From Gemmatimonadota bacterium (GTDB taxonomy: Bacteria > Gemmatimonadota > Gemmatimonadetes > Gemmatimonadales > GWC2-71-9), in assembly GCA_034440415.1 (NCBI GenBank), contig JAWXBX010000122.1:1-58344 (forward strand): a DNA stretch of 58,344 nucleotides, written 5' to 3'. Shown here piece after piece: positions 1 through 58,344 of this stretch. The notes below the pieces were generated by a model. It was not told where the DNA came from. It worked only from the letters and a program-made list of their open reading frames with translations, and made no database searches. Each line of letters opens with the position of its first letter. The first letter of the stretch is position 1. The translations under genes and the position numbers were made by a program.

Positions 1-887
1 CCGCGACCGCGGCGGCTGCGACCACCGTCCGCGCGCGGCTCGCGGCTGTCCGGCTCACCGCTGTCGCCGACCGGAGCCGAGGGACTCGGTGCACTCGCGG
101 CGCTGGGGGCCGAGGCGGGCGCTGCACCCCCAGGGGAAACTTCGTATTGTCCGTTATCCAGCTTGGTGAGCTTGATCAGTCGCCGATGGCTGGCCTCGAG
201 TACGAATTTGCTGAACCGGCTGAAGCCGGCGTTCTTCTCGTCGAAATTCGGGTCCTGTTGCTGCATGACCTGCTTGAGCCGGTCCGACCGCATCACGTCG
301 CGGTTCTTCGCCATCGTGGCCACGGCGTCCTGCACCAGCTGCCACGGATCCTGCTGGGCTGAGGGAGCGTCCGCTTCCTTGGTCAGGCCGGCGAGGTCGG
401 AGTACGAGTAGTACTCGTCGCAATTCTGGATCAGCAGATCGCTCGCCGATTCCCGGATGCCAACCCCGATCACATACTTGCCGTACTCCTTCAGCTTGAT
501 CACCAGCATCGAGAAGTCGCTGTCCCCCGACAGCAGGATGAACGTGCCGATCTCCGGCCTGGTAAAGACCAGCTCCATCGCGTCGATCGCGAGGCGGATG
601 TCGGTGGCGTTCTTCTTGTTGGTGCCGAAGGCGGGAGCGAAGATCAGGTCGATCGAAGACTCGGACAGCGGAACGATGTACTGATGATACCGCCGCCAGT
701 CGGCGTAGGCGCGGGACACCGCCACCTTGCCCTTGATGATGTCGCTGTTGAGGAGGTGTTTCAGTTCCTTGGTGAGGTCGGACCGGATGCCCAGGGTGAC
801 GTTGTCGAAATCGATCATCAGGGCGGCGTTGGGGGCATGGATGGGAACATCGCCCGCACGCAGGTGGCGCAGTTGAGGTACAGTCAC
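1..887 (-). CDS. NYN (LabA-like) domain protein with C-terminal OST-HTH/LOTUS-like region. The C-terminus runs off the window.
   Basis: The minus-strand frame is open from the window edge up to a stop at 1026-1028. It is absent from the ORF track because there is no stop in the window. My translation gives ...AALMIDFDNVTLGIRSDL...GTFILLSGDSDFSMLVIKLKEYGKYVIGVG..., then ...DPWQLVQDAVATMAKNRDV...FSRFSKFVLEASHRRLIKL... The start is ambiguous: GTG 887 is used here; GTG 917, GTG 941 and ATG 818 are alternatives. Confidence 0.75.
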   Translation of the reverse strand, partial: MTVPQLRHLRAGDVPIHAPNAALMIDFDNVTLGIRSDLTKELKHLLNSDIIKGKVAVSRAYADWRRYHQYIVPLSESSIDLIFAPAFGTNKKNATDIRLAIDAMELVFTRPEIGTFILLSGDSDFSMLVIKLKEYGKYVIGVGIRESASDLLIQNCDEYYSYSDLAGLTKEADAPSAQQDPWQLVQDAVATMAKNRDVMRSDRLKQVMQQQDPNFDEKNAGFSRFSKFVLEASHRRLIKLTKLDNGQYEVSPGGAAPASAPSAASAPSPSAPVGDSGEPDSREPRADGGRSRRGR

Positions 888-1189
888 GTCGTTGGTGGCT
901 CCAGGCGGGCTGGTCACCGGATCTGCACCGCGGAGCGACACCCCCGGCCCGAAGCCGGCGGGGTGCTCTCCAGCGGCGCAGCCCGGGGGCCGCGCGCCTC
1001 TGCTCAGGCTCCCGGGAGCACGCTCTCACGGGGGCATCGTCGTCTCGCGGGGGAACAGGCAGCGGGCCGCCGTCAGGCGGGCGCGCCCCATTCCCGCGGG
1101 CGTGGGCCCGGAACCCGCCGCATGCGCGGCCCATGAGGTCCCGGATCAGGTGGGGAAATGTAGAAGGTGCGGGGCAGCGCTGGCAGGGG

Positions 1190-2281
1190 TCAATCGGCCA
1201 CGAGAGCGGCAATCACGCGTTCGCCCGCCCGGCCGTCCCAGCCCTCCGGCCGGCCCGGGTGGAACGCCCCCTCGGCACGACGGGTCAGGACCTCGGCGAC
1301 TGCCCGGTTGATGCCGTCACGCTTCGAGGGGATCAGGCGATTGGTGCCTTCCGTGACGGTGACCGGTCGCTCGGTGTTCGCGCGTGCCGTCAGGCAGGGG
1401 ACGCCAAGCACCGTGGTCTCCTCCTGCAGCCCGCCGGAGTCGGTCAGGACGAGGGTGGCCTGCTCCACCAGGGAGATCGTCTCGAGATAGCTCAGCGGAT
1501 CGAGCAGCGTGACGCGACGTGCCAGCGCGCCGAGCCCGAAATCGGCGATGCGCTGCCGGGTGCGCGGATGGATCGGGAAGACCACCGGCATCTGTGCCGC
1601 CAGATCGTCCAGCGCCCCGAGGATTTCGCCCAGCACGTCGGGGTGATCGACATTCGATGGCCGATGGAAGGTGACGAATGCGTAGGGCGCTCCCGCGACA
1701 CCATGGGCTGCCGGTGCGCCGAGTTCGTGCGCCGTGTCGCGCAGCGTCAATAACGTATCGACCATCACGTTCCCCACGAGCTTCACCCGCACGTCTGGAA
1801 TGCCCTCGGCCCGCAGGTTGTCGTTCCCGTCCCGGCTGGGGGTGAGGCACAGGTCGGCGAGCTGGTCGGTGAGCAGCCGGTTCAGTTCCTCGGGCATGGT
1901 GCGGTCGCGGCTCCGGAGTCCCGCTTCCACATGCGCGACCCTGATGCCCTTCTTCGCCGCCACGAGCGCGCAGGCGACGGTCGAGTTCACGTCGCCGTAG
2001 ACGACGACCCAGTCGGGCGTGAGCCGGTCCAGTACCGGTTCGAACTCCAGCATGATCCGGGCGGTCTGCACCGCGTGCGTTCCCGAGCCGACGCCGAGAT
2101 TGACATCCGGCGTTGGCAGGCCAAGGTCCGCGAAGAAGCGATCGCTCATCGCGGCGTCGTAGTGCTGACCGGTATGGACCAGGTACTGCCGCAGGCCCGG
2201 CACGGCAGCCCCGGCGCGAAGCACTGGTGCCACCTTCATGAAATTCGGCCGGGCTCCGACAACGTGGAGCAGGCTGCTCAT
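1190..2281 (-). CDS. wecB: UDP-N-acetylglucosamine 2-epimerase (non-hydrolysing)
   Basis: 363-aa ORF. MSSLLHVVGARPNFMKVAPV...HTGQHYD...VYGDVNST...HVEAGLRS...MPEELNR is collinear with the WecB/MnaA family. ATGA overlap with the upstream kinase gene. Confidence 0.9.
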   Translation of the reverse strand: MSSLLHVVGARPNFMKVAPVLRAGAAVPGLRQYLVHTGQHYDAAMSDRFFADLGLPTPDVNLGVGSGTHAVQTARIMLEFEPVLDRLTPDWVVVYGDVNSTVACALVAAKKGIRVAHVEAGLRSRDRTMPEELNRLLTDQLADLCLTPSRDGNDNLRAEGIPDVRVKLVGNVMVDTLLTLRDTAHELGAPAAHGVAGAPYAFVTFHRPSNVDHPDVLGEILGALDDLAAQMPVVFPIHPRTRQRIADFGLGALARRVTLLDPLSYLETISLVEQATLVLTDSGGLQEETTVLGVPCLTARANTERPVTVTEGTNRLIPSKRDGINRAVAEVLTRRAEGAFHPGRPEGWDGRAGERVIAALVAD

Positions 2282-3369
2282 TGCCGCTCCGACGCGAGCG
2301 GCAGGTCCAGCTCGAAGTAGAACCGCGTGCCCTGGTCAGCGATGGTCTCCACCCGGAGGTTGGAATGCATCGCTTCCACCAGCTTGCGGCAGATCGACAA
2401 CCCCAGGCCCGCGCCGGAGAACGCATACTCCCCCGGCTTCTGCCGCCGGCGGAACGGCTCGAACAGGGTCAGCATCGCATGCGGTGGGATCCCGCGGCCG
2501 GTATCGCGGACCGAGAATTCCACCCGGGTGCCGCTCTTGATGTCGCCCCGCACTTCGACGTGACCGTCAGAGGTGAATTTCAATGCGTTGGTCGTCAGGT
2601 TCAGGAGGACGCGGGAAAGCGCGACGGGATGACCCACGCGGAAATCCTCCGGCGGCGTCTCCAGCCGGACCTGCAACCCCTTTTCCTCGGCGATCGGCTG
2701 CACAATATCGCGCACCGACTCGAAGATGTCCGACATCGAGAAGGGCAAGGGATCCAGGTCGACCAGCCGGTCCCCACCCCGGGCGAGTTCAATGACGTCG
2801 CTTGCGAGGGAAGACAGGCCGAATGCCGCGGAATAAATGAGCCCCAACTGGCGCTCTTGTATCGTGTTGATGGGGCCGCTGCGGGCGCGCTGGAGGGTCT
2901 CGGCCAGAAAGAGAATGGAGGTCAGGGGAGAGCGCAGATCGTGTGCGACCTCGACGACCAGCTCCATCCCGTCCGGTCCGGAGAGCCGGTCGGCGAAATG
3001 CTGTGCCCAGTCCGGCTCGATGGCCTGATGGACCGCCTCGATGGCCTGAAGCACGCAGAGCAGCGAGCCGACGTCGATTGGCTCGGTACGCACCTGCAAC
3101 TCCTCAAGGAGCCTGCGGCGCACCAATTCGAGCAGTCGTCGCCCCAGGACTGAGCGGGGCAACCCCAGCGGCACACCACTCCCCGCGCCGGCCTGACGGA
3201 TCGCGGCGCCCAGCTGCGCCAGCAGGCCGCGGACCTCATCCTGGGACGGGCTGTCCTCGACCACCTGCTGCCAGCCGGTCTCCACCGATGCCAGAACGCC
3301 ATCCAGATGCCCCATGAGCCGCGCACACAACGGCCCGCGCGGCAGCGGGCTCACGGCAGGTTCGGTCAC
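2278..3369 (-). CDS. Soluble sensor histidine kinase (HisKA + HATPase_c)
   Basis: H-box EVAHDLRSPLTSILFLAETL. N/G boxes LLNLTTNALKF, RDTGRGIP, GAGLGLSI. No TM segment. GTGA overlap with the regulator stop suggests translational coupling. Confidence 0.9.
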   Translation of the reverse strand: MTEPAVSPLPRGPLCARLMGHLDGVLASVETGWQQVVEDSPSQDEVRGLLAQLGAAIRQAGAGSGVPLGLPRSVLGRRLLELVRRRLLEELQVRTEPIDVGSLLCVLQAIEAVHQAIEPDWAQHFADRLSGPDGMELVVEVAHDLRSPLTSILFLAETLQRARSGPINTIQERQLGLIYSAAFGLSSLASDVIELARGGDRLVDLDPLPFSMSDIFESVRDIVQPIAEEKGLQVRLETPPEDFRVGHPVALSRVLLNLTTNALKFTSDGHVEVRGDIKSGTRVEFSVRDTGRGIPPHAMLTLFEPFRRRQKPGEYAFSGAGLGLSICRKLVEAMHSNLRVETIADQGTRFYFELDLPLASERQ

Positions 3370-4892
3370 TCAGGCATCCCCGTCAGGTCGTCCCGCTGAA
3401 AGCTGTGCTTGTCCATCAGGCGGTACAGGGTGGTGCGGTCAATGTTGGCGAGGCGCGCGGCCTTCGACATGTTCCCGCCAGCCCGACCGATCAGGCGGGT
3501 CAGGTATTCCTTCTCGAACTGGGCCACGACCCGATCCTTGGCGAGGTGATACGCTTCATCCAGCACCGGCGTTGTCAGCGTGCTCTCCGTCCCGAACTCC
3601 GATCCATCCTCGTAAATTGGCACGTCGTTGGGCTGGATCACCTGATCCGGCTCCGCCAGCACGGCCACGTGCTCGATCACGTTCTGCAGTTCACGGACGT
3701 TGCCTCGCCACGGCCGTGACCGGAGGAACGCCAGACTCGCATCCGACAGGCGGGGCACCCGATCGCCCATCTGGCGGTGGCGCTGCCAGTAGTAGGTCAG
3801 GAAGTGACTCGTCAGCAGCGGGATATCCTCAGGCCGCTTGCGCAGGGGCGGCAGCTTGATGGGCACCACGCGAAGCCGGTAGAACAAATCTCCCCGCAGA
3901 ATCCCCTGATTCACCGCCTCCTGGGGCTCCCGGTTGGTCGCGGCGATATAGCGGACATCCACCACCGCATCCGACGTCTCGCTGCCAACCCGACGCACCA
4001 CGCCGTCCTGAATCACCCGCAGCAGTTTCGCCTGCAGCGGCATGGACATTTCCGTCAATTCGTCGAGAAATAGCGTTCCGCCATTGGCCATCTCCAGCAG
4101 CCCGGGCTTCTCCCGATCCGCGCCGGTGAAGGCGCCCTTGCGGTGCCCGAACATCTCGGACTCGAGCAGGGGCTCGGGAAGCGCGGCACAGTTGATGGCG
4201 ATCATCGGCTTGTGCGCCCGGCGGCTGTGCTGATGAATGAACTGGGCGATCACTTCCTTGCCGGTTCCGCTCTCCCCGCTGATGAACACCGACGCGTCGG
4301 TGGCTGCGACTTTGCGCGACAAGTCGACGGCTTTGCGGAAGAGCGGCGAGATCCCGATCAGCGATATCTTGTCGCTGTGCCCGCCCTGCTGCGCCAGTTG
4401 CTGCTTCAGGTCGCGGGTCTCGCGCGAGACCATGACGGCGTGGGACGCCCGCCCGATCAGCACCTGCAGATGGGTGGCGGAGAATGGCTTGGGCAGGTAG
4501 TCCCAGGCGCCCGCCCGGAGCGCCTCGATGCTGCTGGTCACACTGGGATTCCCGGTCATCACGACAACGATGGTGTCCCGGTGGGACTCGAGGGCGGAGC
4601 GCAGAATGTCCATGCCGGACGTCTGCGACATGTACAGATCGACCAGGATAATGTCGAACTTCCGTCGCTTGACCGTCTCAAGCGCCTCTTCGCCCCGACC
4701 GATCAGGGTAACGTTGTAGCCATCCATCTGGAGCACGCTGGCGCAACTCTCACGCAGCGTTCGCTCGTCGTCGACAATAAGAATGCGAATACTCGCCTTG
4801 ACATCGGCGGGAATGGAGAGCGGATCCCGTCCCCCCACATCGATGGGCGGACCATCCGGGCGTCTGGGGGGGTGCGCAAGCGAGGAACCCAT
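3366..4892 (-). CDS. NtrC-family sigma-54-dependent response regulator (REC + AAA+ + Fis HTH), PrsR-like by context
   Basis: REC: IRILIVDDERTL...ILVDLYM. AAA+: Walker A GESGTGKE, sigma-54 contact loop GHRKGAFTGA, Walker B LFLDEL. C-terminal HTH: NMSKAARLANIDRTTLYRLM. The ORF-track start (4982) looks over-extended, so ATG 4892 (MGSSLAHPP...) is chosen. Confidence 0.9.
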   Translation of the reverse strand: MGSSLAHPPRRPDGPPIDVGGRDPLSIPADVKASIRILIVDDERTLRESCASVLQMDGYNVTLIGRGEEALETVKRRKFDIILVDLYMSQTSGMDILRSALESHRDTIVVVMTGNPSVTSSIEALRAGAWDYLPKPFSATHLQVLIGRASHAVMVSRETRDLKQQLAQQGGHSDKISLIGISPLFRKAVDLSRKVAATDASVFISGESGTGKEVIAQFIHQHSRRAHKPMIAINCAALPEPLLESEMFGHRKGAFTGADREKPGLLEMANGGTLFLDELTEMSMPLQAKLLRVIQDGVVRRVGSETSDAVVDVRYIAATNREPQEAVNQGILRGDLFYRLRVVPIKLPPLRKRPEDIPLLTSHFLTYYWQRHRQMGDRVPRLSDASLAFLRSRPWRGNVRELQNVIEHVAVLAEPDQVIQPNDVPIYEDGSEFGTESTLTTPVLDEAYHLAKDRVVAQFEKEYLTRLIGRAGGNMSKAARLANIDRTTLYRLMDKHSFQRDDLTGMPE

Positions 4893-5165
4893 GGTTCCGC
4901 TCCTTCGAGCAGGGCAAGACTGATCAAAACTGGTATCCTGCACGAGGTAGAATGCCCCGGGCGTGGCGTGAGGACACCACAATGCATCTTTGGTACCACA
5001 CCAGATGGGTCGAGAAGTTCGCCACCGCCGTCAGGTCCACCAGCAATGTAACAAGAAAACCGCATTGTGGCATCAACGCAACACTATACGAAGCCTCGGG
5101 CCCTCGTGGGCAACAACTTCCGAACCTGGCGACAATCCTGGCACATTCCGCTCGCAAACGGGCCA

Positions 5166-5181
5166 CGGTCTGCAGTTTGCT
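5166..5181 (+). promoter_or_regulatory. Weak sigma-54 -24/-12 candidate upstream of the Wzc-like gene
   Basis: CGGTCTgcagtTTGCT: GG (5167-68) and GC (5179-80) at the canonical 12-nt register, with a perfect TTGCT -12 box and a poor -24 flank. It lies 67 nt upstream of ATG 5248. Confidence 0.25.
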
Positions 5182-5247
5182 GTTTGCGTGCTGAGGCTCC
5201 ACCTTCAACAGTTGCTTTTCCAGCGGATCACCCTCGGATCAGGCCTG

Positions 5248-7650
5248 ATGCAGAACAACTTCCCCACCTCGCCGGATGAACAGCCGGGCGATCATGACCT
5301 GACCCCGTTCACCAATATGGCCGCGGTGGTTCCGGCCCAGGAACGGGCAGAACCCGGCATTAACTTCGGGCGCTATCTCTCGGCGCTGAAGCGATACCGC
5401 TGGCTGATGCTGGCAATTGTCCTTACTGGGACCGCACTGTCCCTGGTCGGTTCGCGCTTTGTGAAGCTGACGTTTGCGGCCGAATCCACGCTCTGGGTCC
5501 AGCGTCCCGCGGGCAACAAGGGGCCGATCGAGGAAGCAGATATCCTGGATATGCAGGGCTATTCCGACCTCCTCCGGACGGACGCCGTCTTTGAACCTGT
5601 CATCCATCGCATGCGGTTGTACATCGAGGCGGATCGGCGGCGGGAAGTGGCCCTGGTCGATTCCCTCTTTCGGGAGTTCGATATCGCCGAGAAGTTCAGC
5701 ACCGGGAAGTACACGCTGCGGGTTGACGCCGACGGTCGGCGATGGTCGCTGGAGCGCGCTGGCAAGCCGGCGGCTTCAGGGGTGGTCGGCGATTCGATCG
5801 GCACGAAATTGGGATGGCGCTGGGCACCGACGGCTGCCACACTCGGGCGCAACCTCGACCTCACCTTCGACGTGCGATCACCACAGGATGTGGCCGGCGA
5901 GCTGAACCGGAACATCAAGGCGAATTTCGGAGAAAAGAGCAACTTCATCCGCATCGCCCTGTCGGGAAAGGATCGGGACCAGGTCGCCAGGATCGTGAAT
6001 GCGCTGTGCGAACAGTTTGTGGCCCTCGCCGCGGACCTCAAGCGGCGGAATCTCACGGCCATGCGGGAAGTCCTGGACAGTCAGGTCAACACCGCTCAGG
6101 TCAACTTGCGGGACAGCGAAACCAGACTGAAGGGATTCCAGACCAACACGATCACCGCGCCGCGCTCCGGCGTTCTCGGCATGACCCCCGGCCTGATCGC
6201 CACGACTGGGCCGACCCAACAGGTCTACAACAGCCAGGCCGTCCAACTCGAGCAGCTGCGCCAGGACCGGCAGCAGCTTGAGACCGTCCTGCAACGCTCC
6301 AAGAGTGGCGAGATCACGGCCGACGCCTTCCAGACGATTCCCTCGGTCAACAACGCAATTCAGCTCAAGGCGGCCATCGCCGAGCTGGTCAGGGCCGAGT
6401 CGGAACGGGATGCCCTTCTGTTCCGCTACACCCCAGAACACCCGCTGGTAAAGCAGAACGAGACGCTGCTGGCGGAGGTTCGTGGCCGCCGGATTCCTGA
6501 ACTCGCACAGGCACTGGTCAGCCAGCTCCGATCCCAGGAAAAGGACCTCGAGACCCGGCTGGCGTCCGCCGGCGCGGAGCTGCGGCAAGGGCCGGGTATC
6601 GCGATCACGGAGATGGCGCTCAACCGGGAATACAAGATCGCGGAAAACCTGTATCAGGGCCTGGCCGGGCGGCACGCGGAGGCAGCGCTGGCGGAACTGA
6701 GCGCGATTCCGGACATCATGATTCTCGACCCCGCGGTCGCTCCCACAAAACCCATCAGCAACGACCGGATCAAGATCATCCTGATGGGCATCGGGGCCAG
6801 CTTTGGGGCGGCGATCGGACTGGCGCTGCTGCTCGACCAGATCGACCGGCGATTCCGCTACCCGGAGCAGGTATCGAGCGGTCTGGGTCTGGCGATCCTC
6901 GGGGCCGTCCCCGCCATCCGAAAGAGCCGGCGCGGCGAGTTGCCGCAGGAACAGGCCGCCCAGGTGGTGGAGGCGTTCCGCACCATTCGCCTCAATTTGG
7001 CGCACTCCTACGGCGCCGCCGGCCCGGTGATGCTCACGATTTCAAGCCCTGGCGCAGGCGACGGCAAGTCGCTCGTCTCCTCCAACCTGGCCGTGTCATT
7101 CGCCGAGGCGGGGTACCGCACCCTGCTCATCGATGGCGACATCCGGCGCGGGGAATTGCACCGCATGTTCGCGGTTGATCGGCCGGGACTTCTCGACCAT
7201 CTTGCCGGGCAGGCAACGCTCGAGGACACGATCCGCCCGACGTCCCAGCGTGGGCTCTCCGTGATACCATGCGGTACTCGCCGGTATCGCGGACCCGAGC
7301 TGCTCGGGTCAGCCGCCATGGCGGAACTGATGGCGGTGGTGAAGACCCAATTCGATGTCATCCTGGTCGACAGTCCGCCGCTGGGCGCGGGAATCGATCC
7401 ATTCGTTTTGGGGACGACCACCGGTCATCTCATGCTGGTCTTCAGGTCGGGGGAGACGGATCGGCAGATGGCGGAGGCGAAACTCCGGCTGCTCGACCGG
7501 TTGCCGGTTCGGGTGCTGGGAGCGGTCTTGAACGAAGTGCAGGCGGAGGGGGTGTATCGGTACTACTCCTACCTCTATGGATACTCGTCCGACGAAGAAC
7601 CGAGTCAGCTTACTGCCACCGCGGGCGCCACCGGCGAACCGCAGGCATAA
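5248..7650 (+). CDS. Polysaccharide co-polymerase fused to BY tyrosine autokinase (Wzc/GumC-EpsF/G-like)
   Basis: Wzz-type N-domain with two TM helices (LMLAIVLTGTALSLV; IILMGIGASFGAAIGLALLL) flanking a long coiled-coil region. P-loop ISSPGAGDGKSLV, Walker B ILVDSPP, Tyr-cluster tail YRYYSYLYGYSSDEE. The ORF-track start 4990 is rejected in favour of ATG 5248 (MQNNFPTSPDE). Confidence 0.9.
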   Translation: MQNNFPTSPDEQPGDHDLTPFTNMAAVVPAQERAEPGINFGRYLSALKRYRWLMLAIVLTGTALSLVGSRFVKLTFAAESTLWVQRPAGNKGPIEEADILDMQGYSDLLRTDAVFEPVIHRMRLYIEADRRREVALVDSLFREFDIAEKFSTGKYTLRVDADGRRWSLERAGKPAASGVVGDSIGTKLGWRWAPTAATLGRNLDLTFDVRSPQDVAGELNRNIKANFGEKSNFIRIALSGKDRDQVARIVNALCEQFVALAADLKRRNLTAMREVLDSQVNTAQVNLRDSETRLKGFQTNTITAPRSGVLGMTPGLIATTGPTQQVYNSQAVQLEQLRQDRQQLETVLQRSKSGEITADAFQTIPSVNNAIQLKAAIAELVRAESERDALLFRYTPEHPLVKQNETLLAEVRGRRIPELAQALVSQLRSQEKDLETRLASAGAELRQGPGIAITEMALNREYKIAENLYQGLAGRHAEAALAELSAIPDIMILDPAVAPTKPISNDRIKIILMGIGASFGAAIGLALLLDQIDRRFRYPEQVSSGLGLAILGAVPAIRKSRRGELPQEQAAQVVEAFRTIRLNLAHSYGAAGPVMLTISSPGAGDGKSLVSSNLAVSFAEAGYRTLLIDGDIRRGELHRMFAVDRPGLLDHLAGQATLEDTIRPTSQRGLSVIPCGTRRYRGPELLGSAAMAELMAVVKTQFDVILVDSPPLGAGIDPFVLGTTTGHLMLVFRSGETDRQMAEAKLRLLDRLPVRVLGAVLNEVQAEGVYRYYSYLYGYSSDEEPSQLTATAGATGEPQA

Positions 7651-7654
7651 TCGC

Positions 7655-8581
7655 TTAAACGGCCGGGGCGATGTCGGGCTGAAAGAGCCTGATCCGCTCC
7701 GCGCTGCCGGCGCCTCGGAGTTCACGAAGGGCGGTGGTCGCCCGCAGCAGCAATTCCACCGCATCGATGGCGGCCACGCCAAAGTCCGGGACCACCGAAT
7801 AACCCGCTTGCAGGGACAGTGGCTGAGGGCCATCGTGCGGCAGCGGACTCAAGGATTGCTGGATCCGCTCAAAGAGCCTCAGTGCACCGCGCGCCTCAGT
7901 CGCCGGGGCGATCACCCCGAATTCCCCGTCTCCGAGACGACCGATCGCATCAGAAGATCGACCCCGATCGCGAAGCAGGCGACCCAATTCTCCGGTGAGC
8001 CGCTGCTGGGTCGGCACATCCGCATCCCGGGACTCCGCCGCCAGCACGAGGCAGGCAAGCGGTTGGCGGCGACGATAGACCTCGGACCCTATTTCCCGGG
8101 CCCGACGGGACAGGCCGCGCATGTTGTAGAGACCGGTATCATGGTCCAGCAGGCTCTCATCGCGGGTGCGATCGGCATCCCGTTTCGCGGCGAGATAGGT
8201 GCCGAGCTTGAGGAGCAGGCTCTCGCCATCGAGCGGTTGTCCCAGGAATTCCCATGCACCGGCGCGGTAGGCATCCAAGCGCTGCACCCGGCCAGACGGG
8301 CCGGCCGTGGTAATCAGGATCGGGATGGTCGCGCCGAAGCGCGGATCTTCGCGCAGCAATCGGCACACTTCGATCCCGTGTACATCGGGCATCTGGGCGT
8401 CGAGGATCACGAGGTCGGGCCGGGCACTCAGCGCCCGTTCGAGCGCCTGCTGCCCGGTATAGGCCCGGATGACGGTGTACCCATTGGGCACGAGGATGCT
8501 CTCCAGCGACCGCGCAGACCATTCCTGATCGTTGGCGATCAGAACCAGCGGGGCGCGGGTGGCGGTCTCACGCTCGGGCAT
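7655..8581 (-). CDS. Response-regulator receiver fused to a degenerate GGDEF domain (GDGEF) with an intact RxxD I-site
   Basis: REC: LVLIANDQEW...DLVILDAQMPDVHG. GGDEF fold: DHDTGLYNMRGL...RSSDAIGRLGDGEFGVI. ATG 8581 (MPERETATR) is chosen over the track start 8689. Confidence 0.85.
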   Translation of the reverse strand: MPERETATRAPLVLIANDQEWSARSLESILVPNGYTVIRAYTGQQALERALSARPDLVILDAQMPDVHGIEVCRLLREDPRFGATIPILITTAGPSGRVQRLDAYRAGAWEFLGQPLDGESLLLKLGTYLAAKRDADRTRDESLLDHDTGLYNMRGLSRRAREIGSEVYRRRQPLACLVLAAESRDADVPTQQRLTGELGRLLRDRGRSSDAIGRLGDGEFGVIAPATEARGALRLFERIQQSLSPLPHDGPQPLSLQAGYSVVPDFGVAAIDAVELLLRATTALRELRGAGSAERIRLFQPDIAPAV

Positions 8582-8968
8582 CGGGATCCTATGGCTTTGG
8601 CGAAACGCCGACTGAGGGAGCTCTGAGGACCGGTTCAGTCGACTACGGCGGAATGCTATTGGTCTTGCATGCAGGTACTGAACCGTCAACCAAGTGTCCG
8701 TAGTACAATAGGAACTATCACTCGCGCAGGCAATACAACCCGTTGCCCTGCTTCCGGTTCGGACGCAGCCGCTGTGATCCGAATCACTGACGGGCCGCGA
8801 CAGTATTCATGAGGGCCGAGTGGCCAGGCAGAGCGGGCGCGAGATCGTGGCATCAGCACCGCAAGAAGTGTAGACTTCCGACCACAGGCACCTCGGGAAT
8901 AACGGGCTGGTTGGCGAACCGATGGGGCAATTGTCGAGGGCCAAAGGTACTTTGCAGTTGATCTGGAA

Positions 8969-8984
8969 TGGCTGTCCGCTAGCA
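8969..8984 (+). promoter_or_regulatory. Sigma-54 -24/-12 promoter candidate for the export/priming/exosortase operon
   Basis: TGGCTGtccgcTAGCA: GG 8970-71, GC 8982-83 (12-nt register). It lies 43 nt upstream of ATG 9027, in a GC-poor intergenic stretch. Confidence 0.4.
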
Positions 8985-9026
8985 CGCAGCGTGCTCTAGT
9001 GGCCCTCACCTTCGACTTCGGAACCC

Positions 9027-9824
9027 ATGCGTACGACGTATTCTCTGGTTTGGCAGCTCCCGGTATGGGGTTTGCTCGTCTGTGCCCCGATTCTGTCCGC
9101 TCAGGATGTCCCGGTCGACGCCCGGCGGCCGCTGGTGACCCGCGCCGATCTGCAGAGCGCGCTCGATCAGGCTGATCAGATCGCTGGATCCGATGCCTAC
9201 AGCTTCGCGTTCAAGGAGGACAAGCGCGCCGAAGCGGCCCTCATCCGCGAACGCCTCCTTGAAGGGGATTTCTACGTCGGCGACCAGCTGAATATCCAGA
9301 TGACTGGCGATAGCGGTTTTTCCGGGGTGCAGACAATCCAGTTTGGACGCGTGCTCAGCGTGCGCGGCCTGCCGGACATCCCCATGAGGGGCGTCCTCCG
9401 TTCGGAAGTACAGGAGTACGTCACCACCCAGATCGCCCGGTTCCTGAAGGATCCGCAGGTGAAGGTTCGCCCGTTGATCCGCCTGACCGTGCTGGGGAGC
9501 ATCGGGCAGCCGGGGTTCCACCAGCTCGACGCGGATCTCATGCTCGGTGACGCACTCATGCAGGTTGGCGGGATCGGGAACGGGACGGAATTGAAGAAGT
9601 CGAAAGTCCGGCGCGGCGGAGTTGATATTATCGACGGGCAGACGTTTGCAAAGGCAATCACCGACGGGCTTACTCTCGACCAGCTGAACCTGCGGGCGGG
9701 CGATGAAATCGAAGTCGGCGCCAAGACCAAGACGAACTGGACGACGACACTGCGCACGTACGCGACGATCCCGGCACTGATTCTCAGCACCTACGCAGTC
9801 GGAAAACTGGTCGGTATTTTTTGA
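9027..9824 (+). CDS. Periplasmic polysaccharide export protein (Poly_export/SLBB, Wza-related short form)
   Basis: Signal peptide MRTTYSLVWQLPVWGLLVCAPILSAQD. ...GDQLNIQM...VRPLIRLTVLGSIGQPGFHQL... resembles Poly_export plus a soluble-ligand-binding beta-grasp. Predicted C-terminal TM helix. Confidence 0.75.
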   Translation: MRTTYSLVWQLPVWGLLVCAPILSAQDVPVDARRPLVTRADLQSALDQADQIAGSDAYSFAFKEDKRAEAALIRERLLEGDFYVGDQLNIQMTGDSGFSGVQTIQFGRVLSVRGLPDIPMRGVLRSEVQEYVTTQIARFLKDPQVKVRPLIRLTVLGSIGQPGFHQLDADLMLGDALMQVGGIGNGTELKKSKVRRGGVDIIDGQTFAKAITDGLTLDQLNLRAGDEIEVGAKTKTNWTTTLRTYATIPALILSTYAVGKLVGIF

Positions 9825-10606
9825 TACGTCGCACTGCAGACCGTCCACCGGATTCCTTGATGGCGCCCACAACAGGTCCCCGTACTGCGCGTTCGTCTGC
9901 CCGGGAACGCTGGCTGCGCCTGGTGGATGACACCACCGAGTCAGTTGTGCCGCGAGGGCGCTCGGAGCTGGCATCGCGGGCACTGAATTTCACCCTCGCC
10001 TTCCTGGCGCTGCTGGTGCTGTCGCCGCTGCTGCTGCTGATCGCTCTGGCGGTCAAGGTCAGCAGCCGTGGACCCGTGTTCTATTCGCAGACGCGCGTCG
10101 GAATCGACCGTCGGTGGAATCGAGCCCCCGCACCCGAGGGCGTCACGCGACGCGGCTTCGACCTGGGGGGCGGAGTCTTCACGATCCACAAGTTCCGCAC
10201 CATGTGCGTCAACGCCGAGCACCTGTCCGGCGCGGTCTGGGCCGCGCGGGAGGACCCGCGGGTCACCGCAGTTGGACGCTTCCTCCGCCAGTACCGCCTG
10301 GATGAACTGCCGCAGCTCTTCAACGTCCTGCAGGGCGACATGAATATCGTCGGCCCGCGGCCCGAGCGACCGAGCATCTTTTCCGAGCTGCGCCATCGCA
10401 TCCCGAGTTACGACTCGCGCCAGCGCGTCAAACCCGGGATCACCGGACTGGCCCAGGTGAACCAGCAATACGACCAGTCCCTGGACGATGTGCGCAACAA
10501 GCTGAAGTACGACCTTGAGTACCTCCGTCGGCAGAGCGTGTGGGAGGATATCCGGATCATGCTGAAGACGGTGCCCGTCATGCTCTTCCGGAAGGGCGGC
10601 TGGTAG
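9821..10606 (+). CDS. Polyprenyl-phosphate hexose-1-phosphate transferase (bacterial sugar transferase, priming enzyme)
   Basis: One TM helix ([20 protein letters not shown]), then [13 protein letters not shown]...KFRTM...[24 protein letters not shown]...[10 protein letters not shown], the WbaP/EpsB C-domain signature. ATGA overlap with the preceding gene. Confidence 0.9.
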
Positions 10607-10610
10607 CCCG

Positions 10611-11498
10611 GTGGCGGTTTCGGCCATCGAGACGCAGGCCCCGCGCGCCTCGGTCACGCAGCAGATTGCTCAGCGTGCCCCGCTCATTCTCGCGGCGGTC
10701 GCGTTCGGGGTGCTATTCAGCCGGCCCGCCACGCTCCTCGCCCGGGACTGGTGGAACGACCCGGATGCAGGCCACGGCCTGCTCCTCGCCCCTCTCGCCG
10801 TCTGGCTTGCGTGGAAACGCGGCCTGCTCCCGGCGTCGCCGCAGCGGATCTCCGGTGGACTGCTCCTTCTCGCCGGAGTTGGCCTGCGCTACCTCTCGGG
10901 TCTCGCCGCCGAATTATTCACGATGCGCCTGTCGATGGTGCTGGCCGGGCTGGGCATCCTGATCTTCTTCCGGGGCGTGCGCCAGGCGGTGCACTGGTGG
11001 CTCCCCATCGTCCTCGTCGGTCTGTCGATCCCGATCCCCGCAGTCCTGACCAATACGCTCGCGCTCCCGCTGCAGCTGAAGGCGTCCTCGTGGGGAGCGA
11101 CCCTCCTCGCCGCGCGCCACGTCCCCGTCGAGCTCTCCGGCAACATCATCCGTCTGCCAGGGCGGGACCTCTTTGTCACCGAGGCCTGTAGCGGCTTGCG
11201 GTCGCTGACGGCCCTGCTTTCGCTCGGGGTGCTCGTGGGAGGACTGTGGCTGCGGCACCCTGTCAGTCGGTTGGCCCTGATCCTGTTGGCGCTGCCGGTC
11301 GCGATGGCGGTCAATGCGATTCGCGTCTTCCTCACCGGGTTCCTGGTCTACTTTGTCGATCCCAAGCTGGGGGAGGGATTCATTCATCTCAGTGAAGGGT
11401 GGCTCCTCTTCATCGTCGCCTTCATCATTCTCGGCGGCTTCACCTGGCTCGTCTCACTCGCAGAGTCTGCGCTTCGAGGAGCAGGCGATGACGCATGA
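10611..11498 (+). CDS. Exosortase (EpsH family)
   Basis: Polytopic. Conserved Cys motif LFVTEACSGLRSL, Arg motif AVNAIRVFLTG, His motif GFIHLSEGW. GTG start. Confidence 0.85.
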   Translation: MAVSAIETQAPRASVTQQIAQRAPLILAAVAFGVLFSRPATLLARDWWNDPDAGHGLLLAPLAVWLAWKRGLLPASPQRISGGLLLLAGVGLRYLSGLAAELFTMRLSMVLAGLGILIFFRGVRQAVHWWLPIVLVGLSIPIPAVLTNTLALPLQLKASSWGATLLAARHVPVELSGNIIRLPGRDLFVTEACSGLRSLTALLSLGVLVGGLWLRHPVSRLALILLALPVAMAVNAIRVFLTGFLVYFVDPKLGEGFIHLSEGWLLFIVAFIILGGFTWLVSLAESALRGAGDDA

Positions 11499-12126
11499 CT
11501 GGCGCACCTGGATCCCCGGTGGCCTTCTCACAGCCGGGTGCATTCTCACGTTCGGGGTGAATCAGCAACGATCGGTTCCCCTGCTCCAACCGCTCGACTC
11601 GATTCCACTCACCCTTGCCGGACAGATCGGGACTGCGGACACGATTTCGCAGGAGCAGCGGCTGGCCGCCGGCATGACGAGCTACATCTACCGGTACTAC
11701 GATCAGGCGACGTCGGTCTTGACTGTCTATGTGGGCTATTACGACCGCCAGACCCAGGGCAAGACAATTCATTCGCCCAAGAACTGCCTCCCTGGCTCAG
11801 GCTGGGAAACACTGCAGCAGTCACAGATTCCGCTGCCGACCACCATGGGTACCGTGCTGGTGAATCGATCGCTGCAACAAAAGGGGAACCAGCGCGCGCT
11901 GGTGCTGTACTGGTACCAGGGCCGGGGACGAATCGCCGCGGGGGAATATCGGGTCAAGTGGGAGCTGCTGCGTGATGCGGCGCTGCGTGGCCGGACCGAG
12001 GAGGCCCTGGTGCGGGTGGTCGTCTATTTGCAGCCGGGAACGAGCGAGCCCGATGCGAGTGCCAAGGCAGTACTGGCGGCCGCCGCGTTAGCCGAGAACG
12101 TGGCGAAGGTACTGCCGAACTGGTGA
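11488..12126 (+). CDS. epsI: EpsI-family exosortase-associated protein
   Basis: MTHDWRTWIPGGLLTAGCIL (anchor) ...YVGYYDRQTQGKTIHSPKNCLPGSGWE...LYWYQGRGR... is typical of EpsI. Overlaps the exosortase stop by 11 nt. The upstream part of the track ORF (11314) is rejected. Confidence 0.8.
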   Translation: MTHDWRTWIPGGLLTAGCILTFGVNQQRSVPLLQPLDSIPLTLAGQIGTADTISQEQRLAAGMTSYIYRYYDQATSVLTVYVGYYDRQTQGKTIHSPKNCLPGSGWETLQQSQIPLPTTMGTVLVNRSLQQKGNQRALVLYWYQGRGRIAAGEYRVKWELLRDAALRGRTEEALVRVVVYLQPGTSEPDASAKAVLAAAALAENVAKVLPNW

Positions 12127-12155
12127 TGCCGCGGCGGGGTCACCGCCTCTGCGGC

Positions 12156-13322
12156 TCAGAAGGGACGGCGGGTCGGCTCCCAGATCGGATTGAGCTCTCC
12201 GCGCAACGCTTTGGTCCAGGCGATAAAGCCCGCGATGTGACTCGCCAGGATGAAGCCGCAGGTCGATACCAGCCGAGGCAGATGCGTGCCCTCCGGGGCG
12301 AGGAGGGCGACCATCCCGAGGGCACTCCCCACACCGACAGCGATCAGCAGAATGAGGGCGACGGTGGAGTGCAGGCTGAGCAGCGCGAGTCCGAGTGGCG
12401 CGAGCGGCGCGGTCAGGAACACGAGCCAGCGTACCAGCTTGTGGGACCAGAGCATCCAGGCAAAACTGCGATAGCGAACTGGATTAAGGAGATGACGCTT
12501 GAACCAGAGCGTCTCCAGCCCGCGGGCCATTGTGCGGATCTTTCGGCGATACTCCCGCCGCAGCGAGGGCGTGCGGGGCACCAGACAAATCGCTTCATCC
12601 ACCGACACCGCGCGCAAGCCCTGCTCCCGCGCCGTCAACGCCGAGGCGAAGTCCCGGGACAGCGCAGCGGGCACCAGTCGTTCGTGGATTTCCAGGCGGA
12701 TCGCATAGAAGCAGCCGCTGGCCCCCACGATCGAGCCTACCCGAGTCTCCAGCGAGCGCACATTCATTTCGTAACCCACATACCCCGACTCGCCATCGTT
12801 TGCCTCGTCGGCGATGTTACCGACGCTCACATCCCGACCCGATGCCACCCCGACTGTGGGATCCTGAAACACGCTGATCAGTGGCTTGAGCGACGGCGGC
12901 AGAATCCGAATCGTCGCATCGGTGTTGACCACGATCTGGCCCGTCAAGTGCGCCAGCGCCGCGTTCTCTGCCGCGGTCTTGCCGCCACGCTCCGGGAGCC
13001 GGAGGAGTTCGACCCCTCGATCGGCGTAGGATCGCACGACCGTATCGGTCGCGTCGGTTGACGCATCCGAAACCACGAGGATCTGACGCCGGTCAGCGGG
13101 GTAATCGAGCGCAAGGAGGGACTCGATGGTCCGCTGAATCGCGCGCGCTTCATTGTAGGCGGGAACGACGATGCTGACCCGGGGCCACTCGGCCGGATCC
13201 GGTCGGGGTACCACCGGCGGCCGGCGACTCCCGATCAGGCGCAGCAGGAGCGGATACCCAACATACGCATAGCCCATCAGTCCGATGGGCAGGAGTACGA
13301 GCAGCATCCCGAGGGCAGTCAC
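12156..13322 (-). CDS. Family-2 glycosyltransferase with C-terminal TM helices (processive synthase-like)
   Basis: VSIVVPAYNEARAI...VVSDASTDAT...GGKTAAEN...VNTDATI, followed by several hydrophobic helices. GTG start. Confidence 0.85.
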   Translation of the reverse strand: MTALGMLLVLLPIGLMGYAYVGYPLLLRLIGSRRPPVVPRPDPAEWPRVSIVVPAYNEARAIQRTIESLLALDYPADRRQILVVSDASTDATDTVVRSYADRGVELLRLPERGGKTAAENAALAHLTGQIVVNTDATIRILPPSLKPLISVFQDPTVGVASGRDVSVGNIADEANDGESGYVGYEMNVRSLETRVGSIVGASGCFYAIRLEIHERLVPAALSRDFASALTAREQGLRAVSVDEAICLVPRTPSLRREYRRKIRTMARGLETLWFKRHLLNPVRYRSFAWMLWSHKLVRWLVFLTAPLAPLGLALLSLHSTVALILLIAVGVGSALGMVALLAPEGTHLPRLVSTCGFILASHIAGFIAWTKALRGELNPIWEPTRRPF

Positions 13323-13329
13323 GTCCGGC

Positions 13330-14022
13330 TCAGACCTCGCCTGGTCCCTTCTTGAGGTTCTCCGAGACGTTCAGCATCTGCCCTGCGAACGGCTTGAACG
13401 GGGAGTTGAGATAGGCGCGCACCAGCAGGGGAAGCATCGGAAGGTTCAGCCGCAGGGTCGACTTCATGTTCACGGGCATGAACCGCGGGAAATTGCCTCG
13501 ATTCTTGAATCCATAGGCCTCGAGGAAATCCAGCAGGCTCGCGTCGGTGAAGATCTGCATGTGGGTGTAGTCGTCGAAATACGTGGTGGAGCAGTACTTG
13601 AAGTTGGGCTGCATGAAGATCACCAGCCCGCCCATCTTCAACACCCGCCGCAACTCGGAGAGCAGGAGGATCAGATCGGGCCGGGTGAGGTGCTCGACCA
13701 GATTGCTGGCGAACGCCACGTCAAACTGGTCTTCCTCGAAGAACGGCAGTTCGGTGACCGAGCCAACGTGGGTGACCACGCCGGGGGCGGCGTACTCCGG
13801 GAAGCGGCTGAACACATCGACCGCGTGGCGCTCCTTCGCCGTCACGTTGTTGATGAAATTGCAGTAACCGGCACCGAGATCGAGCACCCGGGCATCGGCC
13901 GGGATATAGTGCTGCTGGATCCAGCGCACGACCTCGCGCCAGACCATGTCCCGCCTCGGGTCGAAGCCGAATCGCGTCTTGAAGTACGCGTCGTACAGCT
14001 CACCCAGTCCGTTCTTGGTCAT
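13330..14022 (-). CDS. Class I SAM-dependent methyltransferase
   Basis: SAM motif I ARVLDLGAGYCNF. ...FDVAFASNLVEHL...LKMGGLVIF. Confidence 0.8.
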   Translation of the reverse strand: MTKNGLGELYDAYFKTRFGFDPRRDMVWREVVRWIQQHYIPADARVLDLGAGYCNFINNVTAKERHAVDVFSRFPEYAAPGVVTHVGSVTELPFFEEDQFDVAFASNLVEHLTRPDLILLLSELRRVLKMGGLVIFMQPNFKYCSTTYFDDYTHMQIFTDASLLDFLEAYGFKNRGNFPRFMPVNMKSTLRLNLPMLPLLVRAYLNSPFKPFAGQMLNVSENLKKGPGEV

Positions 14023-14040
14023 TGGTGCCTCAGAAAAAAG

Positions 14041-16041
14041 TCACGGCCCGGGCGCCGCCTCACGGCGGAAGAGAGTCATCCGGGAAATCCTCAGCACCGG
14101 CGCGATTCCGCCGACGGGCAGGCGCAAGGTGCCGTGTACAGCCCATGCCGAGTCATTGCGCACATACAACGCCGTGGGTGGCTCTGTCGCGACCAGCCGC
14201 ATTCCCGCCGGCGGAACTGACGCGGCCGGCTGCAGGACGTAATTGGTCCGCGTCGATTGGCCAGCCCGCGACGCGTAATAGTACCACTCCAGGGGCGAGC
14301 CACCGTAGTTGCTGTCCGGCACGGTGCGATGTGCGAGCGGGAGAAAGGCATGCCGCAGGATCTCGCTGCGGAGGAACGCGCCCGCCGCGGACTGCTCATA
14401 CCCGCTGCCGATATCCACGATGGCTTCACCGACCTGCCGTGATGCGAGCTGCGGGCGCGGCTCTGGCGGCAGGACCAGCCAGAGCGCCAAGGCCGCACAT
14501 GCCCCTGCCACAATCCCCAACCTCCGTCGCCCTGATTCCGTGGTCATCGCGGGATCTCTCCAGAGCACCACCAGCGGAAGAACCATGGCGGGAACGAAGT
14601 AGTGTAGCGAGATCCGTGCCTGCAGGTAGAAGAAGAGAAATTGCGCTGCGGCCGTCGCGCCCATGATTCGAGCGACGCGATCCTGCCGCCACCATCCGAG
14701 GAGCATGACAGCTGGCAGGATCCCACCCGGAAGGATGACGTAGAGGAATCGTCGGAGATCCCGCCACTGTACATCCCACAGCCGCGCAGCGAGTGAACCG
14801 GTGTCGTGCTCGGTCCCAGGCGCGGGCAGTCCCAGCCCAGTGAGTAGCGCCGGCGCGATGCGTTCGATCATCATGCAGCTCGCGAGTGCCAGGAGGGCCG
14901 TCGCGAGGGGGGACCATGGCCGCGGGCGGAGCACAAGCCAGGCGATACCGCACCACAGGCCGCAGACCACCAGACCGCCCGGTGAGGTTGCATAGGTCAG
15001 GGCCAGGAATCCCGCGATCCAGCTGATTCGCCGTTCGAGGAATGCGTGGGCGAAGCCGAGGAACCAGGCGAGAAAGAGGGCATCCTCGGTCGCGGGCAAC
15101 GCAAGATCGGCATGATAGGGACTGTACGTCGCACTCCACGCCATGACCACCGTGAAGACGACCAGACCGGGCCAGAGCATCCAGCGGGCGAGCACGGAGG
15201 GCGCGGTCGCGCGCCCGAACTCGATGAGGGCGAGGAGTCCCGCGTAGATCGCCATCAGGAAGAGGAAGTAGGGTGCGCGAGCGGCCGCCTCGACCGGCCC
15301 GAGCAGACGGATGAACCAGGAGGTCGGGTAGGAGACGAGAAACGTCTTCAGTCCTGGATAGGTCGACATCTGGCCCGCCTCCGGGGGCCAGAACGGCGCG
15401 GGGGCGTGGAGCAGGAGGCGAGCAGACTCGAAGGCATGCGCCCCGTCGCCGTTAAAGCTCTCCCACAGGAGCTTGGGCGCCAGCAGAGCGGCCAGCACCA
15501 GCGTGATGGCAAGGGTCGAGAGCACCGCATGGCGACCTGCGGTTCCGCGCACCGGCGGCACGAACGACCCGACGCGGTCAACCCTCCACCATGCCACCAG
15601 CGCCGCGACGGCGGCGATGCTGATCAGCAACAGCGCGAATCTGGCGCCGAGGACGGGGATCCCGAGCAGCTGCGCGCCGGTGGTGGCCGGCGCGATCACG
15701 AGGATGCTCAGGGCGAGGCCCCGGAGCACCCAGGGGCCTTCGCCCTCCGCCCCGGCCCAGGCTGCCGCGAGGAGCAGCCCCGGTGCGAGGATGAGCAGCG
15801 ACGCCGACAGCATGACCATCGGTGCCCAGAGGTAGACCAGCACGACGTGGTCAGGGACCCAGTACGGGGCGAGGAGCCCGGACGCGGGCACGAGCGCCGC
15901 AGCCCGCGCCACTGCACCAGGATCGAGAGTGACCGGCAATGCGGCGAAGGCCAACACCAGGGCGAGCCGACCAATCCAGCTTCGGGCGATTGACATCAGC
16001 CGCCGCACGGGCAGTGAGCGCCGCAGTCGCCGGCCGGGCAT
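14041..16041 (-). CDS. Large polytopic membrane protein, function unassigned (candidate polymerase or GT-C-like enzyme)
   Basis: More than 10 predicted TM helices with a soluble C-terminal region of about 150 aa. No motif I can name. The start is trimmed to ATG 16041 (alternative 15996) so it does not overlap the upstream GT4 gene. Confidence 0.6.
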   Translation of the reverse strand: MPGRRLRRSLPVRRLMSIARSWIGRLALVLAFAALPVTLDPGAVARAAALVPASGLLAPYWVPDHVVLVYLWAPMVMLSASLLILAPGLLLAAAWAGAEGEGPWVLRGLALSILVIAPATTGAQLLGIPVLGARFALLLISIAAVAALVAWWRVDRVGSFVPPVRGTAGRHAVLSTLAITLVLAALLAPKLLWESFNGDGAHAFESARLLLHAPAPFWPPEAGQMSTYPGLKTFLVSYPTSWFIRLLGPVEAAARAPYFLFLMAIYAGLLALIEFGRATAPSVLARWMLWPGLVVFTVVMAWSATYSPYHADLALPATEDALFLAWFLGFAHAFLERRISWIAGFLALTYATSPGGLVVCGLWCGIAWLVLRPRPWSPLATALLALASCMMIERIAPALLTGLGLPAPGTEHDTGSLAARLWDVQWRDLRRFLYVILPGGILPAVMLLGWWRQDRVARIMGATAAAQFLFFYLQARISLHYFVPAMVLPLVVLWRDPAMTTESGRRRLGIVAGACAALALWLVLPPEPRPQLASRQVGEAIVDIGSGYEQSAAGAFLRSEILRHAFLPLAHRTVPDSNYGGSPLEWYYYASRAGQSTRTNYVLQPAASVPPAGMRLVATEPPTALYVRNDSAWAVHGTLRLPVGGIAPVLRISRMTLFRREAAPGP

Positions 16042-16063
16042 GCGGCGTTCGCTGTGCGGCGCG

Positions 16064-17212
16064 TCATCCGGCGGACCCGGCCACGCCGAGCACCGTGGCA
16101 TAAATGGCATTGTAGCGATCGACCCACGGCGCCACAGCGAACTCCTGCGCCAGACGGGCCTGTGCCAGGAGGGCACTGCGATAGGCCTGCTCTGGCGCCT
16201 CGAGGAGGGACTGGAGCGCCTTGCCCAGTGCAACGGGATCTTCTGGAGGCACAAGCGTCGCCATACCCTCAGGCAGGACGTCGGGCACGCCGCCGACTCG
16301 TGTCGCCACGATGGGGACGCCAACAGCCATGGCCTCGAACAGCACCATCGGAGTGCCCTCCGTTCGGGAGCTCAGCACGTACACATCAAATGCAGAAAAG
16401 TGCAGCCCGGCATCCGGGATTGCGCCGCACCAGCGCACCCGGCTCCCGAGGTCAAGCCGACGTGCCTGTTCTTGCAGGGCGGCCCGTTCCCGTCCCTCCC
16501 CAATCACGGCCAGGACGATTTCCGGGCTGGTGACATGCGGGAGCGCTTCGAGCAGGACATCCAGCCCCTTCTCCCGGCTCAAGCGCCCGACCCAACCGAG
16601 CACCCGGGGGCCTGGCGGGATACCGAGACGTGCCCGCGCCGCGGCCCGCGATGTGACATCCGGCCCGGCGACCCAGGCGTTGCGGACGAGGAGCGTACGG
16701 GCGGCAGGCACCCCGCGCCGCACCAGGTCCTTGCGCAAGGGCTCTGAAACCGCGGCCACCGCGCCGCAGCGGCGGTAGGCCATGACCTGGAGGCGCTCAT
16801 AGATCCGATTCTTCCGATCACCGCCGGTGAATCCATGGGCGGTGCTCACCTGCGGAAGCCGGGCGACTTTCGCTGCCAGTCCCCCGAGCACATCCGCCCG
16901 TGCGCCGTGGGTATGCACCACGTCCGGCCGCAACCGCCGGATCAACCGGTACCATGCTGCGATCTCGGACAGATAGCGACGGGGCGGAATCGGCAGCACA
17001 TGAACCGGGACACGATCAGCGCGAAGCCCCACCACGAATGAGTGCTCGCCGGGCTCTGGCTCCACAGCCCCCCCCACTTGGGCATCAACCCCCTGCTCAC
17101 GCTGCGCGCGCGCGAGCGAGCGAATGACGGTCTCGACACCGCCAGTTCGGCCCGGTACGACAAGGTGGAGAATGCGCAGGCATTGGGGAGGACGCCGTTG
17201 TGGCGAATCCAT
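16064..17212 (-). CDS. Family-4 (GT-B) glycosyltransferase
   Basis: LRILHLVVPGRTGGVE... and C-terminal SSRTEGTPMVLFEAMAVGVPIVATRVGGVPDVL (E-x7-E region). ATG 17212 is chosen. Confidence 0.85.
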   Translation of the reverse strand: MDSPQRRPPQCLRILHLVVPGRTGGVETVIRSLARAQREQGVDAQVGGAVEPEPGEHSFVVGLRADRVPVHVLPIPPRRYLSEIAAWYRLIRRLRPDVVHTHGARADVLGGLAAKVARLPQVSTAHGFTGGDRKNRIYERLQVMAYRRCGAVAAVSEPLRKDLVRRGVPAARTLLVRNAWVAGPDVTSRAAARARLGIPPGPRVLGWVGRLSREKGLDVLLEALPHVTSPEIVLAVIGEGRERAALQEQARRLDLGSRVRWCGAIPDAGLHFSAFDVYVLSSRTEGTPMVLFEAMAVGVPIVATRVGGVPDVLPEGMATLVPPEDPVALGKALQSLLEAPEQAYRSALLAQARLAQEFAVAPWVDRYNAIYATVLGVAGSAG

Positions 17213-17314
17213 AGAGCGCCCTGGGCAGCAAGGTTCAAGCCACCTACTGCTCAACCGCGAATGCAGCAAGCGAGCCGCTGCCCGCGCCACAGCATACCGG
17301 GAAAGGAGGTGAAA

Positions 17315-17330
17315 TGGTATGGTTCCTGCT
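17315..17330 (+). promoter_or_regulatory. Sigma-54 -24/-12 promoter candidate for the long plus-strand modification operon
   Basis: TGGTATggttcCTGCT: GG 17316-17, GC 17328-29. It lies 45 nt upstream of ATG 17375 and has the same TGGTAT -24 box as the 41960 site. Confidence 0.4.
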
Positions 17331-17374
17331 AAACCGCAGGGCCAACACGGTAGGGTCGAACTCCACGAGAGACC

Positions 17375-19234
17375 ATGAGCAACTCACCGCGCTCCACACC
17401 CGATCCGCTGGCGCCCATCATGCTGGGCCTGTGGTTCGGTATCACGTCCGGCCTGCTTGAGGCACTCGCTCGCCTCGCCATGAAGGAATTGGCAGGCGCC
17501 CCGATCCACCTCGGGGCCTATCTGGCATGGATGCCCGCGCTGGCGAACGCGGTGCTGTTCGCGGGCCTCGGCGCGGTATTCGCGATAGCGGCGGTCGTGC
17601 CGCGCCTGCGGGACCCGCGACTGTGGCTCGCGGTCTTCTCGTATCTCTGTGTCGTCAACCTGCTCTTGGTCTGGTCAGAGTCGATCGCCGTCTATGCGTT
17701 GGTGGTGCTCAGCGCTGGGGTGGCCTTTCAGGTCACCCGTACCCTCGTCCCGCGCTTCGCCACATTCCAACACCTGGTGAACCGGTCGGCCCCGGCGTTG
17801 CTCCTCGTCCTGCTTTTGATCGCTGGTGGCATCGAGGGATGGCGGGCCTGGCGCGCGCAACGGAGCGTTGGAACGGCCGCAGCGGCGGCGGGCCAGCCAA
17901 ACGTGCTCCTGCTGGTGCTCGACACGGTCCGGTCGCTCAACCTGGGTACGTATGGCTATTTCCGCGACACCAGCCCCGCAATGACCGCGCTGGGACGACG
18001 CGGGGTCGTATTCGAGCGGACGATCGCGGTCACTTCGTGGACCCTTCCCAGCCACGCCGCGATGTTCACGGGGCGCTGGATGCATGAGCAGGGAACCGGG
18101 TGGAAGGAACCGCTGGACGACCGGTGGCCCACGATCGCCGAGGAGCTCGGCAAGCGGGGCTACAGCAGCGGGGGGTTCATCGCCAACCTCAACTACCTCA
18201 GCCGGGAGTACGGACTGGCGCGCGGATTTGCGCACTATGAGGACTATGAGCTGACCTGGCGGCAGGCGCTCCGGAGCTCACAGCTTGGCCTCTGGGTCAG
18301 CCGCTTGCCCTGGGTAGATCGGCGCTTCGGTCCGCGTTTCGAGTGGACCCGCAAGCACGCCGGCGAACTCACCCGGAAATTTCTCGATTGGCAAGCGACA
18401 CAGGACCAGGGCCGTCCCTGGTTCGGCTTCATCAATTTCTTCGACGCCCACCGCGAGTACTGGGCGCCACAGTCATATCGCAGGATGTTTGTGGACGATT
18501 CCGCCCGGGCACCGGTCGTCCCGCGTTTTCCGCCCCCGCCCAACTCGGGGCGCCGCTATGGCAGGATCATTCCCATTGCGGAGTACGATCGCGCGATCCG
18601 CTACACGGATGACGAAATCGGAAAGATCCTGACGGAACTGGAGCGGCGCGGCGTGTTGCGGAACACCATCGTCATCATCACCTCGGATCATGGAGAGGAA
18701 TTTGAGGAGCACGGCTTCGTCGGTCACGGTAACAGCCTCTACCTGCCATCCCTGGCGGTCCCGCTGATTGTCGCACTGCCGGGCCGAGTCCCGGAGAATG
18801 TGCGGGTGACACAGACGGTGTCGATCCGCGACATCGCGGCGACGATCATGGACCTGATCGGCCCGGGCGAACCGTCTCCGTTCCCCGGCGCCTCGCTCGC
18901 CCGATTCTGGAAACCCGATGCGCCGACCACGGCGGACACAGTCCTCGCGGAACTCGGCTATGCCTGGGGCAAGCCCTCGTGGCTCCCGGTCTCCAAGGGC
19001 GACCTGGCCTCAGCCTTCGACGGACCGCGTCACCTGATCCGCGGAGGCGACGGCCGCCTTGAACTGTTCGACATCGGCTCGGATCGGTGGGAACAGGTCA
19101 ACTTCTACGGCGATTCTGCCGGACAGCCCAGGACCCGAGGGCTGCAAAGCATCATCGAATCCCTGCCCCGGCCCGACACGACGGGCCGTCCGCCGCCGAA
19201 TGACGCGGCCAAGATCACGCCTGGCGATGAATAG
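17375..19234 (+). CDS. Membrane-anchored sulfatase-fold (alkaline-phosphatase superfamily) protein, paralogue 1, with Thr in place of the FGly Cys/Ser
   Basis: N-terminal multi-TM module. Then NVLLLVLDTVRSLNLGTYGY...TSWTLPSHAAMFTGRW...ITSDHGEEFEEHGFVGHGNSLY. Confidence 0.85.
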   Translation: MSNSPRSTPDPLAPIMLGLWFGITSGLLEALARLAMKELAGAPIHLGAYLAWMPALANAVLFAGLGAVFAIAAVVPRLRDPRLWLAVFSYLCVVNLLLVWSESIAVYALVVLSAGVAFQVTRTLVPRFATFQHLVNRSAPALLLVLLLIAGGIEGWRAWRAQRSVGTAAAAAGQPNVLLLVLDTVRSLNLGTYGYFRDTSPAMTALGRRGVVFERTIAVTSWTLPSHAAMFTGRWMHEQGTGWKEPLDDRWPTIAEELGKRGYSSGGFIANLNYLSREYGLARGFAHYEDYELTWRQALRSSQLGLWVSRLPWVDRRFGPRFEWTRKHAGELTRKFLDWQATQDQGRPWFGFINFFDAHREYWAPQSYRRMFVDDSARAPVVPRFPPPPNSGRRYGRIIPIAEYDRAIRYTDDEIGKILTELERRGVLRNTIVIITSDHGEEFEEHGFVGHGNSLYLPSLAVPLIVALPGRVPENVRVTQTVSIRDIAATIMDLIGPGEPSPFPGASLARFWKPDAPTTADTVLAELGYAWGKPSWLPVSKGDLASAFDGPRHLIRGGDGRLELFDIGSDRWEQVNFYGDSAGQPRTRGLQSIIESLPRPDTTGRPPPNDAAKITPGDE

Positions 19235-19356
19235 CCCCGCGCCGGTCCTCGGCAGGACTCGCTGATGGCCTCGACGACCCGGTCTGGTGGCATCGCCCCG
19301 CGGATCCTATCGTTCGGGGTGATACAGCTTCGCCGGCTCGGCCAGCAGCCTGCGCC

Positions 19357-21252
19357 ATGTACCGCGAGTTCCCGACGCTCTCCATCCGGCCGGCCTCCGC
19401 ACTGCGCGCGGCCTCAACCGGGCCGTGGGCTTCGCCTGCCGTGCGACGACCAGTGACTCAAGGTGCCTCCACGGCCGACCGCCGGTATTTCCTCAGACTC
19501 GGGGCGTGGTGCGGACTCCTGACGGGAACGGGAGAACTGACCTATCTCGCCCTCCGCAAGTTCGGGCGCGGCATGCTCACATTCCGGGGCGGCGATACCC
19601 TGTGGATGACACCGCTGGCGACAGTGGGCGTCTTCCTCCTTGCCGGACTGTTGTGGTGGGTTGTCTCCTGGCGCCTGACAAGCGACACCCGGCTGCGCCG
19701 GGGTCTGGCGATGTATGCCGCGCTCGCCGTGCTGAGCGGGCTCTGGCTCCTGTCCAGCCTCCACCGGGGTGCGGCGATCCTCATCGCGCTCGGTATCGGC
19801 GTGCAGGGGATGCGCTGGCTGTGGCCGCATCGCGCCCTCCTCGACCGCTGGGTCAGCCGCACCCTCCCATTCTTCGCCACGGCAGCGCTTCTCCTCACCG
19901 TCGGCGTGCCAGCCGCACGGTGGTGGGCTGAGCGACGTGCGCTGGCCGGGCTCCCTTCGGCGAACGCCGGCGCGCCCAATATTCTTCTGCTGGTGCTCGA
20001 CACGGTGCGCTCGCTCAACCTCAGCGCGTATGGCTATCCCCGACCAACCACACCGGGCCTGGCGACGTTTGCCAGGCAAGGCACCCGGTTCGACCGGGCC
20101 TTCTCCACCGCCCCGTGGACGCTGCCATCACACGCCTCGCTGTTCACCGGCACCTGGCCGCATGAACAACAGGCCGGCTGGTACAGCGGCATGGGCGACA
20201 GCCTCCCGACACTCGCCGAGGCGCTCGCGCATGCCGGCTACCGCAGCGCGGGGATGGTGGCGAACATCTACTATGCCAGTGCGGAGACCGGTCTCTCGCG
20301 TGGCTTCAGCCGGTACGAGGATCATCAAGTGACGCTGGGGACGTTCTTCGCCAGCGCCTCGCTCTCCCGCACGGTGATGGACGCCGGCGTGGTGCGCAGC
20401 GCGCTGGGTCTCGAGGAGCTGATCGGGCGGAAGAATGCCGCGGAGGTCAATCGTGCGTTCCTGGAGTGGCAGGCGCGCGATAGCAGTCGGCCCTTTTTTG
20501 CCTTCCTGAATTACTACGACGCGCACACCCCCTACCTGCCGCCCGATCCGTGGCAGCACCGATTCGCGACTCCCGGTGTCGTGCCGGTGCCGAACCTCGA
20601 GCGTCATGGGCGCCACGACGGCGGCTGGAGTCCCACCCAGATCCAGGGCGCGATCGACGCCTACGATGGCGCGATTGGATATCTCGACGCCGAGATCACC
20701 GAACTTCTGGACTCGCTTGCCACCCGGGGCGTCCTCGACAACACGATTGTCGTCGTTACCTCCGATCATGGCGAAGAGTTCAACGAGCATGGACTCATTC
20801 ACCATGGCAACAGCCTCTACCGGCCGTCGATCTCCATTCCGCTTCTGGTCCGCTGGCCCGGGCCGGTGCCGGCGGACCGGCAGGTGACCACGCCGGTCAG
20901 TCTGCGCGACGTCGCCGCGACGATCCTCGATCTGGCAGGTGTGCGTGATGCGCCTCTGCCGGGCCGGTCGCTCCGGCGCTACTGGGAGGGCGACACACTC
21001 CCAGCCGACACCCTGCTCGCCGAACTTCGGTACGCACCCCAACAGCCCGAGTGGTATCCCGCCTCGAAGGGAGACATGGTCTCCGCCATTCGGGACGGGT
21101 ATCGCTACATTCGCACCGGTGACGGGACGGAGTCGCTGTACGATTTCGAGCATGATGCGAAGGAGCAGGCAAACCTGGCGACGGCGCCGGAACGCATGGC
21201 CCCGCTGGAGCGGTTTCGCACCCTCGTGCGCGGCCTGCTGGAGTCACCATGA
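19357..21252 (+). CDS. Membrane-anchored sulfatase-fold protein, paralogue 2
   Basis: NILLLVLDTVRSLNLSAYGY...APWTLPSHASLFTGTW...VTSDHGEEFNEHGLIHHGNSLY. The start is uncertain: ATG 19357 or in-frame GTG 19453. Confidence 0.85.
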   Translation: MYREFPTLSIRPASALRAASTGPWASPAVRRPVTQGASTADRRYFLRLGAWCGLLTGTGELTYLALRKFGRGMLTFRGGDTLWMTPLATVGVFLLAGLLWWVVSWRLTSDTRLRRGLAMYAALAVLSGLWLLSSLHRGAAILIALGIGVQGMRWLWPHRALLDRWVSRTLPFFATAALLLTVGVPAARWWAERRALAGLPSANAGAPNILLLVLDTVRSLNLSAYGYPRPTTPGLATFARQGTRFDRAFSTAPWTLPSHASLFTGTWPHEQQAGWYSGMGDSLPTLAEALAHAGYRSAGMVANIYYASAETGLSRGFSRYEDHQVTLGTFFASASLSRTVMDAGVVRSALGLEELIGRKNAAEVNRAFLEWQARDSSRPFFAFLNYYDAHTPYLPPDPWQHRFATPGVVPVPNLERHGRHDGGWSPTQIQGAIDAYDGAIGYLDAEITELLDSLATRGVLDNTIVVVTSDHGEEFNEHGLIHHGNSLYRPSISIPLLVRWPGPVPADRQVTTPVSLRDVAATILDLAGVRDAPLPGRSLRRYWEGDTLPADTLLAELRYAPQQPEWYPASKGDMVSAIRDGYRYIRTGDGTESLYDFEHDAKEQANLATAPERMAPLERFRTLVRGLLESP

Positions 21253-23069
21253 CGATGTCGCCCCGTGCCGAGCTGCGCCCATTCGCAGCCCGTGATGCCT
21301 TCGCGGTATCCGCCTGGTTCGGGCTGGTGACCGGGATCGGCGAGGTCCTGATGCTGGCGGGTATCAAGCTGTCGACCGGACGTTTTGTCTTTGTCAGCCA
21401 GGACACGTTGTGGATGGCGCCGCTCGCCTACTCGGCCATCGCGCTGCTGGTACCCGGCCTCCTGCTGGCGGCGGTCGTGCCGCGGCTGCCAGACCGACTG
21501 CAGTGGCGCATCGCCGTCGGACTGCCGGGCATGCTGGCCGGCCTGCTACTCCTGCTCATGCTGCCAGGATTTGATTCCCGAGGCGCCCTGCTGCTGGCGC
21601 TTGGGGTCGGCATCGCTCTGGGCCGATTCTCTGGCGATCGCTGGCGCCTGATAGTGCGGCGGACCTTGCCGGTATTCCTCGGGCTGGTGCTGCTGTCGGC
21701 TGCCGGCCTGGCACTGGGGCGCTGGGTGCGCGAGCGGCGGATGCTGGCGGCGCTGCCGGCGGCACCCGCCGCGCCGAACGTCCTGCTGCTGGTCCTCGAC
21801 ACGGTCCGCTCCTTCGACCTGAGCCTGTACGGCTACTCGCGCGAGACCACGCCGCGGATCACGGCGTGGGCCCGCGAGGGTGTGGTGTTCGAGCGGGCGA
21901 TCTCCGCCGCGCCGTGGACGCTGCCAGCCCATGCGGCGATGTTCACCGGGCACCATGCCCATGAGCTGGCGGCAGATTACTTCGCCCCGCTCGAGAACGG
22001 AAAGCCGACTCTCGCGACCCTGCTGGCGGCGCAGGGGTACCAGACGGCGGGCTTCGTCGCCAATCCGAACTACTGCGGCTGGGAGACCGGACTGCAGCGG
22101 GGGTTCTCCCACTACGAGGACTGGCCCATCTCGCTCGCGCAGATGGCATGGAGCACCTCCCTCGGTCGGCTGCTCAGTCGGGATCACGGGTTCCGGCGGA
22201 TGATTGGCACGACAGAGAAGCTGGCACGGAAGTCCGCCGCCGATGTCCACCACGATTTCTTCCAGTGGCTGGATGGTCGCGAGACGGGCCGACCCTTCTT
22301 CGCTTTTCTCAATTATTTTGACGCGCACCAGCCCTACTTGCCTCCCGCTCCGTACGACACGCTCTGGGGTCCGGTGCACTCCGACGGCTATCCGCATCGG
22401 GCCCAGCCCGCCACGGCCGACCATCCCGGCTACCGGGAGTCGGATCTGGTGCCCGCACGCAACGACTACAACCGGGCCATCGCCTACCTCGACGCGCAGA
22501 TCGGCGCCATGCTCGATGAACTCGGCCGCCGCGGGCTGCGGGAGAACACGATCATCATCCTGGTGGGTGATCACGGGGAGGAGTTCGCGGAGCACGGCGT
22601 GGTGGAGCATGGGGGCAGTCTGTATCGCCAGGCGCTGCAGGTCCCGCTGGTGATCAGCGGACCCGGCGGTATACCCGCAGGCGTGCGGGTGGCTCAGCCG
22701 GTCTCCACCCGTGCACTGCCCGCGACGGTGCTTGAGCTCCTCGGGCTCCACGGGACGATCGTGCCGGGACGTTCGCTGTCCCGGGCGTGGCGGGGTGACA
22801 TGACGGCGGAGGACACGATCGTCACCGAACTCCGCTTTGCCGCCAATCTCGCCGAATGGATTCCAGTGAGCCGCGGCACCATGCGGAGCGTGGTGATCCA
22901 TGGATTCCACTACATCCGGCTGGGCGATGGTTCGGAGGAACTGTACGATTTTCAGCGCGACTCGTCCGAACGAGTGAACCTGGCGGGCGACAGCAGCTAC
23001 GCCGGCGCGCTGGCGGACGGCCGCCAGACCCTCGACGCGGTGCTGCGCGCCACGCCCCCTGCCCGATGA
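21249..23069 (+). CDS. Membrane-anchored sulfatase-fold protein, paralogue 3
   Basis: NVLLLVLDTVRSFDLSLYGY...APWTLPAHAAMFTGHH...VGDHGEEFAEHGVVEHGGSLY. ATGA overlap with paralogue 2. Confidence 0.85.
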   Translation: MTMSPRAELRPFAARDAFAVSAWFGLVTGIGEVLMLAGIKLSTGRFVFVSQDTLWMAPLAYSAIALLVPGLLLAAVVPRLPDRLQWRIAVGLPGMLAGLLLLLMLPGFDSRGALLLALGVGIALGRFSGDRWRLIVRRTLPVFLGLVLLSAAGLALGRWVRERRMLAALPAAPAAPNVLLLVLDTVRSFDLSLYGYSRETTPRITAWAREGVVFERAISAAPWTLPAHAAMFTGHHAHELAADYFAPLENGKPTLATLLAAQGYQTAGFVANPNYCGWETGLQRGFSHYEDWPISLAQMAWSTSLGRLLSRDHGFRRMIGTTEKLARKSAADVHHDFFQWLDGRETGRPFFAFLNYFDAHQPYLPPAPYDTLWGPVHSDGYPHRAQPATADHPGYRESDLVPARNDYNRAIAYLDAQIGAMLDELGRRGLRENTIIILVGDHGEEFAEHGVVEHGGSLYRQALQVPLVISGPGGIPAGVRVAQPVSTRALPATVLELLGLHGTIVPGRSLSRAWRGDMTAEDTIVTELRFAANLAEWIPVSRGTMRSVVIHGFHYIRLGDGSEELYDFQRDSSERVNLAGDSSYAGALADGRQTLDAVLRATPPAR

Positions 23070-24793
23070 CGGCTACGACCGCGCCCCGACAGCTGTCCGC
23101 ACCTCAGACCGCGGCCCTCGCGCTCCTCATCCTCGGGGCGATCCTGCGGACCGCGCACTTTCTCCACGGCCGCGGCCTCTGGTCCGACGAGGTACGGCTC
23201 GCCGTCAACATCTTGGCGCGTTCGTTTGCCGGACTGCTCCGCCCGCTCGACTACGATCAGGTTGCCCCGATCCCCTTCCTGTGGCTGACGCGCGCCACGG
23301 CCCTGATTGGCGGGCCCAACCCCTACGCCCTCCGCCTCTGGCCCTATCTCGCTGGACTACTCCTGCTGGTGGTCATGCGTCGGCTGGCCTTCCGGCTGCT
23401 GCCCGCGGGCCCCGCCCTGCTCGCCACCGCGCTGGTCGCATTCTCACCGATCGGGATCTACTACTCCGCGGAGCTCAAACCCTACAGTGTCGACGCATTC
23501 CTGGCGGCCGGGCTCATCGCGCTTGCGCTGCGTCTGCTGGAGGAACCCGCTGACTGGCGACGGTGGCGCGCACTGCTGGTCGCGGGTGCAGCGAGCGTGA
23601 TCTGCTCGGTGAGCGCGATCCTGGTCCTTGCCGCGATCGGCCTGGGCCTGATGGCATCGCCGGAGATCCGCGCGACCCGGGCCGGCTGGGTGCGCCTGCT
23701 TTCCACTGGAGCGGTCTGGCTGCTGGCGTTCCTGCCGGCCTATGTCTTTGTGTATCACCCCGGCTCGAGCAGCGCCATGATGGAGTCCGGCTGGGCGCGC
23801 CATTACCTCACACCCGGCACACCGGATCTGGCCTTTCGCGCTGATTTCCTCGCCCGGACAATTTTCGGCCGGTTCTTCAGCGTGACGCCGATCGGGGCAT
23901 ACCGCCTCGCTCCGCTCACGAGCCAGCTCTGGTGCGTGCTGGTCGTGGCGGGCATTGTCTTCCTGGCCCGACGCAAGGGGCCGGCGGCCGCACTCTGCGT
24001 GGCGGGCCCGATCATCCTGGTGCTGCTCGGTTCTGCGGCGCAGATCTACCCGCTGTGGCCCCGACTCGTGCTCTTTACTCTCCCGTCCCTCGCGCTGCTC
24101 AGCGCCGAAGGGACGTGGGGCGGCCTCGGCCTCGCCATTCGCGGCCCCTGGGTCCAGCGGCTTGGTCTGGTCGCAGGGCTGCTCATGGTGGCTCCGGCGG
24201 TTCGCACCGGCATCACCGTCCTCCTGCATCCGATCGAGCGCGATGAGACCGGGCGCCTGCTCGCAGTATTCCTCGGCCAGAGCGAACCCACCGATCCGGT
24301 CTACGTCGCCGCCGGCGGCATTCCCTCCTGGGTATTTCACACGACCAACTGGTCGGCGCCCGACTCTGCGCGCCTCGCCTGGATGGCCTCCCTGGCCACG
24401 AGCGGAGGGTCCGGCTTCCTCAACCGACCCAGCCGGGGCTACGCCATCCGACACGAAGGGTGGGAGGAGCGGCGCCCGCTCGGACAACGCATTGAGTTGA
24501 TGGGCATCGCCTCGGGCGCGACGACCAGTTATATGCCTCCCTTCGCCAGGCCGGTCGCGGACACCGGCTGGGTGGAGAATGAGGCCGACCGGATCGTGTC
24601 CGAAGCCCGGCCGCGAGTGTGGATCTTCAACACCGACCTGGACCCCCGCCAACTCAGCGACCTGCGCGCAGCACTCGCAACGCGCGGTGGCCGCGAAGCG
24701 TCCCGGATCGAGGAGCCCGGCGCGTCGTTGTCACTTTTCGTCGTGGCACCCCCCGTGGAGCACCACCTGCTACCGGCCCCGGCGACCCCGTGA
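23066..24793 (+). CDS. GT-C fold membrane glycosyltransferase (ArnT/PMT_2-like)
   Basis: First-loop motif GRGLWSDEVRLAVN, about 11 TM helices, soluble C-terminal domain. ATGA overlap at 23066-69. The track ORF start 22856 is rejected. Confidence 0.75.
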   Translation: MTATTAPRQLSAPQTAALALLILGAILRTAHFLHGRGLWSDEVRLAVNILARSFAGLLRPLDYDQVAPIPFLWLTRATALIGGPNPYALRLWPYLAGLLLLVVMRRLAFRLLPAGPALLATALVAFSPIGIYYSAELKPYSVDAFLAAGLIALALRLLEEPADWRRWRALLVAGAASVICSVSAILVLAAIGLGLMASPEIRATRAGWVRLLSTGAVWLLAFLPAYVFVYHPGSSSAMMESGWARHYLTPGTPDLAFRADFLARTIFGRFFSVTPIGAYRLAPLTSQLWCVLVVAGIVFLARRKGPAAALCVAGPIILVLLGSAAQIYPLWPRLVLFTLPSLALLSAEGTWGGLGLAIRGPWVQRLGLVAGLLMVAPAVRTGITVLLHPIERDETGRLLAVFLGQSEPTDPVYVAAGGIPSWVFHTTNWSAPDSARLAWMASLATSGGSGFLNRPSRGYAIRHEGWEERRPLGQRIELMGIASGATTSYMPPFARPVADTGWVENEADRIVSEARPRVWIFNTDLDPRQLSDLRAALATRGGREASRIEEPGASLSLFVVAPPVEHHLLPAPATP

Positions 24794-26580
24794 CCACACC
24801 GCATCCACTCCGACTCGCGCTCTGGATCGGCCTCCTCACCGGAATCGCCGAGATCACCCTGCAGGCGATCGAGCGCTTCCTGCTGCATCGGCTGATCTTT
24901 CTGGGCAATGACTTTGGCTGGATGGCTCCGCTGGCGGATGTCGCGGTCTTCCTGCTGGCAGGGAGTATTCTGTGGGCCGGCCAGCGCCTCTGGCCCGGCC
25001 GAGTGACGGCGACGGTCATGCTCGGCCTGCTCACCACCATGGGCGCGTGGGCCGTCCTGCTCATGTATCCGCCGTTGCATCGCGGCGCGGCGCTCCTGCT
25101 GGCGGCCGGTGTCGGCTACCAGTGCGCCCGCCTGCTTCCCCTCGCCACTCCTGGCTTCGGCCGCCTGCTCCGTTATTCCACCGCCACGATGCTGGGTGTC
25201 GTTGTGCTGTGCGCGCTGGTGCCGCGCCTCATGAGCAGCCGCAGAGCGCATACCACGCTGGCGGCAATGCCACCTGCCCGCGCGGGCGCGCCGAATGTGC
25301 TGCTGATCATCCTCGACACCGTCCGCGCGATGAGCCTGAGCCTGTACGGCTACCCGCGCGCCACGACCCCCCAGCTCGAGCGCTGGGCCAGCCGCGGCGT
25401 CGTCTTCGACATGGCGCTCTCCCCCGCTCCATGGACACTCCCCGCGCACGCCAGCATGTTCACCGGCCGCTGGCCCCATGAACTGGGCGTCGACTGGCGC
25501 CGCGCACTCGATCGAACCTACCCAACCCTGGCCGAGCAGCTGACGGCAGCGGGATACGTCACCGCCGGGTTTGTTGCCAATACCACCTACTGCAGCGAGG
25601 AGACGGGGCTCAACCGCGGGTTCCAGCACTGGGAGGCCTATCCGGTCTCCTTCCAGATGGTAGTGAAGAGCGCGTCCCTCGGACGCGCACTCACCGGCGC
25701 GGAGTGGTTCCGCGAGCTCTTTGGCTGGTATCAGCCGCTGGCGCGGCGGCACGGCGACGAGATCAGCGCGAGCCTGCTGCGCTGGGTGGGCAGTGGAAAG
25801 GCGGCGCCCTGGTTCGCCACCCTCAACTATCTCGACGCCCACGCTCCCTACCTCCCGCCCGCGCCATTCCGCGATCGGTTCGGCCCAATCGAACCGCGCG
25901 GGAATCCGACGCTTGTGCCCGGGTATGCGTGGCTGCCGGAAGAGATCCGCCGAGAGCAGAATGCCTATGACGCCTCGATCGCCGCACTGGACGACGAGCT
26001 CGGCCATCTCTTCGACAGCCTCGAGGCGCGCGGTGAGCTGCGGAACACCCTGGTGATCGTGACCGCAGATCATGGTGAAGAGTTTTACGAACACCAGTTG
26101 ATGGACCACGGCAATTCGCTCTACCTGCCCGCGATCCACGTTCCGCTGCTGATGTGGCTTCCAGGTACCGTCCCCGCCGGGCGCCGCGTCACGGCGCCAG
26201 TCACCACGCGGGATCTCCCCGCCACGATCCTGGCGATTGCGGTACCGCAGGAACCGGCGGCACTGCCGGGGCGATCCCTCGTGCCGCTCTGGTCCGATGC
26301 CGGGACGGCGGTTGCGCCTGACACACTGCTCGCGGAGGTCAACTATACCTCCGGCCTGCCGGATCGTTACCCCGTGAGCAAGGGACCGATGCGCTCCGTC
26401 CTGCTCGATGGGCTGCGCCTGATCGAGAATGGCGACCGCACCACGGAGCTCTACGACTTCATCACCGACAAGGCGGAGCGGAACAACCTGGCCGAAATCG
26501 ACACAGCAACCGTCGCCCGGCTCGCCAGGATCCTCGAGCAATTGACCGCACCGACGGCGGCGGGACCCGCTCCGCGATGA
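24790..26580 (+). CDS. Membrane-anchored sulfatase-fold protein, paralogue 4
   Basis: NVLLIILDTVRAMSLSLYGY...APWTLPAHASMFTGRW...VTADHGEEFYEHQLMDHGNSLY. GTG 24790 (GTGA overlap) is chosen. The N-terminus aligns with paralogues 1-3 (LRLALWIGLLTGIAE). Confidence 0.85.
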   Translation: MTTPHPLRLALWIGLLTGIAEITLQAIERFLLHRLIFLGNDFGWMAPLADVAVFLLAGSILWAGQRLWPGRVTATVMLGLLTTMGAWAVLLMYPPLHRGAALLLAAGVGYQCARLLPLATPGFGRLLRYSTATMLGVVVLCALVPRLMSSRRAHTTLAAMPPARAGAPNVLLIILDTVRAMSLSLYGYPRATTPQLERWASRGVVFDMALSPAPWTLPAHASMFTGRWPHELGVDWRRALDRTYPTLAEQLTAAGYVTAGFVANTTYCSEETGLNRGFQHWEAYPVSFQMVVKSASLGRALTGAEWFRELFGWYQPLARRHGDEISASLLRWVGSGKAAPWFATLNYLDAHAPYLPPAPFRDRFGPIEPRGNPTLVPGYAWLPEEIRREQNAYDASIAALDDELGHLFDSLEARGELRNTLVIVTADHGEEFYEHQLMDHGNSLYLPAIHVPLLMWLPGTVPAGRRVTAPVTTRDLPATILAIAVPQEPAALPGRSLVPLWSDAGTAVAPDTLLAEVNYTSGLPDRYPVSKGPMRSVLLDGLRLIENGDRTTELYDFITDKAERNNLAEIDTATVARLARILEQLTAPTAAGPAPR

Positions 26581-28760
26581 ACCTCCCGCGCCTGCGCGCC
26601 GGAGTCGCTGCCCTGCTCGCGATGGCCCTCCTGGCGAGTCTGTGGCACCCATCGCTGCGGGATGCGAGCGGCTTTCCGATTGCCCTCGCGGTGGTTCCAC
26701 TTACCACCGCCTTCGCACTGCTGCTGTTCGGCGCCGCCACCCTGGCAGGCGCCACCGAGGCGGCCGCATGGGCAGTGCTTTCGATTGCCGGTTTCGGGGC
26801 CTTCCTGCAACTCATCGATGCCGGGACGACCGTTCACTATCAGCATCTCCGCTCCCCCGCCCTCTTCCTTCGAAGCGCGCCTGCCTGGGTGCTGGTGCTC
26901 ATCGGCAGCCAATTCATCGCCGTCCTTGCCGGGCTGGTCCGTCGTCGGCAATTGATTGTGGATCGTCTTGGTGCCCGCGTCAGGCCGTGGCAGGTCGCAC
27001 TGCTTCTCACCCTGCTCTTTGGACTGAGTGCGACGGTTTCGCGAGACGTCGCCGCCTGGGTGGTCGAACTTTTCACCGCCACGGTGTTTCAGCTGGTGGC
27101 CCTCGGCAACCTCCTGCTCGCAGGCGTGACTCTGCCCGATCGTGTGGCGGCCCGTGTCGGGGCCTGGACGGACCGGCTGTTCGGGGCGCCGGGTGGTCCC
27201 TCCGCTCCGGACGAGGGCGGACTGGATCGCTTCGCGTTCGTCGCCGCCGCGATCGTGTTTGCGGTCAGCGCCGGACTTGCGGTGATCGTCTATCAGCGCC
27301 ATCCTCACCTGCTCGACTAGGTCGTCTACCTCATTCAGGCCCGGACCTTCGCGTCGGGTCGACTCACGCTGCCTCCGCCGCCGGTTCTGGAGGCATTCAA
27401 TCTTTCCCTGCTCGATGTCGCGAGGCCCGGGTGGTACGCGGTTACCCAGCCTGGCTGGAGCCTGATACTCGCCGCTGGTGTCCCGTTCGGGCTGGTGTGG
27501 CTGGTGAACCCGATTCTCGCCGGGCTCTCGGTCCTCGCGCTGTACCTGCTCCTCCGGCAACTGTACGACATTCGTACGACGCGCCTCGCCACCCTGCTGT
27601 ACTGCTGTTCGCCGTGGCAGCTCTTCCTCGGCATGAGCTTTATGAATCACACCGGGACGCTGCTGTTCGCGCTGCTCGCCGCGCTTGGTGTGATCTGGGC
27701 CCGAAGGACCAGTCAGATTCGCTGGGCGTGGCTGGGAGGCGCGGCGCTCGGGACGGTGTCGCTCCTCAGGCAGCTGGATGCGATGGCCCTCGCCGTTCCG
27801 CTCGGACTCTGGTCGATCGGGCTTGGAGGAAAGCGAATTCCCCGGCTCGGCACCGCGGGGCTGGTGCTTGGATCGATGCTGGTGGGCGCGGCGGTGCTGC
27901 CCTACAACCAGCAGATCACCGGCAGTGCGCGGCGCGTCCCGATGATGGAGTTCACTGACAGCCTCTACGGCAAGAACGCAAACGCGTACGGCTTCGGGGC
28001 GGACCGAGGGATGGGCTGGCCCAGTGATCCCTTTCCCGGTCATGGGCACCGTGACGCCATCGTCAACGCCGACCTGAACGCGACCGCGATCAACGTCGAG
28101 CTGTTCGGCTGGGGAATCGGCTCGCTGATTCCCGTGCTGCTCTTCTTCACCTTTGCCCGACGGGTGCGCGCGGACCGACTGCTGCTCGTCGCCGGCACCG
28201 GCGTCTTCGTGGCGTACTACTTCAACTACTTCTCGGGCGGTCCGGATTTCGGCGGGCGTTACTGGTATCTGATGATCGTCCCGCTGGTGGCACTCGCGGC
28301 ACGCGGGATCGATGCCGTAGCGGCCGTTGAACCGGAAACTTCGCTGGAGCGGCGCGGCCGGGTGTTCTGGATCGTCGGACTCCTGCTGTTGACCGCCATG
28401 ACCGGATTCATGCCATGGCGTTCCCTCGACAGGTACCATCACTACCGGGGCATGCAGCCCGGTCTCTCCCAGCTTGCCCTCGATCGAGGATTCGGCAGAA
28501 GTTTGGTCCTGATCCGCGGCCGTGAATTGCCCGACTTCGCCTCAGCCGCCGCGGAGAACCCGCTTGACCTGAATGCTTCCGTGCCGGTCTATGCCTGGGA
28601 CCTGGGCGCCGCGGTACGGCAGCGGCTTGCCGTCGCCTACCCCGATCGCCCCGTCTGGATTGTCGATGGCCCGTCCCGCACCGGGACCGGCTATCAGCTC
28701 GTGGCCGGGCCGCTGACGAGCCACCAGCTGGCGGCATTGCCCGACAGCGCCACCCCATGA
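26577..28760 (+). pseudogene. GT-C (ArnT/PMT_2-like) membrane glycosyltransferase interrupted by a single in-frame TAG at 27318-27320
   Basis: Track ORFs 26577-27320 and 27495-28760 share one frame. Translation across the gap reads ...VIVYQRHPHLLD*VVYLIQARTFASGRLTLPPPP...GWSLILAAGVPFGLVWLVNPILAG... with no other stop. The downstream GTG start falls inside a TM helix. Confidence 0.7.
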
Positions 28761-29728
28761 GCCTGTACCGCGCCGCCTATCAGGGACGCCGGGCGATGGT
28801 GCTCGGCGCGTCCGGCTTCATCGGGCGATGGATCGCGCGAGGGCTCAGTCAGGCTGGCGCCGAGGTGGTGGCCGCGGTACGGGACCCGGGGGGGGCCGCC
28901 CGGATTTTGGAACGGTGGGGAGCCCGAAGCCTGATCGCTCCGGTCGACCTTGCCTCACCTGGAACCGTCCGCAGCCTGATCGCGGCACATCGTCCCGAAA
29001 TCATCTTCAATGCGGCCGGCTACGGCGTTGACCGAAGCGAGCGCGACGACATACTGATGGACCGGCTGAACCACTCGCTGGTCGAGGAAATCGCAATGGC
29101 GGTTCGCGACTTGCCAGCGGCTCCATGGGCTGGAGCCAGGGTCGTCCATTGCGGCTCAGCCCTGGAGTACGGGAGGCTCGATGGGGACCTGGCCGAGGAT
29201 GGTCCCCCGCCGAGTCCGACGGACCCCTATGGGCGGTCGAAACTCGCCGGAAGCGAAGCGCTTCGCCGGATTGCCTGGGAGGCTGGCATACCCAGCGTGA
29301 CCGCTCGGCTATTTACGGTTTACGGACCGGGGGAGCATTCGACCCGCCTGCTGCCCGCTATCATGAGCGCAGCGGAGACGGGGGCTCCCGTGGCCTTGAC
29401 CACCGGCATGCAGCTGAGGGACTTCACCTTTGTGGAAGATGTTGCGGAAGGCCTACTAAGGCTCGGGGTCGCTGTCCAATGTCCTGGCGAGACGGTCAAC
29501 CTTGCGACGGGGAAGTTGTTGTCAGTGCGTGATTTCACGAAGCAGGCGGCACATGTCTTGCTAATTCCTGAGGCGAGGCTTCAATTTGGGCTCGTCGGCA
29601 CACATATCGCGGAAATGCAGCACAAACCGGTCACCGTTGCAAGATTGCAACAGCTGACCGGCTGGTCCCCTGTCGTCCCGGTTGAACAGGGAGTTCGACG
29701 AACCGTCGCTTTCCAAGGGGGGCCCTGA
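28757..29728 (+). CDS. NAD(P)-dependent sugar epimerase/reductase (extended SDR)
   Basis: MVLGASGFIGRWIARGL (Rossmann), catalytic PYGRSKLAG (YxxxK). ATGA overlap. Confidence 0.85.
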   Translation: MSLYRAAYQGRRAMVLGASGFIGRWIARGLSQAGAEVVAAVRDPGGAARILERWGARSLIAPVDLASPGTVRSLIAAHRPEIIFNAAGYGVDRSERDDILMDRLNHSLVEEIAMAVRDLPAAPWAGARVVHCGSALEYGRLDGDLAEDGPPPSPTDPYGRSKLAGSEALRRIAWEAGIPSVTARLFTVYGPGEHSTRLLPAIMSAAETGAPVALTTGMQLRDFTFVEDVAEGLLRLGVAVQCPGETVNLATGKLLSVRDFTKQAAHVLLIPEARLQFGLVGTHIAEMQHKPVTVARLQQLTGWSPVVPVEQGVRRTVAFQGGP

Positions 29729-29759
29729 ACCGCAGGGTGCCGCCCAGGGGGTAGGGAGT

Positions 29760-31799
29760 ATGCGCGTCTATCTTGCCGACCTCGGCCACAATCAGCTGAC
29801 CTACAGCTCCGACATTTATCCGATCGCGGTCGCGAACTGCGCGGCCTACGCCCAAGCCTACTTCGACCGTCCCGGCGGGATCGAGTTCCGCATCTTCCGT
29901 GAGCCGGAAGACCTGAAGGTCGCCCTCGACGCCGCTCCGCCGGATGTCCTCGGGCTGTCCAGCTTCGCCTGGAATCACAACCTCGCCACCCATTTCGCCC
30001 GCTATGCCAAGCGGCGTCACCCCTCGATGATCACGTTGATGGGTGGACCGCACTATCCGCTCACCCAACCGGAAATGGCGACCTGGCTGCGCGGCATGCC
30101 GGAGATCGACATCGCGGTGCGCGGGCCGACCTACGAAGGCGAGCGGGCGTTCCTGAACATCCTGCGCCGGCTGGCCGACGCGGGACTGGACCTGACGCAG
30201 GTGCAGGCGGAGCCGCTGGCAGGCAACGACTGGGTGAGGAAAACGGACCAGGAGTTTGTCCGCGGTGCGGACGTCGAACGGATCCGGGATCTCGACGAGA
30301 TTCCGTCGCCCTACCTTGGCGGCTGGATGGATCCCTACTACGCCTCGGGTTACTTCCCGATGCTGCAGATCGCGCGCGGCTGCCCGTTTACCTGCCAGTT
30401 CTGCAACTCCTCGGTCAAGTCCAACAGCAAGGTTTTCGCGCACTCCATCGAGAACATCCGCGCCGATCTGCTGCACATCGCGACCCGGGTCAAGCCGGAG
30501 ATGCCGGTGTGCTTCGCGGATGACAATTTCGGCATGTACGAGCGCGACGAGGAAGTGGCAGACTACATCGCCTGGCTGCAGGACACCTACAAGTGGCCGA
30601 AGTACATCCGGACGACCACGGGCAAGAATCAGGCGGAGCGGATCATCCGGGTGATGCGGAAAGTGCGCGGCACGCTCCCCATGACTTCGGCGGTGCAGTC
30701 GCTCAATCCGGTCGTGCTGGAAAACATTCAGCGATCGAACATCAAGCTGGAGACCTACGCGGCCATTCAGAAGGAACTGCATTCCCAGGGGATGCAGAGC
30801 TACGGCGAGCTGATCCTGAGCATGCCGGGCGAGACGAGGGAATCGTTCATGCACGCGGTGCGCGATCTGCTCGAAACCGGCGTCAACCGGATTTCCGCCC
30901 ACCAGCTCATGCTGCTGCACGGCGCCCCGCTGGCGAACCCCGATCAGCGGGAGAAGTTCGGGTTCCGTACCAAGTTCCGCGTGGTCGCCCGGAACATCGG
31001 GGACTATACCGGCGAACCGGTCATCGAGACGGAGGAGATGGTCATCGCCACCCCGCTCTTCACCAACGAGGACTACTACCAGACGCGCATCTTCCACCTC
31101 CTCCTGACGATTTTCTACTACGAGGGGAACTACGAAGAGGCGTTCCAGTTTGCCCGGAACCACGGCATCAAGCCCTACGACCTCGTCGTGCGGCTGCAGG
31201 AGCGGCTGGCGGAGGCGCCGGCAGACTTCCAGAAGGTCTTCGCCGATTTCCGCCACGAAAGTGAAGCCGAGCTGTTCGATACTCCCGAAGCCTGCGTCGC
31301 ATGGGCCACGGCCAACTTCGCCGGGCTGGTCAGCGGTGACCTGGGCGGAAACCTGCTGAGCAAGTACTCCATGCTGGGCCGCTTCTACGTCACGCCCGCG
31401 GCGATCACATTCCTCGAGGCGACCATCCGTGATCTGCTGGGCGCGGAGTGCACCAGCGAAACCGCGGCGGCGCTCCAGAGTGTGGCCGGCTACCTCCACT
31501 CCGTGCTGCTGCATGTGCCGTTCGACCAGGCCCTGGAAGCGATGCCGGTCTGGACCTCGCGCTATGATCTGGAGACCTGGCACGATGATGGTGCGGTGCG
31601 GCCGCTGGAGTCCTACCGGCTGCCGGAGGCGGTCTCCTTCCAGACGACGATGAACCCGGAGAAGAAAGCCGCCATCCTCACCCGGATCCGGACCTTTGGC
31701 GAGCACCCCTCGGGTCTGGGGAAATTCACCCGGACCATGTTCGCAAGAGACCTGCGGCGTGAAATCGCGGCTCAGCCGGCGCGCATGGCCACTGCATGA
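29760..31799 (+). CDS. B12-binding-domain radical SAM protein (class B type)
   Basis: N-terminal Rossmann-like B12 module (VLGLSSFAWNHNL...ITLMGGPHYP). CX3CX2C cluster IARGCPFTCQFCNS. ATG 29760 has a GGGAG SD 6-10 nt upstream. Confidence 0.85.
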   Translation: MRVYLADLGHNQLTYSSDIYPIAVANCAAYAQAYFDRPGGIEFRIFREPEDLKVALDAAPPDVLGLSSFAWNHNLATHFARYAKRRHPSMITLMGGPHYPLTQPEMATWLRGMPEIDIAVRGPTYEGERAFLNILRRLADAGLDLTQVQAEPLAGNDWVRKTDQEFVRGADVERIRDLDEIPSPYLGGWMDPYYASGYFPMLQIARGCPFTCQFCNSSVKSNSKVFAHSIENIRADLLHIATRVKPEMPVCFADDNFGMYERDEEVADYIAWLQDTYKWPKYIRTTTGKNQAERIIRVMRKVRGTLPMTSAVQSLNPVVLENIQRSNIKLETYAAIQKELHSQGMQSYGELILSMPGETRESFMHAVRDLLETGVNRISAHQLMLLHGAPLANPDQREKFGFRTKFRVVARNIGDYTGEPVIETEEMVIATPLFTNEDYYQTRIFHLLLTIFYYEGNYEEAFQFARNHGIKPYDLVVRLQERLAEAPADFQKVFADFRHESEAELFDTPEACVAWATANFAGLVSGDLGGNLLSKYSMLGRFYVTPAAITFLEATIRDLLGAECTSETAAALQSVAGYLHSVLLHVPFDQALEAMPVWTSRYDLETWHDDGAVRPLESYRLPEAVSFQTTMNPEKKAAILTRIRTFGEHPSGLGKFTRTMFARDLRREIAAQPARMATA

Positions 31800-32587
31800 A
31801 CGTTCAGGCTCCATTGCCGCCTGGACCGCCGGTCCTCTCCCTCGTGATGCCCTGCTACAACGAGGAGGCGATTGTCACCCATACCGCGACCAGGCTGATC
31901 GGGGCCTTCCGCAGCGCGGAACTCCGGCTGCAGCTGGTCGCGGTGGACAACGGGTCGAAGGATCGGACGGGGGAGATTCTCCGGGCGCTCGCGGAGCAGT
32001 ATCCCGAGGTCACGCCGCACCGGGTCGACGTCAACCAGGGCTACGGATTCGGGGTGCTGTCCGGACTGCCCGATGCGGTCGCGCCGTGGGTCGGTATCAT
32101 CCCCTGTGATGGCCAGGTGGACCCCGCCGATGTGGTTCAACTGTATGAAGCCGCCGCGGCCAGCGGCACGATGGTGATCGCCAAAGTACGCCGCCGTTTC
32201 CGGCTGGACGGTCTGCGCCGAAAGCTGATCTCGGTTTCCTACAATGTGTTCGTCCGCCTGCTGTGGCCCCGACTCCAGTCGATCGACCTGAACGGCAGCC
32301 CCAAGCTCTTTCCCCGCGACCTCATCCCGCGGCTCCAGCTCACCAGCAAGGGCTGGCTGCTCGATCCCGAACTGATGATCAAGGCCCATTACATGGGCGT
32401 ACCGGTCATGGAATACAACATTTTCGCCCGCATGCGCAGCGCGGGCGTTTCCCACGTGCGGCCGGCGGCGATGCTCGAGTTCTTCGGCGCGCTCCTCGCG
32501 GCCCGCTTCACGGGACGGTGGCGCCCCGCTCCTGCGGCCGCAACGGTGGCTCCGCCGCTGTCGTCGGCGCCCGGCACCATCCGGTAG
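31796..32587 (+). CDS. Family-2 glycosyltransferase (polyprenyl-phosphate sugar synthase/ArnC-DPM1-like)
   Basis: LSLVMPCYNEEAIV...VAVDNGSKDRTGE...IPCDGQ. ATGA overlap. Confidence 0.8.
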   Translation: MNVQAPLPPGPPVLSLVMPCYNEEAIVTHTATRLIGAFRSAELRLQLVAVDNGSKDRTGEILRALAEQYPEVTPHRVDVNQGYGFGVLSGLPDAVAPWVGIIPCDGQVDPADVVQLYEAAAASGTMVIAKVRRRFRLDGLRRKLISVSYNVFVRLLWPRLQSIDLNGSPKLFPRDLIPRLQLTSKGWLLDPELMIKAHYMGVPVMEYNIFARMRSAGVSHVRPAAMLEFFGALLAARFTGRWRPAPAAATVAPPLSSAPGTIR

Positions 32588-32596
32588 TCCGGGATC

Positions 32597-33865
32597 ATGT
32601 CACTTCCCCTGCCCGCCACCGCGGCCGGCCCTCACCATGTGCGCCGCGATTGCCGCGCCTGTGGCGGCGGCCGCCTCACCCAATTCGTGGACCTGGGGCC
32701 GCAACCGCTGGCGAACTCGCTGCCCCGCTCGCCGGCGGAGTTCGCCACGGAGCTGTTCTTCCCGATGGGGGTCTACCTGTGCGAGGACTGCGGCCTGGTC
32801 CAGCTGGTGGACGTGATCGACCCGGAGCTGCTGTTCCGCGACTATGTCTACGTGACCGGCACCTCGGACACGATCGCGGCGCACAACGTCGGCTATGCCC
32901 GCACCGTCGTGCAACTGCTCGCCCTGACCGGGAAGGACCTGGTGGTCGAGGTGGCGAGCAATGACGGGAGCCTGTTGAGCCGCTTCCAGACGCACGGCGT
33001 GCGCACCCTCGGCGTGGAGCCGGCCCGCAACATCGCGGCCATCGCGCGGGCCGCGGGGATCGAGACGATCTCGGAATTCTTCAACGAAGCCGCCGGGCCG
33101 GCCATTCGTGCATCGCATGGCCCGGCGAAGGTCGTGATCGGCAATAACGTCCTGGCGCATGTCGATGAACCGGTCGGATTCCTGCGCGGCGCAGCCGCGC
33201 TGCTTGAAGAAGACGGACTGGTCATCACCGAGGTCCCCTATCTCCGGGAGTTCGTCGACCGCCTGGAATACGACACCGTCTATCATGAGCACCTGTGCTA
33301 TTTCTCCGTCAGCGCGCTGATGCGTCTCGCAGAGCGGGCCGGCCTGTCGATCATCCGGGTGGACCATGTGCCGGTCCACGGCGGCTCGATCCGGATGTAC
33401 GCCGCGAAGCGAGCCCGACATCCCCAGCACGCGCCCGCGGTGCAGGCCCTCGCCGCTGCGGAGCTGGCCGATGGACTGACCACGTTGTCACGATTCCAGC
33501 GGTTCGCGACTGACGTGAGCCGGCAGCGCGAGGCGCTCCGGGCGCTGCTGACCAGGCTGAAAGCCGAGGGCCGGACCGTCGCCGGCTATGGTGCGCCGGC
33601 CAAGGGGAACACGCAACTCAACTATTGCGGCATCACCACCGACCTGATGGCGTGGACCGTGGACAAGAGCCCGCACAAGGTCGGGCGGTACATCCCCGGC
33701 ACCCACCAGCCGATCCTGCCCGCCGCGGAGCTGCTGGCCCGGCAGCCGGACTACACCGTGATCCTCGCGTGGAATTTCGCCGAGGAGATCATGCGCCAGC
33801 AGGCGGAGTATCACGCCCGCGGCGGCAAGTTTATCCTGCCACTCCCCGCACCGGTGATCTGCTGA
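32597..33865 (+). CDS. NDP-hexose C-methyltransferase-type enzyme (Zn-ribbon + class I MT + C-methyltransferase C-domain)
   Basis: CRACGGGRL...LCEDCGLVQL zinc ribbon. VVEVASNDGSLL SAM motif. C-terminal ...VAGYGAPAKGNTQLNYCG... is as in TylC3-type enzymes. Confidence 0.8.
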   Translation: MSLPLPATAAGPHHVRRDCRACGGGRLTQFVDLGPQPLANSLPRSPAEFATELFFPMGVYLCEDCGLVQLVDVIDPELLFRDYVYVTGTSDTIAAHNVGYARTVVQLLALTGKDLVVEVASNDGSLLSRFQTHGVRTLGVEPARNIAAIARAAGIETISEFFNEAAGPAIRASHGPAKVVIGNNVLAHVDEPVGFLRGAAALLEEDGLVITEVPYLREFVDRLEYDTVYHEHLCYFSVSALMRLAERAGLSIIRVDHVPVHGGSIRMYAAKRARHPQHAPAVQALAAAELADGLTTLSRFQRFATDVSRQREALRALLTRLKAEGRTVAGYGAPAKGNTQLNYCGITTDLMAWTVDKSPHKVGRYIPGTHQPILPAAELLARQPDYTVILAWNFAEEIMRQQAEYHARGGKFILPLPAPVIC

Positions 33866-33867
33866 GC

Positions 33868-34638
33868 ATGCGTACCGTCATCCTCGCCGGCGGCAAGGGA
33901 ACCCGCCTCGCCGAAGAAACCGGGCTGCGCCCCAAGCCGATGGTCGAGATCGGGGGGCGCCCGATCCTGTGGCACATCATGAGCCTGTATGCGCAGCATG
34001 GCCACAAGGATTTCCTGGTGGCCTGCGGCTACAAGGGCGACCTGATCAAGGAGTACTTCCACCGCTACCACGCGCAGGACAGCGACTTCTTCGTCGACCT
34101 GCGCACCGGCAAGACCGACGTGATCCGGCCGGCCCAGGTGGACTGGCGCGTCGGCGTGATCGACACCGGCCAGGAGACGATGACCGGCGGCCGCCTGCTG
34201 CGGCTGCGCGAGATGCTCAACGGGGAGCCGTTCATGCTGACCTATGGCGATGGCCTGGGCAGCGTCGATATCAGTGCGCTGCTCGCCTTTCATCGTGCCC
34301 ACGGCAAGCTCGCCACCGTCACCGCCGTGCACCCGCCAGCCCGCTTCGGTGACCTCGGGCTCGATGGCGACCGGGTCCGCCAGTTCACGGAAAAGCCCCA
34401 GACCGGCGAGGGCTGGATCAATGGCGGGTTCTTTGTCTTCGAACCCGGCGTCCTCGACTATATCGCCGGTGAAGACACCAGCCTCGAGCGCGAGCCGCTC
34501 GCCCACCTGGCCAGCGATGGGCAGCTGATGGCCTACCGGCATGAAGGCTTCTGGCAACCGATGGACACGGTCCGCGAGAAACAGATCCTCGAGCAGCTCT
34601 GGGCCGACGGCACCGCACCGTGGAAGGCCACCCCATGA
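33868..34638 (+). CDS. rfbF: Glucose-1-phosphate cytidylyltransferase
   Basis: [38 protein letters not shown]...LTYGDGL...EKP...WINGGFFV...W.PMDT. The track ORF start 33625 is rejected. Confidence 0.9.
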
Positions 34639-35639
34639 GCTTCTGGCGCAATCGCAACGTCTTCGTCACCGGCGCAAGCGGCCTGCTCGGCTCGTGGACC
34701 GTGCAGGAACTCGTCGCCCGGGGCGCGAACGTCGTCGCGCTGCTGCGTGACTGGGTTCCCGCCAGCCGGCTGGTCAGCCACGGTCTCCTCGACCGGATCA
34801 CGGTGGTCCGCGGCGAACTGGAAGACGCGCCACTGCTGCTCCGGGCGGTCAACGAGCACGAAATCGAGACAGTGCTGCACCTCGGCGCCCAGACGATCGT
34901 AGGCACGGCGTCGCGTTCCCCCGTCTCCACCTTCGAGGCGAACATCAGGGGCACCTGGAACCTGCTCGAGGCCTGCCGGCTCTGCTCCAAGCTGGTGCGC
35001 CGGGTCATCGTCGCCTCCAGCGACAAAGCCTACGGCGAACACCCCGTCCTGCCCTACACCGAAGAGGCGCCGCTCATCGGTCGCTTCCCGTACGACGTCT
35101 CCAAGTCCTGCGCCGACCTCATCACCTTGTCCTACTGGCACACCTACAAGCTGCCAGTCGCCGTGACCCGTTGCGGCAACCTGTTCGGCGGCGGCGATCT
35201 CAACTTCAACCGGCTCGTCCCGGGGACCATTCGCGCCGCGCTGCAGGGCCAGCGGCCGCTGATCCGGAGCGACGGGAGCTTCATCCGCGACTACTTCTAC
35301 GTGCGCGATGCGGCCGGGGCGTATCTCGCTCTCGCCGAGCGGATGGACGACCCCGCCTTCCTTGGGCAGGCGTTCAACTTCGGCACGGAAACGCCGGTGT
35401 CGGTGCTGGAAATGGTGCAGGCGATCCTGACCCGGCTGGGACGGACCGATCTCGCCCCGCTCATCCAGAACGAAGCGAGTCACGAAATTCAGCGGCAGTA
35501 CCTCGACTGCGCCAAGGCACGCCGACTCATGGACTGGCAGCCGGGCTACACGCTGGCGCAGGGCCTGGATGAGGCGATCGGGTGGTATCGCGAGTGGCTG
35601 GCGGCCAGCGAGCGGCAGCGTGGCGGGCTGCCGCAATAA
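34635..35639 (+). CDS. rfbG: CDP-glucose 4,6-dehydratase
   Basis: [30 protein letters not shown] (YxxxK). Collinear with RfbG. ATGA overlap with rfbF. Confidence 0.9.
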
Positions 35640-35650
35640 GCCCGCTTTCC

Positions 35651-37138
35651 ATGGCCGCACCCGCGATCGCCGCTCCGCCCGCTTCGGAAACCACCGCGGC
35701 CCGTCCGCCAGCGTCACGCTGGCTGACGGCGGGCCTGCTGGCGGTGCTCGCGCTCGCGCTCGGACTACGACTGGTCCGGCTCGGCGATGGGCTCTGGTTC
35801 GACGAGATCCAGACGCTGGTCGAGCACGCCCGGCTCCCCGTCGCCCAGATCGTCACGACCTTCACCAGCCAGAACCAGCATCCGCTCTACTCGCTGCTGG
35901 CGCATGGCAGCATGGCCGCGCTCGGCGAATCGGCGGCCACGCTCAGGCTACCCGCAGTGCTGTTCGGCGTGTTAGGCGTCTGGGGACTATACCGACTGGG
36001 CGGGCAGGTGATTCGTCCAGCGGAGGGGCTGCTCCTGGCAGCCCTGCTCGCCGTCGCGGCGCCACATATCTGGTTTTCCCAGAATGCGCGTGGCTATACC
36101 GGGCTGCTGGCGGGAGCGTTGTTCGGCACCGAAGCCTTCCGCCGGCTGCTCAAGGAGCGTGACGCGGGTTGGGGGGTGGTGTTGATGTATGCCGGCAGCG
36201 TTGGCCTGTCCATCTACACACATTCCACCGCCGCGTTCCTGCTCGCGGCACATGGGCTGATCTGGCTGGTCGTGCGCGGCCGACTGCCGCAGGGCGGTCG
36301 CCGGGCCTTCGCCGCCCTGCTCGGTGCCGGAATCCTGGCCGCGCTCTGCTACGGCCCGGTGCTGCCGAGACTGATTCCCACGCTGGCCGGTGACCCCCAT
36401 CCGGCCAACTCCGTGCCGGTGACGATCGCGTGGAAGAGCCCCCTCTGGCTGGTGGGCGAGATGCTGGCCGTGCTGGCCCGGGCGGTGCCCGGGGGCTACC
36501 TCGGGCTGGGACTCGGTGCGGTCGTGGGCCTCACCGGCCTCGTCTGGTTCTGGCGTCACGATCGCGTGACGCTCGCCCTGTTCCTGTTGCCGGCGGTGGT
36601 AACCGTCGCGGTCGTGGTCGGCCTGCATCACAACCTGTGGCCGCGGTTCTTCTTCTTCAGCGCCGGCTTCGCGCTGATCATCGGGGTGCGCGGCGCGGTG
36701 AGCCTGGGTGAACGCGTGGCGAGCGAGCGGGGCCGTACGCTCGCACTGGCTGGCGGTGTACTCGCGGTCCTGGGCGGCCTGGTGCTGGCACCCCGCGCCT
36801 GGGGGCCGAAGCAGGATTATGAGGGCGCCGTGCGCTTTGTTGAAGCGAACGCCGCCCCCGCCGATGCCCGTGCGGTGGTCGATCTCGCCATCCTGCCGGT
36901 GCAGCAGTGGCTGGGCCGGGACTGGCCGGCCGTGGGCACGGTCGGTGCGCTCGATTCCCTGGCAGCGGTGCATCCCCGCACCTGGGTAATGACCACCTTT
37001 CCGATCCGGCTGCAATCGGTCGCGCCGGAGCTGGCCGGATGGCTGCACCAACGATACGACACGATGGCCGTCTTCCACGGCACGGTGAACGGCGGCGACA
37101 TCGCCGTGCTTGCCTCGCGGCCCGGGGCCGGCGAATGA
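35651..37138 (+). CDS. GT-C fold membrane glycosyltransferase (PMT_2/ArnT-like)
   Basis: TM1, then loop motif GDGLWFDEIQTLVEHA. More than 9 TM helices and a soluble C-terminal domain. ATG 35651 is chosen. Confidence 0.8.
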   Translation: MAAPAIAAPPASETTAARPPASRWLTAGLLAVLALALGLRLVRLGDGLWFDEIQTLVEHARLPVAQIVTTFTSQNQHPLYSLLAHGSMAALGESAATLRLPAVLFGVLGVWGLYRLGGQVIRPAEGLLLAALLAVAAPHIWFSQNARGYTGLLAGALFGTEAFRRLLKERDAGWGVVLMYAGSVGLSIYTHSTAAFLLAAHGLIWLVVRGRLPQGGRRAFAALLGAGILAALCYGPVLPRLIPTLAGDPHPANSVPVTIAWKSPLWLVGEMLAVLARAVPGGYLGLGLGAVVGLTGLVWFWRHDRVTLALFLLPAVVTVAVVVGLHHNLWPRFFFFSAGFALIIGVRGAVSLGERVASERGRTLALAGGVLAVLGGLVLAPRAWGPKQDYEGAVRFVEANAAPADARAVVDLAILPVQQWLGRDWPAVGTVGALDSLAAVHPRTWVMTTFPIRLQSVAPELAGWLHQRYDTMAVFHGTVNGGDIAVLASRPGAGE

Positions 37139-37148
37139 GGAGAACAGG

Positions 37149-38042
37149 ATGATCGAAGAAATTCTGGACGACGCCGGACCGACCCTGCCGCAAGCCGTCA
37201 GCGTCGTGATCCCCGCGTACAACGAGGGTGCACATGTCGCGAGTCAGGTGCGTGACGTCGAACGCGTCCTCAAGACGACCGGCTGGACCTACGAAATCAT
37301 CGTGGTGGACGATGGCTCGAAGGATGACACCGCGGTGCAGGCCGATACGACCGGGGCCCGGGTCCTTCGGCGGATCCGCAACCGCGGCTATGGTGCCGGC
37401 CTCAAGCTGGGCATCCGCCACGCGCAGTACGGCTACATCCTGATCACCGATGCCGACGGGACCTACCCCGTCGAGGCGATCCCGGCGATGCTGGCCAGCG
37501 CGGACCGGCACGCGATGGTCGTGGGCGCACGCACCGGCACCACCGTGCATATCCCGCTCATCCGCCGCCCCGCGAAGGCCTTCATCCGCTGGCTCGCCAG
37601 CTATCTCAGCGGCCAGCATATCCCGGACATCAACTCCGGGCTACGGTTGATGCGAAAGGACCTGGTCGAGCGCTACGAACACCTGCTGCCCGACGGCTTC
37701 TCCTTCACCACCACAATCACGCTCGCCTCGATCTGCAACGGCTACGCGGTGCAATACCAGTCGATCGACTATCACGCGCGGCTGGGCGAATCCAAGATCC
37801 GGGCGCGGCACGCCTACGACTTCACCCTGCTCGTGCTGCGGGTAATCGTCTATTTCAACCCGCTCAAGGTCTTCCTTCCCCTCGGCGCGTTCCTGGCCTC
37901 GATCGGCCTCGGCAAGCTGGTCTACGACATCTGGAAGGACAATCTCTCCGAGACGACCCTGCTCGACCTGCTCGGCGCCATGCTGGTCTGGTCCGTCGGC
38001 ATGCTCGCCGATCAGAACGCCCGGACGGCGGTACGGCGATGA
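37149..38042 (+). CDS. Family-2 glycosyltransferase, polyprenyl-phosphate sugar synthase type with C-terminal TM hairpin
   Basis: VSVVIPAYNEGAHV...VVDDGSKDDT...ITDADGTY, then 2 TM helices. SD GAGGAG upstream of ATG 37149. Confidence 0.85.
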   Translation: MIEEILDDAGPTLPQAVSVVIPAYNEGAHVASQVRDVERVLKTTGWTYEIIVVDDGSKDDTAVQADTTGARVLRRIRNRGYGAGLKLGIRHAQYGYILITDADGTYPVEAIPAMLASADRHAMVVGARTGTTVHIPLIRRPAKAFIRWLASYLSGQHIPDINSGLRLMRKDLVERYEHLLPDGFSFTTTITLASICNGYAVQYQSIDYHARLGESKIRARHAYDFTLLVLRVIVYFNPLKVFLPLGAFLASIGLGKLVYDIWKDNLSETTLLDLLGAMLVWSVGMLADQNARTAVRR

Positions 38043-39001
38043 AGCTCTGGCTTCGTGTCACCATCAGCCTTGGACTGCTCGGGCTGCTGGTCATGCTGGT
38101 TCCCTGGGCCGAGGCGCGCGACGCGGTGCGGCGTCTGCCACCCAGCCTCTGGGTCTTCGTCTGGCTCGGCTTTATCGCCGGGCACGCGCTGAGCGTGATC
38201 AAGTGGCGCCTCTTCGTGAATGCGGGGCATGCCCACCTTGGCTTTCGCGATGCGGTGCAGTGTTACTCCGCGGGTCTGTTCGCCAACCTCTGCCTGCCGA
38301 GCATCGTGGGCGGGGACGTGCTGCGGGCGGTACTCGCGACCCGGTTCACCCGGCGACCGGAGGCCGCGTTCCTCGGCGGCGTGCTGGACCGGCTCACGGA
38401 CATGCTCGGGCTGTCACTGCTGGTAGGGATCGGTGGCCTGGTTGCCGGAGGGGCGTTGCCGGGCTGGTGGGGTCAGGCACTGCAGGTCGGACTGCTGGTC
38501 GGCATGGGAATGATCGGGCTGTCGCTGCCGCTCATCCTGCGCCGTCCGCTCGCCCGATGGCCCCGCAAGTTCCGGCGACAGATCGGCCGAGGACTCGTCG
38601 CCGTCCGCCGCCTCGCCCGCAATCCCGGCACGGCGGCACTCGCCCTCAGCCTCTCGCTCGCGATCCAGTCCAGTTTCGTGCTGCTCAATCGCGGACTTGG
38701 CGAGGCGATCGGCATCCAGGTGCCGCTGGCCGTCTGGTTCCTGGTCTGGCCGCTCGCGAAGGTTGCCAGCCTGATGCCGATCAGCCTCGGCGGCCTCGCC
38801 GTTCGCGAGGCGACACTGGCCACTCTGCTTGTGCCATTCGGGGTGCCATTCGCGGTCGGCATCGTCTGTTCGCTGCTCTGGCAGACGGTGCTGATCGCCG
38901 GCGGGCTGGTGGGCGGACTGACCTGGCTGGTGCTGGACCGGACCCGCCCGGTTCAGCCGGTACTCGAGCGGAACTCCGCCACGGTGACCGGCCATGCCTG
39001 A
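38039..39001 (+). CDS. LPG-synthase-TM/UPF0104 family membrane protein (flippase-like)
   Basis: 8 predicted TM helices. ...WRLFVNAGH...GDVLRAV...ISLGGLAVREA... is typical of PF03706-type proteins that accompany GT2 genes. ATGA overlap. Confidence 0.7.
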   Translation: MKLWLRVTISLGLLGLLVMLVPWAEARDAVRRLPPSLWVFVWLGFIAGHALSVIKWRLFVNAGHAHLGFRDAVQCYSAGLFANLCLPSIVGGDVLRAVLATRFTRRPEAAFLGGVLDRLTDMLGLSLLVGIGGLVAGGALPGWWGQALQVGLLVGMGMIGLSLPLILRRPLARWPRKFRRQIGRGLVAVRRLARNPGTAALALSLSLAIQSSFVLLNRGLGEAIGIQVPLAVWFLVWPLAKVASLMPISLGGLAVREATLATLLVPFGVPFAVGIVCSLLWQTVLIAGGLVGGLTWLVLDRTRPVQPVLERNSATVTGHA

Positions 39002-40421
39002 GCCGCGGGTCGTGATCCTGGGCGGCGGCCCGGCCGGTGTCGGCGCCGCCTGGCGGCTGCGCGTCCACGGAAAGGCGCAAGTCACCCTGTTCGAGCAGGG
39101 CGAGCGGCTCGGCGGCAACGCCGGCAGTTTCGAGTTCGGCGACCAGCGGGTGGATTTCGGGAGTCACCGATTGCACCCGGCGACCGAGCCAGCGATCATG
39201 ACCGACATTCAGACGTTGTTAGGCGGCGACCTCCTCGATCGTCCGCGCCATGGCCGGATCGGGCTGATGGGCCGGTGGATTCACTTCCCGCTCAAGCCGC
39301 TCGACCTCGCGCTCCGGCTGCCGCCGAGCTTCGGACTGGGCGCCGCCCGCGATGCGGCAACCAAGCGGTTCCGCGCGCCGCCGGCGGGGGCACCGGAGAA
39401 TTTCGCCTCGGTGCTCCGGGCCAATCTCGGGCCCACGATCTGCGATCACTTCTACTTTCCCTACGCCCGGAAGATCTGGGGCCGGCCGCCGGAAGAGCTC
39501 TCCGCCATCCAGGCGCGGCGCCGGGTCTCCGCCGGCTCGTTCGGCAAGCTGGTGCGCAAGGTGCTGTCCGCCGTACCCGGCCTCAAGCCACCCGGCGCGG
39601 GAAGGTTCTTCTATCCCCGGAAGGGTTTCGGCCAGATCTGTGAGGGATACGCCGAGGCGGCCCGGAAAGCGGGCGCCGAAATCCGGCTCGGATGGCGGGT
39701 CGTGAAGCTCGCGCCTCCCGCCAGCAGCACCGCGCCGTGGCTGGTCACGGCAGAGCGCAACGGCGAGCAGGTGCGAGTCGAGGCAGACCATGTCTGGTCC
39801 ACACTGCCCATCACGCTGCTGGCGACGATGCTGGACGGCCCGGTCCCGGACGCGGTGCGGACGGCCGCCCAGGGGATCACCTACCGGGCCATGATCCTGA
39901 TCTACCTGCAACTCGATGTCGCTCAGTTCACCGAATTCGATGCCCACTACTTTCCCGCGGCCAACCTGCGGATCACCCGGCTCTCCGAGCCGAAGAACTA
40001 TTCGGTGACAGGGCAGCCGGCCGGGACGACGGTGCTGTGCGCCGAGTTGCCGTGCGATCCGACCGATGCGGTCTGGAGCATGTCGGACGTGGAACTCGGC
40101 GCCCTCGTCACCGAAGATCTGAAGAACGCCGGTGTCCCTCTGCCTCGAGCCGCCGTCGCGGTCCTCGCCCGGCGTCTGAAGCAGGCCTACCCGATCTACA
40201 CACCTGGATACGAGCGACCGTTCGCCGAGCTCGACGCCTGGTCCGGGACCCTGCCCCGCCTGCTGACGTACGGGCGCCAGGGACTGTTTGCCCACGATAA
40301 CACCCACCACGCCCTCGCCATGGCCTACCGTGCAGTGGATTGCCTGCACGATGGCCGGTTCGACGCGGTCGCCTGGAAGGGCCATCGCGCCGAGTTCGAA
40401 ACCCACGTGGTCGAGGACTGA
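38994..40421 (+). CDS. FAD-dependent oxidoreductase (amine-oxidase/protoporphyrinogen-oxidase-like fold)
   Basis: N-terminal dinucleotide motif VVILGGGPAGVGAAWRL...LFEQGERLGGN. Confidence 0.75.
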   Translation: MPEPRVVILGGGPAGVGAAWRLRVHGKAQVTLFEQGERLGGNAGSFEFGDQRVDFGSHRLHPATEPAIMTDIQTLLGGDLLDRPRHGRIGLMGRWIHFPLKPLDLALRLPPSFGLGAARDAATKRFRAPPAGAPENFASVLRANLGPTICDHFYFPYARKIWGRPPEELSAIQARRRVSAGSFGKLVRKVLSAVPGLKPPGAGRFFYPRKGFGQICEGYAEAARKAGAEIRLGWRVVKLAPPASSTAPWLVTAERNGEQVRVEADHVWSTLPITLLATMLDGPVPDAVRTAAQGITYRAMILIYLQLDVAQFTEFDAHYFPAANLRITRLSEPKNYSVTGQPAGTTVLCAELPCDPTDAVWSMSDVELGALVTEDLKNAGVPLPRAAVAVLARRLKQAYPIYTPGYERPFAELDAWSGTLPRLLTYGRQGLFAHDNTHHALAMAYRAVDCLHDGRFDAVAWKGHRAEFETHVVED

Positions 40422-40423
40422 GC

Positions 40424-41938
40424 ATGACGATTCCCGGACTGCGCTGGCGGCTGTTCCTGACCTGCTGGGTGCTGTACACGCTGCACTTCGCGACCGACTT
40501 CGCGCGAGAGCATTATCTGGTCATGAGCATCGTCGACGACCACAGCTTCGCGCTCGACAAGTACTACGGCCTGCATGTCGACATCTTCCAGAATCCTCCC
40601 GAGGCACCGGTGCAGGGCGCGCACCACGGCGCCAACCCGGGAATCTCGATGATTGCCGCCGTGCCCTACGCGCTGCTGAAGCCGGCAGTCGACCTCGTCG
40701 TGAACCGGAGCCTGCAGGCGCGCGCGGGCCAGCCCGACGCCACGGTGACCTACCAGGATGACCGCTGGCGCCGGGTCGAGTTCTACAAGAAGGTCCGGGC
40801 GATGGGGCTCGATATCCGCTTCGGGCTGATCGCGGCGATCACACTCGCCCTCTGCATGGCACCGCTCACGGCGCTGAGCGTCGTACTGATGCAGCGCATC
40901 CTGCAGGAGCGCGGCATGTCGGAGCGGACCGCGCTGGCGGGCAGCCTGCTCTACGGACTGGGCACGCCGGTGTTCTTTCGCGCGGCATACCTCAACCAGA
41001 ATCTTGCAATCGCCGCCTTCGCGCTTGGAGCATTCTACCTGTTGTGGGATCCGCTACGCGGGCTCTTCGCCCGGGCGCGCAGCCGCTACCTGCTCGCCGG
41101 CCTGCTGGGCGGAATCTGCCTGCTCAACGACTACAGCGGCGGCGTGGTGCTGGCGGGCCTCGGTCTCTATGGGCTGATCCGCGCGCGTGACGACACCTCG
41201 TGGGGTGAGGCCGTCGGGCTGTCCGCCTGGTTCAGCATCGGCGCAGTGCCACCGATCCTGTTGCTCTGGTTCTACCAGTGGGCCAGCTTCGGCAACCCGT
41301 TCCTGCCGCCACAGAACTGGATGGCGCCGGTCGAGTGGATTGAGGTTGGGTACAAGGGCGTCGGCGGCTTCACCCCGGAACTGTTCCGCATGCTCCTGAT
41401 CGACTCGCGATTCGGCCTCTTCATCACCGCGCCGATGATGCTCCTTGGCCTCGCGGCACCGTGGGTGTGCCACGCGCGCGACGGCTGGCTGCCGCGCCGC
41501 GAGGCGATCTTCTGCCTGCTCTCCAGTCTCGCGCTGGTCGTCTTCTTCAGCTGCGTGCAGTACACCCGCCTCCAGTGGGTGACCGGCATCCGCTACCTTG
41601 CGCCGGTGTTTCCGTTCATGTTCCTCGCGGCCTTTGCCGTGCTGCTCCGGTTGCCGCGCGCGCTGATCGCCGTCATCGCGTTGCTGTCCTTCACGGTCTC
41701 CTGGTGTCTGGCGATGGTCCGAAGCCAGGGGACGGTCTTCGACAACCTGCAACACACCTTCACCGAAGGCTTGCAGCTCCCCTGGCTGACGGTGCTCGGC
41801 AAGACCTCGGCACAGTACCTCCCGGGGCTGCGCGGAGGGGTATCCGCCCTTCCCCTGATGCTGCTGGCCGCAGCGGTGATCTACCTTATCTGGACAGTTC
41901 GATCCCCTTGGGAGCGTCCCGATCCGGCGGCAGGTTGA
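40424..41938 (+). CDS. Polytopic membrane protein, unassigned (possible GT-C-type transferase or polymerase)
   Basis: 504 aa with more than 10 TM helices. N-terminal loop ...FATDFAREHYLVMSIVDDHSFALDKYY...HHGANPG. ATG 40424 lies directly after the preceding stop. Confidence 0.6.
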   Translation: MTIPGLRWRLFLTCWVLYTLHFATDFAREHYLVMSIVDDHSFALDKYYGLHVDIFQNPPEAPVQGAHHGANPGISMIAAVPYALLKPAVDLVVNRSLQARAGQPDATVTYQDDRWRRVEFYKKVRAMGLDIRFGLIAAITLALCMAPLTALSVVLMQRILQERGMSERTALAGSLLYGLGTPVFFRAAYLNQNLAIAAFALGAFYLLWDPLRGLFARARSRYLLAGLLGGICLLNDYSGGVVLAGLGLYGLIRARDDTSWGEAVGLSAWFSIGAVPPILLLWFYQWASFGNPFLPPQNWMAPVEWIEVGYKGVGGFTPELFRMLLIDSRFGLFITAPMMLLGLAAPWVCHARDGWLPRREAIFCLLSSLALVVFFSCVQYTRLQWVTGIRYLAPVFPFMFLAAFAVLLRLPRALIAVIALLSFTVSWCLAMVRSQGTVFDNLQHTFTEGLQLPWLTVLGKTSAQYLPGLRGGVSALPLMLLAAAVIYLIWTVRSPWERPDPAAG

Positions 41939-41959
41939 GGCAGGTTGGGCACGGGGCTC

Positions 41960-41975
41960 TGGTATTGAACTTGCT
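41960..41975 (+). promoter_or_regulatory. Sigma-54 -24/-12 promoter candidate (best match in the window)
   Basis: TGGTATtgaacTTGCT: GG 41961-62, GC 41973-74, perfect TTGCT. It sits in an AT-richer gap upstream of the GT2 gene at 42152. Confidence 0.45.
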
Positions 41976-42151
41976 CGATTAGACTATCATTCATTCGCGC
42001 AAGCCATTTATTCGCAATAGCTTACGGAGTTTCTCCGTGCTCGAGGCAGGCTGGAAGAGTGCCCCGGCCTGTGCGGATGCGGCGCAATCGCCACAGAATG
42101 CAACCGGGGGGTTGCCTCCCGCTATTCCGGCGCAGTCCCAGGAGCCTGTTG

Positions 42152-42964
42152 ATGCCAGCTGATTCTCCCGCCCGTCCAATCCCGAGTGCGCCACCCCTGC
42201 CGGGCGGCAACTTCAGCCTGGATGTCGTCATCCCGGTATTGAACGAAGCCCATGTGCTCGAGAAGAGCGTGCGCAAGGCGCATGACTTCCTCTCCCGCGA
42301 GTTCAGCTGCCGCTGGCGCCTGATCGTCGCCGACAACGGCTCCACCGACGGCACCGACGAAGTCGCCCGCAGGATGATGCAGGAGTTCCCCGAGGTCGCG
42401 CTGCTGCAGCTCTCGCAGCGGGGGCGCGGCCGTGCGCTCCGGCTGGCGTGGAGCCAGAGCACCGCCGACATTGTGGCGTACATGGACGTGGACCTCTCCA
42501 CCGAGCTCGACGCACTGCCCAAGCTGATCACGGCGATCCGCTCGCAGGGCTACGATGTGGCGACCGGCTCCCGGCTGCACCGACTGTCGCATACCACCCG
42601 GGGCTTCAAGCGCGAGTTCATCTCCCGCTGCTACAATCTCTTCATCAAAGCCGTGCTGTGGACGTCGTTCACCGACGCGCAGTGCGGCTTCAAGGCCGTC
42701 TCTCGGCGCGCGGTCGAGGAACTGGTGCCGCAGATCGAGGATCAGGCGTGGTTCTTCGATACCGAACTGATGGTGCTGGCCGAAAAGCAGGGGTACCGCA
42801 TTTTCGACCAGCCAGTGACGTGGGTCGATGATCCCGACAGCCGCGTGCGCATCATGAAGACCGCGTGGGAGGACATCAAGGGTGTGCTGCGGGTGCGCTG
42901 GAAGCTCTGGCGGAACGCCATCACCCCCGTCGCGCGCGCGTCCACGGCTCCATCAAAGCTGTGA
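42152..42964 (+). CDS. Family-2 glycosyltransferase (polyprenyl-phosphate sugar synthase-like)
   Basis: LDVVIPVLNEAHVL...VADNGSTDGT...YMDVDLST. GGAG SD 7 nt upstream of ATG 42152. Confidence 0.85.
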   Translation: MPADSPARPIPSAPPLPGGNFSLDVVIPVLNEAHVLEKSVRKAHDFLSREFSCRWRLIVADNGSTDGTDEVARRMMQEFPEVALLQLSQRGRGRALRLAWSQSTADIVAYMDVDLSTELDALPKLITAIRSQGYDVATGSRLHRLSHTTRGFKREFISRCYNLFIKAVLWTSFTDAQCGFKAVSRRAVEELVPQIEDQAWFFDTELMVLAEKQGYRIFDQPVTWVDDPDSRVRIMKTAWEDIKGVLRVRWKLWRNAITPVARASTAPSKL

Positions 42965-43016
42965 TGAGCCGCAGGCCTCTCTTCCAGCCCGCAGCTCACC
43001 CTCGCTCTCCTGACAT

Positions 43017-43925
43017 ATGCCTGCTCTCTTCCTGACCGGCGGTACCGGGTTCGTTGGACGGGTGCTGCTGGCGCGGCTGCTCGCCCGGCCAGCCGGCGAC
43101 GTCACCTGCCTGGTCCGCGATCCGGCTCGCCTGATCGTCCCGGCCGGCGGCCGGACGCCTCGCGTCGTCGGCGGGGACCTTGGCTCTGTCGAGGCACTCG
43201 CGGAGGCGATGCGGGGGTGCGATGTCGTGCTGCACTTGGCGGCGAGCACGGGAAAGGCGACGGCCGCAGCCCACCAGCGCGCCAACCTCGAGGGCACCCG
43301 CACGCTCATCGCCGCCGCCAAACGGGTCGGCGTCCCGCGCTTTGTCTATGTCAGCACGATCGCCGCCGGCTTCCCCGACCAGCGATTCTACCCCTACGCG
43401 GCCAGCAAGGCGGCCGCCGAGGTTGCCGTCCGAGAAAGCGGGCTCGACTGGACCATTGTCCGACCGACCATCGTGCTCGGACCGGACAGCCCGATTGGCG
43501 TGGCTTTCGCCAAGCTGGCCGGAGGACCTGCCGTGATGATGTTTGGCGATGGCAAGGCCAGGGTCCAGCCCATCGACGTGGGTGACCTGGCCAATGTGCT
43601 GGTCGCGGTACTCGACAGCTCCGCGGTCTCACACGACACGATCGACGCCGGGGGGCCTGAGGAAATCAGCTTCGAGGAGTTGCTTGCCGGCGTCCGCCAG
43701 CGGCTGCGCGGCAGCCGCACACCGGTACTGCATCTCCCCCTGACCCTGCTGCGCTACGCGCTCGCGGCATTCGAACCGTTGCTCTTCTCCGTTCTGCCGC
43801 TGACGGCTGGGCAGCTCGCCGCATTCGCCAACGACAGTGTCGCCCGCCCACACCCGCTGACGACGGCGCTCCGCCCCGGAATGCAATCGGTGGATCAAAT
43901 GCTCGCGACACGCAATCCGGCGTGA
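43017..43925 (+). CDS. NAD(P)-binding SDR-family protein (atypical epimerase/NmrA-like)
   Basis: MPALFLTGGTGFVGRVLL...YAASKAAAE. Confidence 0.75.
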   Translation: MPALFLTGGTGFVGRVLLARLLARPAGDVTCLVRDPARLIVPAGGRTPRVVGGDLGSVEALAEAMRGCDVVLHLAASTGKATAAAHQRANLEGTRTLIAAAKRVGVPRFVYVSTIAAGFPDQRFYPYAASKAAAEVAVRESGLDWTIVRPTIVLGPDSPIGVAFAKLAGGPAVMMFGDGKARVQPIDVGDLANVLVAVLDSSAVSHDTIDAGGPEEISFEELLAGVRQRLRGSRTPVLHLPLTLLRYALAAFEPLLFSVLPLTAGQLAAFANDSVARPHPLTTALRPGMQSVDQMLATRNPA

Positions 43926-44359
43926 TCACCACGGGTCTCAAGCGGGAATGTGAAGTGTTCTGCCGCTATCTCACCGGCAGCGCCCCGACCGATTACGTGG
44001 TCCGGAAGTACCTCGCCGGTCACGCCGCCATGCCGGCTGCCGGAGCACGGGCCGAGCGTCTGGTCGACCGATGGCTGCTCGTCGTGGCACACACCGGATC
44101 CCCAGGCGCACGGCTCGCCGACTCCTACGCCCGCATCCTTCGGCCGCACGGCCCGCTGCGCCACCGGCTGGTTCTCCTGCTGGCCATCCTGGAAAACAGT
44201 CCCGGCTTCCACGAACGCCTGGATCACGCCACCATTGGCTCGCCGGTGAAGATTCTGCTCGAACTCGGGCTTACCGGCATCGGCTTTGTCCTTCGGCTGG
44301 TCCTGGGGCTCGCCTGCTTCGGGCCGGTACACCTGGTCTCCGGCGCCACGCATGACTGA
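43922..44359 (+). CDS. Small hypothetical protein with C-terminal TM segment
   Basis: 145-aa ORF. GTGA overlap with the SDR stop, and an 8-nt overlap with the next gene. No recognisable motif. Confidence 0.45.
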   Translation: MITTGLKRECEVFCRYLTGSAPTDYVVRKYLAGHAAMPAAGARAERLVDRWLLVVAHTGSPGARLADSYARILRPHGPLRHRLVLLLAILENSPGFHERLDHATIGSPVKILLELGLTGIGFVLRLVLGLACFGPVHLVSGATHD

Positions 44360-45962
44360 CATCGTCATCGTTGGCTCCGGTGCGACCGGCGTGCATTTCG
44401 CGCTCTCGGCGCTCAAGAAGGGTCATCGCGTCACGCTGGTGGATGTGGGCCATGAACGCCCCAGTCCGGTCCGCCCCGACCTCTCCTTCAGCGGGCTCAA
44501 GTCCACGCTCGAAGATCCGGTCAGCTACTTCCTGGGGCCCGATACCACCGCGGTCGTCTATCCAGCCGAGGGAGCAAAGTTCTACGGCTTTCCCCCAAGC
44601 AAGGACTACGTCTTCGCCGCGCCGGGGCGCTTCGGCGTGAACTCGGCCGGCTTCGATCCGGTCGTGTCGTTCGCGCGCGGGGGACTGGCGGAAGCGTGGA
44701 CCGGTGGGGTCTATCCTTTCAATGATGCGGAGCTGGCGGCCTTTCCGTTCGGCTACGAGCAGCTGCGGGCGCACTATCAGGAGATTGCCCGCCGCATCGG
44801 GATCTCCGCCGAGCGCGACGACCTGGAGCGGTTCTCCGTCTTCGACGCCGACTACCAGCCCCCGCTCCGCCTCGATCCGCATTCCGAGCGACTTCTCGCC
44901 GCCTACGCCCGTACCCGCGGGGCACTCCACCAGCAGCTCGGCGTCTACCTTGGGCGCTCCCGCGTCGCCACCCTCACGCAGGACCTCGGCGACCGGAAAG
45001 CCTGCGACTATCTTGGCCGCTGCCTCTGGGGCTGCCCCCGGGAATCGCTCTACGCGCCGTCCTACACGCTGCGCGACTGTCAGCGCTTTCCGCAGTTCAT
45101 CTATCGCCCCGGCCTGCTGGTCAGCCACTTCGAATACGACGCCGAGCGGCGCGTCACCGGGCTGGTCGCCGATCCGCTGCCGGAGGGCGCGCGCACGCAG
45201 ATCGGGGGCGACCTCTTCGTGCTTGCAGCAGGGACGCTCTGCTCCTCCAAGCTGATGCTCGACTCCCGCTACCAGGCTACCGGCGAGATTGTCACCCTGC
45301 CCGGCCTGATGGACAATCAGCAGATCATGCTGCCGTTCTTGAACCTGGGGATGATCGGACAGCCGGTGTCCATGGCGAGTTACCAGTTTCACGAGCTGGC
45401 CCTTGGCATGACGGGCAGGACGGAGGCCGACTATGTACACGGGCAGGTGACGACACTGAAAGCCGCGTCGGTCCACCCGATCATGCAGAGCCTGCCGCTC
45501 GATTTCGGCTCGGCCAGCCGCTTCGTCCAGGGACTCCGCGCCGGGCTGGCGGTCGCCAACATCTGGCTGCCTGACCGGCGCGATGATCGCAACACGCTGA
45601 CGCTCACACCGGCGGCGGAGCCCGGCCGGACTCGACTCGTCCTCAGCTACGGCACGGCGGGTCGGGAAACGGATGAAGTGAAGCGGGTGATCCGGACGAT
45701 GGGAAAGGCGCTGCGGAAACTGGGGTGCATCGTGCCACCGGGGATGACCAAGGTCCTGCCGAAAGGAGCGAGCATCCATTACGCTGGTACGCTGCCGATG
45801 TCCCGCACGCCTGCGCCGTTCACCGTGTCGCCCGACTGCCGGAGCTGGGACTACAGCAATCTCATCGTCGCCGACGGGGCGACGTTCCCCTTCCTGCCAG
45901 CGAAAAACCTCACCTTTACGCTCATGGCCAACGCGGTGCGCGTCGCGGACGCGGTGCTGTAG
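44352..45962 (+). CDS. GMC-family FAD oxidoreductase
   Basis: MTDIVIVGSGATGVHFAL. C-terminal GMC_oxred_C-like ...ASIHYAGTLPM...LIVADGATFPFLPAKNLTFTLMANA. Confidence 0.8.
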   Translation: MTDIVIVGSGATGVHFALSALKKGHRVTLVDVGHERPSPVRPDLSFSGLKSTLEDPVSYFLGPDTTAVVYPAEGAKFYGFPPSKDYVFAAPGRFGVNSAGFDPVVSFARGGLAEAWTGGVYPFNDAELAAFPFGYEQLRAHYQEIARRIGISAERDDLERFSVFDADYQPPLRLDPHSERLLAAYARTRGALHQQLGVYLGRSRVATLTQDLGDRKACDYLGRCLWGCPRESLYAPSYTLRDCQRFPQFIYRPGLLVSHFEYDAERRVTGLVADPLPEGARTQIGGDLFVLAAGTLCSSKLMLDSRYQATGEIVTLPGLMDNQQIMLPFLNLGMIGQPVSMASYQFHELALGMTGRTEADYVHGQVTTLKAASVHPIMQSLPLDFGSASRFVQGLRAGLAVANIWLPDRRDDRNTLTLTPAAEPGRTRLVLSYGTAGRETDEVKRVIRTMGKALRKLGCIVPPGMTKVLPKGASIHYAGTLPMSRTPAPFTVSPDCRSWDYSNLIVADGATFPFLPAKNLTFTLMANAVRVADAVL

Positions 45963-46073
45963 CTCCTGCGACCTGGCGGTCATGCACTCGAGTATGGCGC
46001 CCACCGGCAGGCCCGACAGGATATTGCCGCCGAAGGGCGACACTCTCGAACCCGGGGGGTGGCGTGTCGCCTC

Positions 46074-47627
46074 TCAGGCGCGCGCCTTCAGCGTCTGATA
46101 GTCCGTTTTATCCGTCGAGGTGTACGGGATCGCATCCAGCCAGACGTAGGCGTCCGGCGCCATGTAGCGGGGCAGCGCCTCGACCGAAAAGCGCCTGAGC
46201 TGAATCAGCCCCGGCCTGGACTCACCCTTCGCCACCAGGAACGCGGTGATCCTCACCCCCGAGGCGGGGTCTGGAACCGCGACCACAGCCACCTCGACCA
46301 CCTCGGGGTGCCGCGCCAGTCCCGCCTCGATCTCGCCCAGCTCGATCCGATAGCCCCGCCGCTTCACCATCCGGTCGCGCCGACCATGAAAAAGAAAAGT
46401 CCCGTCGGCTTCCTCCACGACGATGTCGCCGGTGTGATACCAGCGGGCGCCGTCCGGGTCGGCCAGAAACGCCGCGGTGTTCCGGTCCGGCAGATTCCAG
46501 TACCCCGTCATGATGCCGGGGCCGCTGATGAGCAGTTCCCCCTCTTCGCCTTTCGGCACCGTACGATCATCAAGGTCTACCACACGGGAGCGGAGGTGCG
46601 AGCAGGTCTTTCCGATCGGGTAGGGGTCGGTGCGCTCCTCCGGAATGACGACGGGAATTTCCTGCGCCGTGCAGACGTTGGTTTCGGTGGGCCCGTAGAG
46701 ATTCCAGTAGACCGGGTGCCGGACAATGCGCTTGAGGGCACGGAGCTGGGGCACCGGGAACACCTCGCCGGCGAACAGCACCAGCCGCAGCGCCGAGAGG
46801 TCCTGCCGCTCCAGCTTGCCGTACTGCGTCAGCATGTTCAGGATCGACGGCGTCGAGTACCACACCGTGATCCGCTGCTCGGCGATCATCGGCGCCAGGG
46901 CGAGCGGTTCCTTGCCCAGATCCTCGCCGATCAGGACGACGCGGGCTCCATGCTTGAGCGGCACGTAGAGGTCGAGAATGGAGAGATCAAAGTGAAAGGG
47001 CGCGTGAGAGGAGAAGACATCCGTCGACGTCGGAGTGAACACTTCGGTACACCAGTCGACGTAGCTGATCGCCGCCCGGTGGGTCAGCATCACGCCCTTC
47101 GGTTTCCCGGTCGATCCCGAGGTGTAGAGAATGTAGGCCAGATCATCGGGGCCGCGCTCGACCGTCCGAGTGACTGGTGGAGTCCCCACCGCCCGGGCGA
47201 TTCCCTGGCCACCCGGGGCAGGCTCGATTGCGAGCGTCCGCGGCTCGTGGCCGAGTGCGGTGAGCTCACCGCGCAGAGCCGTGGCGGCGGATCGCTCGAC
47301 CAGAACCACGCGGACCAGGCAATCCTGGAAGATCGTCGCGGCGCGGGCGGGCGGCGAATGGGGATCCACCGGCACGTAGACCGCCCCTGCCCGAAGCGCG
47401 CCCAATACGACGGCGAGGCTGTCGATGGACTTGGGCAGGTGAAGGCCGACCCGGTCGCCCGGCGCCACGCCCTGCTCGACCAGCCAGTCCTTCACCCGAC
47501 CGGAGAGCGCATCAAGCTGGGCATAGTCGATTGTCCCGCCAGCCGGCTCAACGGCGGCGGGGCGACCGGGATCTCGTGCGGCGGCCCGTTCGAAGAGCAC
47601 CGCGAGAGAGGGCGCGGAGAGAGTCAC
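46074..47627 (-). CDS. Stand-alone NRPS-type adenylation enzyme (DltA/PltF-like aminoacyl-carrier-protein ligase)
   Basis: A3 LAYILYTSGSTGKPKGV, A4 FHFDLS, A5 NLYGPTE, A7 YHTGD, A8 GRRDRMVKRRGYRIELGEIE, A10-like PYTSTDKTDY. GTG start. Confidence 0.9.
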   Translation of the reverse strand: MTLSAPSLAVLFERAAARDPGRPAAVEPAGGTIDYAQLDALSGRVKDWLVEQGVAPGDRVGLHLPKSIDSLAVVLGALRAGAVYVPVDPHSPPARAATIFQDCLVRVVLVERSAATALRGELTALGHEPRTLAIEPAPGGQGIARAVGTPPVTRTVERGPDDLAYILYTSGSTGKPKGVMLTHRAAISYVDWCTEVFTPTSTDVFSSHAPFHFDLSILDLYVPLKHGARVVLIGEDLGKEPLALAPMIAEQRITVWYSTPSILNMLTQYGKLERQDLSALRLVLFAGEVFPVPQLRALKRIVRHPVYWNLYGPTETNVCTAQEIPVVIPEERTDPYPIGKTCSHLRSRVVDLDDRTVPKGEEGELLISGPGIMTGYWNLPDRNTAAFLADPDGARWYHTGDIVVEEADGTFLFHGRRDRMVKRRGYRIELGEIEAGLARHPEVVEVAVVAVPDPASGVRITAFLVAKGESRPGLIQLRRFSVEALPRYMAPDAYVWLDAIPYTSTDKTDYQTLKARA

Positions 47628-47763
47628 GCGCTGGTCGGCTGCGCCGGCCGCTCGTAGCGTGGTCGTGGCGAACGCGCCGGGACCCGACTTCCAGGAAGCT
47701 CGGTCCGCTCGACCAGTCGATGCACACCATCCGCGAGCACCGGATGGGGAAGCGCCCGACGAA

Positions 47764-48027
47764 TCACACCCGTGCGCCGAGCTTGGACTGCACCATGGTC
47801 GCGATGGCGCTTAACGTCCCGAGGTTCGAGGCATCAACTTCGTGCGCCTCGAGGGTGATCGCGAACTGCTTCTCCAGAAACGAGACCAGCTCCAGCGTGG
47901 CCAGCGAGTCCAGAATGCCGCTGGACAGCAGCTCGGTGGTCGGCGTCAGGTTCGCCGGGTCCTCGCCCGGCAGGTGGGTCTGCAGCAGGTATTGTCTGAC
48001 GGACTGGATGATCTGATCGGCGTTCAT
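47764..48027 (-). CDS. Acyl/peptidyl carrier protein
   Basis: 87 aa. Phosphopantetheine site motif SSGILDSLATLELVSFLE. Confidence 0.85.
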   Translation of the reverse strand: MNADQIIQSVRQYLLQTHLPGEDPANLTPTTELLSSGILDSLATLELVSFLEKQFAITLEAHEVDASNLGTLSAIATMVQSKLGARV

Positions 48028-48049
48028 GCCAACTCCGCTTCAATTGGGG

Positions 48050-50605
48050 TTAGTGTGTTCCCGGGGAAACCATCCCACCGGCATCGACGGCGGGGCCAGT
48101 GACGCCCCATGCAGTCAGATACCCATGCTGCCCCAGCTCGCGGAACAGCCGATCCGCCATGTACTGGTGCCCCTGCACGCTGGGATGCTTGTCCCACTCG
48201 GACATCCGCAGCAACTCCTCGTTCTGGTCCTCGAAGTCCATCATGTCGATGAACGGGAGGTGGTACTTGGTGGCGAGCGCGAGCCCTTCCTCCTTGCCGG
48301 TCTCCATCTCGGTCGGCTGCCGCACGTAAAGCAGCGCCAACGGCAGCTTGTGTGCCGCCACCACGTGGGCCACGATTCCCAGAGAGAGATCCAGGAAGGC
48401 CTCTCGCTGGGGCATGAGCACCTTCATGTTGGTGGGCGAATTCTGGCTCGCCGTGAAACCCAGACTGTCCAGGAACCGCTTGACCTCGGGGAACACCGGG
48501 TCCACGCCGAGCTTGAGTGCCCGCTCGAGCGAGAGGATGCCCGCCCCCCGGTCTGGCCCGGGATGGAACGCGAACAGGACGAGGTCGGGATCGAAGGGGG
48601 GCACCTTCGTATCCAGCACCCAGGCCCGTTGCCACACGCCGGAGCGCGCGACACCAAAGTTGAGTACCTCGATGTGATCGTACTTGCCTCGGGTATTGCG
48701 GGCGTTCAGCTGCTCCTCGAGGATCGCCTCGAAAGTCTGGTCGTTGGCGACACCGCTGCCCATCACGTCACTCGGCCCGACCACCGCAATGCGGAAGGTG
48801 CGGGGCGGCTTCGTCAGGGTGTAGGGGCCATCGCGGAGGCCGAAGTCGTTGGTGGCGAACCGGACACCGCGCCACAGGGTATCGACGTTCGGGGCGAGGG
48901 CGCCGAGCAGGGGGGTCGAGGCCTTCTGCCAGAGGCTCGACGTCTCGAACTCCTCGATCCGCTCACGGCGGCGCGCGGCATCGGCCGCCTGCAGCTCATT
49001 GGTCTGGGAACTCCCCAGGTCGAGTTGCTCATAGTAGCCCCGCAGCAGCGATCCTTCGTCCCGGCGGTTGAGCCGGTTCTCCCTGAGGGTCGCCAGGAAA
49101 TCCCGCCTGGCCTGGCTCAGCATCCCAGGGAGCGACGGATTCGCCAGGATGGCGAGGACCGCCGTGGTCGCCAGGGTGATCATGAGGGACCGGCGAGCTT
49201 CCTGTCCTTCCGTTCCAGGACCGCGCGCCACTTTTTCCAGCACGCCAAAGCGGGCACCGCCAAGCCCGATCCCGGTAGCCGCCACCGCGACGAATATCAC
49301 GACACTCTTCAGATTCCACACCAGCGCGGCATCCCAGATTGTGAGCCACTCGGCGATGGAGCCCGCCGACCAGAAGGACCAGAGGAAACAGAGGGTGCTC
49401 ATCGTCGCCAGGACCGAGAGGCCCCGGCTGAAGCTCCAGAGGGGCACGGCCACCTTGGTGCGCGGCTTCTTCAGTTCTTGAACCGCCTGGTAGGTGATCA
49501 ACGTGCCCAGCACAGCGTAGAACGAAATATCCTGGACCGTGAACAGTGGCGCGCCCCGCAGCCAGAACCACATCCACGAATGCCCCAGCCAGGTCACGAG
49601 GAAGACCAGGGCGAGGGACACGGTGGTGACGAATGCAGGGGAGCGTCCCCGCAGCCGGAAATACATCGGATAGTACACCAGCTTGATGGTCGCGTCTCGC
49701 CAGTAGATGTTGTTCCGTCGGAAGAGATCGGTGAATCCGGCCGACAGCCAGTAGAGATGATTGGTCTCCGGCAGATGGAATCCGAAGAGGTGCAGCAGGC
49801 CGATGGCCAGGTGGAACGTGCCCGACAGCCGCAGGTAGACCATGAAGCTCGTCAGGACGTACTGCAGCAGGTCGCCGGCATTCACCACCTCGGTGGCATC
49901 GAGGGTGAAGTGGTGGTAGACCAGCCGGTAGATGACGATCTGCAGCAGTCCGCGGGCCATCCAGTGCAGCCCGCGCTGGTAGATCCGGTAGGCGTCGGTA
50001 TCGAAGTAGGTCCGCTCGTACGTCTTGAAGTCCACCGCCGGGAACAGCGGCATGCAGACATTCGGCAGCAGGAAGAAGTAACTCAGGCTCCGCGTGAGCG
50101 GCGGCGGTTCGGCGGCGTGAGAGAGGTCATACAGATAGAGCACCATCCGGATCATGAACATGCTGCCCAGCACCGGCCAGACGCCGTTCGGCACCCCGTT
50201 CGGCAGCAGCTCCCCGCGGAGGATGATCATCACGGCGACCGCCGCACCGACCAGCGCGAGACGGTAGCCGAAGCGGATCGGGAGATAGGTGAGGCCGACC
50301 AGCGGGAGACCCAGCCCCAGCAGCCAGAGCATCGGTGTCGTCCCGAGCACCACCTGGATGCCGACCACCGACAGCAGCAGGAAGAAGCCCAGGCGATACC
50401 GCATCGGGAGGAGCGCGTGAATGACGAAACCGATCAGCGCCAGCACCATCAAATTGCCAAACGGCTTGGAAATCACCTCAAGCGCGCGAGTCAGCCCGAC
50501 CAGCAGGCCTAGCTGCACCCCAACTCCGAGCACCACGCGCACCTCGGCCCAGTTGAGCCGGGCGCTTGGTGCGTCGTCTGAAGCGACCGCGACCGCGTTA
50601 CTCAT
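48050..50605 (-). CDS. MBOAT-family membrane O-acyltransferase fused to a C-terminal SGNH/DltD/AlgX-like domain
   Basis: N-terminal region of about 470 aa: SGTFHLAIGLLHLFGFHLPETN...FRRNNIYW...TWLGHSW resembles the AlgI/DltB core. C-terminal region of about 380 aa has VVGPSDVMGSG and WDKHPSVQGH blocks. ATG 50605 has an AGGAG SD. The track start 50758 is rejected. Confidence 0.85.
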   Translation of the reverse strand: MSNAVAVASDDAPSARLNWAEVRVVLGVGVQLGLLVGLTRALEVISKPFGNLMVLALIGFVIHALLPMRYRLGFFLLLSVVGIQVVLGTTPMLWLLGLGLPLVGLTYLPIRFGYRLALVGAAVAVMIILRGELLPNGVPNGVWPVLGSMFMIRMVLYLYDLSHAAEPPPLTRSLSYFFLLPNVCMPLFPAVDFKTYERTYFDTDAYRIYQRGLHWMARGLLQIVIYRLVYHHFTLDATEVVNAGDLLQYVLTSFMVYLRLSGTFHLAIGLLHLFGFHLPETNHLYWLSAGFTDLFRRNNIYWRDATIKLVYYPMYFRLRGRSPAFVTTVSLALVFLVTWLGHSWMWFWLRGAPLFTVQDISFYAVLGTLITYQAVQELKKPRTKVAVPLWSFSRGLSVLATMSTLCFLWSFWSAGSIAEWLTIWDAALVWNLKSVVIFVAVAATGIGLGGARFGVLEKVARGPGTEGQEARRSLMITLATTAVLAILANPSLPGMLSQARRDFLATLRENRLNRRDEGSLLRGYYEQLDLGSSQTNELQAADAARRRERIEEFETSSLWQKASTPLLGALAPNVDTLWRGVRFATNDFGLRDGPYTLTKPPRTFRIAVVGPSDVMGSGVANDQTFEAILEEQLNARNTRGKYDHIEVLNFGVARSGVWQRAWVLDTKVPPFDPDLVLFAFHPGPDRGAGILSLERALKLGVDPVFPEVKRFLDSLGFTASQNSPTNMKVLMPQREAFLDLSLGIVAHVVAAHKLPLALLYVRQPTEMETGKEEGLALATKYHLPFIDMMDFEDQNEELLRMSEWDKHPSVQGHQYMADRLFRELGQHGYLTAWGVTGPAVDAGGMVSPGTH

Positions 50606-50779
50606 CTCGCTCCTTGCATGGCCTGGCACAGCAGGACTGTGCCAGAGGCAGAACGGCGCCGGGAGACTCCAGGCGCATCGTGGTCCGGCAGCCGACCGGA
50701 CTTGGGCAATTGAGAAAGACAGGGCGAACAGCGCCAAGCCATCCCGGGAAGGGAGCACGGCGCTGAGGTCTCATGACCT

Positions 50780-50795
50780 AGCGATTCTCATGCCA
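50780..50795 (-). promoter_or_regulatory. Sigma-54 -24/-12 promoter candidate for the MBOAT/carrier-protein/A-enzyme operon
   Basis: The minus strand reads TGGCATgagaaTCGCT (GG 50794-93, GC 50782-81). It lies about 175 nt upstream of ATG 50605. Confidence 0.4.
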
Positions 50796-50940
50796 GACAC
50801 GCACTGACACGAGCATAGGTAGGTATCTGTAGCACAGAGACTTGGACGATGTTCAGCGGATGGGTCTATCGCGCAATTCGGTATGTGGCAAGCGTGCCGC
50901 AGAGCCGGGCCATCACCCTGCCTCCGCCGTCATCGGCGGG

Positions 50941-52095
50941 TCAGAGGCCGAGACTCCGAGCGATCAGGTTGCGCTGGATGTCGCTGGTGCCGGAGTACAG
51001 GGTTCCGCCGACCGCGTCGCGCAGTTCGCGCTCCACCTCGTACTCCGTCGTGTAACCGTAGCCGCCCCGCACCTGCACGGCATCGAGGCAGGACTGCACC
51101 ATGGCCTCGCCGAGGTAGAGCTTGGCGATGGCGGCCGGCGCGCCGGGTGCCGTGTTGGTCTGCTTGGCCCAGGCAGCCTTATAGAGAAGGAGCCGGGCGG
51201 CCTCCAGCCGGACCTTCATGTCGACGATCCGATGCGAGACCGCCTGGAAGTCGCCGATCGGCTTGCCGAACTGCTTTCGCTCGCGGGCGTAGCGGACCGC
51301 GTCCTCGATCAAACGCTCGAGGGTGCCGAGGTTGCTGGCGAGGATGCAGCCCCGCTCCCATTCCATGGAATCGTTGAACAGCTGCACCCCGCGGCCTTCC
51401 CGGCCGAGCAGATTGGCGGCCGGCACCCGCGCCCGGTCGAAGACCAGCTCCGCCATCGGCGAGGTTTTGAGCCCCATTTTGCCGATCTTCTTGCCCACCG
51501 TGAAGCCCGGAGTAGTGCGCTCGACGAGGAACGCGGAGAGCCCAAGCGCCCCTTTGGCACGGTCAATGGTGGCAAAGACAAGAAAGAGATCCGCCACCGG
51601 GGCTTCGCTGACGAACGTCTTGGTACCGGTCAGCACGTAGTGGTCCCCATCCCGCGCCGCCGTGGTGCTGAGCGCGAAGGCGTCGGAGCCGCTGTCAGGC
51701 TCACTCATCCCGTGGGCCCCGATCCACTCGCCGCTGTTCAGGCGCGGGAGGTAGCGACGCTTCTGCTCCTCAGTCCCGTGGCGGAGGATCGGCATCTGCA
51801 CGCTCCACATCTGCGCCGCCAGGGCGAACAGGAGCCCGTTGTCCCGACAGGCGTACCCCAGCGCCTCCATGCCGAGGATGGTGGTGAGGATGTCCACCCC
51901 GCCACCACCGTACGACTCGGGAAACGGGAGCCCCTGAATCCCGAATGCGCCGCACTGGGTCCACAGATCGCGTGAGAACTCTGCAACATGATCTCGTCGG
52001 ATGAGGTCATCCTGTAGAGCCTTCTTGCCGAATTGAATGACCGTGTCACGGAACTCGAGTTGCTCCTGGCTCCAGGCGAAGTCCATATTGCTCAA
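50941..52095 (-). CDS. Acyl-CoA dehydrogenase-family flavoprotein (candidate acyl-carrier-protein dehydrogenase)
   Basis: 384 aa. ...WIGAHGMSEPDSGSD...GGYGYTTEYEVERELRDAV...LYSGTSDIQRNLIA. Full-length ACAD architecture. Confidence 0.9.
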   Translation of the reverse strand: MSNMDFAWSQEQLEFRDTVIQFGKKALQDDLIRRDHVAEFSRDLWTQCGAFGIQGLPFPESYGGGGVDILTTILGMEALGYACRDNGLLFALAAQMWSVQMPILRHGTEEQKRRYLPRLNSGEWIGAHGMSEPDSGSDAFALSTTAARDGDHYVLTGTKTFVSEAPVADLFLVFATIDRAKGALGLSAFLVERTTPGFTVGKKIGKMGLKTSPMAELVFDRARVPAANLLGREGRGVQLFNDSMEWERGCILASNLGTLERLIEDAVRYARERKQFGKPIGDFQAVSHRIVDMKVRLEAARLLLYKAAWAKQTNTAPGAPAAIAKLYLGEAMVQSCLDAVQVRGGYGYTTEYEVERELRDAVGGTLYSGTSDIQRNLIARSLGL

Positions 52096-52187
52096 TGGGT
52101 TGGCGTAATCCAGGCCTGCGGTGTCGTCGGCGACGAACAGCTGGGACCTTTGCAGTATCCGTGCGCGTCATCCCGCGAAGGGAAAAG

Positions 52188-52195
52188 TGTATAAT
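52188..52195 (+). promoter_or_regulatory. Extended -10 (TGTATAAT) sigma-70-type promoter candidate in the divergent ACAD/halogenase gap
   Basis: TGtATAAT at 52188-52195 in a GC-poor patch. No convincing -35 box. Confidence 0.3.
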
Positions 52196-52206
52196 GTTTG
52201 GCCAGA

Positions 52207-52222
52207 AGGCATGGAACGTGCT
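52207..52222 (+). promoter_or_regulatory. Sigma-54 -24/-12 candidate upstream of the halogenase/ABC operon
   Basis: AGGCATggaacGTGCT: GG 52208-09, GC 52220-21. It lies about 120 nt upstream of ATG 52344. Confidence 0.3.
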
Positions 52223-52343
52223 AATATGTCCGGTCGATTCGACACCAAGAAGCCCCACAACTGTCGCTGCCCGCTGACGGACCGGAACAGGGTCGGCGGA
52301 GTGGTGTGCGCCAGCCGATTGGCACTTTTCCCCGAGGCACTCG

Positions 52344-53609
52344 ATGACGTTGACGACCGATGTGGCCATCATTGGCGGTGGACCCGGTGGATGCACCGCC
52401 GCCATGTTTCTCGCCCAGCGAGGAATCCGATCGATCATCATCGAAAAGGACGAATTCCCCCGGTATCATATCGGCGAATCTATGACGGGGGAATGCGGTG
52501 GCATTCTCCGCCGGCTGGGGCTCGGCGAGAAGATGATCCAGGCCAGGCACCCGCAGAAGCAGGGTGTGAAGGTGTACGGTCCTTCCGGCCACGGACACTG
52601 GTATGTCCCGGTCATGCGCCGCAATGAGGCGGGGAACCTGGAGGCGATCAACACCTTTTCCGTTCGTCGCAGCAGTTTCGACCGGATGATGCATGACGAG
52701 GCTGCCGCCCGGGGCGCGGAAATGCTCCGTGCCGAGGCGATTCGGCCGCTCTGGGCGGCCGACGGTCGGACCATGACCGGCGTCCGGGTCCGTCTGCCCA
52801 GCGGCGTGGAAGAAGATGTGCGGGCCCGGGTCACGCTGGACATCACCGGCCAGAAGACCTTCTTCGCCCATCAGAACGTCTGCTCCGAAAAGGTGCCCGG
52901 CCGCTACGACAAGCAGGTGGCGGTCTTCTCCCATGTCGCCAATCCCATCCGGGATGACGGCTCCTCCCGCCAGAACCACCCCGACAATACCCTCATCTTC
53001 TACAAGGGGAAGTTCCACTGGTCGTGGTTCATCCCGCTCGATCATGAGACCGTCAGCGTCGGGGTCGTGGCGCCGGGAGCATATTTCGCCGCCCAGAAGG
53101 AGAGCAAGGCGGACTACCTGCGGCGCGAGTTGCGGGAACTGAACCCCGAGCTCGCCCGGCGCGTCGTCGACAATGCGCTGACCGAGGAAGCCCGGGCCAT
53201 CCCCAACTACTCCTATCACAGCCGGACCTTCACCGGGCCGGGCTGGATGTGCATTGGCGACACCCACCGGTTCATCGACCCGATCTTCTCCTTCGGCCTG
53301 TTCGTCTCGATGAAGGAGGCGGAAGAATCGGTTCCCGTCATCGCCCGCTTCCTGGGCAACGAGCATGTCGGCCCGGGGAATCCCTTCCACGCCCACATGG
53401 AGCGGCTCGAGCGGGGCCTGGACCTGACCCAGGACCTGATTGACGGCTTCTGGGAGAATCCGCTCGGCTTCGCCCACCTTTTGCACCGTGGGACTCATCA
53501 GGACGACATCACCGACCTCTTTGCCGGCCGGATCTACATGGATGAGCCCTCGGGTGGCGTGCTGGCACTCAGAAAACTGGCGCAGGCAGGACTCGCCAAA
53601 GCAGGCTGA
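52344..53609 (+). CDS. Flavin-dependent halogenase homologue (CndH/PltA-like)
   Basis: GxGxxG VAIIGGGPGG. FPRYHIGESM. Lys motif HPQKQGVKV. WxWxIP motif FHWSWFIPL. GDTHRFIDPIFSFG. Confidence 0.8.
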   Translation: MTLTTDVAIIGGGPGGCTAAMFLAQRGIRSIIIEKDEFPRYHIGESMTGECGGILRRLGLGEKMIQARHPQKQGVKVYGPSGHGHWYVPVMRRNEAGNLEAINTFSVRRSSFDRMMHDEAAARGAEMLRAEAIRPLWAADGRTMTGVRVRLPSGVEEDVRARVTLDITGQKTFFAHQNVCSEKVPGRYDKQVAVFSHVANPIRDDGSSRQNHPDNTLIFYKGKFHWSWFIPLDHETVSVGVVAPGAYFAAQKESKADYLRRELRELNPELARRVVDNALTEEARAIPNYSYHSRTFTGPGWMCIGDTHRFIDPIFSFGLFVSMKEAEESVPVIARFLGNEHVGPGNPFHAHMERLERGLDLTQDLIDGFWENPLGFAHLLHRGTHQDDITDLFAGRIYMDEPSGGVLALRKLAQAGLAKAG

Positions 53610-53820
53610 CCGCTGGAGATCGCTCCTCCCCTGATGGACGGCGGGGAGGGCAAGCTCGGTGTCACATGGACTGGTAGGTCAGGAGCGCGGATTCGCCGAT
53701 CATGGACGGCCCGATGGCGGGATGATGACGAGTCGCGCCACTTCTGGCATGCGGCGATCAGCACTAGCTTGAAAGGTTTCCCCGCCGCCGCGGACACGCC
53801 CGATCCAATGGAATAGTCCG

Positions 53821-55002
53821 ATGACCACTCCCGCGTCACCCGGCGTACCGATCCCGTCCCGCCGCGCCCCCTGGCGGAAGTACCGCCTCGCCCTGCTGGC
53901 CGGCGGCGTCGCCGCCTGGTTCGCCGTCGTCACCATTACCCACCAGCGCTCCGAGGCTCGGGCCCGAGGCACCAACAAGGGCGCCAAGGAACTGCTGCAG
54001 ATTGGCGCCCTGCCGGTCACGTGAAACCTCACCATTCCCATCGCCTGTAGGGCGATGAGCATTGAAGGCAAGCCGATCGACGCCAGCCTCGGGATGGACG
54101 AGTCCGGTGCGGGCATGGCAGGCATGGACATGCCGGGGATGCCGATGCCCGGGGACACCGCCCCGCCCATGCCGCAGGTCGCCGAGTTCGTGCGCTATGG
54201 CGGGTGGCCGGAGCTCAAGGAGGCGATGATCTCGGGACGGCTGAAGGCGGCGATGCTGCTGGCGCCGATGGCCATGGACCTGGCCAGCAAGGGGATTCCG
54301 GTGAAGGTGGTCGCCCTGGGGCACCGCTCCGGCGCGGTGATCATGGTGGGGAAGGATTCACCCTACCACTCGTTTGCGGACCTGAAGGGCAAGCGCGTCG
54401 CCATCCCCAGCCGATTCGCGGTGGATCATATCTTTGTCCGCAAGATGATGGCCGCAAGCGGCATGCACGATGGCGACGTGACCCTGATCGAGATTCCACC
54501 TCCAGACATGCCCGCCGCCCTGCTCGCGGGCGCCGTAGATGCCTACGCGACTGGCGAGCCGTTCGGCGCCAAATCCGAAATGGCCGGCTACGCCCGGGTG
54601 CTCTACATGACCCGCAACGAATGGCCCAATTACATCTGCTGCGTGCTGACCGTGCGGGAGGAGCTGATCCAGTCCGACCGGAAGCTGGTCCAACTGCTGG
54701 TGGATCACGTGATGTCGGCCGGGCAGTGGCTCGACAACTCGCCCGCGCACCGCATCGCGGCCGCTCACATCGCTTCGGAAAAGACTTTCTTCAACCAGGC
54801 ATTTGATCTCATCCGCTGGGTCATGGAGCGCCCGGCGGATCGGGTGACCTACGGCGACCTGCGCCTCATCCACTCGGAGTTCGACAGCCTCATGCATCTT
54901 GCCGTAGATGCGAAGATGTTTCCCGACACCATTCCCTACAGCGTCTACATCGACGAGAGTTTCATGCGGAATTTCCGCCTGGTGGAGATTCCGATCAAAT
55001 GA
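53821..55002 (+). CDS. NitT/TauT (NrtA/SsuA-like) ABC substrate-binding protein, with the reading frame interrupted by an in-frame TGA at 54022-54024 (Sec/Cys recoding candidate or pseudogene)
   Basis: Track ORFs 53821-54024 and 54055-55002 are in the same frame. The upstream piece supplies the signal anchor (YRLALLAGGVAAWFAVVTI) and the first strand LQIGALPVT. The read-through gives T-*-NLTIPIACRAMSIEGK... The downstream piece has no signal peptide. Confidence 0.6.
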
Positions 55003-55754
55003 CGCACCTTCGTCGCGCAGGCCCGTTCCTGGTGATCGCAGGCTTCATCGCTCTCTGGTGGCTGGGCGCCTCGGATAGCGTCATCTTCCCCACACCGGGT
55101 CAGGTGGCCACCGCCCTGGTCGAGCTGGTGCGCGAGGGCACCCTGATCCGGCACGTCGCGTCGTCACTCTACCGCGTGACCCTCGGCTATGGACTGGCGC
55201 TCCTCCTGGGCATCCCCGTCGGCAGCCTGATGGGATGGTACCCCGGCATCTACCGCGCCCTGAACCCGATCGTGCAGCTCCTGCGGCCGATCTCGCCGAT
55301 CGCGTGGATTCCGCTGGCCATCCTCTGGTTTGGCGTGGGAGACAGTTCGCCGATCTTCCTGATCTTCCTGTCATCGTTCTTCCCGCTGGTCGTCTCGACC
55401 ACCGCTGGCGTGCACCTGGTCGAGCAGCAGTATGTCCGTGCCGCCAAGAATTTCGGAGTCACCGGTCTCGAGCTCTACCGCCGGGTGATCTTTCCCGGCG
55501 CCCTCCCCAGCATCATCACCGGCATGCGCGTCGGACTCGGCATCGCCTGGCTCGTGGTGGTCGCGGCGGAGATGGTCGCCATCAACTCGGGGCTCGGCTA
55601 CCTCATCATCGACTCGCGCAACGCCGGCACCCGGTACGACCTGGTCGTGGCCGGCATGGTGATCATCGGCGTTATCGGCTTCATCCTCGACATCATCATG
55701 CGTCGCCTGGAAACCCTGGACGAGGTCCGCTGGCGCTATGGCACCACGCGCTAA
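54999..55754 (+). CDS. ABC transporter permease (NitT/TauT family)
   Basis: 6 TM helices. EAA-type loop ...[31 protein letters not shown]... ATGA overlap with the binding-protein gene. Confidence 0.9.
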
Positions 55755-57870
55755 GTACGAGGTCACCGGCATCTCCAAGAGCTTCGCCGGCGAAACCGGT
55801 CCGCTCCAGGCGATCGCCGACGTCAGCCTCACCGTCCATGAGGGTGAATTCGTCGCCCTGGTCGGCCCGTCCGGCTGCGGCAAGTCGACCCTGCTCAATA
55901 TCCTGGGTGGATTTGACACCCCCGACCACGGCGAGGTCCTGCTGGACGGCGCCCCCATCACGGAGCCGAGTCGCCGAGGCATCCTGATCACCCAGCGCGG
56001 CTCGGTCTTTCCGTGGATGACCGTACGGCAGAATCTCGAGTTCGCCACCCGCGAGCTGCCGGCGGCAGAGATTGCACAGCGCTTCGCCCACTATATCGAC
56101 TTCGTCGGGCTGCGCGGATTCGAGGACGCGTGGCCCCACCAGCTCTCGGGCGGCATGCTCCAGCGGGTCGAGGTAGCGCGCGCCCTGATGGCCAAGCCCG
56201 ACGTGCTGCTGATGGACGAGCCCTTCGGCGCGCTGGACGCGCTCACCCGCATGCGGATGCGGGGCGAGCTGATCGAGATTCTCGCGCGGGACAGCCACAC
56301 CTGCCTGCTGGTCACTCACGACGTCGAGGAGGCGCTTCACCTCGCCGACCGCATCGTCGTCTTCAGCCCGCGCCCGGCGAAGATCCAGTGCATTCTGGAA
56401 GTGAACGCACCTCACCCCCGGGTGCTCTCCCATCCCGGCATGATCGCGCTGAAGGAACGCATCCTCCAGGAACTGGGGCTTTCCTCCCTCGACGTCCTCC
56501 GGGACACCGCCGCTCCAGTCGAACAAGGCCAGGGCCGGAGCGCGATACCGGAGGACCACATTGCCCCCAGGGGGTTATCAGTTCGACCGCTCAGCCCCCG
56601 CCCCAGAATCGGCGGGGAAGCGGTCGAGCAGTTCGACGTGGTGGTCGTGGGGGGAGGGCCCGCCGGCGCCAGCGCCGCCACGGTGCTCGCCACCGAGGGC
56701 TTCAAGGTACTGGTCCTCGAACGGGAGCACTTTCCCCGATACCACGTCGGGGAATCCCTGCTGCCGATCGCCTGGGACCTCTTTGATCGGCTGGGAGTGA
56801 CGGCAGAGGTGGAGGCCGAGGGCTTCGTCGTGAAGCAGGGCATCTCCTTCGGGCTGCCGGGGCAGGCAGACGAGCTGTCGTTCCGGACGTCGGAGTACCC
56901 GGAATACTTCCAGCGGCCCTACACCTTCCACGTCGAGCGGGCCCGGTTCGACGAGATTCTGCTGCATAACGCCCGGGACAGGGGCGCGACCGTCCGGGAG
57001 GGGTGGGTCGTGCGGGACGTGTTGTTCCAGGGCGATACCGCTGTCGGCGTGCTGGCCGGGCCGGTGGGCGAGGAACCCCACCCGATCCTCGCCCCCATGG
57101 TGGTGGACGCCACCGGGCAGAACTGCCTGCTGGCCCGCAAGCTCGGCTGGCGGCGCCCGGACCCGACGCTCAACAAGGTGGCGCACTACGCCCATTTCAC
57201 CGGCGGATTTCGCCCTGTCGCCGAGAAATCGGAGGGCGAGATCCAGATCGAGAACGCGAGCGCGACACATGTCTACGCCATCGAGGGCGGCTGGGTGTGG
57301 TACATCCCACTGCGCGACGACACCGTCAGCGTCGGGGTCGTCCTGGACGCGAAGTTTGACAGCGCGAAGCGGGGCAACCCCCAGACCCGGTTCGACGATG
57401 CCATTCAGTCCTGCCCCAGAGTCCGGGAGTGGCTCACCGGCGCCCAGCCGGCGATGGAGGTCCAGACCATCTCGAATATCTCGTATCTGAACGACTGTTT
57501 CGTGGGGAACGGCTTCGTGCTGGTGGGCGACGCCTCGATGTTCATCGACCCGATCTTCTCCTCGGGGGTGTCCCTGGCCATGCGGAGCGGCATCTACGCT
57601 GCCGAGGCGATCATCGACTGCGCGATCCACAAGGACTACAGCGCGGCCCGGCTGGAGCACTATGAGGCCCGGATCCGGCTGCCGATGAGTCGCATCTTCA
57701 AGATGATCTACAACTGGTACGCGATCCTGGAGAAGCCGGAGGCAGACAATATCTTCGTGCGCGCCCGGAACAGCCCGTTGCTGCGCGAGCGGCTCCTGGT
57801 GCTGTTCTCCGGTGGCTACGACCGCCTCGACTTCGAGTCCCTGCTGACCGCCGAGGGGGAACGGCACTAG
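55738..57870 (+). CDS. Fusion protein: NitT/TauT-type ABC ATPase (aa 1 to about 250), Pro/Arg-rich linker, and flavin-dependent halogenase homologue (aa about 298-710)
   Basis: ATPase: Walker [10 protein letters not shown], signature LSGGMLQRV, Walker [13 protein letters not shown]-loop LVTHD. Halogenase: [39 protein letters not shown] (WxWxIP), [14 protein letters not shown]. Single uninterrupted 710-aa ORF. Confidence 0.85.
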
Positions 57871-57902
57871 CCACGGACGCGGCCGCTGTCCCTCGAACAG
57901 CA

Positions 57903-57932
57903 AAAACCCTCCCCGACATCGGGGAGGGTTTT
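57903..57932. terminator. Bidirectional rho-independent terminator between convergent genes
   Basis: Perfect 13-bp stem AAAACCCTCCCCG / CGGGGAGGGTTTT with a 4-nt loop ACAT. It gives U-tracts in both orientations. Confidence 0.75.
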
Positions 57933-57954
57933 CTGCATCGGCATTGATCGGCGG

Positions 57955-58344
57955 TTACATGTATCCGTCACGCCGCAGCGTCTCCAGCCCACCGCCGTCA
58001 TCCTTGTCCTGCGCCCGTCCGGAGCGTTCGGCGATATTGGCGAACTTGCCGGTCTTCAGCTCCACGATGATCTCCTCGACGTTGCGCGAGGTGGACTGGA
58101 CCGATTGGGTGCAGGGGCCACAGCCAAGGGAGCGGTAGCGGATGCCGTCGCCCTGATCGTAGTAGAGCGAGACGGTGGGAATGGTCTCCCGCTGGATGTA
58201 TTCCCAGATGTTCAGCTCGGTCCAGTCCAGCAGCGGGTGGATGCGCAGGTGCGTGCCCGGGGCGAACTCCGTCTTGTACTGATTCCAGAACTCCGGCGGC
58301 TGATCGCCGACGTCCCAGGTGCTCTGCTGGTTGCGGGGGGAGAA
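57955..58344 (-). CDS. cysD: Sulfate adenylyltransferase subunit 2 (C-terminal part; the N-terminus is outside the window)
   Basis: My minus-strand translation: ...[27 protein letters not shown]...[11 protein letters not shown]...[11 protein letters not shown]...LRRDGYM*, collinear with the CysD C-terminus. Confidence 0.85.

What the first reader, a model, noticed from the sequence alone, without database searches (positions are those of the whole stretch)
46074..50605. All four Dlt functions compressed into three genes (A enzyme, carrier protein, DltB-like MBOAT fused to a DltD/SGNH-like domain) in an EPS locus
The operon order is MBOAT-fusion, carrier protein, A enzyme.

- The A enzyme has the NRPS A8 motif GRRDRMVKRRGYRIELGEIE. 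It also has FDLS, with the Asp that in A domains pairs with a substrate alpha-amino group. This argues for an amino-acid substrate rather than a fatty acid.
- The MBOAT part keeps an Asn/His pair about 45 residues apart (FRRNNIYW ... TWLGHSW).
- The C-terminal region of about 380 aa has GDS-like (VVGPSDVMGSG) and Asp/His (WDKHPSVQGH) blocks.

In Firmicutes, DltA/C/B/D use this logic to D-alanylate teichoic acids. A fused DltB-DltD-like protein inside an exosortase-type polysaccharide island is unusual. It suggests aminoacyl esterification of a secreted glycan.
Basis: partly seen in the sequence, partly recalled or inferred. Interest (0 to 1): 0.7.

Follow-up and report, generated by a model that had tools for sequence, protein, structure and literature searches.

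The report
Proline-to-pyrrole surface acylation gene cassette
A four-gene set found in hundreds of bacterial species probably loads proline on a carrier protein, oxidises it to a pyrrole acid and passes it through a fused membrane enzyme to a target outside the cell, which would be a Dlt-like surface modification using a chemical group not known from cell envelopes.

Summary
On the minus strand lie an adenylating enzyme (46074-47627), an 87-aa carrier protein (47764-48027) and an 851-aa protein (48050-50605). Pfam does not detect an MBOAT domain in the 851-aa protein. Its AlphaFold model matches DltB, HHAT and PORCN at the N-terminus and SGNH hydrolases at the C-terminus.

The interpretation needs correcting in three ways:
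- **The cassette has four genes.** An acyl-CoA-dehydrogenase-type gene (50941-52095) is co-located in 38 of 44 related loci with enough flank. Its best solved relatives are the prolyl-carrier-protein dehydrogenases AnaB, Bmp3 and PigA.
- **The A enzyme is a proline ligase, not DltA-like.** All nine readable specificity-code positions (DLLYLALVC) are identical to PltF.
- **A halogenase sits next door.** A Bmp2-like pyrrolyl-carrier-protein halogenase (52344-53609) is divergently adjacent.

The acyl group delivered is therefore most likely (halo)pyrrole-2-carboxyl, or possibly dehydroprolyl, rather than an aminoacyl group.

The fusion is not rare. At least 564 species genomes across about ten phyla carry it. 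An invariant GYYE in the flexible linker is a candidate built-in acyl-tyrosine shuttle. The acceptor is unknown, and a glycan is plausible but unproven. I found no paper describing this system.

The parts
50941..52095 (-). Acyl-CoA-dehydrogenase-fold flavoenzyme, a prolyl-carrier-protein dehydrogenase homolog.
   Evidence: It has all three Pfam ACAD domains. The best NCBIfam hits are PigA (433 bits) and RedW (431 bits), both below the equivalog cut-offs of 500 and 650. The best PDB hits are 4IRN AnaB prolyl-ACP dehydrogenase (458 bits, E 1.9e-136), then 6CXT (which I recall to be Bmp3) and 5ZW0 PigA. It is co-located with the MBOAT-SGNH gene in 39 of 44 loci with 5 kb or more on both flanks, at 50-80% identity.
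48050..50605 (-). 851-aa fusion protein made of an MBOAT-fold membrane domain, two extra helices, a flexible linker and an SGNH domain.
   Evidence: The ATG start at 50605 is supported by 851-aa homologs that cover 100% of the query. AF2 model. Foldseek matches to DltB, HHAT and PORCN, and to SGNH hydrolases. More than 1100 full-length homologs were found.
49361..50551 (-). MBOAT-fold core, about residues 19-415, with conserved N299 and H342.
   Evidence: Foldseek aligns about 420-430 columns with DltB 8JEM (417 aa). H265, R296, R297, N299 and H342 are at least 97% conserved. The Pfam MBOAT model does not hit.
49028..49039 (-). Invariant G523-Y524-Y525-E526 in the linker, a candidate acyl-tyrosine shuttle.
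   Evidence: It is conserved in 99-100% of 119 homologs. It lies in the only internal low-confidence segment, 517-550. The translation was checked. The analogy is to the FxYxxF acyl-shuttle motif of DltX and PatA (PMC12148441). The shuttle role is an inference.
48101..48883 (-). SGNH-fold domain, about residues 575-835, with Ser612 (GPS), N649 and D805-x-H807.
   Evidence: Foldseek matches TesA, Axe2 and other GDSL proteins. The profile hits the GDSL structures 9OTV and 6HFZ. PF13472 is present in homologs. The catalytic residues are conserved.
47764..48027 (-). Stand-alone carrier protein with the phosphopantetheine site at Ser41 in GILDSL.
   Evidence: PP-binding scores 29.4 bits. Weak PDB hits include the prolyl carriers CcbZ, Bmp1-CP (6CXT_A), PigG and PltL, and also DltC. 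The gene lies directly downstream of the MBOAT-SGNH gene in 52 of 70 loci.
46074..47627 (-). Stand-alone adenylation enzyme with a PltF-type L-proline specificity code.
   Evidence: TIGR01733 scores above its cut-off. The best stand-alone PDB hit is PltF 6O6E at 331 bits, against about 207 bits for DltA. The code DLLYLALVC is identical to PltF at 9 of 9 positions. The code is conserved in the related loci.
52344..53609 (+). FADH2-dependent halogenase, Bmp2-like, transcribed divergently from the dehydrogenase gene.
   Evidence: It carries GGGPGG and WSWFIP motifs. The best PDB hit is 5BVA/5BUL (flavin-dependent halogenase, which I recall to be Bmp2) at 233 bits, E 6.9e-68, aligned over its full length. 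Mpy16 and PltA are also hit. A halogenase-like gene is present in 16 of 44 well-flanked loci.
56623..57870 (+). Second halogenase domain, fused to the C-terminus of an ABC ATPase (whole ORF 55738-57870). It is a possible accessory part.
   Evidence: Pfam Trp_halogenase plus ABC_tran. It has a WVWYIP motif. The best PDB hits are CndH 3E1T (207 bits), PltA (195 bits) and Mpy16 (187 bits).

Best explanation
This is a four-gene cell-surface acylation module. It joins a thiotemplated pyrrole pathway to a Dlt-like export and transfer enzyme.

**Proposed steps**
1. The A enzyme activates L-proline with ATP and loads it on the phosphopantetheine arm of the 87-aa carrier protein. This is inferred from a specificity code identical to PltF.
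2. The ACAD-type flavoenzyme oxidises prolyl-S-carrier to pyrrolyl-2-carboxyl-S-carrier. This is inferred from homology to AnaB, Bmp3 and PigA. Four-electron rather than two-electron oxidation is favoured by the neighbouring pyrrole halogenase.
3. In this lineage one or two FADH2-dependent halogenases halogenate the tethered pyrrole.
4. The carrier protein docks on the cytoplasmic face of the DltB-fold MBOAT domain. The conserved His342 catalyses transfer of the acyl group to a tyrosine of the invariant GYYE motif in the flexible linker on the outer face.
5. Ser612 of the fused SGNH domain takes the acyl group and esterifies a hydroxyl of an extracytoplasmic acceptor. That acceptor is most plausibly a polysaccharide or another envelope polymer.

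Steps 4 and 5 are inferred by analogy with DltB/DltX/DltD and PatA/PatB. The acceptor is unknown.
For: **Substrate and oxidation**
- The A enzyme passes the amino-acid adenylation model.
- Its best stand-alone solved relative is the proline ligase PltF.
- It shares all nine specificity positions with PltF but not with DltA.
- The code is conserved across phyla.
- The four best PDB hits of the ACAD are all prolyl-carrier-protein dehydrogenases.
- HAL1 aligns over its full length with the pyrrolyl-ACP brominase Bmp2, E 6.9e-68.

**Gene linkage**
- Of 44 related loci with 5 kb or more on both flanks, 38 hold A, carrier and ACAD next to the MBOAT-SGNH gene.
- These four genes plus the halogenase are the only gene families that recur widely.
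- The carrier gene is immediately downstream of the MBOAT-SGNH gene in 52 of 70 loci, even where the A and ACAD genes sit elsewhere.

**Transfer enzyme**
- The N-terminal domain has a DltB-like fold and the C-terminal domain an SGNH fold.
- His342, Ser612, Asp805 and His807 are conserved.
- GYYE is invariant and lies in a disordered linker.
- The published acyl-Tyr shuttle mechanism for MBOAT/SGNH pairs provides the model (PMC12148441).

**Setting**
- Neighbours that recur in 6-9 loci are polysaccharide genes.
- The window itself is an exosortase/EPS island.
Against: - No biochemical data exist for any member of the family.
- The ACAD scores below the NCBIfam equivalog cut-offs for PigA and RedW.
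- Its single best solved relative, AnaB, is reported to stop at the two-electron product (my recollection of the AnaB literature).
- Halogenases accompany only about a third of cassettes.
- In the window a 335-nt gap separates the ACAD gene from the MBOAT-SGNH gene.
- The Pfam MBOAT model does not hit.
- Topology, with the SGNH domain outside, is inferred only. A charge count was uninformative.
- GYYE does not match the published FxYxxF motif.
- SGNH block V reads D-x-H rather than DxxH.
- The neighbourhood outside the cassette varies, so no acceptor pathway is consistently linked.
Confidence: 0.5

Rival explanations
1. The machinery is the same, but the dehydrogenase stops after one two-electron oxidation, as AnaB does. 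The group exported would then be 1-pyrroline-5-carboxyl or dehydroprolyl, an imine-containing ester, rather than aromatic pyrrole-2-carboxyl. This would apply at least in the two-thirds of cassettes that lack a halogenase.
For: AnaB (4IRN) is by far the best solved relative of the ACAD, at 458 bits against 348 for 6CXT and 303 for PigA. The protein falls below the PigA and RedW equivalog cut-offs. Most cassettes have no halogenase nearby.
Against: In this window a Bmp2-like halogenase, whose characterised relatives act on aromatic pyrrolyl-S-carrier proteins, is divergently adjacent to the ACAD. The profile scores to the pyrrole-forming PigA and RedW families are high, at about 430 bits. No sequence rule is known that separates two-electron from four-electron enzymes, so similarity to AnaB may reflect phylogeny only.
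Confidence: 0.2
2. The fused MBOAT-SGNH protein is an off-loading and export device rather than a polymer acyltransferase. It takes (halo)pyrrolyl from the carrier, moves it across the membrane, and the SGNH domain hydrolyses it. Free (halo)pyrrole-2-carboxylate or a decarboxylated halopyrrole is released as a diffusible metabolite.
For: The cassette has no thioesterase, whereas the Bmp pathway needs one for release (my recollection). Its best SGNH structural matches are hydrolases such as TesA, not DltD or PatB. No acceptor-synthesis genes are consistently linked. The halogenases resemble those of the tetrabromopyrrole, pyoluteorin and chondrochloren pathways.
Against: All characterised bacterial MBOAT/SGNH pairs acylate polymers (PMC12148441). 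Polysaccharide genes are the commonest recurrent neighbours, and the window is an EPS island. A membrane-spanning two-domain enzyme with a conserved shuttle-like motif is elaborate for simple hydrolysis.
Confidence: 0.15
3. A Dlt-like system esterifies a secreted glycan with an unmodified amino acid (prolyl or alanyl), and the upstream dehydrogenase is unrelated to it.
For: The A, carrier, MBOAT and SGNH components parallel DltA/C/B/D. The carrier protein has weak DltC hits. A 335-nt gap separates the ACAD gene in the window.
Against: The ACAD is conserved with the cassette in 39 of 44 well-flanked loci. It directly abuts the A gene in 30 of 56 loci. The specificity code equals PltF, not DltA. 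DltA equivalog models score far below their cut-offs, at 251-265 bits against 476-560.
Confidence: 0.05

Closest known systems
Dlt D-alanylation system of Firmicutes (DltA, DltC, DltB, DltX, DltD)
   Same: Both use a stand-alone adenylating enzyme to load a small carrier protein. Both have a DltB-fold MBOAT as the membrane step, and DltB is the best structural match. An SGNH protein performs the last transfer. As far as I could find, this is the only other bacterial MBOAT system built around a carrier-protein donor rather than acyl-CoA (PMC12148441).
   Different: The substrate code is L-Pro (PltF-type), not D-Ala. An extra dehydrogenase, and sometimes a halogenase, remodels the tethered group. 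The MBOAT and SGNH parts are one polypeptide. There is no DltX microprotein, and an internal invariant GYYE may replace it. The hosts are mostly diderm phyla without teichoic acids. The product would be neutral and aromatic rather than cationic.
PatA/PatB, AlgI/AlgJ/AlgX and WssH/WssI polymer O-acetylation systems
   Same: Both pair an MBOAT with an SGNH-type partner to acylate an extracytoplasmic polymer through an acyl-Tyr and then an acyl-Ser intermediate (PMC12148441).
   Different: Those systems use acetyl-CoA, carry FxYxxF at the MBOAT C-terminus and keep the two proteins separate. Here a dedicated carrier protein is encoded next to the enzyme, the domains are fused, and the Pfam MBOAT model does not recognise the domain.
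OatA-type AT3-SGNH fusion O-acetyltransferases
   Same: Both are a single polypeptide with a membrane acyltransferase domain followed by an extracytoplasmic SGNH domain, and both use a Tyr intermediate (PMC12148441).
   Different: The membrane domain of OatA is AT3, not MBOAT, and its donor is acetyl-CoA.
Thiotemplated pyrrole cassettes (PltF/PltL/PltE/PltA; Bmp4/Bmp1/Bmp3/Bmp2; PigI/PigG/PigA; RedM/RedO/RedW) and AnaC/AnaD/AnaB
   Same: Both combine a proline-specific stand-alone A enzyme, with a code identical to PltF, a type II carrier protein, an ACAD-type prolyl-carrier dehydrogenase and a carrier-dependent flavin halogenase.
   Different: In those pathways the pyrrolyl or dehydroprolyl unit goes to a PKS/NRPS or a thioesterase to make a small molecule. 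Here the only conserved downstream partner is a membrane MBOAT-SGNH enzyme.
Pyrrole-2-carboxyl transfer to the noviose sugar in clorobiocin and coumermycin (CloN/CouN proteins), from my own knowledge
   Same: It is a precedent for transfer of a carrier-bound pyrrole-2-carboxyl group onto a sugar hydroxyl.
   Different: That reaction uses soluble cytoplasmic acyltransferases acting on a small-molecule antibiotic. It does not use a membrane MBOAT. I did not test this comparison here.

Membership tests
Dlt D-alanylation system | DltA: D-alanine-specific carrier protein ligase | tested here: not met
   The DltA models NF003417 and TIGR01734 score 265 and 251 bits against cut-offs of 476 and 560. 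The specificity positions differ from B. subtilis and B. cereus DltA and equal PltF.
Dlt D-alanylation system | DltC-type carrier protein | tested here: not met
   A generic PP-binding hit is present. The DltC equivalog models score 29 and 22 bits against cut-offs of 68 and 52.
Dlt D-alanylation system | DltB: MBOAT with a conserved catalytic His | tested here: inconclusive
   The fold matches DltB best and H342 is invariant. No sequence model hits, and residue-level equivalence was not checked.
Dlt D-alanylation system | DltX microprotein with a C-terminal FxYxxF acyl shuttle | tested here: inconclusive
   I saw no separate microprotein gene between the cassette genes. An invariant internal GYYE sits in a flexible linker, but it does not match FxYxxF.
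Dlt D-alanylation system | DltD: extracytoplasmic SGNH transferase acting on (lipo)teichoic acid | tested here: inconclusive
   The SGNH fold and the Ser/Asp/His residues are present. DltD is not among the 50 best structural matches listed, and the topology and acceptor are unknown.
Thiotemplated pyrrole biosynthesis (PltF/L/E type) | Proline-specific stand-alone A enzyme | tested here: met
   TIGR01733 scores above its cut-off. The best stand-alone PDB hit is PltF. The specificity code is identical at 9 of 9 positions.
Thiotemplated pyrrole biosynthesis (PltF/L/E type) | ACAD-family prolyl-carrier-protein dehydrogenase | tested here: inconclusive
   The four top PDB hits are all prolyl-carrier dehydrogenases, E 1.9e-136 to 1.6e-88. 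The PigA and RedW equivalog cut-offs are not reached, at 433 against 500 and 431 against 650. Two-electron and four-electron chemistry cannot be told apart from sequence.
Thiotemplated pyrrole biosynthesis (PltF/L/E type) | Type II peptidyl carrier protein with a DSL serine | tested here: met
   PP-binding hit and GILDSL motif. Weak hits to CcbZ, Bmp1-CP, PigG and PltL.
Thiotemplated pyrrole biosynthesis (PltF/L/E type) | Downstream PKS, NRPS or thioesterase that consumes the pyrrolyl-S-carrier | tested here: not met
   No such gene is among the recurrent neighbours or in the annotated window genes.
Flavin-dependent halogenases acting on carrier-bound pyrroles (Bmp2/PltA/Mpy16) | GxGxxG and WxWxIP motifs and full-length similarity | tested here: met
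   HAL1 has GGGPGG and WSWFIP, and scores 233 bits against 5BVA over residues 6-397. The substrate was not tested.
MBOAT superfamily | Multi-helix MBOAT fold with an invariant His in a membrane helix and an Asn/Asp about 40-50 residues upstream | tested here: met
   Foldseek probability is 1.00 to DltB, HHAT and PORCN. N299 and H342 are 43 residues apart and at least 97% conserved. The Pfam HMM itself does not hit.
SGNH/GDSL hydrolase superfamily | Flavodoxin-like fold with a block I Ser and a block V Asp/His | tested here: met
   Foldseek matches TesA and others. S612, D805 and H807 are conserved. PF13472 is present in homologs. The spacing is D-x-H rather than DxxH (alignment).

The most novel reading that the evidence does not exclude
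Hundreds of bacterial species across about ten phyla decorate an envelope or extracellular polymer with pyrrole-2-carboxylate esters, halogenated in some lineages such as this Gemmatimonadota genome. This would be a previously unrecognised class of cell-surface modification. It would be made by a second carrier-protein-dependent MBOAT system, after Dlt, whose MBOAT, tyrosine shuttle and SGNH transferase are fused in one protein.
Probability: 0.4. Interest if true: 0.85.

Novelty: new variant of a known kind. Interest (0 to 1): 0.72.

Why it matters
- Dlt is so far the only bacterial MBOAT pathway known to take its acyl group from a carrier protein. It is a drug target because D-alanylation sets surface charge. 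A second, widespread carrier-dependent MBOAT system would broaden that paradigm to mostly Gram-negative-type phyla.
- It would link thiotemplated pyrrole chemistry, so far known only from secondary metabolites such as pyoluteorin, prodigiosin and tetrabromopyrrole, to cell-surface or matrix biology.
- An aromatic, possibly halogenated ester on a polysaccharide or cell wall would change hydrophobicity, UV absorbance and resistance to degradation. It would also be a new natural source of organohalogens in soils and sediments.
- The single-chain architecture, with an invariant GYYE, offers a convenient model for testing the acyl-tyrosine shuttle mechanism.
- The hypothesis can be tested directly. 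The predicted mass shifts on the carrier protein are simple to measure. Cultured carriers also exist: Microvirga sp. VF16 on plasmid pMVF16-2 and Methylomonas subterranea SURF-2.

Tried and rejected
- **Family scans of the 851-aa protein.** Pfam and NCBIfam gave no MBOAT hit, even at E=10, and only faint GDSL hits. A profile of 33 homologs against PDB sequences reached only GDSL proteins and no MBOAT. The MBOAT assignment therefore rests on fold.
- **Ornithine-lipid lead.** The carrier protein's best NCBIfam hit is 'ACP for OlsHI'. I read the OlsH/OlsI paper. The score is below the cut-off (88 against 130), that paper's text mentions no acyl carrier protein or MBOAT, and none of the window genes I scanned matched an OlsH or OlsI family. 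I rejected the lead.
- **Specificity code in the literature.** A search for the code string found nothing. I obtained the PltF code from a fragment alignment against the PDB instead.
- **RNA and transcription signals.** Rfam found no RNA family in the window. The promoter and terminator scan of 45800-52600 was at the chance level.
- **Topology.** Loop charge counts on the model helices were uninformative.
- **Literature on the system.** Searches combining MBOAT, SGNH or DltB with pyrrole, prolyl, adenylation or acyl-CoA dehydrogenase found no description.
- **Acceptor pathway.** I looked for a constantly linked acceptor pathway by clustering all ORFs of 79 loci. Nothing beyond the cassette and the halogenase recurs in more than 9 loci.

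Full report
**1. What is in the sequence**

On the minus strand of this 65-67% GC window lie four consecutive ORFs with coding-type composition (GC3 0.82-0.88):
- 52095-50941: 384 aa
- 50605-48050: 851 aa
- 48027-47764: 87 aa
- 47627-46074: 517 aa

Every motif it quoted is present in the translations. The ATG at 50605 is the supported start of the large gene, because 851-aa homologs cover the query from end to end. The window is about 93% identical at protein level to a Gemmatimonadota metagenome-assembled genome (L003).

**2. The three genes of the finding**

*A enzyme.* The 517-aa protein has AMP-binding and AMP-binding_C domains. It passes the amino-acid adenylation model TIGR01733, at 371.7 bits against a cut-off of 317.4. 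So it is an NRPS-type A enzyme, not an acyl-CoA synthetase.

*Carrier protein.* The 87-aa protein is a PP-binding carrier with a GILDSL serine.

*Fusion protein.* Pfam and NCBIfam give no MBOAT hit at all for the 851-aa protein, and only faint GDSL hits. A profile of 33 homologs searched against PDB sequences also fails to reach any MBOAT. The domain assignment therefore rests on structure:
- An AlphaFold2 model built on that alignment has mean pLDDT 82.7 and pTM 0.78.
- In Foldseek against the PDB, its best match is DltB (8JEM, E 1.4e-7, TM 0.66 normalised on DltB). HHAT and PORCN follow.
- A separate series of matches to SGNH hydrolases such as TesA (TM about 0.7) covers the C-terminal domain.
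- Among 119 full-length homologs, N299 and H342 (43 residues apart), S612, N649, D805 and H807 are at least 97% conserved.

One caveat: the SGNH domain resembles generic SGNH proteins rather than DltD in particular.

**3.

*The upstream gene.* The gene at 50941-52095 is an acyl-CoA dehydrogenase-fold protein. Its best solved relatives are all prolyl-carrier-protein dehydrogenases:

| PDB entry | Protein | Bits |
|---|---|---|
| 4IRN | AnaB prolyl-ACP dehydrogenase (E 1.9e-136) | 458 |
| 6CXT | deposited as butyryl-CoA dehydrogenase; I recall it to be the Bmp3-Bmp1 complex | 348 |
| 5ZW0, 6AF6 | PigA | about 300 |

Its best NCBIfam profiles are PigA and RedW at about 430 bits, both below their equivalog cut-offs.

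*The A enzyme's specificity.* Its best stand-alone solved relative is PltF, the L-proline-[prolyl-carrier-protein] ligase of pyoluteorin biosynthesis, at 331 bits. DltA proteins score about 207 bits or less.

I read the Stachelhaus specificity positions by their fixed offsets from the A4 and A5 core motifs. I then checked them in a residue-by-residue alignment with PltF:
- The window enzyme and PltF share D-L-L-Y-L-A-L-V-C at all nine positions visible in that alignment.
- The DltA structures differ at several of these positions.
- The same code, with variation mainly at position 299, recurs in the A enzymes of related loci from many phyla.

*The halogenases.* Divergently transcribed from the dehydrogenase gene is a 421-aa flavoprotein (52344-53609) with GxGxxG and WxWxIP motifs. 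It aligns over its full length with 5BVA/5BUL at 233 bits, E 6.9e-68. I recall that entry to be Bmp2, the brominase that acts on pyrrolyl-S-carrier protein in tetrabromopyrrole biosynthesis. PMC6195506 confirms Bmp2 as the halogenase of that pathway.

A second halogenase domain is fused to an ABC ATPase at 55738-57870. Its best matches are CndH, PltA and Mpy16.

**4. Comparative genomics**

*Size and spread of the family*
- A protein search returned more than 1100 homologs, nearly all about 850 aa. JGI names many of them DltB (MBOAT superfamily), and many carry PF13472 at the C-terminus.
- These come from Gemmatimonadota, Acidobacteriota, Chloroflexota, Planctomycetota, Verrucomicrobiota, Myxococcota, Calditrichota, Methylomirabilota, Binatia, and Beta- and Gammaproteobacteria.
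- The MBOAT domain alone, searched exhaustively against 1.84 billion cluster representatives, finds 587 proteins at E<=1e-30 and only 1144 at E<=1e-3. Almost all are 830-900 aa.

This is therefore a distinct MBOAT clade that is essentially always fused to SGNH. It is too diverged for phmmer to reach canonical MBOATs.

*Gene linkage in the 79 fetched loci*
- tblastn with the window's proteins shows that 38 of 44 loci with at least 5 kb on both sides hold the A enzyme, the carrier and the dehydrogenase next to the fusion gene. The dehydrogenase is 50-80% identical to the window's.
- The commonest gene orders are fusion-carrier-A-dehydrogenase (19 loci) and dehydrogenase-fusion-carrier-A (10 loci, plus 5 with a divergent halogenase).
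- The carrier gene directly follows the fusion gene in 52 of 70 loci, even where the A and dehydrogenase genes sit elsewhere in the locus.
- Clustering all ORFs of the loci shows that these four families, plus a halogenase-like family (23 loci), are the only widely recurrent ones.
- A cultured alphaproteobacterium, Microvirga sp. VF16, carries the cassette on a megaplasmid in a divergent arrangement.

**5. Mechanism proposed**

Shown by sequence and structure comparison:
- a PltF-type proline A enzyme
- a type II carrier protein
- a prolyl-carrier dehydrogenase homolog
- Bmp2/PltA-type halogenases
- a DltB-fold MBOAT fused to an SGNH domain
- tight, phylum-spanning gene linkage of the first three with the last

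Inferred:
1. Proline is loaded on the carrier.
2. It is oxidised on the carrier to pyrrolyl-2-carboxyl. Four electrons are favoured here because the adjacent halogenase's relatives need an aromatic pyrrole. A two-electron, AnaB-like outcome is a live alternative, especially where no halogenase is present.
3. It is optionally halogenated.
4. It is handed by the carrier to the MBOAT domain, as DltC hands D-Ala to DltB.

Published work on DltB/DltX/DltD and PatA/PatB shows that MBOAT/SGNH pairs move the acyl group by way of a tyrosine ester in an FxYxxF 'acyl shuttle' motif and then a serine ester on the SGNH protein (PMC12148441). In the fusion protein the only internal low-confidence, and so presumably flexible, segment is 517-550. 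It contains G523-Y524-Y525-E526, which is 99-100% conserved in 119 homologs. I propose this as the built-in shuttle. It does not match FxYxxF, so this is a hypothesis.

The SGNH domain (Ser612, Asp805, His807) would then esterify an outside acceptor. Its extracytoplasmic location is inferred from homology to DltB and PatA and from two extra helices after the MBOAT core. My charge-based check was uninformative.

**6. The acceptor**

The window is an exosortase/EPS island. It holds an exosortase, a priming glycosyltransferase, a Wzc-like kinase, a sigma-54 regulator, many glycosyltransferases, NDP-sugar genes and GT-C enzymes.

Across other loci, the families that recur in 6-9 loci are polysaccharide-type:
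- NDP-sugar epimerase
- GT2 and GT4 glycosyltransferases
- carbamoyltransferase
- asparagine synthase
- an extra SGNH protein

Of 46 loci of at least 15 kb, 27 hold at least one such gene. There was no background control, and no single acceptor pathway is constant. A glycan acceptor is plausible, but a ubiquitous polymer such as peptidoglycan, or hydrolytic release, cannot be excluded.

**7. Comparison with known systems, and novelty**

The system works like Dlt but fails the membership tests for it:
- The A enzyme's specificity is wrong for DltA.
- DltA and DltC equivalog scores are far below their cut-offs.
- There is no DltX.
- The hosts lack teichoic acids.

Its cytoplasmic half meets the defining features of thiotemplated pyrrole cassettes, except that there is no PKS, NRPS or thioesterase to consume the product.

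Literature searches combining MBOAT, SGNH or DltB with pyrrole, prolyl, adenylation or acyl-CoA dehydrogenase found nothing that describes it. No NCBIfam model exists for the fusion protein.

I rate it a new variant of a known kind: carrier-dependent MBOAT/SGNH acylation with a new acyl chemistry and a fused architecture. It is widespread and uncharacterised.

**8. Verdict**

- Observation: confirmed.
- Interpretation: partly supported.
- Best explanation: confidence 0.5, made up of:
  - about 0.85 that proline is loaded and oxidised on the carrier
  - about 0.7 that this carrier is the MBOAT donor
  - about 0.4 that the acceptor is a glycan
- Interest: 0.72.

Noticed in passing
window 54055-57870 (+): An ABC importer of the NitT/TauT type lies here: an NMT1/SsuA-like binding protein (54055-55002), a permease (54999-55754) and an ATPase. 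The ATPase (55738-57870) is fused at its C-terminus to a complete FADH2-halogenase domain with a WVWYIP motif, most like CndH, PltA and Mpy16. The fusion was seen only in the window and its close relative L003. Transporter genes next to a halogenase also occur in L005 and L022. Whether the transporter supplies halide or another substrate is unknown.
   Followed up: partly
window 17375-26580 (+): Four tandem paralogs of membrane-anchored 'Sulfatase'-family proteins (the LtaS/EptA/OpgB type) lie at 17375-19234, 19357-21252, 21249-23069 and 24619-26580. They are interleaved with a PMT_2 GT-C glycosyltransferase (22856-24793). This is an unusual concentration of phospho-group or glycerophosphate transferase-like genes for a Gemmatimonadota EPS island.
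   Followed up: no
window 42059-45962 (+); also L002, L005, L024, L031: A block of GT2, SDR, a 145-aa protein with no family hit and a GMC oxidoreductase lies immediately beside the cassette. It is conserved there in other Gemmatimonadota loci. It also lies next to the MBOAT-SGNH gene in a Calditrichaceae genome (L031), where no A, carrier or dehydrogenase genes are within the held flank. It could relate to the acceptor, for example oxidation or epimerisation of a lipid-linked sugar.
   Followed up: partly
window 29682-33865 (+): A B12-binding radical SAM protein (29682-31799), a GT2 (31796-32587) and a sugar C-methyltransferase (32597-33865) are followed by nucleotidyltransferase and 4,6-dehydratase genes. 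This suggests a C-methylated deoxysugar in the local glycan.
   Followed up: no
window 38039-41938 (+): Three genes lie between two polyprenyl-phosphate-sugar-type GT2 genes. They are a flippase-like LPG_synthase_TM protein (38039-39001), a flavin amine-oxidase/desaturase-like protein (38994-40421) and a 532-aa membrane protein with only a weak LA_3751/3752 glycosyltransferase hit (40340-41938).
   Followed up: no
window 47764-48027 (-): The carrier protein's best NCBIfam hit is the recently defined 'ACP for OlsHI' ornithine-lipid carrier family, at 87.7 bits against a cut-off of 130. It scores well above DltC and fatty-acid ACP models. This points to a shared clade of stand-alone carriers, not to membership.
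   Followed up: partly
window 48110-48200 (-), residues 803-813 of the fusion protein: SGNH block V reads W-D805-K-H807-P, so the spacing is D-x-H instead of the usual DxxH. In the alignment to a GDSL structure, the structure's Asp falls one position earlier. No conserved block III Asn is evident; the family consensus there is AHxxD.
   Followed up: partly
window 14041-16323 (-), 26577-27320 (+), 27495-28760 (+), 7577-8626 (+), 9027-9824 (+): Several sizeable ORFs with coding-like composition have no Pfam or NCBIfam hit, including a 760-aa one. They lie inside the EPS island.
   Followed up: no
L080 (Microvirga sp. VF16 plasmid pMVF16-2, record 705-712 kb): A cultured rhizobial-type isolate carries the cassette with carrier, A and dehydrogenase genes divergent from the MBOAT-SGNH gene. 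The PLSDB table lists no annotated genes for this stretch. It is a possible experimental host.
   Followed up: partly
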